Positions 1-64,000 of a stretch of DNA of 64,000 bases are shown here, in pieces (the first letter of the stretch is position 1; every line of letters starts with the position of its first letter). The stretch comes from an uncultured Lentisphaerales bacterium. Its GTDB lineage: Bacteria > Verrucomicrobiota > Lentisphaeria > JABSQK01 > UBA12247. The position numbers and the translations under genes were made by a program. Below the pieces are notes generated by a model. It had not been told where the DNA came from. It made no database searches and worked only from the letters and a program-made list of their open reading frames with translations. Location of the stretch: NCBI GenBank assembly GCA_943788985.1, contig CALSSJ010000011.1:128001-192000 (forward strand), read 5' to 3'.

Positions 1-3
1 GCC

Positions 4-1776
4 ATGGAGTTTCGGGCGCAGTCAAACCTGCCGAGTGATGAGCTGTTTCGGGTGATTACGCTGGGCTGGGGAAAGCGCCAGACGGCAAAGGGCAGACTGG
101 CAGTGGAGGCTGAGGCGGTTGGTCGTGGCCGGGTCTACATGGACTCGCAGGATCACGATGTGGATGTGCGCTACCGGACGCCGCGGTTTCAGCTGGAGAA
201 TGGGGAGAGCCGAAATTTGACAGGCGAGCTGAGAGTGCGCGGGCGAGAAGTAACGACTCAAAACCACGCCGAGTCAATCCGCTTGAGTCAGTGGGAGTTG
301 GGCGAGGCTGATCTTGATTTCTGCTTCAAGCCCGGGGCGCCATCGTTATCGGTGAAGGCTAAGGAGGCCGTCCGTGGTGACCTCGCGGTGGAGGAACTGG
401 TGCTGGATGGAGTGTATGATCCGGAAGATGACGGCAGGCTGCTTGGGATCGATGTGCGCTCAAAGGCGCTGAAGGTGGCCGAGATCCGCGTGGCAAACGC
501 GGAATGTGCCGTTCGCTTCCAGGAAGAGGGATTTACGGCCAAGGTGCACGGCGAGAGCGCGGCGATTGATCGTCTGCAGGCGGGTGAGGTAGAGGTCGAG
601 TTGACGCAGAAGGGGAACGCGCTCGTGGGAGCGCTTAAGCTGGCTAGCATTCAATGCGATGAAGTCACTGCCGAAGCGATCAGTGGGACACTGGAGCGAA
701 AAAAAACAGAGGACGGTGAAGTCTTTCACTTTGCTGGCACCTCGGGAGCGTGGGCGCTGACAGCTCCCGAAACCACGGGATCGGAGGCGACGCTGAAGGG
801 TGCCTTTGCTGCGGATGGCTGGGCGTTGGATGCCGGCTTCGATCATGCCGTGTTTATGGCAGAGGGGAAGATGCAGGGCGCGGTCGTGCGACTCGATCAG
901 CGGGGGAAGCAACCGCTGGCGCTGGCGCTGACGAGTGACGCCTTTACCTGGGGGGACTGGACGCTTACCGGGACAACGGCTCAAGGGACGGTTTCGCGAG
1001 ATGCCACCCGCCTGCACGTGACGGCAGAGTCGGTGGCGAAGGGCGCGACGACGGCCACGGGCTTCAGCGGAGTTGGGGCCTGGAGCGACGGAGACTTATC
1101 GCTGGTCAATGCAACCGCAGGCTTCTATGGCGGTGAGCTGCGTGGGGACTTCTTTATGAATGTGCCCGCAGAGCGCGGCACTACGTTCTGGGTGATGCGC
1201 GATGTGGACGTGAATCAGTTGAATAAGGCACTCAAGCCCGACAAGGCCACGAAGGTCAAGGAAGGGGAGAAGACGCCCACTCTCACGGCGCGTGCGAATG
1301 TTTCGATGAACGGCTGGGGAGAGACCCTGACGCTGAGTGGGAGTGGCCAGTTGAACGTGGTCGACGGCAACTTCGTGCGCTATCGGATCCCGATCCTGTC
1401 GGACTTTCTCGTGGCCGTGAGCAAGGCGCGAATCCTGGGTTTGATCACCACGCCTATTTCACATATGACTCGCATCAGCACGCTGAGCACGGATGTGGAA
1501 TTCGCGGGTACGAAAATGAAGTTCCAGTCTTTGCGGACCAATGGTGAGGTGATCGCGGTCGCAGGCAGAGGCTACTATGATTGGAAGGAGCCGTGGTTGG
1601 ACGTCCGGCTGCACGCGGAGTCTTTACCCGGGCTATGGAAACGACTGCCGCTGGTCGATGACCCATTTAAAATTGTGCTGGCGCGGCGCGCCACGGGCAC
1701 TTTCTCTGACCCGAAGTGGGAAGAGATCAGCGGGCTGCGGGACTTTTTCCGCGACACGGAAAAGGACATGAATTGA
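4..1776 (+). CDS. AsmA-like / AsmA2 family envelope protein (probably 5'-truncated by the window edge)
   Basis: Long ORF rich in beta-strand-like segments, with C-terminal AsmA-like motifs (FYGGELRG, LSGSGQLNVVDG, IAVAGRGYYDW, ATGTFSDPKWE). The frame is open at the window start. Confidence 0.6.
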   Translation: MEFRAQSNLPSDELFRVITLGWGKRQTAKGRLAVEAEAVGRGRVYMDSQDHDVDVRYRTPRFQLENGESRNLTGELRVRGREVTTQNHAESIRLSQWELGEADLDFCFKPGAPSLSVKAKEAVRGDLAVEELVLDGVYDPEDDGRLLGIDVRSKALKVAEIRVANAECAVRFQEEGFTAKVHGESAAIDRLQAGEVEVELTQKGNALVGALKLASIQCDEVTAEAISGTLERKKTEDGEVFHFAGTSGAWALTAPETTGSEATLKGAFAADGWALDAGFDHAVFMAEGKMQGAVVRLDQRGKQPLALALTSDAFTWGDWTLTGTTAQGTVSRDATRLHVTAESVAKGATTATGFSGVGAWSDGDLSLVNATAGFYGGELRGDFFMNVPAERGTTFWVMRDVDVNQLNKALKPDKATKVKEGEKTPTLTARANVSMNGWGETLTLSGSGQLNVVDGNFVRYRIPILSDFLVAVSKARILGLITTPISHMTRISTLSTDVEFAGTKMKFQSLRTNGEVIAVAGRGYYDWKEPWLDVRLHAESLPGLWKRLPLVDDPFKIVLARRATGTFSDPKWEEISGLRDFFRDTEKDMN

Positions 1777-1874
1777 TTGGTTTCAATATCCAACAGCCAA
1801 CAGGGAATATCTAATCATCAAAACGAGTCTGTTGGGCACTGAATTCGAAGCCTCAGCCTGTGTGTACTCGGTTT

Positions 1875-2139
1875 TCATTTGGCAATTAGAAATTCCGGGA
1901 GATCCTGGAAGGTCGGGGTGTCTGCCAAGAAGCGAACGGCGGTAGCAATGACTTGAATCGCTTCTTCGACGCAGTGTTCGACCGTGCCGCCTTCGTAGGT
2001 TAGTTGAAGCGTAGCCTGAGTCAGCTCACCGGACTCTTCGCCGACGATTGCGGCACCGTGAATAACGTCTGCGGGCCAATAGGGGTGCTTGGTGCGGGCT
2101 GCGTCGATTTCCTGCTTCGCGAGGGCGAAGATTTGTACT

Positions 2140-2147
<8 letters not shown>
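1875..2147 (-). CDS. Small MazG-like all-alpha NTP pyrophosphohydrolase family protein
   Basis: Motif AIVGEESGEL...EEAIQVIATAVR matches the EExxE / ExxQ(D) pattern. Overlaps the stop of the upstream gene. Confidence 0.6.
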
Positions 2148-3963
<1,816 letters not shown>

Positions 3964-3965
3964 GA

Positions 3966-4223
3966 TCAAGCCTCTCCGGCTTGAATGCGTAAGGCGTGAA
4001 TCTCCGTGCCCATCATCTCTCCGAGCGCAGCATAGATCTTGCGATGTTGCGTCACGCGGGACATCCCGTTGAGCGCTTCGGCGGTGATGGTGACAGAAAA
4101 ATGGCCGCCTCCGCTGCGGGCACCGGGGTGGCCGATGTGGAGGTGGCTTTCATCTTCTATTTCTAAGCTGACAGGCGCAAAAGCGGCAATCAGCCTCTCA
4201 CGAATGGTGGCAACACGATCCAT
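3966..4223 (-). CDS. bolA: BolA family protein
   Basis: EDESHLHIGHPGA..GGGHF, SRVTQHRKIY and EIHALRI motifs. Confidence 0.92.
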   Translation of the reverse strand: MDRVATIRERLIAAFAPVSLEIEDESHLHIGHPGARSGGGHFSVTITAEALNGMSRVTQHRKIYAALGEMMGTEIHALRIQAGEA

Positions 4224-4394
4224 AGATCCGGTCCTGACTTTGGGAACTTACGAGGCAAACCGCTCGACGGTACTCCATGCCGCCGGGATGCTCCAGTTCT
4301 GCAGATGGCCGAATGCTGTTGGCAGGTCAGGCTCGGGCGATATATTGCGAGTTTACTTTTGCACTGGTTTCTCACGTAACTAAGGAATTTCATC

Positions 4395-4490
4395 ATGGGT
4401 CAGCAGAATAAGAAGATCGTCAAGCGCGCACGTCGTAAGCGGTACATGGCACGGGTAAAGGCACGCAAGATCGAAGCCGCACAGCGGTAG
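4395..4490 (+). CDS. Small highly basic protein, 31 aa (MGQQNKKIVKRARRKRYMARVKARKIEAAQR)
   Basis: Translated by hand; below the ORF-track size cutoff. Strong SD (TAAGGA at 4381-4386); lies immediately upstream of dapA. Confidence 0.7.
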   Translation: MGQQNKKIVKRARRKRYMARVKARKIEAAQR

Positions 4491-4522
4491 AGCAACGTTC
4501 AGGGAACTTGGGCGAGGAAACT

Positions 4523-5395
4523 ATGGTCCTTCAGGGCTGTTATACAGCGTTGACGACACCGTTCGTCGACGGTGCCGTCTGTTATGACACGTTAGCATCT
4601 CTGGTAGAACGCCAGATTGCTGCGGGCGTCGATGGGGTGGTGCCGGTCGGGACAACCGGTGAGTCACCGACTCTGAGCGTGGCGGAGCATGAGCGTGTGA
4701 TTTCCGCGGTAGTCGAGACCGTGGGCGGCCGTTGCCAGGTGTTTGCCGGCACTGGAGGAAACTCTACTGCCGAGGCCTTGGAGTTGACACAGCATGCCAA
4801 GGACGTCGGAGCCGACGGGACGCTACAAGTCACGCCCTATTACAACAAGCCGACGCAAGAAGGGCTTTATCGTCACTTCATGAAGATCGCAGATGTTGGT
4901 TTGCCGGTCATGCTATACAGCATTCCCGGGCGCTGCAACGTGGAGATCGAACTTGAAACGGTGGCGCGTCTTGCGAAGCATGAAAGCATCGTGGCGATCA
5001 AGGAAGCCGGGGGGAAGGTGGACCGGATCAGTGGGCTTAAGCAGTGCTGCGATCTGAGCCTGCTCAGTGGCGATGATGCCCTTGCCTTGCCGATGATGTT
5101 AATGGGGGCCACTGGACTTGTCAGTGTGACCTCAAACCTGCTGCCTGCCGAGATGACTGCGCTGACGCATTACGCGTTGGCGGGGGATTATCGGGCGGCA
5201 CTGGAGATACATTTTAACTATTACCGGTTATTCGGGGCCCTATTTGCCGAGACCAATCCGGTGCCGGTAAAAGCAGCAATGCACGCGCTGGACCTGCATG
5301 GCTCGGACTGTCGCTTGCCGCTGGCCCCAATGGCTGAGGATAACACCAAAAAGCTGTACCAGCAGTTGGCCGCCGTTGGCTTGATCGGTCGCTGA
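4523..5395 (+). CDS. dapA: 4-hydroxy-tetrahydrodipicolinate synthase
   Basis: GTTGESPTL, TPYYNKPTQEG, AIKEA and ETNPVPVK motifs. ATG 4523 is preceded by GAGGA. Confidence 0.96.
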   Translation: MVLQGCYTALTTPFVDGAVCYDTLASLVERQIAAGVDGVVPVGTTGESPTLSVAEHERVISAVVETVGGRCQVFAGTGGNSTAEALELTQHAKDVGADGTLQVTPYYNKPTQEGLYRHFMKIADVGLPVMLYSIPGRCNVEIELETVARLAKHESIVAIKEAGGKVDRISGLKQCCDLSLLSGDDALALPMMLMGATGLVSVTSNLLPAEMTALTHYALAGDYRAALEIHFNYYRLFGALFAETNPVPVKAAMHALDLHGSDCRLPLAPMAEDNTKKLYQQLAAVGLIGR

Positions 5396-5399
5396 TAGG

Positions 5400-6212
5400 A
5401 TGGCAGTACGCGTAGCAATTGTCGGCGCGGCAGGTCGCATGGGCCAGAGGCTGATTGCGTTGGCTGCAGACGACGCAGATCTGGTCGTCTGCGGCGCCGT
5501 TGAACATGCTGAATCACCGTTTCTTGGGCAAGATGCTGGCATGCTTGCCATAGGCGATGAGCTTGGCGTTGCGATCTCCGCAGACCTGGCCGCAAGTGTG
5601 GCCGGCGCGGATGCCGTCATCGATTTTTCTGCGCCGAGTCAGGCCGTGCACGTGGCGGAGTCCGCAATCGCTGCTGGGGCCGGATATGTCCTCGGAACGA
5701 CCGGGTTGACCAGCGAGCAGTATGATGGGCTGCGGGCGCTCTCCCGTAGGGGCCGGCTGGTGGTGGCGTCGAACATGAGCGTGGGGGTAAATTTGTTGTT
5801 TCAGTTGGCCGGGCAGGTTGCCCGCACCCTCGGGATCGACTACGACATCGAGATCATAGAGATGCATCACAACCAAAAGAAAGATGCTCCTAGCGGGACG
5901 GCTGTGCGCCTGGGCGAAGTGGTTGCCGAAGCGCGCGGGTTGAACTATGAGACCGATACCGAGCACGGCCGTGTCGGGATGGTCGGGGCGCGTGAGGAGG
6001 GGAAGATCGGCATGCACGCCTTGCGTGGTGGCGATGTGGTGGGCGATCACACGGTGATGTTTGCCACCGCCGGGGAGCGGATCGAGCTCACCCACAGAGC
6101 GTCGACACGCGACACCTTCGCAGTCGGAGCCCTGCGAGCCGCAAAATTTTTGCGCGATGCAGAGCCGGGGCAGTACGATATGGCCGCAGTTCTCGGATTG
6201 ACAACAGCATGA
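5400..6212 (+). CDS. dapB: 4-hydroxy-tetrahydrodipicolinate reductase
   Basis: GAAGRMG, GTTG, EMHHNQKKDAPSGTA and RGGDVVGDH motifs. Confidence 0.96.
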   Translation: MAVRVAIVGAAGRMGQRLIALAADDADLVVCGAVEHAESPFLGQDAGMLAIGDELGVAISADLAASVAGADAVIDFSAPSQAVHVAESAIAAGAGYVLGTTGLTSEQYDGLRALSRRGRLVVASNMSVGVNLLFQLAGQVARTLGIDYDIEIIEMHHNQKKDAPSGTAVRLGEVVAEARGLNYETDTEHGRVGMVGAREEGKIGMHALRGGDVVGDHTVMFATAGERIELTHRASTRDTFAVGALRAAKFLRDAEPGQYDMAAVLGLTTA

Positions 6213-6778
6213 CTTTCACAATGCAGGAATTTGAGCGCTTCTTGCGCAACGACTGGCAAGTTCTTACTGCGTGCACGGGCGGGCTGCTGCTGTGGCTACT
6301 GTCCGGCGCAATGGCTTCATCCATTGCCGAGACGCGCGTACGCAGCCCATGGGTGCACCTGATTCTAGGACTTTTGCTTCCGGTCGTGTATCCGATTCTG
6401 GCTCTGTTTTTTGGCGTCAGTACGGTGAAGCAACCGAAGATTAAGGAAGCCAAAGAGCGAGATGTCTCGCATCCCGACGGGCCCCCTCCAGTGGAGCTAC
6501 CTGCGGCCGATGTGCCAATCGTGGCACGTGAGATTCACGCCGAGTCGATCGACGAGGTGAGTATATTTACCCCCGAGTACTTCAAGGATATGGCCTTGGA
6601 TGAATACGGGAACTATCGCGGCCCGTTCCTCTTTAAGGTGCACGGCATCGAGCAGCGCGCAGATCGAATTGTAGAGTGCATGCCGGGCGTCGTGGTCACC
6701 GAATCAATCACGCCGGACGGCAAGAGCCAGCGCCTACGCATCCCATACGACAAGGTCGAGGGCTTCGAAGAGCTCTGA
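6209..6778 (+). CDS. Hypothetical membrane protein (two N-terminal TM helices)
   Basis: ATGA overlap with dapB; two hydrophobic segments followed by a soluble domain. Confidence 0.7.
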   Translation: MTFTMQEFERFLRNDWQVLTACTGGLLLWLLSGAMASSIAETRVRSPWVHLILGLLLPVVYPILALFFGVSTVKQPKIKEAKERDVSHPDGPPPVELPAADVPIVAREIHAESIDEVSIFTPEYFKDMALDEYGNYRGPFLFKVHGIEQRADRIVECMPGVVVTESITPDGKSQRLRIPYDKVEGFEEL

Positions 6779-6826
6779 TTCTCATCCTCGCTTTTCCAGT
6801 TCATCTCTCAAAAAAGCCTACCAATC

Positions 6827-9800
6827 ATGCATTTCGAACCAGTACGTAAAGCCGACTTCCCCACTGAGGAGCAGCGTGTTCTCGCCTTCTGGCGGGAGCA
6901 GGACATCTTTGCGAAAACAATGGCCGCGAGGTCTGGCGGGCCAGAGTTTGTGTTCTATGATGGGCCGCCATTCGCGACCGGGCTGCCACATTACGGGCAC
7001 TTGCTGGCTGGCGCGATCAAGGACGTTATCCCGCGCTATCAGACGATGCAGGGTAAGTTCGTCGACCGTGTGTTTGGCTGGGACTGTCATGGCCTGCCGG
7101 TCGAAAACGAGATGGAGAAAGAGCTCCAGATCAACAGCAAGCATGAGATTGAGTCCTACGGCGTGGATCGTTTTAACGAGGCCTGCCGTGGTATCGTGTT
7201 GAAGTACACCAGCGAGTGGGAGCAGGTCGTCGAGCGCATGGGACGTTGGGTGGACTTTGACCGCGGCTATCGGACGATGGATCTGAGCTATATGGAATCC
7301 ATCTGGTGGGTTTTTAAACAGCTTTGGGATAAGGACCTGATCTACGAAGGCGACAAGATCATGTGGTACTGTCCGCGTTGCGCCACGCCGCTGTCCAACT
7401 TCGAGGTCAATCAGGGCTATCGCGACACCAAGGATCCGGCCATTACCGTGCGGTTTAAGCTGAACGGGTCTGGAAATCGCTACATCATCGCCTGGACCAC
7501 GACGCCCTGGACGCTGCCGGCGAACTTTGCACTTGCCGTGGGGGAGGACATTGACTATGTCGAGGTCGAGGATGGCGACGATACGCTGATTTTGGCCGAG
7601 GCGCGCATGGGCGCCTACTACCCCAAAGAGCAGCCGACCGTTATCCGCACCTTTAAGGGCGCGGAATTGGTGGGGACCAGCTATGCGCCGATCCTGCCGT
7701 TCTTTCCCCAGCATCGTGAGGACGCGTACCGGGTGATCGCGGCTGACTTCGTCACGACAGGGGACGGTGCTGGCGTGGTGCATATTGCACCAGGATTTGG
7801 TGAGGACGATAATCGTGTGGGCAAAGAGAACGGTCTGCCGGTGCATTGCCCGCTTGATGATGAGGGGCGCTACACCGCTGTCGTGCATGACTTCGCAGGC
7901 CGCTTTGTGAAGGACTGTGACGCGGACATTATCCAGCGCCTCCGCGAGGAAGGTTCGCTGGTGCGCAAGACCACGGTCAGCCATAGCTATCCGCATTGCT
8001 GGCGGTGTGAAGCGCCGCTGCTCAATCGCTCCATTCCTACTTGGTTTGTACGCGTCGAGAAGATCAAGGACCGCATGGTCGCGGCCAATCAACAGATTCA
8101 GTGGGTGCCGGGCCATTTGAAGGACGGTCGCTTCGGGAAGTGGCTGGAGAACGCCCGCGACTGGGCCATCTCGCGCAATCGATATTGGGGCTGTCCGCTG
8201 CCGATCTGGCATGATCGCGAGAGTGGGCAGATCGAGGTGTTTGGCTCTGTGGCCGAGCTCGAGGCGCGCAGTGGCCAGACGATCACGGACATTCACAAGC
8301 ACTTTGTCGACCCTATTGAGCTGCCCGGGACTGACGGTGTGACCCTGCGACGGGTACCACAGGTGCTGGACTGCTGGTTTGAGAGTGGCTCAATGCCATA
8401 CGCGCAGAAGCATTATCCGTTCGAGAACGAAGGCTGGGTAGAGGATCACTTACCAGCTGATTTTATCGCCGAGGGTCTGGATCAGACCCGCGGCTGGTTT
8501 TATACGCTCGTGGTGCTAGGAGCGGCGCTGTTCGATCGGCCCCCGTTTCGGAACGTGATCGTGAATGGTCTGATTCTCGCTGAGGATGGGGCAAAGATGT
8601 CCAAACGTCTGCGAAACTATCCAGACCCGATGGAGATCATGAACAAGTATGGTGCAGATGCTATGCGGCTGTACTTGCTGAGTTCGCAAGTTGTGCGAGG
8701 CGAGAACCTGCGCTTCTCCGAGAAGCGTCATATGGTCACGGACCAAGCCACCGGCAAGGAGATTCAGACGCCCGATGGCGTGCAGGAGACGATGCGTGCG
8801 GTGTTGCTGCCATTGTGGAATTCTTATAGCTTTTTCATCACCTATGCGAATGTGGATGGCTGGGACCCGCGGTCTGCGCTGGACGTTGCGAACTCCGCAC
8901 CGAAGGCGGATTTGGATCGCTGGATTCTTGCCCGCTTGAACTCGATGGTGACGCAGGTCACGGACCGTTTGGACGCGTATGACCTGCAAGGCGCCGGGCT
9001 GAGTTTCAGCGGCTTTGTCGGTGATTTGACCAACTGGTACATCCGTCGCAGTCGCCGCCGTTTCTGGAAAAGTCAGGATGATTCCGATAAACATGAGGCG
9101 TACTCTACGCTGTATCACGTGCTCGTGACATTTTGTCAGGCTGCAGCCCCGCTGACCCCGTTCATGACCGAGACCATTTACCGCAATCTGCGTCGGCCAT
9201 TTATGACCGCGGGCGAGAGCGACGCGGAATCCGTGCATCTGTGCGATTTTCCCAAGCCCAATCCCGCGCTAGCAGACGAGACTCTGGAACGGCGCATGGG
9301 GCGCGCAATCACGGCGGTTTCGCTAGGGCGCTTTCTGCGGACACAGGCGACGATCAAGGTACGGCAACCGCTGGCGGAGTCGGTGTTGCTGTCCTTGGAC
9401 CCTGAGACGCGTGCTGACTTGGAGGCGATTCGCCCGCTGGTCGCCGAAGAGCTAAACGTAAAATCCGTACGGGTAGATGCGAACGAGGCGACTCTGGTCG
9501 ACCTCTCCGCGAAGGCCAACTTTAAGCGATTGGGCAAGCGTCTGCAGAAGCGCATGAAGCATGCTGCAGGCGCGATCGCTGGGTTGGATGACACGGCCCT
9601 TACGCAGTTGCAGTTAGGCGAGACTCTCACCATAGAGCTTGCCGATGGCGGAGACGCAGTGGAGATCACGATTGAAGATGTGGAGATTCGCCGCACGGAG
9701 CGCGAAGGGATTGCCGTGGCGAATGAAGGAGACATCACTGTGGCCTTGGACCTGCAACTGGATGACGGTCTAGTGAGGGAAGGCCTAGCTCGTGAGATTG

Positions 9801-10030
9801 TGAACCGTCTGCAAGGCATGCGTAAGGACGCAGGTCTTCAGGTAGACGACCGCATTGTCGTGTGTTATGAGGCGCCCGCCGCGATTTCCACCGCCATCGA
9901 GCAGTACGGCACGTATATTTCTGATGAAGTCCTCGCCACATCGTTGCGCTCCGAGCCGACGTCCGGCGTGGACATCGTGGATATCAACGGCCATGCCTGC
10001 ACGTTTGCGATAGTCAAGGAGGCTGGCTGA
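6827..10030 (+). CDS. ileS: Isoleucine--tRNA ligase, type 2 (archaeal/eukaryote-like)
   Basis: DGPPFATGLPHYGH, WTTTPWTLP, DWAISRNRYWG, EGLDQTRGWFY and KMSKR motifs; long type-2 C-terminus. Confidence 0.97.
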   Translation: MHFEPVRKADFPTEEQRVLAFWREQDIFAKTMAARSGGPEFVFYDGPPFATGLPHYGHLLAGAIKDVIPRYQTMQGKFVDRVFGWDCHGLPVENEMEKELQINSKHEIESYGVDRFNEACRGIVLKYTSEWEQVVERMGRWVDFDRGYRTMDLSYMESIWWVFKQLWDKDLIYEGDKIMWYCPRCATPLSNFEVNQGYRDTKDPAITVRFKLNGSGNRYIIAWTTTPWTLPANFALAVGEDIDYVEVEDGDDTLILAEARMGAYYPKEQPTVIRTFKGAELVGTSYAPILPFFPQHREDAYRVIAADFVTTGDGAGVVHIAPGFGEDDNRVGKENGLPVHCPLDDEGRYTAVVHDFAGRFVKDCDADIIQRLREEGSLVRKTTVSHSYPHCWRCEAPLLNRSIPTWFVRVEKIKDRMVAANQQIQWVPGHLKDGRFGKWLENARDWAISRNRYWGCPLPIWHDRESGQIEVFGSVAELEARSGQTITDIHKHFVDPIELPGTDGVTLRRVPQVLDCWFESGSMPYAQKHYPFENEGWVEDHLPADFIAEGLDQTRGWFYTLVVLGAALFDRPPFRNVIVNGLILAEDGAKMSKRLRNYPDPMEIMNKYGADAMRLYLLSSQVVRGENLRFSEKRHMVTDQATGKEIQTPDGVQETMRAVLLPLWNSYSFFITYANVDGWDPRSALDVANSAPKADLDRWILARLNSMVTQVTDRLDAYDLQGAGLSFSGFVGDLTNWYIRRSRRRFWKSQDDSDKHEAYSTLYHVLVTFCQAAAPLTPFMTETIYRNLRRPFMTAGESDAESVHLCDFPKPNPALADETLERRMGRAITAVSLGRFLRTQATIKVRQPLAESVLLSLDPETRADLEAIRPLVAEELNVKSVRVDANEATLVDLSAKANFKRLGKRLQKRMKHAAGAIAGLDDTALTQLQLGETLTIELADGGDAVEITIEDVEIRRTEREGIAVANEGDITVALDLQLDDGLVREGLAREIVNRLQGMRKDAGLQVDDRIVVCYEAPAAISTAIEQYGTYISDEVLATSLRSEPTSGVDIVDINGHACTFAIVKEAG

Positions 10031-10035
10031 TACCC

Positions 10036-11292
10036 GTGACTGAACCTTGTCCAAAGTGTAACGCTCCTCTCACCATCGAGGCAGGCGCCTTGGAGCTGAC
10101 CTGCGAGGCATGTGGTACTGTGATTGAGCTCGACTTCGGAACAGGCGACGAAGAGTGCGAAGATGCGGAAACACAGGTGGATCACGAGCCAAACCCGAAG
10201 AATGACACCTCCTCGCGAGACTTGCACGCCTTTGCAGAAGCATCCGAGTTCGAATTCGAAGTAAACTCGTTTGCAGACCTTGTCCGCTCGAAAAAGGAAG
10301 GGCCAGCCGCAGACGTCAGCTTTCGCAGTATGACCGGTGGCCGTGTTGTGGCTGGTCAGCCCATTCGTGATATCAAAATTGCCAAACCCGTGAAAGCGGG
10401 AGTGATGGGCACGGGTTCTCACCGGGTGAACCGTGAGGACTTCCCGACTCAGGATTCGGTCACGACAGATATGCTCGATCGCTCACGGCTGGAAGCAGAC
10501 GAACTGGCCAAAGAACGTGCGGCGCTTGGGGCGGCGCGCGAGGAAGCAGGGAAATTGCGAGAGGCGATTGAAGCAGAGAAGGCTGACCTGGAGCGGCAGC
10601 GAGAAGAGCACAGTCTGCAGATCAAGCGCATCCAAAACGAGGCGCTTTCGGCGGTCGAGAAGGAAAGACATTTCGCCGAAGAATTTGAGCGTAAAGCCGA
10701 AGCTTTGGCAGAGAATGGAGACCAGAAGCTCAGGGCTGCGCAGGAGCGGGCAGAGCAATTGGCGAAGCGTGAGGCTGAGGAAAAAGCGCGGCATGATGCT
10801 CTGGTGAAAGAAAAGAGGCATGCGATTAAGGCCATCAAAAAGAAGATCATTGAGGTGGCCGAGCACGAAAAGAAGGTTGCTGACGAGGCGAGTCGCAAAG
10901 CTGCCGAAGAAGATCGCAAGCAAGGTGAATATGAGGCGATGCTGGAACGAGCCGCCGACAAGACTCGGGCTGAGGTGGACGCTGCGGCAGAGGAAAAGAA
11001 GAAAGCGTTGAAGGCGGCGAAGATTGACGCCGCGAAGAAAGAGGCTCGCGCCAGGCTCTTGGAGAAGAAGAAAGACCAAGCGCGCAAGGTGATAGCGAAG
11101 CAGAAGGAAGAGGAAGTTAAACGGCGTGAAGACGCGATCACCAGGGCGAAAGGGGAAGCTTTGATTAGGCAGAAAGAAGAGGCAGAGAAGAAACGCAACA
11201 AGGCCATTTCCGTAGGCGTGAATCAGGATGTAGACGACGAAATCCGCCGCATGGAGCAAGAGGCAATGGATGAGATTGGTGGTGACCGGTGA
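10036..11292 (+). CDS. Hypothetical protein with N-terminal zinc ribbon and long charged coiled coil
   Basis: CPKC...CEAC at the N-terminus; E/K/A/R-rich helical C-terminal two thirds. Confidence 0.7.
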   Translation: MTEPCPKCNAPLTIEAGALELTCEACGTVIELDFGTGDEECEDAETQVDHEPNPKNDTSSRDLHAFAEASEFEFEVNSFADLVRSKKEGPAADVSFRSMTGGRVVAGQPIRDIKIAKPVKAGVMGTGSHRVNREDFPTQDSVTTDMLDRSRLEADELAKERAALGAAREEAGKLREAIEAEKADLERQREEHSLQIKRIQNEALSAVEKERHFAEEFERKAEALAENGDQKLRAAQERAEQLAKREAEEKARHDALVKEKRHAIKAIKKKIIEVAEHEKKVADEASRKAAEEDRKQGEYEAMLERAADKTRAEVDAAAEEKKKALKAAKIDAAKKEARARLLEKKKDQARKVIAKQKEEEVKRREDAITRAKGEALIRQKEEAEKKRNKAISVGVNQDVDDEIRRMEQEAMDEIGGDR

Positions 11293-12797
11293 GTGGCGAA
11301 GCGAAGCCAGACAACGGTGAGGACAAGCCCACAAGCGGCGCTTCTTTACATCCTTCTGGTGGAGAAACTAAGGCCACTGAAGGCAAGCAGCCTGCTGACA
11401 CGTCTGCGAATCCCGCAGAGAAGGCAGCGGAAAATCCCGTAGCGGATAAGAAGGCCGCTGAGGACGAGAAGCCTGCTGACACGTCTGCGAATCCCGCGGA
11501 GAAGGCAGCGGAAAATCCCGTAGCGGATAAGAAGGCCGCTGAGGACGAGAAGCCTGCTGACACGTCTGCGAATCCCGCGGAGAAGGCAGCGGAAAATCCC
11601 GTAGCGGATGCCAAGGAAATCGCGGGCGAGAAGGCTGGCGAGAATGCCGAGATAAAGACAGCGGAGAAGTCGAAGCATCCCGAAAAACTGGATCCGCTGG
11701 CCGAAATTGAGCGGCAGGTAGAGGCAGAGCTGGCGGCGAAGAAAGCCAAGGATTCCGGTGTCGAGGTGCCACCCAGCGCAGAGGACGTACACAAGTCAAT
11801 TGAAGCAGAGCTAAACGCTGAGCTTGAGGCCGCGGCCGCCGCTCGGCGCACGCCCAAAGAGACTGAGAAGAAGACAGTCGAAGCTGGAACTGACTCGAAG
11901 GCCACCGCCAGCAAGGGGGCCGAGAAAGATGGCAAGCCGGCCGTTGGAAAGAACAAGCCAGCCGCTGGAAAAGGAAAGCCCGGTGCCGCTAAGAGCAAGC
12001 CAGGCACTGGAAAGGGCAAGCCAAAAGGTGCCAAGGACAAAGCCGAAGGCGGCAAGGCAGTGTCGCGCAAGAGCGGAGGTGCGCTAGCGAAGCGCAGGCC
12101 CGCGAGTGCTAAGACTCCTGAACAGGAAGCTGAGGAAGCTCGCAACAAGCAGATCGCCAGCAAGCAGGCCGAGATTACCCAGCAGATGAAGAGGAAGCAG
12201 CTAATCGTTTACGGTGTAATTACGCTGCTGACCGCTGTGATTGGCTACGTAATTCTGGGCGGGGACTCCAAGCCCGCCGCCGTCTCGTCACCGCCCCCGC
12301 AGCAGAGGCCTGCGGCGGCTCCGAAGGCCACGCAGAACGCGAGTAAAGATGCTCCCACACCGGCAGCCCAAGAGGCGGATTCGCTCCCTAAGCCAGCTGC
12401 TGCAACCAATTACAAGGTTAAACGCGTACTTCGAGCACTTGAAAAGAAGGCCGGGACGAAATTGCGATCGCAGGACTATATCGGGGCAATTAGCGTCTAT
12501 CGAGATGCCACGACCGCGACGCCAGAGTTGAAGGCGGACTGCGATAAAAGGATCGCCTTCATTGTCGAGAATAATCTTGAAGGCAGCGATCCGCTGCCAC
12601 TTATGGCAAAATGGGATGCCCTCAAGGACCAGGCCCGGGTGCATATCGCCTCAGAGAAGCCGGAGGATCTGCTCGTCGCAATCGGCTTGTTCAAAGCATT
12701 TGGCGAAGAGCATCCGTTGTTTGCCATGAAGGCGACAGAAAACGCGGGCAAGCTCGGGCAGCATTACTTCAAGGTCACCGGCGAGTTTCCGAAGTGA
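11289..12797 (+). CDS. Hypothetical single-pass membrane protein with low-complexity, repeat-containing N-terminus
   Basis: GTGA overlap with the previous gene; 27-aa repeats, K/G/A-rich segment, one TM helix (LIVYGVITLLTAVIGYVIL), helical C-domain. Confidence 0.7.
   Translation: MSGEAKPDNGEDKPTSGASLHPSGGETKATEGKQPADTSANPAEKAAENPVADKKAAEDEKPADTSANPAEKAAENPVADKKAAEDEKPADTSANPAEKAAENPVADAKEIAGEKAGENAEIKTAEKSKHPEKLDPLAEIERQVEAELAAKKAKDSGVEVPPSAEDVHKSIEAELNAELEAAAAARRTPKETEKKTVEAGTDSKATASKGAEKDGKPAVGKNKPAAGKGKPGAAKSKPGTGKGKPKGAKDKAEGGKAVSRKSGGALAKRRPASAKTPEQEAEEARNKQIASKQAEITQQMKRKQLIVYGVITLLTAVIGYVILGGDSKPAAVSSPPPQQRPAAAPKATQNASKDAPTPAAQEADSLPKPAAATNYKVKRVLRALEKKAGTKLRSQDYIGAISVYRDATTATPELKADCDKRIAFIVENNLEGSDPLPLMAKWDALKDQARVHIASEKPEDLLVAIGLFKAFGEEHPLFAMKATENAGKLGQHYFKVTGEFPK
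11389..11609 (+). repeat. 81-bp intragenic tandem repeat, about 2.7 near-identical copies
   Basis: CCTGCTGACACGTCTGCGAATCCCGC recurs at 11391, 11472 and 11553; encodes PADTSANPAEKAAENPVADKKAAEDEK. Confidence 0.95.
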
Positions 12798-12800
12798 CCC

Positions 12801-13220
12801 ATGTCTGAACCGTCTCCAAAGCGCCCACTGCTGCCATTAATCGTGGGCCTACTCATTGCGATGTTCGCACTTTTGATCTGGCAGGGCAACTACTGGTTGC
12901 AGGAAACTATCGATGTAGATCCGTCTGTAGGGCGCGATATGGACACGATCGACACGTCTTCCTACGAGGAAATGCGCGATAAAGCGAATGAAGATTTGGC
13001 TGCTATTCTGGATGGTTTGAAGGAACTGCTGCAGACTCAACTGGTCTCGGAGGCAGAGTTTGAGCAAGAGATTCTATGCTTCATGACTCGCGCTCAGGAG
13101 CTACCTGGGCCTTTTCGCGTGCAGGCGGAAGCCCTGATTATCAATACGTGGAATCTGAGCAGCTTGCAGTGGCTGATTCCTGAACTGCCGACTCTTCACG
13201 GAGTCCCAACAGGTGAGTGA
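12801..13220 (+). CDS. Hypothetical protein with N-terminal TM helix
   Basis: Tightly packed between its neighbours; hydrophobic N-terminus. Confidence 0.65.
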   Translation: MSEPSPKRPLLPLIVGLLIAMFALLIWQGNYWLQETIDVDPSVGRDMDTIDTSSYEEMRDKANEDLAAILDGLKELLQTQLVSEAEFEQEILCFMTRAQELPGPFRVQAEALIINTWNLSSLQWLIPELPTLHGVPTGE

Positions 13221-14001
13221 CGATCACAGCGACTGGGTTGTCGAGCTGTGCAAGGTTATGGCGCAGTTGCGGAATCCGCAGGGCGGCTGTCCGTGGGACT
13301 TGGAGCAGACGCATGAGACTCTGCTCGAATATCTGGTCGAGGAAACGCACGAGTTTATGGACGCCGTGCTTTCCGGAAATGATGCTGAGATGGCGGATGA
13401 ACTCGGCGATGTGCTGCTGCAGGTCGTGTTTCATTGCCAGCTGGCGCAGGAGACGGACCGCTTCGATTTGCAGCAAGTGGCACGGACGATCACGGAGAAG
13501 TTGATTCGCCGCCATCCGCATGTTTTTGGCGATGTCGATGCCAAGGATGCCGAGGTCGTGCTGGCGAATTGGGAGCAGATTAAGAATGAAGAACGGGGAT
13601 TTGTGCGGTCTTCATCACTGGATGGTGTCCCTGCCACTCTGCCTCCAATCCAGAGGGCGGTGAAACTGCAGAAGCGCGCGGCTAAAGTGGGTTTTGATTG
13701 GCCGGATTCTGCCGGCGTCTTCGCCAAGCTTCGCGAGGAGATTGCCGAGATTGAAGAGGCTGTAGCTGAGGATGATGCAGCGGGAGCGCGCGAAGAAGTA
13801 GGCGACCTCATGTTCACACTGATCAATCTCAGCCGCAAGCTGAAGGTGGACCCCACAGTCGCGCTGGCGGATGCGAATCGCAAGTTTGAGTCCCGGTTCC
13901 GCAGCATGGAAACCATGGCTGCGGAGCAGGAGACATCGCTGACAGAGATCACAGACGATGCGCGCGAGACACTCTGGGGCCGGGCGAAGTCTGCAGAATA
14001 G
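13213..14001 (+). CDS. mazG: Nucleoside triphosphate pyrophosphohydrolase MazG
   Basis: GCPWDLEQTH, DELGDVLLQVVFH, KLIRRHPHVF, GFDW and EEVGDLMF motifs. Confidence 0.95.
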   Translation: MSDDHSDWVVELCKVMAQLRNPQGGCPWDLEQTHETLLEYLVEETHEFMDAVLSGNDAEMADELGDVLLQVVFHCQLAQETDRFDLQQVARTITEKLIRRHPHVFGDVDAKDAEVVLANWEQIKNEERGFVRSSSLDGVPATLPPIQRAVKLQKRAAKVGFDWPDSAGVFAKLREEIAEIEEAVAEDDAAGAREEVGDLMFTLINLSRKLKVDPTVALADANRKFESRFRSMETMAAEQETSLTEITDDARETLWGRAKSAE

Positions 14002-14266
14002 GCCCCCGCTTTTGCGAACAAGTGGCACCCCTCTTCCTGCCGAGCTTTGCTCGGTTCGCCGTTAATCCATCAATTGTCCCAAAAGGATTAACCTAAGCCA
14101 GTCCATTCAGGGTGGTTCCAGCTCTCCTGCTGTGGCACTTTCTAATCGTCGCTGGACACATATACGGCCAGATGTGAGTTTTTTGTGGGTCACTCATGTT
14201 GCGCGCTTTGCCTCAGACACTACCGTGTATCCTCCATTTTTCTATACGAGCTTGCCAGAGGTTCTT

Positions 14267-15886
14267 ATGTATCGTTCAGCCGTACTGGTAGCGCTTGCTC
14301 TATGCTTGCCGCTGCCATCACTCTTCGCCAAGTCCGTGGCCGCATTCAAACGTCAGGGGCGGGGAATTCATGAAATCGTAGCGCTTGTCATCATTGGCGA
14401 TCGCTCCGTCGTCCAGGATCTGATGATCTGGGAAGACCTGCAAGCTGACGTGCTCAGCGCTCCGGTCTCAAAGCCAGACATTGAGACGATCGGCAAGACG
14501 ATCCATGGCTGGGTGACCGCACAAGGTTATATCTTCGCGACGGTACAGCATCGGGAAAAAGGGCTGGAGGATGGCTATCTCGCCTATACCGTCAGAGTTG
14601 GCAACCCCGGTGAGATCAGTGTGGTGGGGAACAAGTACTACTCTGCCGACCAGGTCATCAAGAATGTGGGCTTGACGTCCAACAGCAAGTTCGACTTCCG
14701 GTCGTTGCATGAAGATCTGTTTGCGCTGAATACCGAGCCATCTGCCACGGTCGATACCTCGATCGCGCCCAAAGACGAGGTGAAGCTAGCGGTCACAGAC
14801 GAGCTGCTGGTTCATGGCTCGCTGACGCTCAGCAATACGGGCTCACCTTTCGTCGGGGACTGGCGCCTCTGCAGTACGCTGGAACACCTTAATCTTACAA
14901 AACACGATGACATCCTCACTGCGGAGTGGCTCACCAATCCCGAGAACCTGGACGAAGTAAACGCTTTCACCGGCAGATACTATCGGCCTCTCGGCCCGAA
15001 GAACAACGTCACGTTCCACGCTGGCTGGAGCGAAACCGGGTTTAATGTGCTCGAGTTTGATATCCGCGGTCACGGGCGCTTCCTTGGGGCGCACTTCAAC
15101 CGCGTGGTTTACAGTAGCCCAAGGCACACGCTCGACGTGTCCGCAGGCTGGACCTACAAGCAGAGCGAGACGCAGATCGGCTTTGCCAACTCTAACCTCT
15201 ACGCGTCCGTGCTGCGTTTGAGCATGCCCAACGTGACGATTGGTTTCTCAGACAAGGTCTTTGATAGCCTAGGCGGCCGCACTTTCGCCTCCCTTGGTAT
15301 GCTCCGGAACTTCGCCGGCCACTTCGGTGCCTCAGGCATGGATGCTATCCGTCGGAGGTCCGCCAACGCAGACGGTAATCTGACCATCACTAAGTTTCGC
15401 CTGGCACGCTTTCAACGACTCTGCAAGGGGGTGACCTTGGTCGGGAAGATTGACTCTCAGTACACCAATGACTCGCTGGATCCTGTTTTGCAGAAACGCC
15501 TTGGCGGTGCGGACAGCGTGCGTGGATATAGCGAAAGTGAATTCAGCGGCGATAGTGGTTTCAACGGTACCTTGGAGTTGCGCAGCCCGTTGTTCAGCAA
15601 CTTCATCCCGCAACTTTCGCGCACTGAAGAGAAAATCGGAAGTGACCCGGATCATTGGAGCGTGCACCGCCTGCAAGCGATTGGCTTCTATGACTTCGGG
15701 CATATCCACCGGAATTATCGCTTTGCGGGATTAGGCGAGGACGACTCAGCATCTAGTCTGGGGCTGGGGGTTCGCTTCAGGATCTCTCCATACTCACAGC
15801 TGAAGTGCGACTACGGAGTGCCGCTGATTTCCACCGAGAGCAGCCGCGATGGTCGCGGTCATTTGTCCCTCAGTCTGCAGTTCTAA
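14267..15886 (+). CDS. ShlB/FhaC/HecB-family two-partner secretion outer membrane transporter (TpsB)
   Basis: Signal peptide from ATG 14267, POTRA-like region, LGGADSVRGY and FYDFG motifs, C-terminal Phe. Confidence 0.85.
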   Translation: MYRSAVLVALALCLPLPSLFAKSVAAFKRQGRGIHEIVALVIIGDRSVVQDLMIWEDLQADVLSAPVSKPDIETIGKTIHGWVTAQGYIFATVQHREKGLEDGYLAYTVRVGNPGEISVVGNKYYSADQVIKNVGLTSNSKFDFRSLHEDLFALNTEPSATVDTSIAPKDEVKLAVTDELLVHGSLTLSNTGSPFVGDWRLCSTLEHLNLTKHDDILTAEWLTNPENLDEVNAFTGRYYRPLGPKNNVTFHAGWSETGFNVLEFDIRGHGRFLGAHFNRVVYSSPRHTLDVSAGWTYKQSETQIGFANSNLYASVLRLSMPNVTIGFSDKVFDSLGGRTFASLGMLRNFAGHFGASGMDAIRRRSANADGNLTITKFRLARFQRLCKGVTLVGKIDSQYTNDSLDPVLQKRLGGADSVRGYSESEFSGDSGFNGTLELRSPLFSNFIPQLSRTEEKIGSDPDHWSVHRLQAIGFYDFGHIHRNYRFAGLGEDDSASSLGLGVRFRISPYSQLKCDYGVPLISTESSRDGRGHLSLSLQF

Positions 15887-16239
15887 AGAGAGAGCGCCGC
15901 TGCGCTCGCTTTAGGGAAAGTGCAAAGCTATGTCACTGCCATCCCATCGGCTACTTAGATCGTGACTTTACGGTGGTGATTTGATGAGTACTGTCGCCTG
16001 CAGCCTCGACGCTGGCGAAAATAGCCATTGGGGATTCTTTGTGCACTGTACCCCGGGCTAAAGCCCGTCAGTCACTTCCGGCTCAGCCGAGCTTGCGAGA
16101 TAGCCGAGGCAACCCCGCCGGCAACTGCCGCCTTAAGGCGGGACTCCGACAAGCGCCTCGAGGAGGCAGTAGTTTGGGCGCTTGTTTCAGGGGAGAAATG
16201 GCCGAATAACCAATAACCAATAGCTGTAGACCAGCGAGA

Positions 16240-16268
16240 AGCCAACGAACATTAGAAGCTCGTTGGCT
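16240..16268 (-). terminator. Stem-loop just downstream of the acetyl-CoA carboxylase gene (possible terminator)
   Basis: AGCCAACGA (16240-16248) and TCGTTGGCT (16260-16268) are perfect inverted repeats; no clear U-tract. Confidence 0.35.
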
Positions 16269-16277
16269 CTCACACCG

Positions 16278-19200
16278 CTAGACGGGACGCACGACGAAGA
16301 GCAGGTCTCCTGAGCTCACGGCCTGACCCGAAGGAGCAGCAATGCGGACTACCTGGAATTTTTTATCCGGATCATAGATCACTTCATCGGAGCGATTATA
16401 GTCGTTGAGCGTGATGGGACGAAAGACCTTCATGGCTTCGAGCAGGCACACGGTCTGGTCCGTCGTGACGACGTCTCCCGGTTCTACAAACTGAGGATCG
16501 CTGGGAGAAGCTTGGGTGTAGAATATGCCGGTACCAGAGGCCACGACTTTCAATTCATCCGTACCATCGATGCGCAGGGATTCGGCATCAAAGCCACCCT
16601 TGATGTCGCCGGCTGCTGCTTCGATCTCCGCACAGAGTTCGTTGCAGTCAATGCGCTTGAAGAATGCCGGCAGATAGCGCGTGTCGTAATCGCCAGCTAG
16701 GAAGACCTCGTCCTGAAGGACCCGGCAGACCAGTGGGATGTTGGTGCAGATCCCGCAGATTTTTACGGATTGGAGATAGCTGAGCAGTTTTGCGACGGCA
16801 TCGTCGCGGTCTTTTCCTTTGGCGATGATCTGGGCGATCATGCTGTCGTAATATGGCGGAATCTGCTTTCCCGTGGCGGCCATGGTAATGATGTCGACGC
16901 GGTCGTCTTCGGGAAACACGCACTCGGTGATTTCACCGGGGTGTGGTTCGAAGCTGACGTCACCATTGGCATCTACGACAGCTTTTTCGGCATTGACGCG
17001 AGCTTCGATCGCATAGCCAATTTCCTTGGGCTCAATCGCAGAGATCGAACGTCTTGCGGCGATATCAAATTGGCTGGTGACAATGTCCACATCGGAGACA
17101 ATTTCAGTCACGGGATGTTCGACCTGCAGGCGGGTATTCATCTCCATGAAGTAGGCTTCGCCAGACTCCAGGTCGAAGATGTACTCGACAGTGCCGGCAC
17201 CGATATAGTCGATGTCGTCTGCGATCGCGGCAGCGTTCTTGAACATCTGCTGCTTGAGTTTCTCGGGCAGCATCGTGGAGCTAGACTCTTCAAGAATTTT
17301 CTGGTTATTGCGCTGTACGGAGCAATCACGCAGCCCCAATACCTTGGTGGTGCCGTGGCCGTCACGCAGGATTTGGATCTCTACATGACGCAGGGAGACG
17401 ATGCATTTCTCGATATAGACATCGCTGTTGCCGAAGGCGCTTCGGGCTTCGGCTGAGATCTTGAGAAAAGACTCTTCAAGGAGGGCAGGGTCCTCGACGA
17501 TCTGAATCCCCTTTCCGCCACCGCCGTGGACGGCTTTCAGGATGATGGGGTAGTCAATGTTGTCGCAGATGTCTTTGGCCGCGGTCGCCTTGGTCACGAT
17601 ACCGTGGCTCCCGGGGACCACAGGAATTTTGAGCCGCAGGGCAGTGTTGATGGCGTTGGACTTGTTGCCCATCAACTGCATGCTGCGAGCGCTTGGCCCG
17701 AGGAAGTTGATGCCGTGGGCATGGCACATGGCGGAGAAATGCGGGTTCTCAGAGAGAAAGCCAATGCCGGGGTGAAGCGAATCGCACTGCTCGCGCTCGG
17801 CAATACGGACAACGCTGCCGGCGTTGAGATAGCTCTCATCCGAGGTGTTGCCACCGAGGCAGACTAGGGTGTCGTTGTCGCCGAGCATTTCTGCGGGCAC
17901 GGAATCCATATCCGCATCTGATTGGACGAGGACCACCTGAATGTCATTCTTCTGTGCGACGCGCACAAGCTTGACTGCGGTACACCCTCGGGCGTGTATC
18001 AAGACGCGCTTGACCGGCCGGAGCAGGTCCATCGAGTGGGTCATGGTGGCCATTTCCTGCTCTTCGGGCTCACTGCCGATATCGTCAAGGACTCCTTCCT
18101 TCAGGATGCGCATCAGGACGTTGGTCACAGACTCTTCGGCAATCGGGATCGCGCGATCGATTTCGCGGAGCTTGTCGTCCAAGTCGTCGACGAAGGGATG
18201 CCGGACGAGGCCTTGCATAGCACCCGGTGTCTCGGACAGATAGTTCGAGAGCGTAGAGGTGCTGGGCAGGTAGGCCGGAACCACGATTTGGCCGGCAAAT
18301 GGCATATTTGTGCCGGAAAAATAGTAGGTCTGTGCCAGTGGGTGGGTGACAAAGCTCGCCTGCGCGCCACCGGTACAGTCGCCAAACCCGAAGATGATGA
18401 TCGGCAGGTTATTATCCCGCACGAACCGCGTGATTCGGTCGTTTAGGATGGCCATCGAAAAGAGTGACCCTGCTCCTTCCTTGGTCTGCATACCACCGGA
18501 TGAGACGAAAGCGACCACGGCGTGTCGTTTGCGTGCGCAGGTGACGAGCAAGCGACAAAATTTCTCGCAGCTGGCCATATCGAAGGCACCAGCTTGAAAG
18601 TCGAGATTGGAAATGGCGACGCCAACTTTGCGCCGGAGTGGGCCCTTTAGCTGGGCGATTCCAGTGACTAGACCGCATGGCTTGATGTCACGGGACAGCG
18701 CTTGCTCGATAGACAGGCGAAAACCGGGGAACTTAACCGGATCGGCGGTCATTAGGCTGGCGTCGGTTTCTGCGAATGTGGAGAAGAAGGTTTCCTGGAT
18801 GGAGCTGACATTGCTGACGCGCTTCTTTTTGACCCGCTGCAGAAGATCATGAATGAGGATATCTTGGTAGGCTATGGCCAAGCGATTCCAAAAATCCTTC
18901 ATACCCAGATCACGAGGGGTGATGCGCCCCAAATATTCGCGACCGGCAATTTCGCATTCGTAGTACTCAGGCAGCAGGTGCTCGAAGGTAAAGGTGATGA
19001 TCGCAAACAGTGGTTCGGGTATGCGCGGGAATACGACTTTCTTCCAATCTTCTACGGACTTCAAGATACGCCCGCGCTGAGAATGGTGGATGAAATGATT
19101 CAGCCACAGATAGAATTGGTCTTTGAGCTGGTTCTCAATGCGCCGGCTGCCCTCGGTCGCAGGTTGCTTGGCAGCGAGTTCCTTGGCTGCTTTCTCGAGC

Positions 19201-20825
19201 GGCTCTTCGATCAGGCGGCTGATGGAGTCGCGCGAGATCACGTTCTCGTCCTTCACTTCACGCGCAATGGCGATCTGATTGTGGATGATGTTGTCGTAGA
19301 TAAGGTCGAAGATCAGCACATTCTGACACTCTTCGATGAAGCCGTCGCGAAGCTCATCGTGCAGCAGGAGGTCTAGGACCGTGGCGTTGTCGCCGGTGCG
19401 TGCCTTGCGTCCTGGGTTAGAGCGCAGATGATCAATCAGCAGCAACAGGCTGCTGTGGGCACCGGACTTCCAGAGACTGTAGAGGTAAAAGATGACTTGC
19501 AGATAGAGATCGTTCCGCGCCTGCATGAACTTGGTGGACGGATTGCCGCGAAGCAGCTTCATCAGCCGGCCGCGCTCGGCACCCAGCGCATGCCGACGAT
19601 CCATGAATACTTTCCAAGCCTTACTCAGGTGATCATCGTAGCGAATCTCGAGAGGGTTCTCGACCCACTGCTGGAAGGCGTTAGCGTGCTCCATGCGGCG
19701 TCTTTCTGAGAGTTCGCCCTGGGGCACTTCTACGGTTGTGAGCCGGCCGTAGCTCTCGATTGTTGTTGATTGAATGCGCTGGCGCAGGCCGAGGTAGCGC
19801 AGGTAGCGGTAGGTGGATCCAAAGACGCCGAACTGGCTCGGGTTGCGCGGGCGCAACATGCCGGACTGTCGCTCAAACTGTGAGAGTGCGTCGCCGGGCT
19901 CGAGGAAGCGATAGACGCTGCGCGAGTAATGGTCAAAGATCTCCGGACGCTCGCTGACGAATAGGCCAGCGGTCTCTTCGAGGGAGGCGATGCCGCTAGC
20001 GATCGCATCTGTGAGATTTCCTTCGTTCTCTTTCTCGCCGGGGACGTAATCGATAATGCCGTCTACGTAGCCCTGCTTATACAGCTCGTAGGATGAGACG
20101 CCGACGTACTTGGCGCATTCCTGCCATGACAAGTCGTACTTGCGGGCGATGCTTGCCATTCCCGGTGGCTGAATCGTGTTAAACACGCCGTCGCGGACTG
20201 TCAGTAGCAGATTTGTGGTGGCAAGTGGGATTGCGCCGCCAGAATATCCGGCGCCAATCACGATCCCGATTGTTGGGACGTGTAAGAGCGCCATTTCGGC
20301 GATCAGCCGTGAAATCGCGTGTGCTTGATTATCGCGATTGGCCTGGTCACCTGCGTCTGCCCCGGGGGTGTCAATGAGCGTGATCACTGGAAGCGAGAAC
20401 TCGGCAAACTTCTGCACCAGTTCCACGGCTTGGAGGTGGTGAGAGGGGAGCCAGACGCCGTTGTTGGCGGTTCGCTCCTGCCCCAGCACGCCAACTCGCC
20501 GCGGGCTGCCATTGAATAAAATTTCGACCTCGGCTGCGTAAAGCGGGCCATCAATGGTCTCGCGCAGGATCGTGCCAAGGCGCTTTACTGTGGCTTTGGC
20601 CCCTGGTCTGTTCTTCTGTTCAGAAGGCGTGACTGAGCGTGCAATGTAGGCGTCTACAGGCAGCGCTTGTAGCGACTTCACTTGGGCGTGAATGGTTCTC
20701 GCTGGGAGCACGCCCCGCAAGCGTCTCGAGGCTGTCGTGTGGAGGCGGGGGAAAAATGCAGAATCGTTGGATTCCTGCTCCGCCATCTGGAAAAGTTGAT
20801 CAAGCCCGCTCGTTCTCTTGGCCAT
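16278..20825 (-). CDS. Single-chain multidomain acetyl/acyl-CoA carboxylase (AccA-like CT, linker, AccD-like CT, biotin carboxylase, BCCP)
   Basis: AccA-like LIDTPGA and GAGYSGGA; AccD-like SSGGMQTKEG and DCTGGAQASF; BC motifs HPGIGFLSEN, KAVHGGGGKG, RDCSVQRNNQK, EMNTRLQVEHPVTE and YYDSMIAQ; biotinylation motif EAMKV. Confidence 0.92.
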   Translation of the reverse strand: MAKRTSGLDQLFQMAEQESNDSAFFPRLHTTASRRLRGVLPARTIHAQVKSLQALPVDAYIARSVTPSEQKNRPGAKATVKRLGTILRETIDGPLYAAEVEILFNGSPRRVGVLGQERTANNGVWLPSHHLQAVELVQKFAEFSLPVITLIDTPGADAGDQANRDNQAHAISRLIAEMALLHVPTIGIVIGAGYSGGAIPLATTNLLLTVRDGVFNTIQPPGMASIARKYDLSWQECAKYVGVSSYELYKQGYVDGIIDYVPGEKENEGNLTDAIASGIASLEETAGLFVSERPEIFDHYSRSVYRFLEPGDALSQFERQSGMLRPRNPSQFGVFGSTYRYLRYLGLRQRIQSTTIESYGRLTTVEVPQGELSERRRMEHANAFQQWVENPLEIRYDDHLSKAWKVFMDRRHALGAERGRLMKLLRGNPSTKFMQARNDLYLQVIFYLYSLWKSGAHSSLLLLIDHLRSNPGRKARTGDNATVLDLLLHDELRDGFIEECQNVLIFDLIYDNIIHNQIAIAREVKDENVISRDSISRLIEEPLEKAAKELAAKQPATEGSRRIENQLKDQFYLWLNHFIHHSQRGRILKSVEDWKKVVFPRIPEPLFAIITFTFEHLLPEYYECEIAGREYLGRITPRDLGMKDFWNRLAIAYQDILIHDLLQRVKKKRVSNVSSIQETFFSTFAETDASLMTADPVKFPGFRLSIEQALSRDIKPCGLVTGIAQLKGPLRRKVGVAISNLDFQAGAFDMASCEKFCRLLVTCARKRHAVVAFVSSGGMQTKEGAGSLFSMAILNDRITRFVRDNNLPIIIFGFGDCTGGAQASFVTHPLAQTYYFSGTNMPFAGQIVVPAYLPSTSTLSNYLSETPGAMQGLVRHPFVDDLDDKLREIDRAIPIAEESVTNVLMRILKEGVLDDIGSEPEEQEMATMTHSMDLLRPVKRVLIHARGCTAVKLVRVAQKNDIQVVLVQSDADMDSVPAEMLGDNDTLVCLGGNTSDESYLNAGSVVRIAEREQCDSLHPGIGFLSENPHFSAMCHAHGINFLGPSARSMQLMGNKSNAINTALRLKIPVVPGSHGIVTKATAAKDICDNIDYPIILKAVHGGGGKGIQIVEDPALLEESFLKISAEARSAFGNSDVYIEKCIVSLRHVEIQILRDGHGTTKVLGLRDCSVQRNNQKILEESSSTMLPEKLKQQMFKNAAAIADDIDYIGAGTVEYIFDLESGEAYFMEMNTRLQVEHPVTEIVSDVDIVTSQFDIAARRSISAIEPKEIGYAIEARVNAEKAVVDANGDVSFEPHPGEITECVFPEDDRVDIITMAATGKQIPPYYDSMIAQIIAKGKDRDDAVAKLLSYLQSVKICGICTNIPLVCRVLQDEVFLAGDYDTRYLPAFFKRIDCNELCAEIEAAAGDIKGGFDAESLRIDGTDELKVVASGTGIFYTQASPSDPQFVEPGDVVTTDQTVCLLEAMKVFRPITLNDYNRSDEVIYDPDKKFQVVRIAAPSGQAVSSGDLLFVVRPV

Positions 20826-21001
20826 TGTCTTCCCGCATCAAATTAAAGGTCTGGTGGGCGGGGTCGTCCCGCACCGAAAGGGTACCGCGCAGCAACGGCT
20901 TTGCAAACCTGAACGGAGGCTTCTGGGGCTCGTCTTGGTCATTGACTGGGCTAAGTTTCCATCCCTTACACTAGAGAGCCGCATTTGCACAGCAGAGCAA
21001 G

Positions 21002-21466
21002 ATGTAGGACGACTTCGACCTACAAAAGGGCCCATCAGTGGTTCGGTGCGGCCGCGAATGGGGAAGCGTGGAGCCTGCTTGAGAAGGCGGAGTTGGCCGC
21101 TGAGGAGGCTGATCTGCTGCTGCGGGCGGCTTTCGCTTCCCCTACCATTGGTATCAGGTGCGCCCTGACTTGAATCGCTCACGCGCCGATTGCCAGGTCG
21201 CATTTGCCTGTGCGCGGGTTGGACTTGGGGGCGAGGCGCTGCACTTCGCGGCGCGTGGTTTCTTCCGTACTTGCGAGCACGAGGTGGCGAAATGGGAACA
21301 GGCCTTTGCCCATCTGGCGGTCTCCGCCGCTGCGCATGCTGCAGACGTATCGGGGGTGCATCGCGACCATTACGATCGCGCTGTTGAGGTGTGGGCACAG
21401 CTGAGCAGCGAGAATAAGACGCTGTTTGACGTCTCGCTCGCAGTGGTTTCCAAGCCACATGCCTGA
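21002..21466 (+). pseudogene. Frameshifted conserved hypothetical helical protein (pseudogene or sequencing error)
   Basis: Fragments AHQWFGAAANGEAWSLLE...AAFAS and YHWYQV..LNRSRAD...WEQAFAH lie in different frames and join after indels near 21030 and 21140. Confidence 0.5.
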
Positions 21467-21542
21467 ATGTCAGTCTACGTGGCAACTGGTGCGGGCAGGC
21501 GGCATAGTCTGAGCTTCGTTCTGTCAATTTCAGGAGTAAGCT

Positions 21543-22925
21543 ATGCCAGGCCAGCCCAACATTGTCGTGTTCTTTACCGATCAGCAGCGCTGGGATTGTA
21601 GTGGGTTGCACGGCAATCCTCTGGATCTGATGCCCAACTTCGACCGTCTGGCACAGGCAGGGACGCACGTCGCAAACTTCTTCACGTGTCAGCCGGTCTG
21701 TGGGCCAGCGCGGGCCTGCATTCAAACCGGGCAGTATGCCACGGTGAACGGATCGTATCGTAATGGCATTCCGCTGACCAAGTCGGTAAAGCCTTTGGCG
21801 GAGCATTTCAAAGACGCTGGCTATCGCACCGGATATATTGGCAAGTGGCACCTGGCGCAAACTGGCCACGGTGCGGTCAATGAGGAGGATCGTGGCGGAT
21901 ATCGTGACTGGCTCGCCGCGAACGTTCTCGAATTCACCTCGCACGACTACCACACCGCCCTCTATAATGAGGACAATGCTGAGGTAGAGCTGCCTGGCTA
22001 TCGCTCCGATGCCATGGTGGATGCCGGAATTCGGTACATCAATGAGCACAAAGAGGAACCATTTTTTCTGTTCATGAGCTTTATTGAGCCGCACCACCAG
22101 AATCATGTGGACGACTACCCTGCACCAGATGGATACCGCGAGCGCTACGCAAATCGCTGGGTGCCGCCAGATCTCGCGGCGCTCGGGGGCAGCACCCAAC
22201 GCCACCTGGGCGGATACTATGGCATGGTCAAGCGTCTTGATGAAGGGCTGGGGCGGATTACGGACGCGCTTAAGTCCCTGCAGCTGGATGAAAACACCAT
22301 CGTCGTATTCTTTAGTGATCACGGGTGTCACTTCAAGACCCGAAATGCCGAGTATAAGCGCTCCTGTCATGAAAGCTCGCTCCGAGTGCCCTGTATGTTT
22401 CACGGCGGTCCATTCGCCGGTGGCGGTCGTCGTGACGAGTTGGTCAGCCTGATTGACCTCCCGCCAACACTGCTGGACGTTGCTGGAATAGACGTGCCTG
22501 ATTCGATGCACGGGCAATCACTGCTTTCGCGGGTAGAGCGCACCGGGGCGGACTGGCCGGACCACGTCTACTTTGAGACCAGTGAGGCAGAGACTGGGCG
22601 CGGAGTTCGCACAGAACGCTGGAAGTATCACGTGCGCGCTCCAGAGGATGCCGCCGTCGTCGATGGCAAGTCGGACGTGTATGAGGAGTCGTTTCTCTAC
22701 GACCTGCAGGCCGATCCGTATGAGTTGGCAAACTTGGTCGGAATCGAGTCCTACGGTGGGATTAGGTCTGGCTTGCGCGAAAAGTTGATGGAGCGACTCG
22801 CGTTCGTGGGTGAAACGCCGGAGATTGCGCCGCCGCCGGGCACTCGCGGGGGGCAACGAATGGTTGCCGATAGTGAAGTTGCTTCGCTTGGGTTTTCACA
22901 CAATATTCCCGGGAGGTCGCGATGA
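21543..22925 (+). CDS. Sulfatase (formylglycine-dependent, Cys type)
   Basis: NIVVFFTDQQR, CGPAR (CxPxR), GYIGKWHL, SDHG and LYDLQADPYEL motifs. Confidence 0.93.
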   Translation: MPGQPNIVVFFTDQQRWDCSGLHGNPLDLMPNFDRLAQAGTHVANFFTCQPVCGPARACIQTGQYATVNGSYRNGIPLTKSVKPLAEHFKDAGYRTGYIGKWHLAQTGHGAVNEEDRGGYRDWLAANVLEFTSHDYHTALYNEDNAEVELPGYRSDAMVDAGIRYINEHKEEPFFLFMSFIEPHHQNHVDDYPAPDGYRERYANRWVPPDLAALGGSTQRHLGGYYGMVKRLDEGLGRITDALKSLQLDENTIVVFFSDHGCHFKTRNAEYKRSCHESSLRVPCMFHGGPFAGGGRRDELVSLIDLPPTLLDVAGIDVPDSMHGQSLLSRVERTGADWPDHVYFETSEAETGRGVRTERWKYHVRAPEDAAVVDGKSDVYEESFLYDLQADPYELANLVGIESYGGIRSGLREKLMERLAFVGETPEIAPPPGTRGGQRMVADSEVASLGFSHNIPGRSR

Positions 22926-23602
22926 AATTTCGGGGATTTGCGGACTCCGCAACACTGGAACAGGAGATGTGCGACTTGTTGACCGAGACGTTTGGACAAG
23001 AGCAGCCCCGTCCGCATGCGGTAATGCTTGCTGGTGGCGGGACGCCTCTGGCTATCTACGAGGCGCTGGGGCGTCAGAACCTCCGGGCAGGCCGCTCGCT
23101 TCATGTCATGTACAGCGACGATCGCTTGGTGCCAGTAACGGATCCCGGGAGCAATTACGGCAACTCACAGGCCATGCTCGCGGCGTTGCGGCTTCCAGCG
23201 GAGCGGGTGATTCGTGTGCGTGGGGAACTGGCACCAGGCCCGGCGGCCCAGGCCTACGGGGACCAACTTGCGGACTTCGCAGGACGCGGCGGGACTTTTG
23301 CGCTGGGGGTGCTCGGGATCGGCAGTGATGGCCATACGGCTTCGCTGTTCTCGCTGGCAGCGGCCCAACGCACCGATCGCCTGACTCTGGCTGTGGAACG
23401 GCCGGACTTTCTACGCGTCTCGGTGACCCGTAGTGTCCTTTCCCGGTTTCACCACCTGGTGATTCTGGCCACGGGGGAGGGCAAGCGTGAGATCCTTGAA
23501 ACGCTTCGTGACGCGCCCGAATCCATTCCTAGTGGCGTGGCACTGGCGGGGCTCAATGTCGAAGTTTGGACGGATCTGGTGATCGGTGACCGTGATGCTT
23601 GA
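22922..23602 (+). CDS. pgl: 6-phosphogluconolactonase
   Basis: LAGGGTP, SDDRLVP...SNY, LGIGSDGHTASLF and GEGK motifs. Confidence 0.85.
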   Translation: MKFRGFADSATLEQEMCDLLTETFGQEQPRPHAVMLAGGGTPLAIYEALGRQNLRAGRSLHVMYSDDRLVPVTDPGSNYGNSQAMLAALRLPAERVIRVRGELAPGPAAQAYGDQLADFAGRGGTFALGVLGIGSDGHTASLFSLAAAQRTDRLTLAVERPDFLRVSVTRSVLSRFHHLVILATGEGKREILETLRDAPESIPSGVALAGLNVEVWTDLVIGDRDA

Positions 23603-24389
23603 TTTTATCCAGCAGATTGCCCAAGAAGCGGGCGCTATGGCGCTTGCTTACCGCGCACGCCTCCATGCCGTGGCTGTGGATTATAAGTCAGTCCGCGATC
23701 TGGTGACTGAAGCCGATCGAGAGATTGAGCTCTATCTGCGCAAGCGCATTGCCGACCGCTATCCAGGTCACGGCATTCTCGGGGAGGAATTTGGGGCGAA
23801 GCAGGGCGATGCCTACCGCTGGGTGATTGACCCCATTGATGGGACAGGTTCGTTCGTGCACGGGCAGCCTACCTTCTCCGTCTCGATTGGCGTACAGCAT
23901 CACGGCGTGGGCGTTCTCGGCGCTGTCGCCGCCCCAGCGCTTGGGGAATTGTTCTTGGCCGAACAGGGAGCTGGTGCCTGGTGCAATGGCGCGAAAATCT
24001 CCTGCAGTACCGCTACAGAGCTGAATCGGTGCATTCTGGCTACGGGCTTTGCCTGTCTGCGCGATGGCGCGGCGCACAATAACCTCCCGTACTTGCATGC
24101 AATTCTGCCGCAGCTACAAGATATGCGCCGCTATGGCTCCGCGGCGATGGACTTGGCCTTTGTGGCTGCCGGGCGCGTGGACGGCTTCTGGGAGCTAAAC
24201 CTGCACGAGTATGACATCGCCGCTGGCGTGGTTCTGGTGCGAGAGGCTGGTGGAGTCGTTAGCGACTTCCATGGGCGGACAGACGACCTGCCTCATCGCG
24301 TCCTGGCGTGCAACGCTGAACTGCACGCCAAGATCGTTAGTCAGTTCGCAAAATTGGAGGATGCGCAGGATGCCGCGCTCGCAGAGTAG
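23586..24389 (+). CDS. Inositol monophosphatase family protein (SuhB-like)
   Basis: DLVTEAD, GEE, WVIDPIDGT, GSAAMDL and YDIAAG motifs. Confidence 0.92.
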   Translation: MTVMLDFIQQIAQEAGAMALAYRARLHAVAVDYKSVRDLVTEADREIELYLRKRIADRYPGHGILGEEFGAKQGDAYRWVIDPIDGTGSFVHGQPTFSVSIGVQHHGVGVLGAVAAPALGELFLAEQGAGAWCNGAKISCSTATELNRCILATGFACLRDGAAHNNLPYLHAILPQLQDMRRYGSAAMDLAFVAAGRVDGFWELNLHEYDIAAGVVLVREAGGVVSDFHGRTDDLPHRVLACNAELHAKIVSQFAKLEDAQDAALAE

Positions 24390-25236
24390 TCCGCCTGGCA
24401 GGGGCAGAATCCGGCTGGCAAGGAAAAGATTTTTCTTTTTCTCACAATGTGGGTGGACAAGTTCAAGCTTCCTGCGTAGTTTACGCGCTTTCTCGTTTGG
24501 GCTGTGGGCACTTTTTGCCTGCTCGGATGAGGAATGCAACGCTAAGTTGCGTGAGGTCGAACTGGCTCGCGAACTGGCAGAGGAGGGAGCGCTAGCAGCA
24601 ACCGCAGCGCTGATTCGGACCGAGCAAACGCTCGACACAATCCGGAGCCGACTCGCCACCGCACAGGCCGAACTCACGGAGCTCCGCGATCAGCTTGATG
24701 TCATTCGTGTGCAAATGGCAAGCCTGCTCGTGAACGAAGAAGTAGTGTCTGAAGCGCAGGCGCTGGTTCGCTTTGTCAAAGAAGCTGATCAGGCGAAAGC
24801 GGCGTTTCATCAGGCCTACGAGGACTTACTGGCCTGTAGGCGGCACTGGGAAGCCCTCCTAGATTCGCTCGCGGGCCCGGATCGGAAAATTTATCAAGAA
24901 CAGCTTGATGCAAAACTGGACCTAGTTTTTGTCAGTTTGCAGCGGGCTGAACAGTATTTCAATAGTAAGGAGAGCGGCAGACACGGAGCAGCAACGGACG
25001 ACGGATTGCGCGTCTTGAACGTAAATGATGATCTTGAGGTGGTGGCGGTGAATGCCGGCCACAAACAAGGGCTTCGCATTGGACAGGTTCTATCTGTCGC
25101 GGAGGGCAGGGCCAAGGGCGCTGTACTTCGTGTGATTGAGATCAGACCTTCAGTCAGTGCGGCCATCATACAATCAGGACGGCTTAGGCATCTCGCACCC
25201 GGAACCCCATTGATTCGCGTCGTAGTGCCGGACTAG
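24211..25236 (+). CDS. Hypothetical coiled-coil protein, possible lipoprotein (true start probably downstream of about 24390)
   Basis: Hydrophobic stretch ending in LFAC, coiled coil, C-terminal beta domain (VAVNAGHKQGLRIG) resembling a FlgT-C-like fold; start uncertain. Confidence 0.55.
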   Translation: MTSPLAWFWCERLVESLATSMGGQTTCLIASWRATLNCTPRSLVSSQNWRMRRMPRSQSSPPGRGRIRLARKRFFFFSQCGWTSSSFLRSLRAFSFGLWALFACSDEECNAKLREVELARELAEEGALAATAALIRTEQTLDTIRSRLATAQAELTELRDQLDVIRVQMASLLVNEEVVSEAQALVRFVKEADQAKAAFHQAYEDLLACRRHWEALLDSLAGPDRKIYQEQLDAKLDLVFVSLQRAEQYFNSKESGRHGAATDDGLRVLNVNDDLEVVAVNAGHKQGLRIGQVLSVAEGRAKGAVLRVIEIRPSVSAAIIQSGRLRHLAPGTPLIRVVVPD

Positions 25237-25252
25237 TTAGGAGAAGGATAGA

Positions 25253-25711
25253 ATGGAAAAACGCGCTATTTCAAAATACCGTCGAATCTCGGCGTTTAAA
25301 GCACGTGATATTACTCGCCTTATTCAAGGCAAGTCTATCGACGAAGCGCTACGCATGCTTGCGTTTGCTCCGCAGAAGGCTGCCCGGCTGGTGGAGAAAA
25401 CACTACGCTCTGCAATAGCAAATTATGAGCAAGCGGTGGACGGCGATGTAGACCGCTCGACACTGCTTGTCAAGGAAGCACTGATCGGCGAAGGCCCGTC
25501 AATGAAGCGTATTCGCCCTAAGGCTCGGGGGATGGCTGGCCGCATTATTAAGCGATCCAGTCACATCCGGATTACAGTCTGGGACGGAGAGCAAGCGAAA
25601 GACCTGGTTGCGGACTACTTCGACGATGACGAAGAAGAGACCCTCGCCGGCGATGAAAATGCGGAGACGGAAGCTTCCGTCGCCGATGACGATCAAGAAA
25701 ACGAAGGATAG
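25253..25711 (+). CDS. rplV: 50S ribosomal protein L22 with acidic C-terminal extension
   Basis: RISAFKAR and EGPSMKRIRPKARGMAGRIIKRSSHI motifs; SD AGGAG. Confidence 0.95.
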   Translation: MEKRAISKYRRISAFKARDITRLIQGKSIDEALRMLAFAPQKAARLVEKTLRSAIANYEQAVDGDVDRSTLLVKEALIGEGPSMKRIRPKARGMAGRIIKRSSHIRITVWDGEQAKDLVADYFDDDEEETLAGDENAETEASVADDDQENEG

Positions 25712-25725
25712 GGAGGTAGCAGCCC

Positions 25726-26448
25726 GTGGGCCAAAAAGTAAATCCTATCGGTTTCCGCGTATCGGTAACCAAAGATTGGCGCAGTCGCTGGTTCGCTCGT
25801 AAGCGCGAGTTCGGTGACATGCTGCACGAGGACCTGAAGATGCGTCAGTTCGTGCAGACGCAGCTGTCTCAGGCAGCGGTGTCGCGGATCCAAATTGAAC
25901 GTTTCGCCAGCCGGATTCGTCTCACCATTCACACGGCTCGTCCGGGAATGGTGTTTGGACGGAAGCGCGCTGAATATGACGCGTTGAAGAATTCCCTGTT
26001 CAAGCTATTAGGCACGAAAGACAAGGACGTCTATGTCGACGTTGTCGAAGTGCGTTATCCTGAGCTTGAAGCACAACTCGTGGCCCAGAATGTGGCCATG
26101 CAGCTCGAACGTCGTGTCGGTTTTCGCCGGGCGATGAAGAAGGCGCTACAGACGAGCATGGATATGGGAGCAGTCGGAATCAAGATTCGTTGCGCAGGTC
26201 GCTTGGGCGGCGCGGAACTAGCTCGCACAGAAGAGTATCGCGATGGCAAAGTGCCATTGCATACCTTGCGTGCGGACGTGCAGTATGGCTTTTGTGAAAG
26301 CGTGACTACTGCCGGTTTGATTGGTGTAAAAGTATGGCTATGTCGGCCGGATAATATGGAGGAAAAGAACAATGCCTTTGATGCCAAAAAGGGTAAAGCA
26401 TCGCAAGGTTCAAAGAGGAAAAATTCGAGGCAACGCGACCAGCGGTAA
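25726..26448 (+). CDS. rpsC: 30S ribosomal protein S3
   Basis: [27 protein letters not shown] and PLHTLRAD motifs. Confidence 0.97.
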
Positions 26449-26785
26449 CGTCCTCAATTTTGGAGACTTTGGGTTGCAGGTTCTGGAGCGCGGCTTTATC
26501 ACAAACCGCCAGATTGAAGCTGCACGTATTGCGATTACGCGCCACATGCGCCGACGTGGTCAGGTCTGGATCCGGATGTTCCCGGACAAGCCGATTTCGA
26601 AAAAGCCACTTGAGACGCGTATGGGTAAGGGAAAGGGTAACACAGAGGCCTGGGTGGCTTGTGTGAAACCTGGCCGTGTTATCTTTGAAATTCGCGGTTG
26701 TTCCGAGACTGTGGCACGTGAAGCGCTCGCTTTGGGTGCTGCCAAACTGGGGCATCGTTGCAAAATGTTGTCGCGTGAGGGTTGA
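26372..26785 (+). CDS. rplP: 50S ribosomal protein L16
   Basis: [21 protein letters not shown] and [12 protein letters not shown] motifs. Confidence 0.97.
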
Positions 26786-26788
26786 TCG

Positions 26789-26989
26789 ATGAAAGGTAGC
26801 GAAGTTGCAGAACTGACGGAGTTGGAACTGACGGCGCGTCTGGAGGAGACGCAGCGTGAGTTATTCAACCTTCGCGTCCAAGCCGCCATTGGTGCTTTGG
26901 AGAATACTGCTCGGGTACGAGCCCTTCGTCGTGATGTTGCGCGTCTGAGATCGGAAGAGACCAAGCGCAATAAGACGGCTGCGAACTAG
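26789..26989 (+). CDS. rpmC: 50S ribosomal protein L29
   Basis: ELFNLRVQ...LENTARVRALRRDVAR; position after rplP. Confidence 0.93.
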   Translation: MKGSEVAELTELELTARLEETQRELFNLRVQAAIGALENTARVRALRRDVARLRSEETKRNKTAAN

Positions 26990-27002
26990 GAGAAATGCTG
27001 AG

Positions 27003-27283
27003 ATGAGTGAAGCTACTGAAAAAAAGCGCGGCCTGCGTAAGCAGCGTACCGGCGTGGTCGTCAGTAATAAAGGGGATAAGACAATCGTCGTGCAAGTGAC
27101 ACGCCGTGCCGCGCATTCCGCTCTATAAAAAGGTGATCAGTCTGACCAAGAAATTTCATGCCCATGATGAAACCAATGACGCCAATATCGGCGACACGGT
27201 GACCATCGTGGAGGACACGTCCACTGAGCAAGCTTAAACGCTGGCGGATGACTGCAGTTGTTCGTCGCGCAGTGGAGGACTGA
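27003..27283 (+). CDS. rpsQ: 30S ribosomal protein S17 (two apparent +1 indels)
   Basis: [30 protein letters not shown] and [12 protein letters not shown] are recovered after removing extra bases near 27116 and 27213. Confidence 0.92.
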
Positions 27284-27286
27284 GCC

Positions 27287-27652
27287 ATGATTCAAATGCA
27301 GACCATAATGGACATCGCTGACAACTCTGGCGCACGCCGGGTGATGGCGATTACAGTCTTGGGGCAACAGCGCAAAGTCGCTCGCGTTGGTGATGTCGTG
27401 ACTGCGGCTGTCAAAGAAGCCTCTCCGAATGGAGCTGTCAAGAAGGGCGATGTCGTCCGTGTTGTAGTGGTTCGTACGCGCTCGGCAATTCGTCGCGAGG
27501 ACGGCTCGTACTTACGCTTCGACCGTAACGCGGGCGTTGTCATCGATGACGGTGGCAACCCACGCGGAACCCGTATTTTCGGGCCTGTGGCTCGTGAACT
27601 TCGGGATTCCAACTATATGCGTATCGTCTCGCTGGCGCCGGAGGTGCTGTGA
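27287..27652 (+). CDS. rplN: 50S ribosomal protein L14
   Basis: ADNSGAR, VKKGDVV and [13 protein letters not shown] motifs. Confidence 0.97.
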
Positions 27653-27916
27653 TGCGGCGGATATGGAAGGGTGACACCGTCGAGGTAATCAGCGGCCGTG
27701 CTGTTGGACAGACCGGCCATGTCCTCGTAGTGGATTACAAGAAGGAGCAAGTGATCGTGGAGGGAGTAAATACCCGCATGGTTGCTACTCGTCCTGGGTC
27801 CCAGTTCCCCCGGTGGGCTGATCGAGCGTGAGTGCCCGATCCACTTGTCGAACGTACTGGTGACGGTCGAATCCCCCGAGCACAAAAAAGAGTTGGAACG
27901 CAAGGGCTTGCTCTAA
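27652..27916 (+). CDS. rplX: 50S ribosomal protein L24 (one apparent +1 indel)
   Basis: KGDTVEVISG and VIVEGVN, then GGLIERECPIHLSNV after removing one C at 27807-27811. Confidence 0.9.
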
Positions 27917-27938
27917 GCCTGCTTGAGGAGACAAAACG

Positions 27939-28477
27939 ATGAGTGTATTACTTGAACAATATCGTTCGGAGATGATTCCGAAGCTGCAGGCCTCGCGCTC
28001 CTACGGGAACGTGATGCAGGTGCCGAAGCTTGAGAAAATCGTCCTGAACTGCGGAATCTCGTCACAGCGTGACCGCGACATGTTTGCGAATGCCCAGCTC
28101 GCGCTGAGTGACATTACTGGCCAGCGGCCGGTGATTACAAAGACACGCATGAACATCGCCAACTTTAAGCTCCGTGAGGGCATGAATGTCGGTGTGTGTG
28201 TCACGTTGCGTAAAGAACGCATGTACGACTTTTACTACCGGCTGACGCGCGTGGCTCTGCCGCGAGGTGCGTGACTTTCGCGGTGTGGGCAGCCAAGGCC
28301 TTTGACGGCCGCGGCAACTACAGCATGGGCTTGGAAGACGTGACCATTTTTACTGAAGTTAACCCCGATAAATTAAAGTACACGATCGGCATGAGCATCG
28401 CTATTGTGACAACTGCTGCGACCAACGAAGAAGGTCTGGAGTTGTTGACAATGCTTGGCATGCCGTTCGAGAAATAA
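27939..28477 (+). CDS. rplE: 50S ribosomal protein L5 (two apparent +1 indels)
   Basis: [36 protein letters not shown] and [10 protein letters not shown] are recovered after fixing about 28266 and about 28288. Confidence 0.93.
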
Positions 28478-28490
28478 GGAGACCGGACCT

Positions 28491-28676
28491 GTGGCACGGA
28501 AAGCACTTGTCGCCAAAGCGAAGCGTAAGCCAAAATTCTCTACCCGTCAGTACAACCGCTGCCGCACCTGTGGTCGTGCCCGGGCGTATATCCGAAAGTT
28601 TCAAGTCTGCCGTATCTGCTTCCGCGAACTTGCCTCCCGTGGCGAGATTCCGGGTGTAGTCAAGGCGAGCTGGTAG
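28491..28676 (+). CDS. rpsN: 30S ribosomal protein S14, zinc-binding type Z
   Basis: GTG start after SD AAGGAG; RCRTCGR...[20 protein letters not shown]. Confidence 0.95.
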
Positions 28677-28687
28677 GAGGAATAATT

Positions 28688-29080
28688 ATGATTAGCGATC
28701 CTATTGCAGACATGCTGACGCGAGTTCGCAACGCCTCTCGCGCCGCGCATTCCGTGGTCGAGATGCCGTCTTCCATCCTCAAAGTAGCGATTGCCGACAC
28801 GCTCAAGCGTGAAGGCTACATTCGTGGCTATGAAGTTTCGGAAGATGGTGCGAAGCGGACCTTGAAGGTAAGCCTGAAGTATTTTAAGGAAGAATCGGTC
28901 ATCGCTGGCATCGAGCGCGTCAGTCGCTCTTCTCAGCGTGTGTATGTGGGCCATGAATCTGTTCCTCGGACGCTTGGCGGTCTTGGAATTGTGATTCTCT
29001 CGACGGCTCAGGGCGTGATTACCGGCAAAGATGCCAGGAATCGCGGCGTGGGCGGCGAAGTCCTCTGCCGAGTCTGGTAG
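28688..29080 (+). CDS. rpsH: 30S ribosomal protein S8
   Basis: DPIADMLTRVRNA, GLGIVILST and GGEVLCRVW motifs. Confidence 0.97.
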   Translation: MISDPIADMLTRVRNASRAAHSVVEMPSSILKVAIADTLKREGYIRGYEVSEDGAKRTLKVSLKYFKEESVIAGIERVSRSSQRVYVGHESVPRTLGGLGIVILSTAQGVITGKDARNRGVGGEVLCRVW

Positions 29081-29096
29081 AATAGGGGGATAAAAT

Positions 29097-29628
29097 ATGT
29101 CACGTATTGGAAATCAACCTATCGCGCTCAACGGTGCGACTGCCTCGTTCAAGGACGGCGTCATCTCCGTAAAGGGAGCGAAAGGTGAACTGCAGCACAT
29201 CGTGCCAGAGGCCATTGTGGTGGAGATCACTGACGCGGAAATTCGGGTAAAACGCCCAAATGACCACCGGGGAAACGAAAGCCCAACACGGTTTGTATCG
29301 GTCCTTGATCAATAATATGGTCATTGGCGTGAGCACCGGCTTCAAGAAGACGTTACTGATCGAAGGCGTGGGCTATCGTGCCGCGCTGAAAGGGAAGAAC
29401 CTCGGATTGACTTTGGGGCATTCGCACCCGATCGATTACCAAGTGCCTGAAGGGATCACCTTTACTGTGCCGAACAATACAACGATCGAGATCGATGGTA
29501 TTGACAAGCAGCAAGTGGGTCAGGTTGCAGCGATTATTCGTGAGTTCCGTCCCCCCGAGCCTTATAAGGGCAAGGGGATTCGGTATTCTGACGAACATAT
29601 TCGCCGCAAAGAAGGCAAGACGGTCTGA
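29097..29628 (+). CDS. rplF: 50S ribosomal protein L6 (one apparent +1 indel)
   Basis: MSRIGNQPI; then [17 protein letters not shown] and [11 protein letters not shown] after a frameshift near 29270. Confidence 0.94.
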
Positions 29629-29646
29629 TAAGAGTAGGAGCAAGAT

Positions 29647-30010
29647 ATGCCTAAGATTGATCGCAAAGCGAAGCGCCTCGGGCGCCGCACTCGCCTTCCG
29701 CCGCCGAATTTCAGGAACCAGCGAGATCCCTCGTATGGCTGTGTTCGTCAGCGACCGGCACGTATATGTGCAGTTTATTGATGATGTGTCCGGTGTCACT
29801 GTGGCATCATGTTCCACGCGTGTGAAGGAAGTCCGTGAGGGCAACCAGAGCGGAGACGTCGCAGGTGCTGCCACAGTAGGCAAACTTGGTGCTGAGCGGC
29901 TGCAAGCCGCTGGAATCAGCAAGGTCGTTTTCGACCGCGGCGGATTTCGGTTTCACGGTCGCGTGAAGGCAGTGGCCGAGGCAGCTCGTGAAGCTGGCCT
30001 GCAGTTCTAA
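29647..30010 (+). CDS. rplR: 50S ribosomal protein L18 (one apparent +1 indel)
   Basis: SD AGGAG and ATG 29647; PRMAVFVSDRHVYVQFIDD and VFDRGGFRFHGRVKA motifs; extra C near 29698. Confidence 0.94.
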
Positions 30011-30073
30011 GGATTAAACGTAGCAAACTGCCTGTGATGTGCGAGCATCACAGGCGCTCAGTGGAGAGAAAGA

Positions 30074-30566
30074 ATGGCTGACAGACACCCGTAGGGATGA
30101 CAAGGACGACCTGGAAGATCGCGTCGTCGCGATCAACCGCTGTAGTAAGGTGGTGAAGGGCGGACGTAACTTCAGTTTTAGCGCGTTGGTCGTAGTAGGA
30201 GATCGTGCTGGCAAAGTCGGTTTCGCACTTGGCCGGGCCAATGAAGTCGCTGATGCGATCCGCAAGGGAACGGAGTCGGCGCGTCGTGCGCTGGTCCAGA
30301 TCCCGTTGCGAGGCAACACTCTGCCGCACGCACAAAAGGCTAAGTTCAGTGGCGCTCATGTTATGCTTCGCCCAGCATCACCAGGTACCGGCATGATTGC
30401 TGGTGGTGGTATGCGCGCAGTACTTGATTTGGCAGGCGTCCATGATGTTCTGGCTAAGTCACTGGGCTCTAATAACCAGATAAATGTCGTGAAGGCGACG
30501 ATGGCTGCGCTGCAGAATATGCAGAGCTATAAGCACGTCGTCGAGAAGCGCGGCGTAAAGATCTGA
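30074..30566 (+). CDS. rpsE: 30S ribosomal protein S5 (apparent +1 indel near the start)
   Basis: INRCSKVVKGGRNFSFSALVVVGD and PASPGTGMIAGG motifs; ATG 30074 joins the frame if one C at 30088-30090 is removed. Confidence 0.95.
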
Positions 30567-30591
30567 GTAACGGCGAGACGAGAGGAAAGAG

Positions 30592-31032
30592 ATGAAACTG
30601 CATTCGCTTAAGAATACGGTCACCCGGAAGCCGCGTAAGCGCGTCGGGCGGGGCCATGGTAATAATTGGGGGCGTTGTGCCGGTCGCGGGGATAAGGGCC
30701 AAATGGCGCGTTCCGGTGCGGTTCGTCGTCCTCACTTTGAGGGTGGACAGATTCCATTGTTTCGGCGGTTGCCGAAGCGCGGGTTCAATAGCCCCAATCA
30801 CAAGTACTACGCGTTGGTTAACCTTCACGCCCTTGACGAGCATTTTGCTGCTGGAGAGATTGTGGATCCGGAGATTCTCGCAGCGAAGGGGATGATCGGG
30901 AAACTGCAAAGTGGCGTCAAGGTCCTTGCTGATGGCGAGTTGTCCAAGGCGCTGACGGTGCGTGCCCACAAGTTTTCCGCAGCAGCGCAGGCTCAGATTG
31001 AGGCCGCTGGCGGGACTTGCGAGTCTCTGTAA
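30592..31032 (+). CDS. rplO: 50S ribosomal protein L15
   Basis: RKRVGRG, GRGDKGQ and [17 protein letters not shown] motifs. Confidence 0.97.
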
Positions 31033-31053
31033 CCCCCCGGGAATCATCTTTCC

Positions 31054-32430
31054 ATGTGGAACGCATTACAAAACTGCTTTAAGATCCCGGAACTGCGCAA
31101 ACGTATTCTGATCACGATCGGAATCATTGCGCTGTGCCGGCTTGCGCAGAATATCCCGTGCCCAGGGCTCGATCCCACCAACCTGAACAAGCTGTTTGAA
31201 CAGCTTAAGTCTCAGGGTGGAGCGGGCGATGTCGTCGGTTTGATTGACGTGTTCAGTGGCGGCGCGCTGCGGCGTTTTGCTGTGGCTGCTCTGGGCATCA
31301 TGCCCTACATCACGATGTCCATCATCATTCAGGTCCTTTCGCCTGTGCTTCCCGCATTGGAGAAACTCAAGCGTGAGGGTGAGTCTGGCCATCAGAAGAT
31401 TACGCAGATGACCCGTATCGGGACACTCGTAATCTGTGTGATTCAGGGTGGAATGCTGGCGATGTCGATGGAAAATCCCAACGCTTTGTTTGGGACGAGT
31501 GTCGAGGGCATCGTCATTAACCCCGGCTGGGGCTTTAGGATTATGACGGTGCTAATCCTCACGGCTGGTACGGTCATCTTGATGTGGCTCGGTGAGCGCA
31601 TCTCGGATGCAGGAGTTGGCAACGGTGCTTCATTGATCATTACGATCGGTATCATCGAAGGCCTTCCGACTGCGTTTGAGACGATCAAGCAGATGTACTT
31701 GGGGGACAGCACGTTCACGATTCTGCATTTGCTGTTGTTGGTCGCGTTCTTCTTATTGGTGACTGCGGCAGTGGTGAACCTAACCCTTGGGCAGCGGCGT
31801 GTGGCGCTGCAGTTCGCCAGGACGACCGCCGGTCGTCGTGGTAACGGACCTGCACAGCGTGAGAACTCTTTCATCCCGTTGCGTGTGAACTATGCAAACG
31901 TGATGCCGATTATCTTCGGCCAGGCGCTGCTGATGTTCCCACCGATCCTAATCGGTGCAATTGCCAAGAAGTGGTCGGGGATCAGTGTGATTGCCCCGCT
32001 TTTTGACTATGGTTCGACGCCGTACATGGTTATCTACGGCGCACTGTTGATTGGCTTTACCTTTTTCTGGGTAGCTAATCAGTTCAACCCTCTGCAGATC
32101 GCTGATGATCTCAAACGGCAAGGTGCCTACATTCCTGGAATTCGGCCAGGGCAGGCAACCAGTGACTTTCTGGACAACACGATGACTCGTGTGACTACGA
32201 TTGGTGCTGTGTACCTGACAGTTGTGGCCTTGCTGCCGATCATCGTGACCCAGCAGTTCGAGATGAATCAGTTGGTCGCGAGCTACTTCGGTGGCGCTAG
32301 CCTGCTGATTATTGCCGGTGTGTTGTTGGATACCATTCAGCAAGTGGAGTCACACTTACTGACACATCGTTACGACGGATTCCTGTCCCGTGGCCAGTTA
32401 CGTTCGCGCCGCGGCGGACAGAACGTTTAA
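31054..32430 (+). CDS. secY: Preprotein translocase subunit SecY
   Basis: LGIMPYIT, WLGERIS..GVGNGASLII, VMPIIF and IPGIRPG motifs; multiple TM segments. Confidence 0.97.
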   Translation: MWNALQNCFKIPELRKRILITIGIIALCRLAQNIPCPGLDPTNLNKLFEQLKSQGGAGDVVGLIDVFSGGALRRFAVAALGIMPYITMSIIIQVLSPVLPALEKLKREGESGHQKITQMTRIGTLVICVIQGGMLAMSMENPNALFGTSVEGIVINPGWGFRIMTVLILTAGTVILMWLGERISDAGVGNGASLIITIGIIEGLPTAFETIKQMYLGDSTFTILHLLLLVAFFLLVTAAVVNLTLGQRRVALQFARTTAGRRGNGPAQRENSFIPLRVNYANVMPIIFGQALLMFPPILIGAIAKKWSGISVIAPLFDYGSTPYMVIYGALLIGFTFFWVANQFNPLQIADDLKRQGAYIPGIRPGQATSDFLDNTMTRVTTIGAVYLTVVALLPIIVTQQFEMNQLVASYFGGASLLIIAGVLLDTIQQVESHLLTHRYDGFLSRGQLRSRRGGQNV

Positions 32431-32471
32431 ACCCATCATTCTTGTTGATACGATAAGAGAAGGACCAAGAG

Positions 32472-32606
32472 ATGAGACCTACTTTTCAACCATCCAATCG
32501 TCGCCGTAAGCGACGTCTCGGGTTTCGTGCCCGTATGCAAACGCGTCATGGGCGCGCAATTATTAAGCGTCGCCGCCAGAAGGGTCGCAAGCGTCTGACC
32601 GCCTGA
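32472..32606 (+). CDS. rpmH: 50S ribosomal protein L34
   Basis: Hand translation [44 protein letters not shown]; absent from the ORF track. Confidence 0.97.
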
Positions 32607-32611
32607 CGCAT

Positions 32612-33013
32612 ATGGGATCTTTCTACGACGGGCCAACTGGAGCGTTTGGGAAGGATCGTATGCTGCGTAAGGGCGCGGACTTCTCGTTACTTCGGGCCAA
32701 GGGCCAAGATCACCGTGGGCATCGCCTGCTTTTTTCTTGGCTGCCGGCTCCAGATGGGGTCAGCCGCCTTGGCTTAGTGGTCAGTAAGAAGTACCACAGG
32801 CGAGCCGTCCACCGGAATCGCGCGCGTCGCTTGATGCGTGAGTGCTTCCGTTTGACAGAGGGCCGGTTCAGTCAGCCTGTATGGGCCGTTCTGGTCGCAC
32901 GTCGCGGCATGAGTGGTCAGAAACTGATGGGTGTACAGCGTGAGCTTCTCTATCACTGTCACCAAGCAGATTTGCTTGCAAAAAAAGAGGGTGATGATGA
33001 GGATTCCAGATGA
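32612..33013 (+). CDS. rnpA: Ribonuclease P protein component
   Basis: RLGLVVSKK...[13 protein letters not shown] (RNR motif); follows rpmH. Confidence 0.93.
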
Positions 33014-33285
33014 TCAGGAGAGCTTGGGAACTGCTTTGGCAGCTGCCACGCGGTGTGGCGGTGGCATCCGTGCGCGCCTACAGAGTCTGTATCTCGCCCC
33101 TGCTGCCACCAGCTTGCCGGTTTGTGCCGACTTGCTCGGAGTATGCAATCACGGCGTTTCGAGCGCACGGGTTTTTCGCAGGGCTGGGCCTCACGGTCTA
33201 CCGAATTCTGCGTTGCAATCCCTTCTGCAAGGGGGGGTACGATCCTGTCCCTTGCAGCGAACACGAGGAGCCGCCTGATGGATAA
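33010..33285 (+). CDS. yidD: Membrane protein insertion efficiency factor YidD
   Basis: [18 protein letters not shown] and [17 protein letters not shown] motifs. Confidence 0.95.
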
Positions 33286-35053
33286 GAGAGATATGCCTCT
33301 GGGCATTGTCTGCGTCTTGGTGCTGGCTTGGTGGATGGTGAGCTACGGCGGTTGTGGCAAGCGGCCTATCGACGCAGCTACTGGCAATGAGCCGGCACCC
33401 GAAGCTGTCGCCGAGAGTGTCTCGGCGCAAGAGTCGCAGAACTGGAAGACGGCAGAGCTGAGCCTGCCCAAGGATTTGGTAGCTGCTGCTGCCCTCAGTG
33501 AGCCAGAGGTCGAGCCAGAACTGACTGCTGCTGTCCATCATGCGGGCTTTGAAACGCTCGATGACGTGCAGACGGTGACGCTGGAATCAGAGTTTGCCGA
33601 TTATGTGGTCGACCCCAATGCAGGCGGAGTCATCGGGGCCCGGCTGCATGCGTACAAGAATGAGGAGCGCACAGACGATATGGAGCTTGGCGCCATTGAG
33701 TTTCCGATCCTTGCCGTTCGGGCCCGAGAGGCTGCCTCTGGGTGGCTGTTTACCAAGCCGCGTCTGGAGGAGCAGACCAAGGAGAGCGTCACGTTCGCGC
33801 GAGGTGTGATTGGGCACCCACTGTTAGTCGAGCAGCAGGTTTCTCTGAGCCCTGATGCCCCGTACCGCTTGAAATATAAACTGCGTGTCCGCAACACTGG
33901 ATCGCAACGCATTGACCTTGGCGATCTACGTCTGAGCTGCGGGGCGATGGCTGAACTCGGTACGGCGAAGGGGTTCATGGGAGCTGGAGGGATGGACCAG
34001 CGACTGGATCTGATGCCGGCCGGGAAGACAAAGCCAAAGACCTACCCAATCCACAAGATCGCGAAGCTTAAGGCCGAGAAGATTGAGGAGCTGAGTACAA
34101 GCGAGCAGCAGTGGGTTGCCGTGCAGAATAAATACTTTGCGTCGATCGTGACGCCTACTGGCGGCTTCAGTGGTGTTGAGTTGACACTCCGGGATGCGGC
34201 AGACGAAGCTGAAAGTGAGCTAATTGCTGGGTATGGCTTTCTCGAAAGTCGTTCGTTGGCAGGCGGCGAGTATACGGACTGGGAGTTTGACGTACATCTT
34301 GGGCCGAAGATTCGCGACGTGCTGCAGACGATGGGACAAAACCAAGATCGTGTGATGCAGTTTGACCTGTTTATGTTTTTCCAGTTTAAGTGGATGGAGG
34401 CAATCTCCTCACTCATCTTTTGGTTGCTGCTGACCTTCGAGAGCTATCTGCCCGGCTACGGCTGGTCCATCATGGCTCTTACTGTGTTAATCCGTACGAT
34501 CTTCTGGCCGGTCACGCACCGTGCTACGATGCTCTCCCGCCGCATGCAGGCAGTAGCTCCAGAAATGAAGGAGCTGAAGGAGAAGTACAAGGACGATCCG
34601 CAGCGCATGCAGGAAAAGACCTGGGAGTTGTACAAGACGCACAAGATCAACCCACTCGCGGGCTGCCTACCGATGGTGCTGCAGATTCCGGTATTTTTTG
34701 CCTTGTTTAATGTCCTGCGAAATGCGATTGAGCTGCGGCAGGAGTCTTGGCTCTGGGTAACGGACTTGTCCAAGCCGGACACAATTGCCACGCTTGGCTC
34801 GATACCGTTGAACCCGCTGGCGGTGACGATGGGGCTGTCGATGTTTCTGCAGCAGTATCTGACGCCGTCGACTGCGGATCCCAATCAGAAGAAGATGATG
34901 CAGTTCATGACGATCGGGTTCATGTTCATGCTGTACACGATGCCATCGGGCCTGACGCTTTATTGGACCGTCAACAACATCATTTCCATCATTCAGTACA
35001 GGGTAACCAGAGCCAAACCGGAGGGTAATGATGAGCAACCGGCAAAATCCTGA
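33278..35053 (+). CDS. yidC: Membrane protein insertase YidC
   Basis: [34 protein letters not shown] and [12 protein letters not shown] motifs; ATG 33278 follows GAGGAG. Confidence 0.95.
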
Positions 35054-35330
35054 GAGTACCCGCGACACGCTAGCCCAGATGCTGGACCTTCTCGGCATGG
35101 AGGCTCGAGTCGTGGTGGAGGAAGAGGATCAAGAGACGATCTACCTTCTGATTCATACCGACGATCCCGGACGTGTGATCGGGAGAAAGGGAGAAACGCT
35201 CCATAACCTGCAGCACCTGCTTAATGCAATGAGGCTCAACCAAGTCGCAGACCACCCTCGCATTCGGATCAACGTGGACAGTGAGCGTCGTGAGTCGAAC
35301 CGACGTTCGCACCTCGCAGATCGTGGCTGA
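35031..35330 (+). CDS. Jag/EloR(KhpB)-like KH-domain protein lacking the R3H domain
   Basis: GRVIGRKGETLHNLQHLLN KH motif; canonical position after yidC. Confidence 0.8.
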   Translation: MSNRQNPESTRDTLAQMLDLLGMEARVVVEEEDQETIYLLIHTDDPGRVIGRKGETLHNLQHLLNAMRLNQVADHPRIRINVDSERRESNRRSHLADRG

Positions 35331-36057
35331 GAGGACTGCTCGGACGCTGCTGATCAACGTCGGCAACACGCACGTGTCTTACGTGGGATGTGAGCAGGGA
35401 AGGGTCATCGGAAAGGTGCGCGTGGTGCCTGTGGCCCAGGCCCAAAATGCGCTAGAGCTGGAAGCGGAGCAGTCCTGGTTTGTCTGTTCCGTCGTGCCAG
35501 CCCTATTGGACGAGCTGCATCATCTCCAACCGGATATGGTGCAGATCTCTCCGAGTCATGCGTCCGATGTTGATTGGGGGACCGTCGACCTTTCGACGTA
35601 CGGTCTGGATCGTGTGGCAAATGTAATTGCTGGCCGCGCTCTGGGGCGGGGTGCCGTAGCGATCATCGATATTGGTACGGCCGTGACAGTGGATGTGGTC
35701 GATGAAAGTGGCGTGCTTCTGGGCGGGGTGATTCTGCCGGGGCGCCAGCTGCAGCGGAAGGCGCTGAACGACTACACAGCCCAGTTGCCGTTGGTAGGAC
35801 TCAACAGTGAGCTACCACTTCTCGGCACTTCTACTAGGCAGGCTATCTCCTCTGGGATTGATCTGGCAATCGCGAACGGAGTCGCGGGTATTCTGGGGCG
35901 GATCAAGGCCGAGGCAGCAATACCGAGCCTGTCTGTTCTTGCCACGGGCGGGGACATGGACTTCTTTGCCGCGGCGATACCTGGCTTTGCGATCTCCGAA
36001 CGGCCGTATTTAACTTTGGAAGGCATGGCACGCGCTGCCGAGGCGGCCGGACTGTGA
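35323..36057 (+). CDS. coaX: Type III pantothenate kinase
   Basis: INVGNT, SVVP, GLDR, IDIGTAVTVD, GGVILPG and ATGG motifs. Confidence 0.9.
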   Translation: MAERTARTLLINVGNTHVSYVGCEQGRVIGKVRVVPVAQAQNALELEAEQSWFVCSVVPALLDELHHLQPDMVQISPSHASDVDWGTVDLSTYGLDRVANVIAGRALGRGAVAIIDIGTAVTVDVVDESGVLLGGVILPGRQLQRKALNDYTAQLPLVGLNSELPLLGTSTRQAISSGIDLAIANGVAGILGRIKAEAAIPSLSVLATGGDMDFFAAAIPGFAISERPYLTLEGMARAAEAAGL

Positions 36058-36058
36058 G

Positions 36059-36349
36059 TCAGCTGCGACCCGGGATTACTATCTCCGCCAGTGGCGAGAC
36101 TGCGATGACGCGTTGGATCCGGACCCATTGTGATCGTCGGCTTGAGGAGAGACCATGTTCGGCGCACTCGATCAGGAACTGCTCCAGAGGCACACGGTGG
36201 TGGGCCTGGTCAAAAAGAAGCCCGTCTGTCAACTTGAGCCCCGCCGAGGTGTTCTCTACCAATGTGCCGATGAAGGTTTTGTCGGTGTCAGTCTCGACGA
36301 TCACCACTTGGTCGGTCCAGCAGGTCAGGTCAGGAATTTCGGAGTTCAT
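36059..36349 (-). CDS. Small hypothetical protein (possible Sm/LSm-like beta barrel)
   Basis: VVIVETDTDKTFIGTL...LKLTD...RVIAVS pattern; start chosen at ATG 36349. Confidence 0.55.
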   Translation of the reverse strand: MNSEIPDLTCWTDQVVIVETDTDKTFIGTLVENTSAGLKLTDGLLFDQAHHRVPLEQFLIECAEHGLSSSRRSQWVRIQRVIAVSPLAEIVIPGRS

Positions 36350-36452
36350 TTCGGTGTGCTCAATTTCGGAGAACAAGTTATCTGCCGGGGTTGCTCGGTT
36401 ATCGTTGCGCAAGAGGCAATTGCCTTGAGTCATCTAGGGATCAGGTAGAAAG

Positions 36453-37874
36453 ATGTTTCGCAGTAACGAATGTGTTGCCTATACGTGGGATTCGCAAGGG
36501 CGCTGTTGCGGAGTTCGCATCGAGCGGCGTGGCGAGCGCTGTACGGTTGCGGGCCACTGGCGTGGAGCCAAGGTCGGTGCGCAGCCACTCGCGACAGTCC
36601 TAGAGTCGTCGCTGGCACATCTGAAGATTCGTAGTGAAACGACCGTCTTGATCGGCGGTGATTTTCGCAAGGCTTTCTGTGTGGACATGCGGATGCCGAA
36701 GATGTCCTCGGAACTGTTGCACTCAGCCGTCGGATTCGAGCTGGCCAAGTTTTCCCCGCTGGCTACTGAAGACCTGAAGTGGGGCTATCGCGTGCTTAGC
36801 AAGAGCGGCATGGACGCGCTCCATGTGCGAGTGGGCTTCTTCCCCGCCTCTGACCACGATCATTGGTTGGAGGCTGCCAGTGCGTTGCCTAGCGGTGTGG
36901 ACATGATTATTCCGGCAGGGGCCACACTGGACCCGCAGTTTGCAGAACAGGACGTCGGCTTTGTGGATGAAGAAGGCGAAAGTGCCTATATCCTGCATCG
37001 AAAGGAGAGCGGCGAGCGTGAAGTGCAGATTGCCGCCGATGCCGACCGTGACGATGTATTTGGCCTTGGCAAAACCCCTCTCGCTGCACCGAATCTCATG
37101 CCTGGCAGGCTGCTGGAACTCAATGCAGCCGAACAACGCAGCTTTGCGCCTGCGGTGTTACTGGGAATGTACGGCGTTTCTTCGTCCTGCCCGGCAGATG
37201 CCCGAACTTGGCTCTCTGTGCCGAAGAGCATGAAGCCTCCTCGCAACCGGACGCAGAAGACAGTGAGCCTGACGCTCGCGGTCTACTTGCTCGGACTGGG
37301 GCTGGCTTTTCTCGGTGGTTGGCTGATGATGAAGAATCGCGACCTAGCGTTCGTCAATGAGAAGCGCGTAGCGTTGGAGGAGGAGGTGCGCCGCCTGACT
37401 CCTGAGGTTAAGCCCACTCACGAAGTGGACCTGAACGAAGAGATGCGCCAAGAACTCGAAGAAGTCCGCGCAAGCTTTCTGCCGATGGGCGTAGGGCTTT
37501 CAGCGATTACCGGACGGACAGCCCATGAGCTTTGGGGGCATTCGTTTCAGTGGAACACCGGCGAGATCAAGGTCGAGCTGATCGCTGATGCCGACATGAT
37601 GGACAAGATTGGTTTCTTGGAGCGCACGCGTGTTTTGGCAGACTTTAACGTAGATATTGCTCGGCAGAAAGGGCAGTTTCGCTACACTGTGAATTGCCGG
37701 CTGATGCGTGACTCCGAAATGGGGGAGGCTGGCGTCGACGTAAATTCGATCACATTCTTGAAAACAAGCGTGCCGGACGACGTAGTGCCGGATGACATCC
37801 CCGATTCAGATGGAGAAGAGCTAGACAGCGGGCTGCCCTCCTGGCATCTCCCCCCCCTAGCCTTAAAGAAATGA
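36453..37874 (+). CDS. GspL/PilM-PilN-like type II secretion assembly platform protein (true end probably 37979)
   Basis: Cytoplasmic actin-like N-domain pattern (MPKMSSELLHSAVGFEL..FSPL), single TM helix, coiled coil; first gene of the secretin/ATPase cluster. Confidence 0.6.
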   Translation: MFRSNECVAYTWDSQGRCCGVRIERRGERCTVAGHWRGAKVGAQPLATVLESSLAHLKIRSETTVLIGGDFRKAFCVDMRMPKMSSELLHSAVGFELAKFSPLATEDLKWGYRVLSKSGMDALHVRVGFFPASDHDHWLEAASALPSGVDMIIPAGATLDPQFAEQDVGFVDEEGESAYILHRKESGEREVQIAADADRDDVFGLGKTPLAAPNLMPGRLLELNAAEQRSFAPAVLLGMYGVSSSCPADARTWLSVPKSMKPPRNRTQKTVSLTLAVYLLGLGLAFLGGWLMMKNRDLAFVNEKRVALEEEVRRLTPEVKPTHEVDLNEEMRQELEEVRASFLPMGVGLSAITGRTAHELWGHSFQWNTGEIKVELIADADMMDKIGFLERTRVLADFNVDIARQKGQFRYTVNCRLMRDSEMGEAGVDVNSITFLKTSVPDDVVPDDIPDSDGEELDSGLPSWHLPPLALKK

Positions 37875-37978
37875 AACCGGCCCCCAACTACCCGTAGTAT
37901 GCCAGCGTCGTCAAATGGGGCTTCCCGCCTACTGCCGCCGCCACCACCGCCACCTCCTGTCTTGCCGGGTGGCAACTA

Positions 37979-38617
37979 ATGGGAACGCGTTTCTATCTTT
38001 ACAGTCTCATGCTTTTGTGCTTGGGTGGTTATCTGCTGGCAGAGTGGAAGGGGATCTCTTTCTCTTCGTTCAATGTGGCAACCGATGCCAAAATTAGGCA
38101 AGCTCTGGCTCGTGTCGATAGCCTGCAGAAGGATCGAGTACGGTACATCCAGATTCACAATCAGGAGTTGGAGAAACGGCAGCAGTTGCAGGGGATGACC
38201 GCCGGCCTCTGGCTCGAGACGACACGAATTCCGACGAACATCATCCAGAAGGAGTTGGACCAAATGGCAAGACGGTCTGAGCTGGATCTTGGTAAGCTTG
38301 GTGCGCCACGTGAAATCGAGCTGAGTTCCAACATCCGTGCGGTCGATATTTCAGTGCAGTGCACGACGAACATTGAGGCGTTTGCCAAGTTCACGCATGC
38401 TATCGATGGTCACACCCCCATTCTGTTCTGGGAAAGCTGCCACATTCGCCCTAAGGATTTGAAGAACCCGGTAGAGCTGACCGTGAAGGGGAAGATTCGG
38501 GCGCTGGTGTTGACCAAAGCTGCCCAGGAATATCTGAACGAAGCAGTCGGGGCCGAGGCGATTCTGAGTGTGGGGGAAGAAGCTGAAGTGACGAATCCGG
38601 AGGGGGGACTCCCGTGA
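37979..38617 (+). CDS. GspM/PilO-like protein
   Basis: N-terminal TM helix, coiled coil, ferredoxin-like C-domain pattern; operon context. Confidence 0.55.
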   Translation: MGTRFYLYSLMLLCLGGYLLAEWKGISFSSFNVATDAKIRQALARVDSLQKDRVRYIQIHNQELEKRQQLQGMTAGLWLETTRIPTNIIQKELDQMARRSELDLGKLGAPREIELSSNIRAVDISVQCTTNIEAFAKFTHAIDGHTPILFWESCHIRPKDLKNPVELTVKGKIRALVLTKAAQEYLNEAVGAEAILSVGEEAEVTNPEGGLP

Positions 38618-39516
38618 AGCACGCACTCTTATTGGTAAACATCGTGCTGCTTGTGGCTGGTGTCTTGCTGACCCAGAAGTTTCTTTCATTCCGCGACACG
38701 TTTAATGATGGCCCTCGTGTCGTGTTGCCGGAAGCGCCGCCAGATCCGGCGCTTGCGGAAGCTCCGGGCAGCCTCGCAGCGCAGGCTGGCCCTTTGCCAT
38801 TATCTCACCGTCGCGTCATTCATAGCAACAACCTCTTTCATCCGGATCGTCGCTGGAGTCCGGTCTTCCTTGAGCCAGACTTGGTCGTGGTGACTGAACC
38901 AGAGACAGAAGACGAGCTCGAGGCCACGTTTGACTTGATAAGTATCGCGAATTGGAACGGCATTCGTTTGGCGAACATCGCAGCGACTCAGAACACCAAG
39001 CCTGCGTCGCGGAGTCGGATCCCATCGAAGGTTGCCGCGCTGAAGAGTCGTATTAGGTCGTCTAGGGCGCCGTCACGCAGTAAGGCCAAGGACAATGGCC
39101 GCGGCAAAATTTACAAGTTAGGCGACTACGTCAAAGGGACGCGATTTCGCGTGGTCGAAATAGGCTTTGGGCACGTCAAGCTCAAAAAGAAGGGAGAAGA
39201 CCCCTTGATTCTGTCGCTGAACCGCGGTGACGAGGCCAGCTCTCAGCGCTATGCGCGAGCTGGCAAGGACGCCAAGACCAGGGCGGACGCCGCTAAGCGT
39301 GACGCCGCCAAGGCAGCCGCTCTTGCCAGACCCAAGACTACGAAACCAAAGACGGTGCCGAAGAAGGAGCCAGCGAAGGTGAAGAGTACACCGCCTCCGC
39401 CTCCGCCTCCGCCTCCAGTTCCGGCACCGGCCGCCGGTTCAAAGCTTACTCCGGCAAGTCCCACATCCGGCTCCGGAACTCGGATGAGTCGCTCCGTTCC
39501 CTCCTTAAAACGTTGA
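38614..39516 (+). CDS. GspC/PilP-like protein with Pro-rich tail
   Basis: N-terminal TM helix, NLFHPDR and IYKLGDYV...VVEI motifs; directly upstream of the secretin. Confidence 0.5.
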   Translation: MKHALLLVNIVLLVAGVLLTQKFLSFRDTFNDGPRVVLPEAPPDPALAEAPGSLAAQAGPLPLSHRRVIHSNNLFHPDRRWSPVFLEPDLVVVTEPETEDELEATFDLISIANWNGIRLANIAATQNTKPASRSRIPSKVAALKSRIRSSRAPSRSKAKDNGRGKIYKLGDYVKGTRFRVVEIGFGHVKLKKKGEDPLILSLNRGDEASSQRYARAGKDAKTRADAAKRDAAKAAALARPKTTKPKTVPKKEPAKVKSTPPPPPPPPPVPAPAAGSKLTPASPTSGSGTRMSRSVPSLKR

Positions 39517-39540
39517 TTTAGTGCTTGTAAAAAGGATTGT

Positions 39541-41973
39541 TTGATGGCTAAAATAGATGCAAATAGGTGCCGGTTTCTGGCAATGGCAGGAGCCTTCGTG
39601 GCGCTGCTGCTGCTTAGCGGGTGCGAGACTACAATGCCGAACACGGCATGGCCGTGGAAGAAGGCGGAGGCGACGTTAGTCGAGCCAGTTGTTCCAAAAG
39701 ACTACGATCCTTTGGAACTGGATTTGGGCGAACGTGTTGAAGGTACGGAAATGTTTGCAGAAGGTGAGGCATTGAGTGCGCTTCCTGTGTCTGAGCCGCT
39801 CGCTGGGCAGGTCGTGCTGCCTATTCGCGAGGGAGCAGACCCAGTCGCGCCATCGACCGCAGAGCCTTACAGTTTGGCCGATGACCTGACTCAGGAGGTG
39901 GAGAACCCCAATGAGTTGCTGGAAGTGCAACTGAATCTGGACGGCGAAGACCTGATCACCGTGATTCAGATGTTCTCCTACCTTCTTGGCGAGAAGATGG
40001 AAACGGAAGAAGTCGCTCCTGAAGATGGCGTGCCGCTGGAAGACGCGGTGCCAGAGCCAGAACTCACCCCGGTGCCTCTCGATGAAGACCAATTTGACGA
40101 TGGGGAAGAGTTCTATCTCCCGCCGCTGGATGTGAAGCCCTTCCCGTACTACCTGGACCCCGGGGTTTCTGGATCGGTGAACTTCGTGATGGAAACTGAA
40201 ATGACGCGCAAGGAAGTGTGGAAGCTGTTTCAGTACATCCTCTGGCTTTCCGGGGCCTACATTTCCCGCAAAGAGGGATACGTGCAGATCATGCCCATCG
40301 CTAAGATGCCGAAGGAATTTCAGCTGTTCAATCCTACGCCGGACCCGCAACCGAACGTGCATGTCGAAATGATTCGCATCTACAACCTCACGGCTTCGGA
40401 ACTGGCTGGCATGATTCAACCGTACATGACAGATGGGGCGACCGCCACGCCGGTGCAACACCTCAACAGCTTAATGATTGTTGAAACCCCAAGCAACATT
40501 GTCAAGATCCGAGAACTGATTCGGCAACTGGACGTGCTGGGAGAGACTACCTGGCCGCAGATTGCCATTCAATGCCGCAGCGTGGAAGCGAGTATAATTC
40601 TTGAAGAGCTGCGCCAAATTCTTCCGGTCATTGGTTTTGGCAATGTGACCAGCGATCAGGGGGATGGCCGGAGCGTCAAGATCATCGCCATGGAGCGCAT
40701 GCAGGTGCTGCTGGCGTCTGCGCCCACCCGTGAAGTGCTGGCCGAGATTCGCCGCTGGGTCGATGTGCTCGATCGCGAAGACACTCGTGAGCAGGAACGC
40801 ATCTATTTCTACCCGGTGAAGTACAATCCAGCCGAGGATCTCTCGGACCTTATTGGGGTGTTCTTTACCCAGACCAGCAGCTCTGCCTCACGGAGCCCGT
40901 CATCCTCGACCACGTCGACCAACAACAGCGCATCCGCGACCAGCAGCAACGCCACTCCGGCATCTCGTCGTGTGTCTGCCTCCCGCCGTAGCAGCAGTTC
41001 TGACGAGCGCCCCGAGACCATTTTCGATGTGCCAGTCACTTTGTTCGCCGATGGCCCGCATAATCGGCTGATCATCAGGACCACGCCGCGCGCGTACGCC
41101 ATGGTGAAGGCGCTGCTCGTTCGCTTAGATACGCCGCCGCTGCAGGTGTTGGTGCAGGCTCTCATTGCAGAGATCACTCTCACCAAGAATACCCAATACG
41201 GCTTTCGCCTTGCCGCCTTGCAGCAGCTTAGCGAGTTTGGCCTGGAAGGCTCACTTGGTGCCCAAGAAGAGCTGGGAAGTCCGTTCTACAGTCTTCGTTT
41301 CGGGCCACAGACGGATGCCACGAACGCAGCCCCGACCAGCGCCTTAACCGAAGACGGTCATCTATTCTCCTTCATTCAGGCCGTCGCAGGTGAAGCCAAT
41401 ACTCGCGTGCTCTTCGCGCCACAGATCATCGCCAAGAGTGATCATTCGGCGAGCATCAATGTGGGCCGAAGCGTGCCGATTTTGACCGGCACCACCACCA
41501 ATACCAGTAGCGTGGCGGTAACCAGTAGCGTGCAGTATCAGGACACCGGTATCATCCTCGAGGTCACCCCGCATATCACAGCCAACAAGCTGGTGACGCT
41601 GGAGATCTCGCAGCAGGTATCGCAGGCGCTGGATGCTGCTACTGATGCAAGTATCCGCTCCCCGACTATTCGCAATCGTACGTTGAATACCTCCTTGGTT
41701 CTTCGCGATGGCGAGACGGTGATGCTCGGTGGGATGATTTCCTCGTCCGTAACTGACACCCACGAAGGCATGCCATGGGTAAAGGACCTACCAATTCTCG
41801 GCAAGTTTGTGAGTTCTCGCAAGAAAGGTCTGGACCGTGAGGAGCTGTTGCTGCTGATCAATGTGAAGGTTATTGACTTGGAAAGTGACCTGGATGGCAT
41901 GGTTCGGCGCTATCAGAGTGCGATGAAGGCGATCTACGATGATCTGGAAGCGCCAGTTTTCGAAGCGAAATAG
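39541..41973 (+). CDS. gspD: Type II secretion system secretin
   Basis: Lipobox LLSGC, N-domains, LDTPPLQVLVQALIAE, INVGRSVP, YQDTGIILEVTPHI, DGETVMLGG and PWVKDLPILG motifs. Confidence 0.9.
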   Translation: MMAKIDANRCRFLAMAGAFVALLLLSGCETTMPNTAWPWKKAEATLVEPVVPKDYDPLELDLGERVEGTEMFAEGEALSALPVSEPLAGQVVLPIREGADPVAPSTAEPYSLADDLTQEVENPNELLEVQLNLDGEDLITVIQMFSYLLGEKMETEEVAPEDGVPLEDAVPEPELTPVPLDEDQFDDGEEFYLPPLDVKPFPYYLDPGVSGSVNFVMETEMTRKEVWKLFQYILWLSGAYISRKEGYVQIMPIAKMPKEFQLFNPTPDPQPNVHVEMIRIYNLTASELAGMIQPYMTDGATATPVQHLNSLMIVETPSNIVKIRELIRQLDVLGETTWPQIAIQCRSVEASIILEELRQILPVIGFGNVTSDQGDGRSVKIIAMERMQVLLASAPTREVLAEIRRWVDVLDREDTREQERIYFYPVKYNPAEDLSDLIGVFFTQTSSSASRSPSSSTTSTNNSASATSSNATPASRRVSASRRSSSSDERPETIFDVPVTLFADGPHNRLIIRTTPRAYAMVKALLVRLDTPPLQVLVQALIAEITLTKNTQYGFRLAALQQLSEFGLEGSLGAQEELGSPFYSLRFGPQTDATNAAPTSALTEDGHLFSFIQAVAGEANTRVLFAPQIIAKSDHSASINVGRSVPILTGTTTNTSSVAVTSSVQYQDTGIILEVTPHITANKLVTLEISQQVSQALDAATDASIRSPTIRNRTLNTSLVLRDGETVMLGGMISSSVTDTHEGMPWVKDLPILGKFVSSRKKGLDREELLLLINVKVIDLESDLDGMVRRYQSAMKAIYDDLEAPVFEAK

Positions 41974-41979
41974 ACTACA

Positions 41980-43644
41980 ATGGATCCAGAAAACGAAGCG
42001 ACACAAGAGATTGCGGGGCCTCATGCTGGCGGCCGGCTGACGGGTGCAATTGAGGACTATCTGGCATCGATTCAGGAGCATCTGTCGGCGGCACTGGGCA
42101 GCAACGAGGCGCTGACTGGCTTCCAGCCAATGATGGAGTGGGATCTTTGTACGCGTGGACGTCTCTCTGAAGCTGACATCATTCAGGCGTATGCATCGGC
42201 TACGCCGCTGAATATCCTAGATGATGAGGAACTGGAACTTCCGGAGCGTTTTCCAGACGTGACCGTAGATTATTTGCGCGACAATCTTTGTGTGCCAGTA
42301 TCTTGGGACAACGAGAGCGTGCTGCTTGCTGTCGCTACACCGTATTCCGTGGGCGCGCTGGCCTATCAATGGCAACACATGATGGGGCGCAAAGCCCGAT
42401 TCTCATTCGCGCTGCGTAGTCATATCGAGAGAATTCTCGACTCCACCTACGCAGAGCAGGAGACTGACGGCCTGCTTGAAGCAGGCGTGGATGATATTCA
42501 GGCCCAGATCAACGAAGCCCCGATCATCCGCTTGGTGAACGACTTGTTTGCGCGCTCGCTGGAAATCGGAGCCAGTGACATTCACGTGGAGCCAGCAGAG
42601 CATGAGTTGGCCATTCGTTTCCGCGTGGATGGTGTCCTGCACACGGAGATGACACCTCCGCTTGCGAACTACCAGGCCATTGCCGGCCGGATCAAGCTCG
42701 TCGGTGGCCTCAATATCGCAGAGCGTCGTCTGCCGCAGGACGGTCGTACCGAGCATCAGGTTGGCCGGGCTAAAATTGACGTCCGTATTAGTACCTTGCC
42801 TTCTATTCATGGGGAGAGCATCGTGATGCGTATTCTGCGCAAGGATGTCAGTACCTTTTCACTTGACAATGTCGGGATGGGGAAAGAGTTGCAAGTGCGG
42901 TTTCGCAGCCTGATCGCGCTGCCGTATGGCATGATTTTGGTGGTGGGACCTACTGGTAGCGGTAAGACGACCTCTCTGTATTGCGCGTTGAACATCCTGA
43001 ACTCGGATGAGAAGAAGATTATCACTGTGGAGGACCCCGTTGAGTATCAGATTAGTGGGGTCACTCAGATGCAGGTTCGTGCTTCGATTGGCCTGACGTT
43101 TGCCGCCGGGCTGCGATCGATCGTGCGCCAGGACCCAGATATCATTCTGGTCGGCGAAATTCGTGATAAAGAAACTGCGGAGATAGCAATTCACGCTGCC
43201 CTCACCGGGCATCTCGTGCTCAGCACGCTGCATACCAATGACGCTACTGGTGCCATCAGCCGGCTTGTGGATATGGGGGTTGAACCGTTCTTAATCGCCT
43301 CCGCGCTCGTGGGGGTCGTGTCGCAGCGATTGGTTCGCAAAATCTGTGGGGCATGCGAAGGCTCAGGAAGAGCGATGGAACAGACGCCACAGGGGATGAA
43401 GGAGCGGAACTGCCGGACCTGTTCTGGAAAGGGCCTATCCGGCCGAATGGGGATTTTTGAGTTTCTGCCGATCGATGATGAGGTTCGTCGCTCTGCGATG
43501 CGTGGAGATGACAACGCCACGCTGGGTGCGATCGCGCGTAAGAACGGCATGAAGACCTTGCGTGAGGATGGCCAAGCAAAGGCAGACCAAGGGCTCACCA
43601 CCCATGCGGAGATTGCGGCAGTCTGTCAGATGGACGCTGTATGA
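41980..43644 (+). CDS. gspE: Type II secretion / pilus assembly ATPase GspE/PulE
   Basis: ASDIHVEP, ERRLPQDG, GPTGSGKTT, TVEDPVEY, RQDPDIILVGEIRD and STLHTND motifs; CxxC pairs. Confidence 0.93.
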   Translation: MDPENEATQEIAGPHAGGRLTGAIEDYLASIQEHLSAALGSNEALTGFQPMMEWDLCTRGRLSEADIIQAYASATPLNILDDEELELPERFPDVTVDYLRDNLCVPVSWDNESVLLAVATPYSVGALAYQWQHMMGRKARFSFALRSHIERILDSTYAEQETDGLLEAGVDDIQAQINEAPIIRLVNDLFARSLEIGASDIHVEPAEHELAIRFRVDGVLHTEMTPPLANYQAIAGRIKLVGGLNIAERRLPQDGRTEHQVGRAKIDVRISTLPSIHGESIVMRILRKDVSTFSLDNVGMGKELQVRFRSLIALPYGMILVVGPTGSGKTTSLYCALNILNSDEKKIITVEDPVEYQISGVTQMQVRASIGLTFAAGLRSIVRQDPDIILVGEIRDKETAEIAIHAALTGHLVLSTLHTNDATGAISRLVDMGVEPFLIASALVGVVSQRLVRKICGACEGSGRAMEQTPQGMKERNCRTCSGKGLSGRMGIFEFLPIDDEVRRSAMRGDDNATLGAIARKNGMKTLREDGQAKADQGLTTHAEIAAVCQMDAV

Positions 43645-44069
43645 CCACGCCGTGTGCCACGACCGCGCCAGCGCCGTTGGTGGTCGTCGCTGGTGCTGTG
43701 ATCGCTCAAGGACGTGTTTTAGCAACGCGGCGAGCGACAGGTACCTTGGCCGGTCTCTGGGAGTTTCCCGGCGGGAAGCTGGAACCAGGCGAATCGCCGC
43801 AGGAGTGTATTGAGCGCGAGCTGATGGAAGAGCTTGGGATCACGGTCCGAGCTGAGTCGTTCCTAGCGCGAAACGTGCATGCTTATGAGGCAGTCTCTAT
43901 CTCGCTGTCGCTCTACGTCGTGACCGTCCTCGGCGGTAGCCCGGAATTACGTGAGCATGATCAATCCCGCTGGCTGGCCGGCGACGAGCTGCACTCCCTA
44001 TGCTGGGCACCTGCTGATATTCCCTTGCTAGAGGCTGTTGGTCGGGTACTTGCCGCGCCCCCAGCCTGA
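43641..44069 (+). CDS. NUDIX hydrolase, MutT/NudG family
   Basis: WEFPGGKLEPGESPQECIERELMEELG Nudix box. Confidence 0.92.
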   Translation: MTTPCATTAPAPLVVVAGAVIAQGRVLATRRATGTLAGLWEFPGGKLEPGESPQECIERELMEELGITVRAESFLARNVHAYEAVSISLSLYVVTVLGGSPELREHDQSRWLAGDELHSLCWAPADIPLLEAVGRVLAAPPA

Positions 44070-44098
44070 CCTTTCCCCACTTACTCGGATCGACCGCC

Positions 44099-44653
44099 AT
44101 GTCCTCACGCAGTTTTTCGCTGTTCCTCGTCTTGATTGGGCTCTGCGCCATGGCGCAGGAAGCCAGCTTATATGACCACTCAGTGGAATCCATCACTGGC
44201 GAGAAAACCACGTTGGGCGAGCACAAGGGCAAGGTCTTGCTGATCGTGAACGTTGCCAGCAAGTGCGGGCTCACCAAGCAATATACGCAGCTGCAGAAGC
44301 TGCACGAGACCTACGCTGCGCGAGGGTTGGTGGTGCTGGGGTTTCCCTGCAATCAGTTTGGCAAGCAGGAACCTGGCACCCTTGCAGAGATTCAAGAATT
44401 TTGCGTGAGCAATTTTTCGGTCGCGTTCCCGCTGTACGCCAAGATCGAGGTGAATGGTGAGAACGCTCATCCGCTCTACAAGCAGCTGAAGGCAACAGGC
44501 GGGCCAGAGGCTATTCGCTGGAACTTCGAGAAGTTTCTTGTGGGGACGGACGGCGTGGTGCTTAAGCGCTTTGCCCCGCACCAGGCTCCGAATAACGCGG
44601 CCATAATTGCTGCGCTTGAAGCTGCGTTACCCATGCCCGTTGGGCAGAAGTAG
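44099..44653 (+). CDS. Glutathione peroxidase family protein (Cys type, with signal peptide)
   Basis: VNVASKCGLT, LGFPCNQFGKQEPG and WNFEKFLV motifs. Confidence 0.93.
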   Translation: MSSRSFSLFLVLIGLCAMAQEASLYDHSVESITGEKTTLGEHKGKVLLIVNVASKCGLTKQYTQLQKLHETYAARGLVVLGFPCNQFGKQEPGTLAEIQEFCVSNFSVAFPLYAKIEVNGENAHPLYKQLKATGGPEAIRWNFEKFLVGTDGVVLKRFAPHQAPNNAAIIAALEAALPMPVGQK

Positions 44654-44668
44654 AGACCCAGATTTTAG

Positions 44669-45481
44669 CTACGAGCTCTCAGGCCTTGAGACCTTGTCGA
44701 TTTGGGGCATTACGACCGTTTCGTAGCAGTCTGGACAGACGCCATGGCTGACTTCAGCCTTTGAGTGACGCTGGATATACGAATCGACGCGATGCCAGAA
44801 ATCCTTATCGTCGCGCACTTTGTGGCAGTAACTGCACATCGGGATAATGCCCTGCAACTGTTCGATTTCTTTCAGCGCCTGCTCTAGAGCTTCCACTTTC
44901 TCTTTGAGCTCGGTAGTCCGTTCCTCTACTCTGCTCTCCAGGTTTGCCACGTGCGCCCGGTTCTCAGCACCCAAATTCCATTTTGTGGTCAGTGCCAGTG
45001 CCATCTGCTGGATCGAAACAATGTCGATTGGCTTGCGCACGAACTGTAGGCGGTCGGACGTGCCTAGGCGATCCAGAATCTGCGTCCAATCATAGTCGCT
45101 ATATGCGGTGCAGATCACGACTTCAAGATCTGGAAAGTGACTCCACATCTCGCTGACCGTGACGATCCCGTCCCAGCCTGGCGGCATGCGCACGTCGATG
45201 AACGCGAGCGAAAATGGCTTGCCATCATGATGAGCCTGTTTGACCATTTCAAAGGCTTCCTGGCCCTGAAAAGCGTGCGACAGATCGTAGTGAATATTGG
45301 CTTCGATCCCGCCGTCGGCGGATTCCTCCCCCATGACTTCATCGAACAAGCTCTGGAGTTCATCTTCTTCGGGAGTATCAACAGGCGCGCTCAAGACCTT
45401 CTCGAAATCATCGTGAATCGATGGATTATCGTCCACAATCAGAATGCGATTATTCTGGGGGAGGTCGTCGCTCCTGGTCAT
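44669..45481 (-). CDS. Response regulator (receiver domain plus coiled coil and C-terminal Cys/His motif)
   Basis: ILIVDDN, IDVRMPPGWDG, CTAYSD and RKP motifs; C-terminal IPMCSYCHKVRD...SHGVCPDC. Confidence 0.9.
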   Translation of the reverse strand: MTRSDDLPQNNRILIVDDNPSIHDDFEKVLSAPVDTPEEDELQSLFDEVMGEESADGGIEANIHYDLSHAFQGQEAFEMVKQAHHDGKPFSLAFIDVRMPPGWDGIVTVSEMWSHFPDLEVVICTAYSDYDWTQILDRLGTSDRLQFVRKPIDIVSIQQMALALTTKWNLGAENRAHVANLESRVEERTTELKEKVEALEQALKEIEQLQGIIPMCSYCHKVRDDKDFWHRVDSYIQRHSKAEVSHGVCPDCYETVVMPQIDKVSRPESS

Positions 45482-47001
45482 GCGCTCTTCTCCGGTGGAA
45501 TGGCGGGGAAGACCAAGGTAAAGCTGGCACCGCAGCCTTGTCCTTCGGACTCAACAATGAGTCGTCCGCCCATCTCCGTGACCAAGTTCGCGCAGGTATG
45601 CAGGCCAAAGCCGTGGCCATCGGGCTTGGTGGTGAATCCGTGGGTAAAGATCTTTGTTAAGTTATCCGTCGAGATGCCTTCGCCATTGTCGGTAATCGAA
45701 ATGAAGACATTTTCGTCTTCCATGCCGGTATCGATCAGGACGTGGCGTTGATCGACGGGGTTTCCGCTCACTGCGTCGCGGGCATTCGCCAGGATATTCA
45801 TCAGGATCATGACCAGCTTGGCCCGCTGTGTCCGCACCGCTGGCGTCTCTCCATAGCTGCGATCAATCTGCAGGTAGGGGGCGTTTGTCGCGTGAATGCT
45901 GAGGGCATCCTCGATCACATTAGTCAGCTCGAATTCTTCAATGAAGAACTCTGCTTTAGCATACGTCTGTTGTGTGCTAATGACATCCTTGATCGCATTG
46001 ATGTTGTTCCGCAGGTTGGTGGCCTCGGATAGGACAGCCGCCCGCTCCGTGCAGACCTCCTGTGTAATCCGGTGGAGCAGTTCTGGAAACTTCTTGCCCT
46101 TTGGGTCTTCTGTCAGAAGACTGGAGACGTCTTTGCTGCGGTGCAACATCGCGTCCACCTTCATCAGCATGTGAACCTTGGACTTATTCAGGTGCTCCAG
46201 AATCACACCGCACGACACATTTACGCTATTGAGCACATTTCCGATGTCATGCAGCACGGCTGTCGCAATTTCTGCCATACCGGCGCTGTGTGCGGTCTGC
46301 AAGAGTTGCTCTCGAGCGTTGGCCAGCTTGACTTCGGTCTCATTGCGCAGCGTAATATTACGGATAAAGAAGCAAAGTTTTGCCTTTTTGCCGACGTGGA
46401 GAAGATTCACCGTAATGTCCGCAGGGAAAAACTCGGAGTCAAACTTCTTGCAGAATCCCTCGATAAATACGTGCCGCTCTTTGCGCAGATGGGCGGCAGT
46501 TGCTTGCAGCACCTCATCATCCGCGCCTTCAATCAGTTGCAGGACATTTATCGAGCAGAAGGTTTCTTCTGTGCATTCAAAGAAGTCCTTGGCCCGGCCG
46601 TTGGTCCGGATGATGCGGCCGTCACGCTCCGTGATAAGCACGGCATCGTAGACCGCCTCGAAAAATTCGACAAAAATTTCATCATCTAGCCCTGCCAGGG
46701 AGTTGATGGGTGCCGCCTTGGTGAGTTCAGTATCTTCTGTTTTCGGCACCGCCTTCCCCCCCTTCATGTGGAAGGATTGGGTGCGAGAATGGTCGTGTCT
46801 CGTGGGGGGAGAGTCTTGGCGGGTTTTGGACTTCTGCAGGTTGAGTCTGAGGGTGTCAGTCTGATCCCTGTCGTTCACAGACAGGTCCAGCGTGCTGGAA
46901 TCTACTCGCCGATCCACTGGTCTGGCTACCGGCTTGTTGCCAGAGCGATCCAGTTTCAGGCGCAGCGTGTCAGTTGTATGGCCAAAGCGCGGGTCATTCA
47001 T
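45478..47001 (-). CDS. PAS-domain sensor histidine kinase (cytoplasmic)
   Basis: PAS region, H-box LHDIGNVLN, NILANARDA, DNGEGI, FTHGFTTK and GHGFGL motifs; ATG 47001 overlaps the end of parC. Confidence 0.9.
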   Translation of the reverse strand: MNDPRFGHTTDTLRLKLDRSGNKPVARPVDRRVDSSTLDLSVNDRDQTDTLRLNLQKSKTRQDSPPTRHDHSRTQSFHMKGGKAVPKTEDTELTKAAPINSLAGLDDEIFVEFFEAVYDAVLITERDGRIIRTNGRAKDFFECTEETFCSINVLQLIEGADDEVLQATAAHLRKERHVFIEGFCKKFDSEFFPADITVNLLHVGKKAKLCFFIRNITLRNETEVKLANAREQLLQTAHSAGMAEIATAVLHDIGNVLNSVNVSCGVILEHLNKSKVHMLMKVDAMLHRSKDVSSLLTEDPKGKKFPELLHRITQEVCTERAAVLSEATNLRNNINAIKDVISTQQTYAKAEFFIEEFELTNVIEDALSIHATNAPYLQIDRSYGETPAVRTQRAKLVMILMNILANARDAVSGNPVDQRHVLIDTGMEDENVFISITDNGEGISTDNLTKIFTHGFTTKPDGHGFGLHTCANLVTEMGGRLIVESEGQGCGASFTLVFPAIPPEKSA

Positions 47002-49027
47002 TGTCTGAATTCTCTTGGTCTGGAGCAAGTTTGTCGCTGCCACGTTTGATGGTGGTCACTTTGGTGATCGGCTTTACAGCGACGCGACCGCCTCGGGCTT
47101 GTGCTCCGCGGATCGGGATGCTGTCGAATTCCACTTCCACCCAGTTCTCCTTTGTGCGCCGCGTAGCCTCCCATTCGGCGCGAACGACCACACCGTGGCG
47201 GTCGAACAGCTTCTCGATCTTACAGCCTTTCGGCACGCAGCTATACTCGCGGTCCACGATAAAGCGGTCAACGCGAAAACGTTTCGCGTAGCACATTTTG
47301 GTTTTTTTATCTCGATATACCAAGCAGTATACTTGAGCCTTGTCCACTTTTCGAATCAGGCTCACAGGCCCTACGTACAGCTTCTCCGAAAGCGGGATCA
47401 CCCTGTAAGTGCCATCGGTTTTGAAGATAAGAATCTTATCATATTCGGTGCAGAGAATCGGCTCTTCAGATTTTACAGCGGTCCCAATGAACCCGCCTTT
47501 CCGGTCGTGGCCGACCTTGATGTTTTTGAGCGCGACCTTACGTGCGTCGACTTGCTTCAACTCACCAATGGTCGTCCGGCGTGGGTAGTCAGCGGCGTAT
47601 TTTTCGTAGAGCCGGTCTAGAAATGAGATCGCAAAATCCGTCATGCTGGCCAGATGCTTGCGGATTTCGGCCATCCGGGCTTCAATCTCACGCAGCTCGG
47701 TCTGGTTCTTTTCGATGTCAAACAGCGAAATGCGGCGGATTGGGATCTTCAGCAAGTCAGCGATGTCGTCGTCGGTGATTACGCGCTGGATCTGTTTCTG
47801 GAAGGGCACAAATCCGTCATAGATTGCCGCGACGATAAGTTCCATAGAGGTACATTCTTCGATCGCCTTGTAGATCCGGTTCTCGATGAAGATCTGAGCG
47901 AGTGTCTTGAAGTGATGTAAATCCAGGAGCTTCCCGAGCTCCAGTTCCAGCTCACGTCGCAGGTCTTCAACCAGCTTGGTGGTATTATGCCTGAGCACGT
48001 CGCCTACGGTCATTCGAACCGGGCGCTCATTGTAGATCACGAGACAGTTACAGGAGATGCTGACTTCGCAATTAGTGTGTGCATAGAGCGCTGGCAGCGT
48101 GGTGTCTGCATGTATGCCACGCGGGAGCTTGATCTCGATTTCGACGTGTTCTGCTGTGTAGTCCGTGACGGACGCGATCTTCACCTTGCCCTTGAATGCG
48201 GCGTCTTGAATCGATGCCATCATGCTCTCGGTGGTGGTGGTCGGTGGCAACTGCCGCACGGCCAGAGTTTTGTCATCGACGATCTCAATATCAGCCCGGA
48301 CGCGAACCTTGCCCATGCCCTCCTCATACTCACTGACGTCCATACGGCCACCCTGCAGGAAGTCAGGCAGGATTTCGAACGGCTCGTCTCGCAGGATTGC
48401 GACCTGCGCTTGCAGCAGCTCGCCGAAGTTGTGCGATAGAATGCGGGTGGACATGCCTACCGCGATGCCCTCGCTTCCCTGCATCAGCAGCACTGGGACC
48501 TTGGCCGGGAGCGTGACCGGCTCTTTGTTCCGGCCGTCGTATGAGTCTACAAAGTGAGTGATTTCCTTGTTAAACAGCACCTCGCGAGCCAGAGGGGTAA
48601 GCCGACATTCGATGTATCGGGCAGCGGCGGCACCGTCACCCGTCAGGATATTCCCAAAGTTCCCTTGGCGGTCGATGAAGTACTCTTTGTTTGCAAGATG
48701 AACCAAAGCGTTGTAGATCGACATATCGCCATGTGGGTGATATTTCATCACATGGCCGACGATATTCGCCACCTTGTGAAACTTGCCGTCGTCTACTTCG
48801 TGCAGCGAATGCAGGATTCGGCATTGCACAGGTTTCAGGCCGTCATCGAGATGCGGGATTGCTCGGTCGCGAATCACGTAACTGGCGTACTCGAGAAAGT
48901 AGCCAGCCATCATGCCGCGCAGTGAATCCGGATCTGCTTGTTCCTTTAGCGTTTTAACCGCATCGTCGTCATCGCCATTGCCGAAAGGTAGGCTGAGCTG
49001 GGGATCATCGCCTTCATGATCCGTCAT
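46994..49027 (-). CDS. parC: DNA topoisomerase IV subunit A
   Basis: DRAIPHLDDGLKPVQ, KYHPHGD, QGNFG, AAARYIE and GIAVGMST motifs; short divergent C-terminal domain. Confidence 0.9.
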   Translation of the reverse strand: MTDHEGDDPQLSLPFGNGDDDDAVKTLKEQADPDSLRGMMAGYFLEYASYVIRDRAIPHLDDGLKPVQCRILHSLHEVDDGKFHKVANIVGHVMKYHPHGDMSIYNALVHLANKEYFIDRQGNFGNILTGDGAAAARYIECRLTPLAREVLFNKEITHFVDSYDGRNKEPVTLPAKVPVLLMQGSEGIAVGMSTRILSHNFGELLQAQVAILRDEPFEILPDFLQGGRMDVSEYEEGMGKVRVRADIEIVDDKTLAVRQLPPTTTTESMMASIQDAAFKGKVKIASVTDYTAEHVEIEIKLPRGIHADTTLPALYAHTNCEVSISCNCLVIYNERPVRMTVGDVLRHNTTKLVEDLRRELELELGKLLDLHHFKTLAQIFIENRIYKAIEECTSMELIVAAIYDGFVPFQKQIQRVITDDDIADLLKIPIRRISLFDIEKNQTELREIEARMAEIRKHLASMTDFAISFLDRLYEKYAADYPRRTTIGELKQVDARKVALKNIKVGHDRKGGFIGTAVKSEEPILCTEYDKILIFKTDGTYRVIPLSEKLYVGPVSLIRKVDKAQVYCLVYRDKKTKMCYAKRFRVDRFIVDREYSCVPKGCKIEKLFDRHGVVVRAEWEATRRTKENWVEVEFDSIPIRGAQARGGRVAVKPITKVTTIKRGSDKLAPDQENSDNE

Positions 49028-50829
49028 GCTGTCATCACCAGATTATCCAGGATATACTGCCGCCGCTCTGGGGTATTGCTGCCCATGAAGAAGCGCAGGA
49101 TGTCCGGCACTTCCTGCAGGCGGTCGATGCTGACTTTGAGCAGACGAATGTCCTCCCCGATAAACTGGCCGAATTCCTTGGGCGAGATTTCTCCCAGGCC
49201 CTTGAAGCGCGTCATCTCCGGCCCCCTTATCCGTTCCATCGCCTCGTCACGCTCAGCATCGTCGTAACAATACACGGTTTCCTTCTTGTTCCGCACGCGG
49301 TACAGCGGCGTTTCGAGGATGTAAAGATGGTCGCTGAGGATCAGCTGTTCGAAATAGTAGAGGAAGAATGTCAGCAGCAGATTGCGGATATGCATGCCGT
49401 CATCGTCCGCGTCGGTGGCAATCACAACCTTGCTGTAGCGCAGTCCGTCGATGCCATCCTCGATATTCAGCGCGCGCATGACCGAGTAAAACTCATCGTT
49501 GCTTACGATCAGGTCCCGCTTTTTGCCAAAGCAATTCAGCGGCTTGCCCTTCAACGCAAAAATTGCCTGCGTATACACATCCCGACAGCTCACCATCGAA
49601 CCGGCTGCAGACTCCCCTTCCGTGAGGAAGAGCATCGTATTGGCACCCTTCTCTGGATTGCGGTTTAGGTGGTACTTGCAGTCCTTCAGCTTGGGGATCT
49701 GCAGCGAGACCCTCTTGGCTTTCTCTTTACTGGCCTTCTTGACCGCCTGTATTTCCTTGCGAAGCTTCTCATTCTCGGTCACCTTGCCCAAAATCGCCTC
49801 GGCAATCTCTGGGTTCTGGTGCAGTGCTTTGGCAATTGCGTCTTTAATCGTGGCGACCAAGTCTGCGCGGATCTCGGTGTTGCCCAGCTTATTCTTCGTC
49901 TGGGATTCGAAGATAGGCTCGCGAAGCTTGATAGCGATTACGCCGAAGACACCGTTGCGGACATCATCCGGATGGTGGGATTTGCGAGCAAACTCATTGA
50001 TGCCTTTGAGAATCCCCTCCCGAAATGCCGACTGATGGGTGCCGCCGTCGTTCGTGTACTGCCCGTTCACAAAGGAGTAGTAATTCTCCCCGAACGAGGA
50101 TGTATGCGAGAAGGCGAATTCCAGCTGATCGCTCTTATGATGGAGAATGTCGTAGAGCGTATCACCCTCGATCTTCTCCTGCAGCAAGTCGAACAAACCG
50201 TGCCGAGAATAGATCCGCTCGCCGTTAAGCAGCAGGGCCAGGCCGCTGTTCAGGTATGCGTAGTTCCACAGGCGCTTGCGAATGTACTTCTCGTCGAACT
50301 TAAACTTAGGAAAAAGATCCAGGGCAGGGGTGAAGGACACCTTGGTGCCGTCGGGTTCGTCAGTCTTGCCCTCGTCTTCCAGTTCCAGCACGCCGTTGCG
50401 GAAGATGGCCCGCTTGAACTTTCCCTCCCGGTGCGATGTGATCTCAAACTCAGCGGACAGCGCATTTACCGCCTTGGTGCCCACTCCGTTTAACCCCACT
50501 GAAAACTGAAACACATCCGTATTGAATTTTGCCCCCGTGTTGATCTTGGAGACACAGTCCACTACCTTGCCGAGCGGAACCCCGCGGCCGAAATCACGGA
50601 TTGTCGTCGTTTGCTCTTGGACATCAAGCTCGACTTTTTTGCCGTAGCCCATGATGTACTCGTCGATACAATTGTCGACCACCTCCTTGATCAGGATGTA
50701 GATGCCGTCCTCAGCATGCGAGCCATTTCCCATTCTGCCGATGTACATACCCGGCCTGGCGCGGATGTGCTCGAGCGAGCTGAGGGTCTTGATGGAGTCG
50801 TCTGTGTATTGGTGGTCCGTTTGGGCCAT
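49024..50829 (-). CDS. parE: DNA topoisomerase IV subunit B
   Basis: EHIRARPGMYIG, EVVDN, DFGRG, GLNGVG, TEGESA, IATDADDDGMHI and TRFKGLGE motifs. Confidence 0.9.
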   Translation of the reverse strand: MAQTDHQYTDDSIKTLSSLEHIRARPGMYIGRMGNGSHAEDGIYILIKEVVDNCIDEYIMGYGKKVELDVQEQTTTIRDFGRGVPLGKVVDCVSKINTGAKFNTDVFQFSVGLNGVGTKAVNALSAEFEITSHREGKFKRAIFRNGVLELEDEGKTDEPDGTKVSFTPALDLFPKFKFDEKYIRKRLWNYAYLNSGLALLLNGERIYSRHGLFDLLQEKIEGDTLYDILHHKSDQLEFAFSHTSSFGENYYSFVNGQYTNDGGTHQSAFREGILKGINEFARKSHHPDDVRNGVFGVIAIKLREPIFESQTKNKLGNTEIRADLVATIKDAIAKALHQNPEIAEAILGKVTENEKLRKEIQAVKKASKEKAKRVSLQIPKLKDCKYHLNRNPEKGANTMLFLTEGESAAGSMVSCRDVYTQAIFALKGKPLNCFGKKRDLIVSNDEFYSVMRALNIEDGIDGLRYSKVVIATDADDDGMHIRNLLLTFFLYYFEQLILSDHLYILETPLYRVRNKKETVYCYDDAERDEAMERIRGPEMTRFKGLGEISPKEFGQFIGEDIRLLKVSIDRLQEVPDILRFFMGSNTPERRQYILDNLVMTA

Positions 50830-51005
50830 TCGCGTGTTCGTCTCCCTGTAAGGCTGATTATACTCGGATCAATCGCCCGGTTCGCACGCCGATGGCGCGC
50901 GCCACGCGGCTACAAAAACTAGCGTCGAGCGAGCTGAAATGCAATGATAATCTTGCCTGATCTGGGGATATTCTCCAGCGCGGCATCCGCAGAGGCAGGC
51001 TTTGC

Positions 51006-51479
51006 TCAGGTCTTGCGCTCATAGGTGGCGAAGCGGTATGGGTAATCCCCGTCCTCTTGCCTCGCGGATTCGCTCACGCACTCCCAAGCTGCCAGGTCCA
51101 AATCCGGAAATGCAACATCGCCCGCCACATCCGCATCCACCCAAGTCAATTCCAGCCGCGTCGCGAGCGGCAGCGCAGCCGCGTAAATAGCGCGACCGCC
51201 GATCACGTAGAGATCTTGCGCAGCTGCGAGTTTTGCGGACTCCGCAAGAGTTGTCACACAGGTCGCGCCGTCTGCCTCGTACGTCGGGTTTCGGGTCATT
51301 ACCAAATTGAGTCGCTTGGGTAGGGCGAACGGGAGGCTCTCCCAGGTCTTGCGGCCCATCACGATGGCCTGCCCCGTGGTCAACTTCCTGAAGCGCTTTA
51401 AGTCACTGGGTAGCCGCCACGGTAAGGTGTTGTCTCGGCCGATGATCCCGTTCCGGGCAATCGCTGCGATGATAATCAT
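51006..51479 (-). CDS. folA: Dihydrofolate reductase
   Basis: IGRDNTLPWRLPSDLKRF, MGRKTWES and IGGRAIY motifs. Confidence 0.95.
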   Translation of the reverse strand: MIIIAAIARNGIIGRDNTLPWRLPSDLKRFRKLTTGQAIVMGRKTWESLPFALPKRLNLVMTRNPTYEADGATCVTTLAESAKLAAAQDLYVIGGRAIYAAALPLATRLELTWVDADVAGDVAFPDLDLAAWECVSESARQEDGDYPYRFATYERKT

Positions 51480-52471
51480 GCTTCTCCTAGGGCGGCTAGC
51501 TTGCGATACAAGCGGGCACGGGAAATGCCCAGCAGCTCTGCCGTCTTCACTTTGTTACGCCCGGTCGATTCGTAGACTGCGACGACGTGGCGCAGAATTG
51601 CAGCGTCCAACGTCGCGTCGGGCTCCGTAGCCATGGTCTCGGGAATTGCGGGCTCCGTAACCTTTGCTGCTGGTGTTGGCGGGGCCTCCCAGCTGTCATC
51701 CAGCATCACGTGCTCCGGGCCGACCACGCCATCAGCGAACAGGACCACGGTCTGGATCACCCGATGTAGCTCCCGCAGGTTCCCTGGCCAATCCCAGGCT
51801 ATCAGCTTGTTGAACGCGTCTGGGTGAAGAGCGGTAATGGTCTTATCGGCCCGCTGGGCGCAGAGCTGCAGCTCCATGGCGATCAGAGCTGGTAGGTCTT
51901 CACGGCGATCTCGCAACGCCGGAATGTGCAGGGTGATGCCATTGAGGCGATGGTAAAGATCCTGGCGAAACTCTCCCTGCTGTGCCCACTCACGCAGCGG
52001 CCGATTGGTGGCAGAGAGCACGCGCACGTCGGCATAGCGCATCTCTTCTGCACCAAGCGGCTCGAACTTACCGTATTCGACCGCGCGCAGGATTTTGGCT
52101 TGCGCGGTTGGGCTCATGTCGGCGATTTCATCTAGAAACAGCGTGCCTTCGTGGGCGGCGGGAAACTTCCCGATCACCTTGCGATTGGCGCCAGTAAACG
52201 CGCCTTTCTCATGGCCAAAAAGCTGACTTTCTAAGAGCGTGTCTGTCATCGCAGAGGCATTGAACGAGACGAACGTGCTGTCGCTACGCAACGAGGACAG
52301 ATGTATGGCGTGGGCCAGCAGCGTTTTGCCAGTGCCGGTCTCGCCTTGCAGCAGCAGAGGCAGGTCACTCCGCGCAGCTTCGCGTGCCAGCTTGAGGCAG
52401 CGCTGCATGGCTGGCGTCTGCGACGTCAGCTCATCTAGGTTGAACTGCAGCGGCTGCCGGCGTGCATTCAT
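51476..52471 (-). CDS. Sigma-54-dependent transcriptional activator without N-terminal regulatory domain
   Basis: GETGTGK, ESQLFGHEKGAFTGA, LFLDEI, FRQDLYHRL and WPGNLREL motifs; Fis-type HTH. Confidence 0.92.
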   Translation of the reverse strand: MNARRQPLQFNLDELTSQTPAMQRCLKLAREAARSDLPLLLQGETGTGKTLLAHAIHLSSLRSDSTFVSFNASAMTDTLLESQLFGHEKGAFTGANRKVIGKFPAAHEGTLFLDEIADMSPTAQAKILRAVEYGKFEPLGAEEMRYADVRVLSATNRPLREWAQQGEFRQDLYHRLNGITLHIPALRDRREDLPALIAMELQLCAQRADKTITALHPDAFNKLIAWDWPGNLRELHRVIQTVVLFADGVVGPEHVMLDDSWEAPPTPAAKVTEPAIPETMATEPDATLDAAILRHVVAVYESTGRNKVKTAELLGISRARLYRKLAALGEA

Positions 52472-53181
52472 CTCTTGCTCAGACAGGCCCGTTGTAGGTC
52501 CAAAATTTCGCGGATTGCGGAGTCCGCAAGTCTCAGCATGCTGTCCATCTGCGCGCGGGAGAAAGTCTTGCCTTCAGCTGTGCCTTGGAGTTCGACATAC
52601 TCGCCGTTCTCCGCCATGATCACATTCAAGTCGACATCCGCACCGCTGTCTTCGATGTAGTTCAGATCGGCTACTGGGACGCCGTCCACGATGCCGACAC
52701 TGATCGCAGCGATGGGATTGACGATGGGAATGGTGCTAATCTTGCCTTCAGCGAAGAGCTTGCTGAGTGCCAAGCTTAGTGCGACCATGCCACCGTTGAT
52801 GCTGGCGCAGCGAGTGCCGCCATCGGCATCCAATACATCACAGTCAATATAAACGGAGTGATCGCCAAGCTTGGTCATGTCCACCGAAGCGCGTAGGCAG
52901 CGGCCGATCAGGCGTTGGATCTCGGTGGCGCGACTGTTAGGGCGCCGCGATCCGCGCCGGCCGGTGGAGGCTGGTAGCATCTGGTACTCTGCTGTGACCC
53001 AGCCGCCTGGTTTGCCCTCTTCACGCATCCAGCGGGGGGCGCCTGGGGTGACGGAAGCCGTGCAGATCACGCGCGTGTTACCGCATTCGATGAGCACGGA
53101 GCCGTCTGCATTGCGGGAGAAATTTGGAGTGAACTGATGCGGGCGAATCTGCCCGGGAGTACGGCCGTCAGGACGAGACAT
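52468..53181 (-). CDS. rph: Ribonuclease PH
   Basis: GWVTAEYQMLP, EIQRLIGRCLR, ADGGTR, DLNYIED and ELQGTAE motifs. Confidence 0.96.
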   Translation of the reverse strand: MSRPDGRTPGQIRPHQFTPNFSRNADGSVLIECGNTRVICTASVTPGAPRWMREEGKPGGWVTAEYQMLPASTGRRGSRRPNSRATEIQRLIGRCLRASVDMTKLGDHSVYIDCDVLDADGGTRCASINGGMVALSLALSKLFAEGKISTIPIVNPIAAISVGIVDGVPVADLNYIEDSGADVDLNVIMAENGEYVELQGTAEGKTFSRAQMDSMLRLADSAIREILDLQRACLSKR

Positions 53182-53215
53182 AATGGTTCCTTCTGATACG
53201 CTGGGTGCGGATGGC

Positions 53216-54682
53216 TTATTCTTCTCCGAGATGGGCCATCCGAGGGATGCGATACCGCATCTGGACGAGCTTCGTCTCGCTGCCGAGAGACGCGGTGTCG
53301 ATCACGATGCGTTCGCTGTTATGGCGAAACCGGATCGTTTGAAACTCCGGATCCGTGGCCTGAAATGCGGCAACTAGGTCTTCGAGGCTTTGTATCTCCG
53401 CATCATTCACACTCTTGACCATCTCAAAGCGAAAGTGCTGGTAGCCGATGTTGCCGGGGGTCGGCAGGACGCGGGTGAGAATGACTAGGCGTTTATCTGG
53501 GCCGATGAGATCCCACTGGTTGCGTTCGTAGTAGACGAGGCGGCGCGGCGCGGCTGAGGGCCAGTCGCCGCCCCAGGACTTAAGCATTTCGCGGCACAAC
53601 TCCTGAAAGACGAACCCGCCCACGATCACAAAGCGTGGCGGTCTGTCATAGAGGAAAGGCAGGGATGGATACTCATCAAGTGCCAGTGGCTTGAGCGTCA
53701 TTGACAGCTCCATGAACTCACCATCGCGCAGGACGGTAAGGGGAACGACATCACCAGAGACATGGCGTGTGGTGGTGAGGTGCGCGATTGATTGACGGTC
53801 AAAATCAGGATCCACGTACTCGCCGCGGCGATCGATGTCAAATCCAGCCACACTAAGCAGAACATCGCCAGCTTCGAGGCCAGCCAGCTCAGCGGCCCCA
53901 CCCGGGCCGACATCGGAGATATAGACGCCGTCCCTTTTCCCATTTAGCTTGGCGTATTTCCGCAGCTGTGGATCTTCCATATTGGAGAAGCTGAAGCCAG
54001 CCCGCGGAAACCCTTGGTATTCGCCATCGTCCAAGTCTGTGAGGAAGCGGGAAATGACCATGGCTGGAATCACCGTCATGGACTGACCCGTGGCCGTGTA
54101 GGACATGGAGAGGCCGATCAGCTTGCCGCCTGCCAACACGGGCAGCACGAAGCTGCTCCCGACCGGTGCCAGCTTGATGTCCAGCTTGTAGATAAGCATG
54201 GCACTGTCGGAGCCGTACATCCCGAGTTCGATTGCCTTGATCCTACCCTCTCCGAGCACTGGGGTGCCGTTGTTCTCGAATTGCCAGACGGCTGTGGCAT
54301 CACCGACTGCCTTGACATCGGTAAGGGCCAACGCCTCGTGTTTACTGGTGAAGCTCGCATCAAGGGCCTCTACGAGTGCCAGATTTGTCAGATAGTCCAC
54401 GTGCTTGACCCGCGCTGTGGATTTTCCGGGCTCCCCGACGCGTTCCAACTCGACGAATGTCGCGTTGCGGACGAGGTCTGCCGTGACCAGAAACTGATTC
54501 GGTCGCACGCAGGTGCCCAGGCCTCGGCGGCTGCTCGGCTTGGTCTTGCGCCAGGGTTGGAGAAATACGTAGCTCTGGCTGGTGACGTGTACGCGGATGA
54601 CGGACTTGGTCGGGGCATCTTGCCCAGCAGACACGAGAACAGGAAGAGAGAATAAAAGGATGGATGCGACGAGAGCTTTCAT
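53216..54682 (-). CDS. Deg/HtrA-like PDZ protein with degenerate catalytic triad (pseudoprotease)
   Basis: Colinear with its neighbour, but TADLV replaces TNAHVV, TNLAL replaces CDLAL, and there is no GNSGGP. Confidence 0.8.
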   Translation of the reverse strand: MKALVASILLFSLPVLVSAGQDAPTKSVIRVHVTSQSYVFLQPWRKTKPSSRRGLGTCVRPNQFLVTADLVRNATFVELERVGEPGKSTARVKHVDYLTNLALVEALDASFTSKHEALALTDVKAVGDATAVWQFENNGTPVLGEGRIKAIELGMYGSDSAMLIYKLDIKLAPVGSSFVLPVLAGGKLIGLSMSYTATGQSMTVIPAMVISRFLTDLDDGEYQGFPRAGFSFSNMEDPQLRKYAKLNGKRDGVYISDVGPGGAAELAGLEAGDVLLSVAGFDIDRRGEYVDPDFDRQSIAHLTTTRHVSGDVVPLTVLRDGEFMELSMTLKPLALDEYPSLPFLYDRPPRFVIVGGFVFQELCREMLKSWGGDWPSAAPRRLVYYERNQWDLIGPDKRLVILTRVLPTPGNIGYQHFRFEMVKSVNDAEIQSLEDLVAAFQATDPEFQTIRFRHNSERIVIDTASLGSETKLVQMRYRIPRMAHLGEE

Positions 54683-56151
54683 TTCTGTTCCTCCTGCTTT
54701 TGGTCCAGCCCGAGATAGCGCTCCTGCGTGATCCCGTAGGTCGACAGGATGCGCTGTCTGGCCGCTTCTACTTGCGCAGCTTCGATCACCAGCGGTCGGC
54801 CCTGGCCGACTAGGCGAATGACATGATGAGCGACGTCTTGGTCGATCGCTTCAGCGAGATCGGCGAGACCTCGGATGGTCTTGCCGTTTACTTCTTCAAC
54901 GACACCGTTGCGGAGTTCGCGAAAATAGCTGTTAATGCTATCTGGAATCATCTCGCTGAAGACGACGATTTCGGGGTGGTCTAGGTAGATCTCGTCGGAG
55001 ACAAAGTATGAGTAGCGATACATGACCTCGAGGTCGTCGATGCTGTAGGTGGAAAGGAAGTTGCGATCCACCGGCTGAAACAGCAGGCCTGCGAATAGCA
55101 CGAAGCGAGGCCGTACGTCGTAGGTCTTGGCGAGAATGCGGTAGGGCCAGGCTCCCTTCAACGTGACATCCACGTCGATCGTTTCCCGATTTCTAATTAC
55201 ACCGAAGCACACGATATCGCCATGAAACTTGCGCTCTACAATCTCTTCCAGTTGGACAGAGCCACCGTCGAGCACAATCTGGCCATCGCTGCTGATGCGG
55301 TGGCCGTCAATGGCGATGAGTACATCGTCCACCTGCAAGGCACCGTGAGCGGAGCCAACCTGGGGAATTGAGGTGACCAGCACGCCGGTGTCGTCATCCA
55401 CTAGTGCCAAGCTGCGTCGCAATGCCGGGTTCTGCAGCGTCTGGTAGTTTACAGCCAGTTCGACATAGCCGTCATAGCTGCCGTCCTCGATGTCCTTGAC
55501 GAAGCGCTTCATGACAGGCGTCGGGATCATGTAACCGGTGTTCTGCGCGACAGCTCCACTGAGGCCCTGAAATGCTACGCCAACGCACTTTCCGTCTTGC
55601 AAGACCGGGCCGCCGCTATTTCCGGGGTTGATCGCTGCATCAATTTGAATTGCCAGATGCGCGTCGAGGGAGGAATGGCTGTAGGTGCGAAATTCGATGC
55701 GTGAGACCACGCCGCGTGTGACGGACATGCGTTCGCCGCCAATCGGGTAGCCGTAGGTCGTGACCGTGGAATGCAGATCCGGAATGTCGCCAAAAGAGAG
55801 CGAGGCCATACCCTTGAAGAAGCTTGGATCTTCGACCGTGAGCAGGGCCAAGTCACAGTCATGGGCGATGTGCAGGATTTGCGCGGGGTACTCGTTGGGG
55901 TCACCATCGCGCTCGACTGTGATCAGCCGGGAATTACTGACCACGTGTGCATTGGTCATGATCTGGCGCTCGCCGATCAGAAAGCCACTGCCAACTCCGC
56001 CCCCGACGCTCCCAGAGCTCCACGGTTGCCGGTAGTCCGGGGACTGGGCAGCAACGCTAATGCGAACGACGCAGTTACGCAGGCGCTCGACTTCCTCGTT
56101 TGCAGCTGAGGCAAGAAACGGGTATAACAGAAGGGCAAAAAGGATGCGCAT
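54679..56151 (-). CDS. Deg/HtrA-family serine protease with PDZ domains (plant DEG2-like)
   Basis: Triad motifs TNAHVV, CDLALL and DAAINPGNSGGP; signal peptide. Confidence 0.93.
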   Translation of the reverse strand: MRILFALLLYPFLASAANEEVERLRNCVVRISVAAQSPDYRQPWSSGSVGGGVGSGFLIGERQIMTNAHVVSNSRLITVERDGDPNEYPAQILHIAHDCDLALLTVEDPSFFKGMASLSFGDIPDLHSTVTTYGYPIGGERMSVTRGVVSRIEFRTYSHSSLDAHLAIQIDAAINPGNSGGPVLQDGKCVGVAFQGLSGAVAQNTGYMIPTPVMKRFVKDIEDGSYDGYVELAVNYQTLQNPALRRSLALVDDDTGVLVTSIPQVGSAHGALQVDDVLIAIDGHRISSDGQIVLDGGSVQLEEIVERKFHGDIVCFGVIRNRETIDVDVTLKGAWPYRILAKTYDVRPRFVLFAGLLFQPVDRNFLSTYSIDDLEVMYRYSYFVSDEIYLDHPEIVVFSEMIPDSINSYFRELRNGVVEEVNGKTIRGLADLAEAIDQDVAHHVIRLVGQGRPLVIEAAQVEAARQRILSTYGITQERYLGLDQKQEEQK

Positions 56152-56231
56152 AGAAGAACCGGCTGAATCTTGTGTAGGGGAGAGGGAAGGCCCACGCGGG
56201 CCGTCAAACGGCGGGCGTCTTCGAGCCCGCT

Positions 56232-58241
56232 TCAGTGCTGTCTCGCGCGCTGAACGGTCTGAAGAATGTCTTCCACTCGCACCCGCCTGGGCAACTCGTT
56301 GCTAAAAGCATCAGACAGGGTCCGCAGGTCGCCGCGGGTAAAGGTCTGGCTGGCCGGTAACCTGCGCAAGGCTTCCCCAGCCATAGCAGCCAGCTGAAAC
56401 CCAGCTGAACCCTTTGACAGCTCTGCGCGGGCGAACTCGGTCGTACAAGAGCGAAACGCTTCCTTGCCACGCACGCCACCGTGATCGTAGAGAACTTTGA
56501 AGTCCGCCAGACGTTCGCCAGAACCGAGGGCACGTTTCAGCTCGACCTCGTAAAGATACGTCAAGGATTTTCCCTCACTCAGCTCGGGGGCCATTTGAAC
56601 GTTATGGTTTGCCGCGATCCATTTGGCATCACGCGTCACGAGGCGAGCGCGGGCCACGATCTGCTTGTTGAAGGTGACGGTCATCATCAGGTTGGCACCC
56701 GTTACCCGCCCTCGTGACTCTACAGCCCGTGCCACATCCTGGCTGCTGGGGGAGCTGCCGCTGCTGACGGGGAATACTTTTGCGCCATAGAGTGCCGCAG
56801 CTCGGGCAGCAACGGGATTTGCCGCTGGGTTTTCTCCGATCGGAATCGCTAGAACCTCGATGTCACTTAGCGGTTTCGGCCATCTGTCCGGGGTCATCAT
56901 GGTCGATCGATCGTCTGCGTTGATCATCATGATGACGCGGCGGAGTTTGTCTGATGGAGATTTGCTGGTGAAGGCCTCGTGCATCGCGCCCGACCAATCT
57001 ACATCGCGGACGGGACGCGATTTCAACGCAGTGCGCAACATGCGTTCCTGAGTCGAGGGGACGTTCTCAGCAATCTTCTGGAACTGGTGGCCACAGCTGA
57101 CCATGGTGATTCGTGTCGTTTCGGTCATGCCGCGCAACATGCGCTCGATCAGCCAATGGGCACGATTGATGCCCTGCAGGTCGGACATGGGCGGGATACA
57201 GATGTAGGTAGTCTCTGGGTCGACCTTTTCTCCCTGCTGTCCGGGAGAGATTACGGCGATGCGCAACAGGTGCAGCCCGGGATTGAATGGCGAGGGCGCG
57301 TATTCCATTTGAATGCCAAGCTCACCGCTGTTTCCGTGGGGGCGATACCGATAGTCGAAGGCATTGAAGAACTCTGAATCCTTGACTCGAATCCGATCAT
57401 TGCTTGACGGACTTGGGAGGACCATTGCCGGCGCGGCGCGGCGAGTTGTCGGTGGTAGAGCGTATTGGCTTGCCTGGGTTGCAGGTGCCGAGGCGGCCCC
57501 CGAGGCTTGGTGAGGCGATGCTGTCTGGAAGGGCGTGTCGCGCAGGCTCCGCTTTTCCGTGGCATCCGCGATGTTCATGAGTACGGATTGCCTCTGAGCT
57601 TGCGGCTGAACTGTTGGCGAAGCATACAGGGGGTTCCCTGCCTGGCCTCCGGTGGCCGTCGGGTAGTTGCTCGCGGCTGATTGGCTGGGCGGCGGCGGGC
57701 TGGGAGAAGAGGATTGATTGTGGGCCAGTGCTGGGGGCGACGCTGAGGGCTGGGCTGCACCAATCGGCTGCTGTGGCGGTGGCTGCGCTGCCGGTTGAGC
57801 CCTCAGTCGCGCGGGCGGCGGCTGTCGCGGTGACCGCTCATCGAGCCGTGCTTCGTTGGCCTTGGTGATCGCATCAATATAGCCCTGCTGTTTCTCGTTT
57901 GGACTATCGATGCCCGAACGAATGATTGTGATGACTGCTGTTAGCATCACTAGGAAAGCGACGAGCACGCCCGCAACCACGTGACGCGAAGAGTTTAGCA
58001 GCATCACCGGATGGAGCCGCTCGTGCGATCGAATCTTCGGCGTAGGTCTTCGGCTGTGATTATGGCTTGGCACGTGGTCATCATGGACCACCGCGCCAAT
58101 CTCCGCAAATAACTTGCGGCAGTCGGAGCATTCCGTGAGATGGCTGTCGATTTCGCGCTTCTCAGAGCGGGTCAACGCCCCTGATACGTACTCGGGGAGG
58201 CGTGATTTTACTCGGGCGCAGATTGGGTTGGTCGTACTCAT
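56232..58241 (-). CDS. Membrane protein with zf-HC2 anti-sigma-like N-terminus and degenerate YfbK-like vWA region
   Basis: HLTECSDC, TM helix, Pro/Gln linker, then SEFFNAFDY, APSPFNPG..LLRI and TYLYEVEL motifs. Confidence 0.7.
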   Translation of the reverse strand: MSTTNPICARVKSRLPEYVSGALTRSEKREIDSHLTECSDCRKLFAEIGAVVHDDHVPSHNHSRRPTPKIRSHERLHPVMLLNSSRHVVAGVLVAFLVMLTAVITIIRSGIDSPNEKQQGYIDAITKANEARLDERSPRQPPPARLRAQPAAQPPPQQPIGAAQPSASPPALAHNQSSSPSPPPPSQSAASNYPTATGGQAGNPLYASPTVQPQAQRQSVLMNIADATEKRSLRDTPFQTASPHQASGAASAPATQASQYALPPTTRRAAPAMVLPSPSSNDRIRVKDSEFFNAFDYRYRPHGNSGELGIQMEYAPSPFNPGLHLLRIAVISPGQQGEKVDPETTYICIPPMSDLQGINRAHWLIERMLRGMTETTRITMVSCGHQFQKIAENVPSTQERMLRTALKSRPVRDVDWSGAMHEAFTSKSPSDKLRRVIMMINADDRSTMMTPDRWPKPLSDIEVLAIPIGENPAANPVAARAAALYGAKVFPVSSGSSPSSQDVARAVESRGRVTGANLMMTVTFNKQIVARARLVTRDAKWIAANHNVQMAPELSEGKSLTYLYEVELKRALGSGERLADFKVLYDHGGVRGKEAFRSCTTEFARAELSKGSAGFQLAAMAGEALRRLPASQTFTRGDLRTLSDAFSNELPRRVRVEDILQTVQRARQH

Positions 58242-58444
58242 TGCAGAAGGCCGTTGGCGTGCGAAACTATGGTGCGCTTCAGCGCCATGCGGCAAAAGCT
58301 CTTTGGGTCGGTTGAACGGTCAAATTGATTGGTTCCCACTACAAGGAATGCCGATCGGGGCGGATGAGCGTGTGCTCTAAAGCTCCCTAATATAGCGGCG
58401 TCCTCTCTCGATTGCCACAAAAGGAGTTGCCCTCGCAGCCTGTA

Positions 58445-58847
58445 ATGCGCCCTGAAACGGCCCGTCCACTGGTAGTTTGGGCATGGGCTGGCACAAATGT
58501 TATGGTCGTTATTGCGGTAAATATTGGCCTGGCGCCAGCGTTTTTTTTCGCCATTCATCGTCTTCCGGGTGGTGACAACGCTGGCCACGTCTTTCCGATT
58601 GGCATTCTCTGCGTCTTAATTAATGCACGGTTGGATCTGGGGGCATGGCGTCTTGGAGGCCTAATTCTACCGAAGGGTTCCTGCGTTTTGGCCGCGGTCG
58701 TATTCGGCGAAGAACTGTCGCAGCATTTTCTGCTGCGCCGTACCTGTGCCTTAGAGGGATCCTCTGGCGGACTTCGCAGTAATCGTGGTCTTCACCCTTG
58801 CCGCAGTTCGGTGCCGCCGCCCGGCGAGCGGGGCGGACTCCAGATGA
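58445..58847 (+). pseudogene. VanZ-like membrane protein, frameshifted
   Basis: LPGGDNAGHVF..GIL, EELSQHF..RRT, then D.LADF after removing one G near 58757. Confidence 0.55.
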
Positions 58848-59166
58848 GTATTCTGCGTCTTTGTCTGCTGCTGGTCTATTTTGCTGGACTGACCAAGCAC
58901 TTTCTGCACGGGGTTTATTTCTGCTGCGCTTCGGATTTGAGCGTTTAATCGGGCTGGACCACGCGAGCAGTTTTCCGTTTTCCTGCTTCACGGAGGTGAA
59001 CAGCAATGGGGGAATGCCTGTGTGCCTGGTCGGCGCTACGGCCTTGCGGGAGTTTTTCGGATGCTTTGTCCGGACGTTCGCCGTGATCGGGGTTGCCCAT
59101 TGGTGGCCACCCACTGCGCCGGCTGCCTCGGGGCAGACTATGAGGCCTGACGGCCGCCGCTGGTGA
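58844..59166 (+). pseudogene. Degenerate small membrane protein gene (possibly a second VanZ-like gene)
   Basis: ATGA overlap with the previous gene; hydrophobic fragments spread over several frames. Confidence 0.25.
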
Positions 59167-60533
59167 GACTGCTTTTCGTCGGCCTGATTCTTTTGGCGGG
59201 TTGGGGAGTGCTTGGCTTCACTGCCTTTGGTGCGCTGCGCAGGCATCTGCCGGAATCCGCCAAAACCGAACTCCACGAAATGATTCAAGCTGCTGAGTCG
59301 GGGGGATCGCACTGCGGTGGCTACGGAGAAAGCAGGGGCGTTTCTGGCGCGGGCAGGGTCACTAGCAGACGCTGGCGACCTCAGCGCCGCCGTGTTGGAA
59401 TACCGCAATGCGTTGCGCCTTTCCTCGGATGATCCGTAGACCTTATTGCGGCCCGCCGAGTCACAGCTGGCAATCGATGAGGATCACGGCGCGTTGCGTA
59501 GCTTGCACGCGGCAGTCGCGGTTCTCCCCATCCCACACACCGTGCAACTCGCGGCACGCGCGCCTGCACGAAAGTAAGGCGGGCCTGCGCCATGCTCGCG
59601 CCGCGCTTGCGCAGCAACCGGCCAACGTCGAAGCCCTGGTCCGGACAGGGCTGGCGCTGGCTGCCACCTCAGCTGTTGGTGAAGCCAACGCTGTGGCGGC
59701 TCAGCTTGAGGCGATGAACCCGAAGTCGCCCGACCTCCTTGTCCTCGTGCGTCTTGCAGAGTTGGCCATCGCGGCCGGCAATCCAGACAAAGACTACGAG
59801 TTGCGGCAGCAGGCACATGAACGGGCACCCAGCGGCCTGCGTGCTCGCTTTGGTCCGGCGAAACTCACGCTCTCCATGCGCCTGTGCTTGCCCCGCAGCC
59901 CCACTGCGATGCCATCTCGCAGTGAGGGCGCAGCACATTGCCACGTTAGCTTATTGCTGGCCTGACCTACGCAGCGAAGGGCCAGGTGACGGGCGCCGCA
60001 GAGGAGGTCCGCATCGGTCTTGGCTTAAGGCCGCCCGAGGCACGGCTTCACCTGCAATGTATTCTCAGGGGCAGCCGGCAGGGTGCAGATCAAGAGGCTG
60101 CGGTCTTTTTGGACCTTGTGACACGGTATACGACGCTCTCAGTGAGCGAACGGGCCCAGTGTACAATGCTATGGGAGCAGGTCGGGGATCATAAACGCGC
60201 CGAAGAAAATTACCGGTCTTACTTAGAACGGGCCCAGACTCGCTAGCCGTCCTCGATAATCTGGCAGAGCTTCCGTTGGCTTCGAAGCGGGGACCTGAGG
60301 CACGTTCGCTCGCACTGCGCGCTGCTGACCTGGCACCGGATAACCAGCTCATCCTTGAAACCGCTGGCCGGGCCTGCTTGGAGCAGGCGGACCATGAGGG
60401 GGCCCGTCTTTATCGCGGCCAGGCGTTCGCGCAGTTGAGACCGCCTGATGCCGCGCTCTCGCTTCTCGAAGTATGCTTTGCACTTGACGTCAGAGCGCGA
60501 GTGGACACGTTTTGCGCCTTAGATTGCGTGTGA
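59140..60533 (+). pseudogene. Decayed TPR-repeat protein gene
   Basis: Fragments in alternating frames: N-terminal TM helix, AAVLEYRNALRL, ALAQQPANVEAL, AEENYRSYLE, ALRAADLAPDNQLILETAG; an in-frame stop and several frameshifts. Confidence 0.6.
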
Positions 60534-60699
60534 GCTCTCGCGTGCTCACTCGGCAATAAAAACACGTCCGTGATCGTACCCAGAGCGTTAAGGAGGCTGC
60601 TACCCAGTTTCATCCCAGGCGAAACTGACACTCAGCCAGCTGGCTGCTATTTTTTATCGTACCATTTCTATCCCGCAAACCCAGTAATTGAGGAACATC

Positions 60700-62112
60700 A
60701 TGTCCATCAATGCACTCCGAACAGCCCTGTTTCTTGCGATGCTCAGCATCGCAGCATTCGGCGCTACTGAAGTCGTCAACTCCGACTTAGCCACCCTTAC
60801 TAAGACTGCCCCCGACAAAGTTGTCGTAGGCGAAGAATACGCGGTGGAACTCACCATCCGCGCAAACGCCAACGTTGGCGACGTCACCGTCACTGACCAG
60901 GTCCCAGAAGGGGCACGCTTAGTCCGTACCGAGCCGAAAGCCGAAGTGGTTGGCAATACCGTAACTTGGAAGACTGCCGAGTTGGCTGCTGGCTCTGCCA
61001 CCACAATGACTCTGGTGCTCTCCGCACTTGGTGATGGCGAACTCAGCTCCTGCGCGACCTTCTCAGTGGTTCCCGTCGCTTGTGTGACAACCCGCGTCGG
61101 TCGCCCGGCACTGGCCATCACCAAGACTGGGCCTGAGATGGCGATCCTAAATGACATGATCACCTACGATGTGACTGTGACCAACACTGGCACCGCCGTT
61201 GCACGCAACGTGGTCGTCACTGACAACGTGCCAGACGGCCTCGAGCACGCAGGTGGCAAAGCTCTCATCTTTGAACTCGGCAACCTCGCTCCCGGTGAAA
61301 GCCGCAGCATTCCCGTCACTTGCAAGGCCGCAGCCCGTGGTCGTCACTGCAACACTGCGGTTGCCAAGTCCTCCAATGTCGGCGAAGTTACCGCGCAGGC
61401 TTGCACCAAGGTGCTGATTCGCGGTCTGGAAATTGCCAAGACTGGCATTCCCGTACAATTCCTCGGCAAGACTGCTGGCTACACCATCGTGGCGAAGAAC
61501 ACGGGTGACACCGACCTTACAAACGTGATTGTCACTGACACCGCACCGGCCGGAACCCGCATCATCTCCGCTGAGGGTGCCACCGTTGCTGGCAATGTCG
61601 CTACCTGGACCGTCGCCAATTTCGGTGCTGGCCAGAGTAAGACCTACAAGCTGGTACTCACCTCCCGTCAGGCAGGCACGCACTGCAACAACGTAAACGT
61701 TACGTCTACAGAAGGCCTCACTGCAGAATCGCAGGCATGCACCGACTGGAAGGGCCATCCGGCCTTGCTCTTGGAAGTGATCGACACAGTTGATCCGCTG
61801 CTCCCGGGCGAACAGACCACTTACCTCATCAAAGTGACCAACCAGGGAACAGCTAGCGATACCAACGTATCTGTTGCTGCTGCCTTCCCCGCGCAGATCA
61901 CCCCAATCTCCGCAGCTGGTCACACCGATGCTAAAGTGAGCGGCAAGAACGTGACCGTTACGCCATATCCGGAGCTCGGCCCAGGTCAGTTCATCGAATG
62001 GCAGATCCAGGCTAAGGCTGATACCGCTGGCGATTCACGCCTGAAAGTAAAGCTGTCTTCCAGCTTGCTGAAGACGCCTGTTACCGAAGAAGAAAGTACC
62101 CACGTTTACTAA
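60700..62112 (+). CDS. DUF11-repeat protein homologous to the chlamydial cysteine-rich outer membrane protein OmcB
   Basis: Signal peptide; repeats of TKTGP...VTNTG...NVVVTD..P; OmcB-like C-terminus WKG..ALLLEVIDTVDP...VTNQG.A.DTNV...EESTHVY. Confidence 0.85.
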   Translation: MSINALRTALFLAMLSIAAFGATEVVNSDLATLTKTAPDKVVVGEEYAVELTIRANANVGDVTVTDQVPEGARLVRTEPKAEVVGNTVTWKTAELAAGSATTMTLVLSALGDGELSSCATFSVVPVACVTTRVGRPALAITKTGPEMAILNDMITYDVTVTNTGTAVARNVVVTDNVPDGLEHAGGKALIFELGNLAPGESRSIPVTCKAAARGRHCNTAVAKSSNVGEVTAQACTKVLIRGLEIAKTGIPVQFLGKTAGYTIVAKNTGDTDLTNVIVTDTAPAGTRIISAEGATVAGNVATWTVANFGAGQSKTYKLVLTSRQAGTHCNNVNVTSTEGLTAESQACTDWKGHPALLLEVIDTVDPLLPGEQTTYLIKVTNQGTASDTNVSVAAAFPAQITPISAAGHTDAKVSGKNVTVTPYPELGPGQFIEWQIQAKADTAGDSRLKVKLSSSLLKTPVTEEESTHVY

Positions 62113-62123
62113 GTTAGGAGCAA

Positions 62124-64000
62124 ATGATGAGTAAATATCTGCAATTTCTCTGCATCGCTGTTGGTTTGGTCGTCGCTCCGGCGATGGCCCAAGCACCGGC
62201 TGTTTCCGCCCCGCCTTTTGCCGATGATGCGTACTCTTTTTACGTGTTCGGTCCCAATGGTGGACGTCTCGCTGGTCGTGAAGATTCGATTCAGGTCGTA
62301 TTCGCTCGCGTTCCGACTGATTCCGCAGGTCAAATCTCGCTGCAAGTCTATGACCCCGCATCGGGAAGTGCCATGGAAAAGCGGTCCTCGCTGTTCAGCG
62401 GCCCAATCACCACTCGTTTCTCCGTCTATGGCGGGAAGGGTGCATACACGGGGTCACAGACCACGCGGCCGACCAGCGATCAGGCTGGTACCGTTCTGGC
62501 TGATCAGACATTCGTCGAGGAGAATCGTGGCGAGTGGGTCAGCTTTGGTCCCTTCGATCGCAGTGCCGGTGAGACCGTTGATGGACACACCTACTTCAAA
62601 ATCGTCGCTCACGCTCAGGATGGTCGCGGTCCGAACATGTTCCGTGTCGGATCGTCCAACGAAGCCACGGAGTTCTTCGCCTACGATCTGACCGTACATT
62701 TCGTCCGCGATCGCGGTGAAATTATGCGCTATCAGGTCGAACTGCCTGCTGGTCTTGATGCCCTCGTCGAGAACAACTTCGACGTGGACAAAGGTGGTAA
62801 GGTCTACCTAGAGGACATGAATCTTCGCGCCTCTGCGTCCGGAGCCTGGCGTCGTAACCCGGTCAGCGTGCACCCGGCAGCGGGTCTGACTCGGCTACCT
62901 TACAACGTCGTGAAGGACATTCAGGGCTACGCGAATGCTGGCTTCTACTTTGAATCCACCGATGGTGTGGCACTGAAGACCTTCTTTGCTGATGCTCCTG
63001 CACCTGCCCTGACCGGAAACTGTGCCACTGCACAATCCTTCCAGGTCTCTGCGACCAAGTGCATGCCGACCGATGTGACGATCAACGAGGAATTCACCTA
63101 CAACTTGCGCGTGGACGCATCCGGGACTGCCGGGAACGTTCGCCTGCGGGATCAGCTGATGGAAGGCGTGCGTTATGTCTCCAGCGAGCCTGAGGCCACC
63201 AAGACCGGCAACACCCTGACTTGGGCCTGGGAGCAACTGCACGGCGGCGATACCAAGACCATCACGGTTACGGTTGTGCCAGAGAAGGAAGGCGACCTAA
63301 AGAACTGCATCCAGATCCTGTCGGATCCAATGTTGTGCTTGACGACGATCGCTGGTTCGCCCAAGCTGACCATTGCCAAGACGGGGCCTGCTCAGGCACT
63401 GATTAACTCGGAAGTCGAGTACAGCGTCACCGTAAGCAACGTCGGCACTGCCGTCGCACGCAACGTCGTCGTTACTGACAAGCTACCCGATGCATTGTCC
63501 CACGCTTCACAGCAGAAGGCCATTCGCTTCGAACTTGGTGACCTTGAGGCTGGTGCCTCCCGCCAGATTCCTGTGCGTGTGACCGCAACGCAGCGCGGCA
63601 ACCACTGCAACAGTGCCACCGCAGAATCGAGCAACGCGCCCAGCGTCGAAGCTCAGGCTTGCACGAAAGTTGTGCAGCAGGCACTCACGATCAAGAAGAC
63701 TGGTACACCTTTGCAGTTCTTGGGTAAAGTTGCCACCTACAAGATCGTCGTCAACAATCCTGGTGATGTCGCTCTCACGAACGTAGTGGTCGTCGACAGC
63801 GCACCTGCTGGAACCAAGATTGTTGCGGCACCGGATGCTGCCGTGAACGGCAATCTGGCCACGTGGAGTCTCGGTACTGTTGGTGCTGGCAAGTCCAAGA
63901 CCCTTACGCTCAAGTTGACCTCCCGTACTCCGGGCAACCTGTGTAACAACGTAAGCGTCAGCAGCGCCGAAGGTCCCGCCGCGGATTCCCAGGCATGCAC
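62124..64000 (+). CDS. Second OmcB-like DUF11-repeat protein with extra N-terminal domain (3'-truncated by the window edge)
   Basis: SD AGGAG, then ATG 62124 (MMSKYLQFLCIAVGLVVAPAMAQ...). The frame appears open to the window end, which explains its absence from the ORF track. DUF11 repeats begin near 63030. Confidence 0.85.
   Translation, partial: MMSKYLQFLCIAVGLVVAPAMAQAPAVSAPPFADDAYSFYVFGPNGGRLAGREDSIQVVFARVPTDSAGQISLQVYDPASGSAMEKRSSLFSGPITTRFSVYGGKGAYTGSQTTRPTSDQAGTVLADQTFVEENRGEWVSFGPFDRSAGETVDGHTYFKIVAHAQDGRGPNMFRVGSSNEATEFFAYDLTVHFVRDRGEIMRYQVELPAGLDALVENNFDVDKGGKVYLEDMNLRASASGAWRRNPVSVHPAAGLTRLPYNVVKDIQGYANAGFYFESTDGVALKTFFADAPAPALTGNCATAQSFQVSATKCMPTDVTINEEFTYNLRVDASGTAGNVRLRDQLMEGVRYVSSEPEATKTGNTLTWAWEQLHGGDTKTITVTVVPEKEGDLKNCIQILSDPMLCLTTIAGSPKLTIAKTGPAQALINSEVEYSVTVSNVGTAVARNVVVTDKLPDALSHASQQKAIRFELGDLEAGASRQIPVRVTATQRGNHCNSATAESSNAPSVEAQACTKVVQQALTIKKTGTPLQFLGKVATYKIVVNNPGDVALTNVVVVDSAPAGTKIVAAPDAAVNGNLATWSLGTVGAGKSKTLTLKLTSRTPGNLCNNVSVSSAEGPAADSQAC

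Follow-up and report, generated by a model that had tools for sequence, protein, structure and literature searches.

The question raised by this locus is whether one open reading frame of an uncultured Lentisphaerales bacterium encodes an entire acetyl-CoA carboxylase (ACC), and whether that design is new. The window analyzed is the whole 64,000-nucleotide stretch of contig CALSSJ010000011.1 from position 128,001 to 192,000. The initial annotation of this DNA proposed a single-chain ACC, independently assembled, with an unusual domain order. We hold with high confidence that the gene is intact and orthologous to Shewanella AccS, and that it is likely the sole acetyl-CoA carboxylase of the cell, providing malonyl-CoA for type II fatty-acid synthesis.

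Reading Frame and Assembly

The gene is a single intact reading frame of 1515 amino acids on the minus strand, running from 20825 to 16278 of the window. The initial annotation had described this uninterrupted frame correctly, without its strand. It had also named stops between the domains in sequencing reads as evidence that would count against it, and none lies in the contigs compared. The junctions between domains are bridged by contigs of two other DNA runs, X10 (one contig across 18091-21000) and X12 (one contig across 16000-18428), with no stop or indel. Three substitutions inside the frame were found in this comparison (A1399V, T679A and one silent change), and no indel was listed. Neither X10 nor X12 was flagged as a possible source.

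These contigs argue against an assembly or sequencing artefact that joined separate acc genes, which is almost certainly not the explanation. Nothing about this gene favors an artefact, and three of 88 related loci (L004, L005 and L009) have shorter closed frames. However, 116 of 121 family proteins are 1500-1699 residues long, and the CT-alpha, BC and BCCP motifs lie within one frame at 67 of the 88 loci. In addition, joining canonical genes cannot yield the 400-residue central domain described below.

Much of the gene is also spanned by contigs from two RNA libraries, a coverage that does not by itself imply transcription. A terminator scan of 15800-16400 identified a single weak site, distant from the stop codon and within chance.

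Domain Layout and Catalytic Residues

The domain order CTalpha-linker-CTbeta-BC-BCCP proposed in the initial annotation agrees with the domain profile matches: a CT-alpha half, a helical domain of about 400 residues, a CT-beta half without a zinc finger, biotin carboxylase and BCCP (Table 1). Residues 120-268 matched ACCA (PF03255, E 3e-29), residues 682-827 weakly matched accD (TIGR00515, E 5e-11), residues 938-1388 matched biotin carboxylase and residues 1426-1512 matched BCCP (TIGR00531), with Lys1466 in an EAMK motif. Thus the full biotin carboxylase and the C-terminal EAMK BCCP of that annotation are both present. No individual domain reached its NCBIfam cut-off, and CT-beta is divergent (42 bits against a cut-off of 317 bits). 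A CxxC..CxxC zinc finger was sought at residues 280-745 and was found in none of 97 aligned family members, the window protein among them, consistent with the earlier description of CT-beta as lacking an N-terminal zinc finger.

Table 1. Positions of the gene and its domains in the window.
Feature	Position	Strand	Evidence
accS-type single-chain acetyl-CoA carboxylase gene, 1515 aa	16278..20825	-	Reading frame; matches PDB 9KKM chain A over aa 8-1515
N-terminal segment, aa 1-115, family-conserved, runs into CT-alpha fold	20481..20825	-	Family alignment; model; aligned to 9KKM from residue 8
CT-alpha (AccA-like) core, aa 116-280; G196-G197 = E. coli AccA G206-G207	19986..20480	-	Profile matches, alignment
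Central helical domain, aa 281-680, family-specific, also in Shewanella AccS	18786..19985	-	Sequence match only to 9KKM; model; Foldseek only 9KKM
CT-beta (AccD-like), aa 681-910, no zinc finger; G819-G820 = E. coli AccD G204-G205	18096..18785	-	Profile match, alignment
CT-BC linker, aa 911-936, poorly conserved, predicted flexible	18018..18095	-	pLDDT; low conservation
Biotin carboxylase (AccC-like), aa 937-1392	16650..18017	-	41% identity to E. coli AccC over 450 columns; active-site residues kept
BC-BCCP linker, aa 1393-1424	16554..16649	-	Gap between domain matches
BCCP, aa 1425-1515; biotin-accepting Lys1466 in EAMK, codon 16428-16430	16281..16553	-	Profile match, alignment

The pLDDT of the CT-BC linker is below 50 at residues 912-935, a stretch that coincides with the truncated end of the model. 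The BC-BCCP linker may serve as a swinging arm.

The catalytic domains are homologous to those of the heteromeric E. coli ACC, with identities of 35% to AccA (138 columns), 25% to AccD (138 columns), 32% to AccB (81 columns) and 41% to AccC (450 columns). Positions in these four E. coli proteins which we take to be catalytic residues were compared, and they are kept. The equivalents of AccC K116, K159, G165, G166, E201, H209, K238, E276, E288, N290, R292, Q294, E296 and R338, of AccA G206-G207, of AccD G204-G205 and of AccB K122 are identical in the window protein and throughout the alignment (97 of 97 sequences). Judged from this alignment, the BC and CT catalytic residues and the biotin-accepting lysine are intact. 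The canonical ANRGE of biotin carboxylase is HARGC in the AccS family.

The Match to Shewanella AccS

Residues 8-1515 of the window protein matched residues 16-1515 of PDB 9KKM chain A with 1721.6 bits, and the next chain scored 346.8. The 9KKM entry, released 2025-11-19, shows the holoenzyme of Shewanella oneidensis as a dimer solved by cryo-EM, the organism being given by the entry title and the length of 1517 residues equalling that of SO_0840. PDB 9W4A is a further entry for this enzyme, and the window protein matches both entries over residues 8-1515. A model of residues 1-935 matched 9KKM with E 4e-79, a TM score of 0.81 and 47% identity over 936 columns; all other structural matches listed had TM scores of at most 0.23 by query length. 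The two arrangements are similar, not identical, because the rmsd is 5.8 A over residues 1-935 and, when the central domain is taken alone, 7.9 A.

AccS, which also bears the name "acetyl-CoA carboxylase multifunctional enzyme AccADCB", is SO_0840, a protein of 1517 residues that is present in place of AccABCD in S. oneidensis according to the available text of PMC4793157. In the available text of PMC11602165, AccS is biotinylated, and poor growth at low accS expression is cured either by accS or by accA, accD and accBC from E. coli. The evidence in these portions of the two papers is genetic and from biotinylation, rather than from enzyme kinetics. AccS was thus named by 2016, its genetics followed in 2024 and the cryo-EM dimer was released in 2025. 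No publication on 9KKM or 9W4A was found in a literature search from which subscription papers were mostly out of reach.

The claim of a novel architecture therefore falls, as the initial annotation had itself foreseen for an architecture already characterized: Shewanella AccS already has a name, a genetic study and a cryo-EM structure. The annotation's claim of independent assembly, which may be true of the family as a whole, does not apply to the window gene, an ortholog of Shewanella AccS. The two proteins share their length, domain order, central domain and lack of a zinc finger in the aligned region. On sequence grounds, the window gene is a new member of the AccS enzyme type, from a different phylum.

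Several differences from S. oneidensis were observed. First, the host belongs to another phylum, in a Lentisphaeria order. Secondly, the window gene has no divergent LysR-type regulator gene beside it, the upstream divergent gene encoding a sulfatase, and LysR_substrate (PF03466) had no match in the assembly. For these reasons the AccR control described in PMC11602165 is likely absent here. Third, S. oneidensis has a stand-alone AccB, SO_0511, according to the text available of PMC4793157, whereas no spare stand-alone AccB was found in the window genome. One candidate, on contig C15, was rejected because it belongs to an oadA-like gene as its biotin domain; besides the BCCP of the window protein, the genome's sole EAMK domain is in an oadGBA-like decarboxylase.

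The Central Helical Domain and Other ACC Designs

The initial annotation had noted about 350 unassigned, helical-looking residues. The region is predicted to be helical, as it proposed, but is nearer 400 residues long (about 281-680). Its model is almost wholly helical and folded (pLDDT 84.6), and Pfam gave nothing significant (best E 0.04). By sequence its sole match was 9KKM (E 3e-80). Foldseek also matched it to 9KKM (E 4e-20, TM 0.67, 37% identity) and gave no significant match outside the AccS family, the next having E 0.23; eukaryotic and long-chain single-chain enzymes are therefore not among its significant structural matches. ESM Atlas returned no usable match, which bears on neither absence nor novelty. 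A degenerate AccA or AccD remnant was rejected (hhalign probability below 1% against both), and the two halves of the domain gave 8% against each other. The novel scaffold proposed earlier thus has no significant Foldseek match outside the family, but it was already present in Shewanella AccS.

The window protein differs from E. coli AccABCD in being a single chain rather than four, in lacking the C4 zinc finger of AccD and in having a 400-residue central domain that matches neither AccA nor AccD by profile. The CT halves come first, unlike in eukaryotic ACC. Single-chain bacterial long-chain acyl-CoA carboxylases have the order BC-BCCP-CT, and the window protein differs from them in the same way. 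The difference from eukaryotic ACC claimed by the initial annotation is confirmed, and the available text of PMC11602165 states the same of AccS. In E. coli, the AccD N-terminus and zinc domain touch BC and BCCP (bioRxiv 10.1101/2024.05.28.596234). The central helical domain may act as spacer and scaffold, allowing CT-alpha and CT-beta to share a chain; the E. coli complex is kept together by these AccD contacts, for which covalent linkage would substitute. By analogy with 9KKM, the enzyme would be a homodimer.

Role in the Cell

A search of the assembly, which is 83.6% complete, for separate accABCD genes, as the initial annotation had suggested, found no separate accA, accD or accC and no other CT or BC gene. 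Both birA and fabD were over cut-off. Acetyl-CoA carboxylation by the window protein is predicted as its likely activity.

The same architecture could instead act on another or a broader substrate, such as propionyl-CoA or long-chain acyl-CoA, like other single-chain bacterial acyl-CoA carboxylases. The distance of CT-beta from canonical AccD and the 47% identity to the Shewanella CT half, which leaves room for drift, would allow this. It is nevertheless highly unlikely, as this is the sole CT found in a genome bearing fabD, and the fused gene alternates with canonical accA/accD within the order. Also, the best CT structural matches after 9KKM were CT subunits of ACC, with PCC, MCC and the single-chain carboxylase 5FIF ranking lower.

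Canonical acc genes could lie unassembled because of the incompleteness of the genome, and the window gene could then be an accessory, recently acquired enzyme. None of five window neighbors is shared with 80 related loci and the family is patchy, with the fused gene in four of 301 genomes sampled from the phylum, both of which fit such a history. Its probability is very slight, since it requires the absence of all three of accA, accD and accC from the assembly. In the same Lentisphaeria order, accA and accD were matched only through the fused gene in nine of 15 genomes, and stand-alone accD was over cut-off in the other six; the eight other fused-gene genomes (86-95% complete) also have no stand-alone accA or accD. 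In addition, the GC content (0.566) and GC3 (0.69) match those of ileS (0.58 and 0.70), and the nearest tree rows are copies from the same order. The preferred reading remains the sole ACC.

Two unrooted trees without Shewanella were built, a FastTree tree of 83 rows (five of 88 being omitted as too short) and an IQ-TREE tree of 24 chosen rows. In both, the window copy lies apart from gamma-proteobacterial copies and shares an unresolved fork with copies from its own order, from Desulfuromonadia and from Planctomycetota. No donor is claimed from such trees.

Significance

As a discovery the gene carries little weight, its enzyme type being already named, genetically studied and solved. What remains new is the range, a Lentisphaeria order, whereas the available text of PMC11602165 confines AccS to some gamma-proteobacteria. 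The AccS family looks new because databases mislabel it (e.g., as "carbamoyl-phosphate synthase large subunit") and none of the 25 NCBIfam models among the matches listed covers it. One-gene ACCs are useful for raising malonyl-CoA in engineered cells, and artificial fusions are being built (PMC12362589). For such work a natural ortholog, roughly half identical, adds to the one-gene ACCs available. A broader proposal, for and against which we are evenly balanced, is that AccS, rather than being a peculiarity of gamma-proteobacteria, would be a third, separately assembled ACC design which moved between phyla (Lentisphaeria, Desulfuromonadia and Planctomycetota) and took the place of the four-subunit enzyme within part of the order. 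Its helical domain would have a fold found nowhere else and would substitute for the contacts that AccD makes through its N-terminus and zinc domain. The domain may also be a regulatory hub that arose independently of the central domain of eukaryotes, and in this host it would operate without AccR.

Identification as a known single-chain ACC

The one-chain acetyl-CoA carboxylase (ACC) architecture of the window protein is already known and structurally solved. Residues 8-1515 matched chain A of PDB entry 9KKM (also 9W4A) with 1721.6 bits, while the next-best PDB chain scored 346.8 bits and covered the biotin carboxylase (BC) domain alone. Chain A is named "acetyl-CoA carboxylase multifunctional enzyme AccADCB" (1517 aa), and the entry, released on 2025-11-19, is titled as a cryo-EM holoenzyme dimer of the E1238A mutant from Shewanella oneidensis. 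Assuming that the alignment keeps the +2 offset seen at its end, E1238 would correspond to E1236 of the window protein. An AlphaFold2 model of aa 1-935 (pLDDT 85.9, pTM 0.85) also matched 9KKM (E 4e-79, TM 0.81, 47% identity). The literature search found no publication describing the 9KKM/9W4A structure. According to passages of PMC4793157, accS (SO_0840, 1517 aa) is a single S. oneidensis gene in place of accABCD. A passage of PMC11602165 describes AccS homologues as limited to Shewanella and a few gamma-proteobacterial genera, a passage of PMC10470608 confirms that two carboxylases are biotinylated, SO0840 being one of them, and Shewanella single-chain ACCs are mentioned in part of PMC12362589. 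The novelty that the initial annotation proposed for this architecture is thus not borne out.

The profile scans gave the same domain order that had been read from the sequence: AccA-like, AccD-like, BC and biotin domain (BCCP). The single ORF with a central stretch lacking assignment also stood, but the length of that stretch is about 400 residues rather than the 350 first estimated. The AccD-like part had been described as lacking a Zn finger, and a CxxC..CxxC motif sought within residues 280-745 occurred in 0 of 97 aligned family sequences, which indicates that the AccD zinc finger is missing family-wide. The first ATG is the likely start, since the family alignment retains the conserved D9, F12, A15 and E16 and begins about 8 residues ahead of D9.

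Coordinates of the single-chain ACC, its domains and other genes discussed
Feature	Location	Strand	Remarks
Two charged, low-complexity ORFs following ileS	window 10036-12797	+	Read from translations
ShlB/FhaC/HecB-family outer-membrane transporter gene	window 14132-15886	+	Convergent with accS
accS-type single-chain ACC ORF	window 20825 to 16278	-	1515 residues; uninterrupted frame, no internal stop
AccA-like domain	aa 120-268		Profile scan
No domain assignment	aa 281-680		About 400 residues
AccD-like domain	aa 682-827		Profile scan, weak match
Full biotin carboxylase	aa 938-1388		Profile scan
BCCP	aa 1426-1512		Profile scan
Ribosomal protein cluster (presumed): rplV, rpsC, rplP, rplN and following	window 25253-30010	+	
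Sodium-pumping decarboxylase genes: oadG-like, oadB, oadA-like	L090:5008-8257 (G000:C15, ~37000-40260), host assembly	-	oadB, TIGR01109 above cut-off

Reality and distribution of the fused gene

Of 24 listed sequencing runs, 20 contained all or part of the window stretch. These runs come from marine, estuarine and salt-marsh samples, and eight were flagged as possible sources; contigs of four unflagged runs were aligned to the window. One contig of run X10 covers 18091-21000 and one of run X12 covers 16000-18428. Every domain junction is therefore bridged and the fusion is real; that it arose from assembly or sequencing is hardly credible. No indels were listed inside the ORF in the contigs of the four runs, and three substitutions were found (A1399V, T679A and one silent). 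In the non-coding sequence upstream, one base at window 20963 is missing in contigs of three of the four runs, which may be a misassembled base of the window or variation between strains.

A protein search with aa 1-930, confined to proteins of 833-2652 aa, returned at least 1355 proteins at E <=1e-20 among 8000 scored candidates, and 116 of 121 homologous proteins examined were 1500-1699 aa long. CT-alpha, BC and BCCP motifs lay within one frame in 67 of 88 related loci; of the remainder, 17 reach the locus end, one is full-length with a motif variant and three have shorter closed frames. The latter (L004, L005 and L009, Desulfobacterota-type) have CT-beta frames closed at both ends of 1161, 1031 and 1331 aa, respectively, and could be split genes, frameshifts or assembly errors. 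The pairs L004/L014 and L010/L011 suggest two copies within single assemblies.

Within the order, accA and accD were matched through the fused gene alone in 9 of 15 genomes (the host's included). Stand-alone accD scored above cut-off in the other six, five of them also with accA. This split runs along families, so the cases are not independent. A search of 26 genomes belonging to the class's other orders did not detect the fused gene, which turned up in 4 of 301 genomes in a phylum-wide sample. When species genomes were scanned with aa 600-900, 269 relatives emerged; Desulfuromonadia, Planctomycetota and many Oceanospirillaceae are among the best 80. In unrooted trees, which name no donor, copies from the same order, Desulfuromonadia and Planctomycetota share an unresolved fork with the window copy, and the gamma-proteobacterial copies lie apart.

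Role in the host and proposed mechanism

The gene stands alone, with the convergent ShlB/FhaC-like transporter gene on one side and a divergent sulfatase gene on the other; no passenger gene partner was evident adjoining the transporter gene. Its GC and GC3 equal host values. LysR_substrate (PF03466) had 0 matches in the host's 4.6-Mb, 83.6% complete assembly, and no LysR regulator was found there; 10 of 14 control genomes had matches. In the first of the ORFs after ileS (418 aa), a long stretch is rich in K, E and A and a CxxC..CxxC motif lies at the N-terminus; the second (502 aa) is predicted to have one membrane segment and carries a tandem repeat close to its beginning.

The window protein is most likely the housekeeping ACC, as judged from sequence, and the function first guessed is probably right. 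Searches with each domain (tblastn) found no second carboxyltransferase (CT) or BC in the 4.58-Mb assembly, 83.6% complete, where the sole other significant match was 23% identity to the ATP-grasp part; family searches (accD, accA, Carboxyl_trans) gave no match beyond the accS-type gene. The separate acc genes for which a search had been proposed were thus not seen, and an accessory role alongside a canonical ACC in the unassembled part of the genome is most unlikely. Both birA and fabD scored above cut-off. Seven biotin/lipoyl matches were found, with EAMK in two: the accS-type gene and the tail of the oadA-like gene of the oadGBA cluster. The 553-aa catalytic part and biotin domain of the latter are in different frames, with the shift within the linker; this break may be an assembly error or real.

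The window protein and 97 of 97 aligned sequences have identical residues at the positions that align with the active site of E. coli BC, with the glycine pairs of both CT halves and with the lysine that carries biotin, all of which we take to have catalytic roles. E. coli E12, R16 and E23 are replaced by C948, K952 and K959, the first two replacements being family-wide. A different acyl-CoA substrate is very unlikely. By homology, BirA would biotinylate Lys1466, BC would carboxylate biotin using ATP and bicarbonate, the tethered BCCP would bring the carboxylated biotin to the CT site, and malonyl-CoA would pass to FabD. The protein may be a dimer, as in 9KKM.

Central domain

Taken alone, the central domain matched 9KKM in both a sequence search (E 3e-80) and a fold search (E 4e-20, TM 0.67, rmsd 7.9 A); besides 9KKM, the fold search gave no match below E 0.2, and comparison with E. 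coli AccA and AccD detected no kinship. It is predicted to be folded and helical, and is less conserved than the catalytic cores, with 25 invariant columns among 98 alignment rows. An insertion of 110-113 aa occurs in 17 of 119 homologues (P0060, P0080, P0088 and 14 others) after the position of residue 476 (window ~19398); this subtype is 1635-1665 aa long, and the window protein lacks the insertion.

According to part of bioRxiv 10.1101/2024.05.28.596234, the E. coli filament is built by the zinc domain and N-terminus of AccD, which also bind BC and BCCP. Covalent linkage and the central domain may have taken over this job, which fits the loss of those AccD parts here. It is about as likely as not that the family represents a third ACC design, spread across phyla, in which the unique central domain serves a regulatory function.
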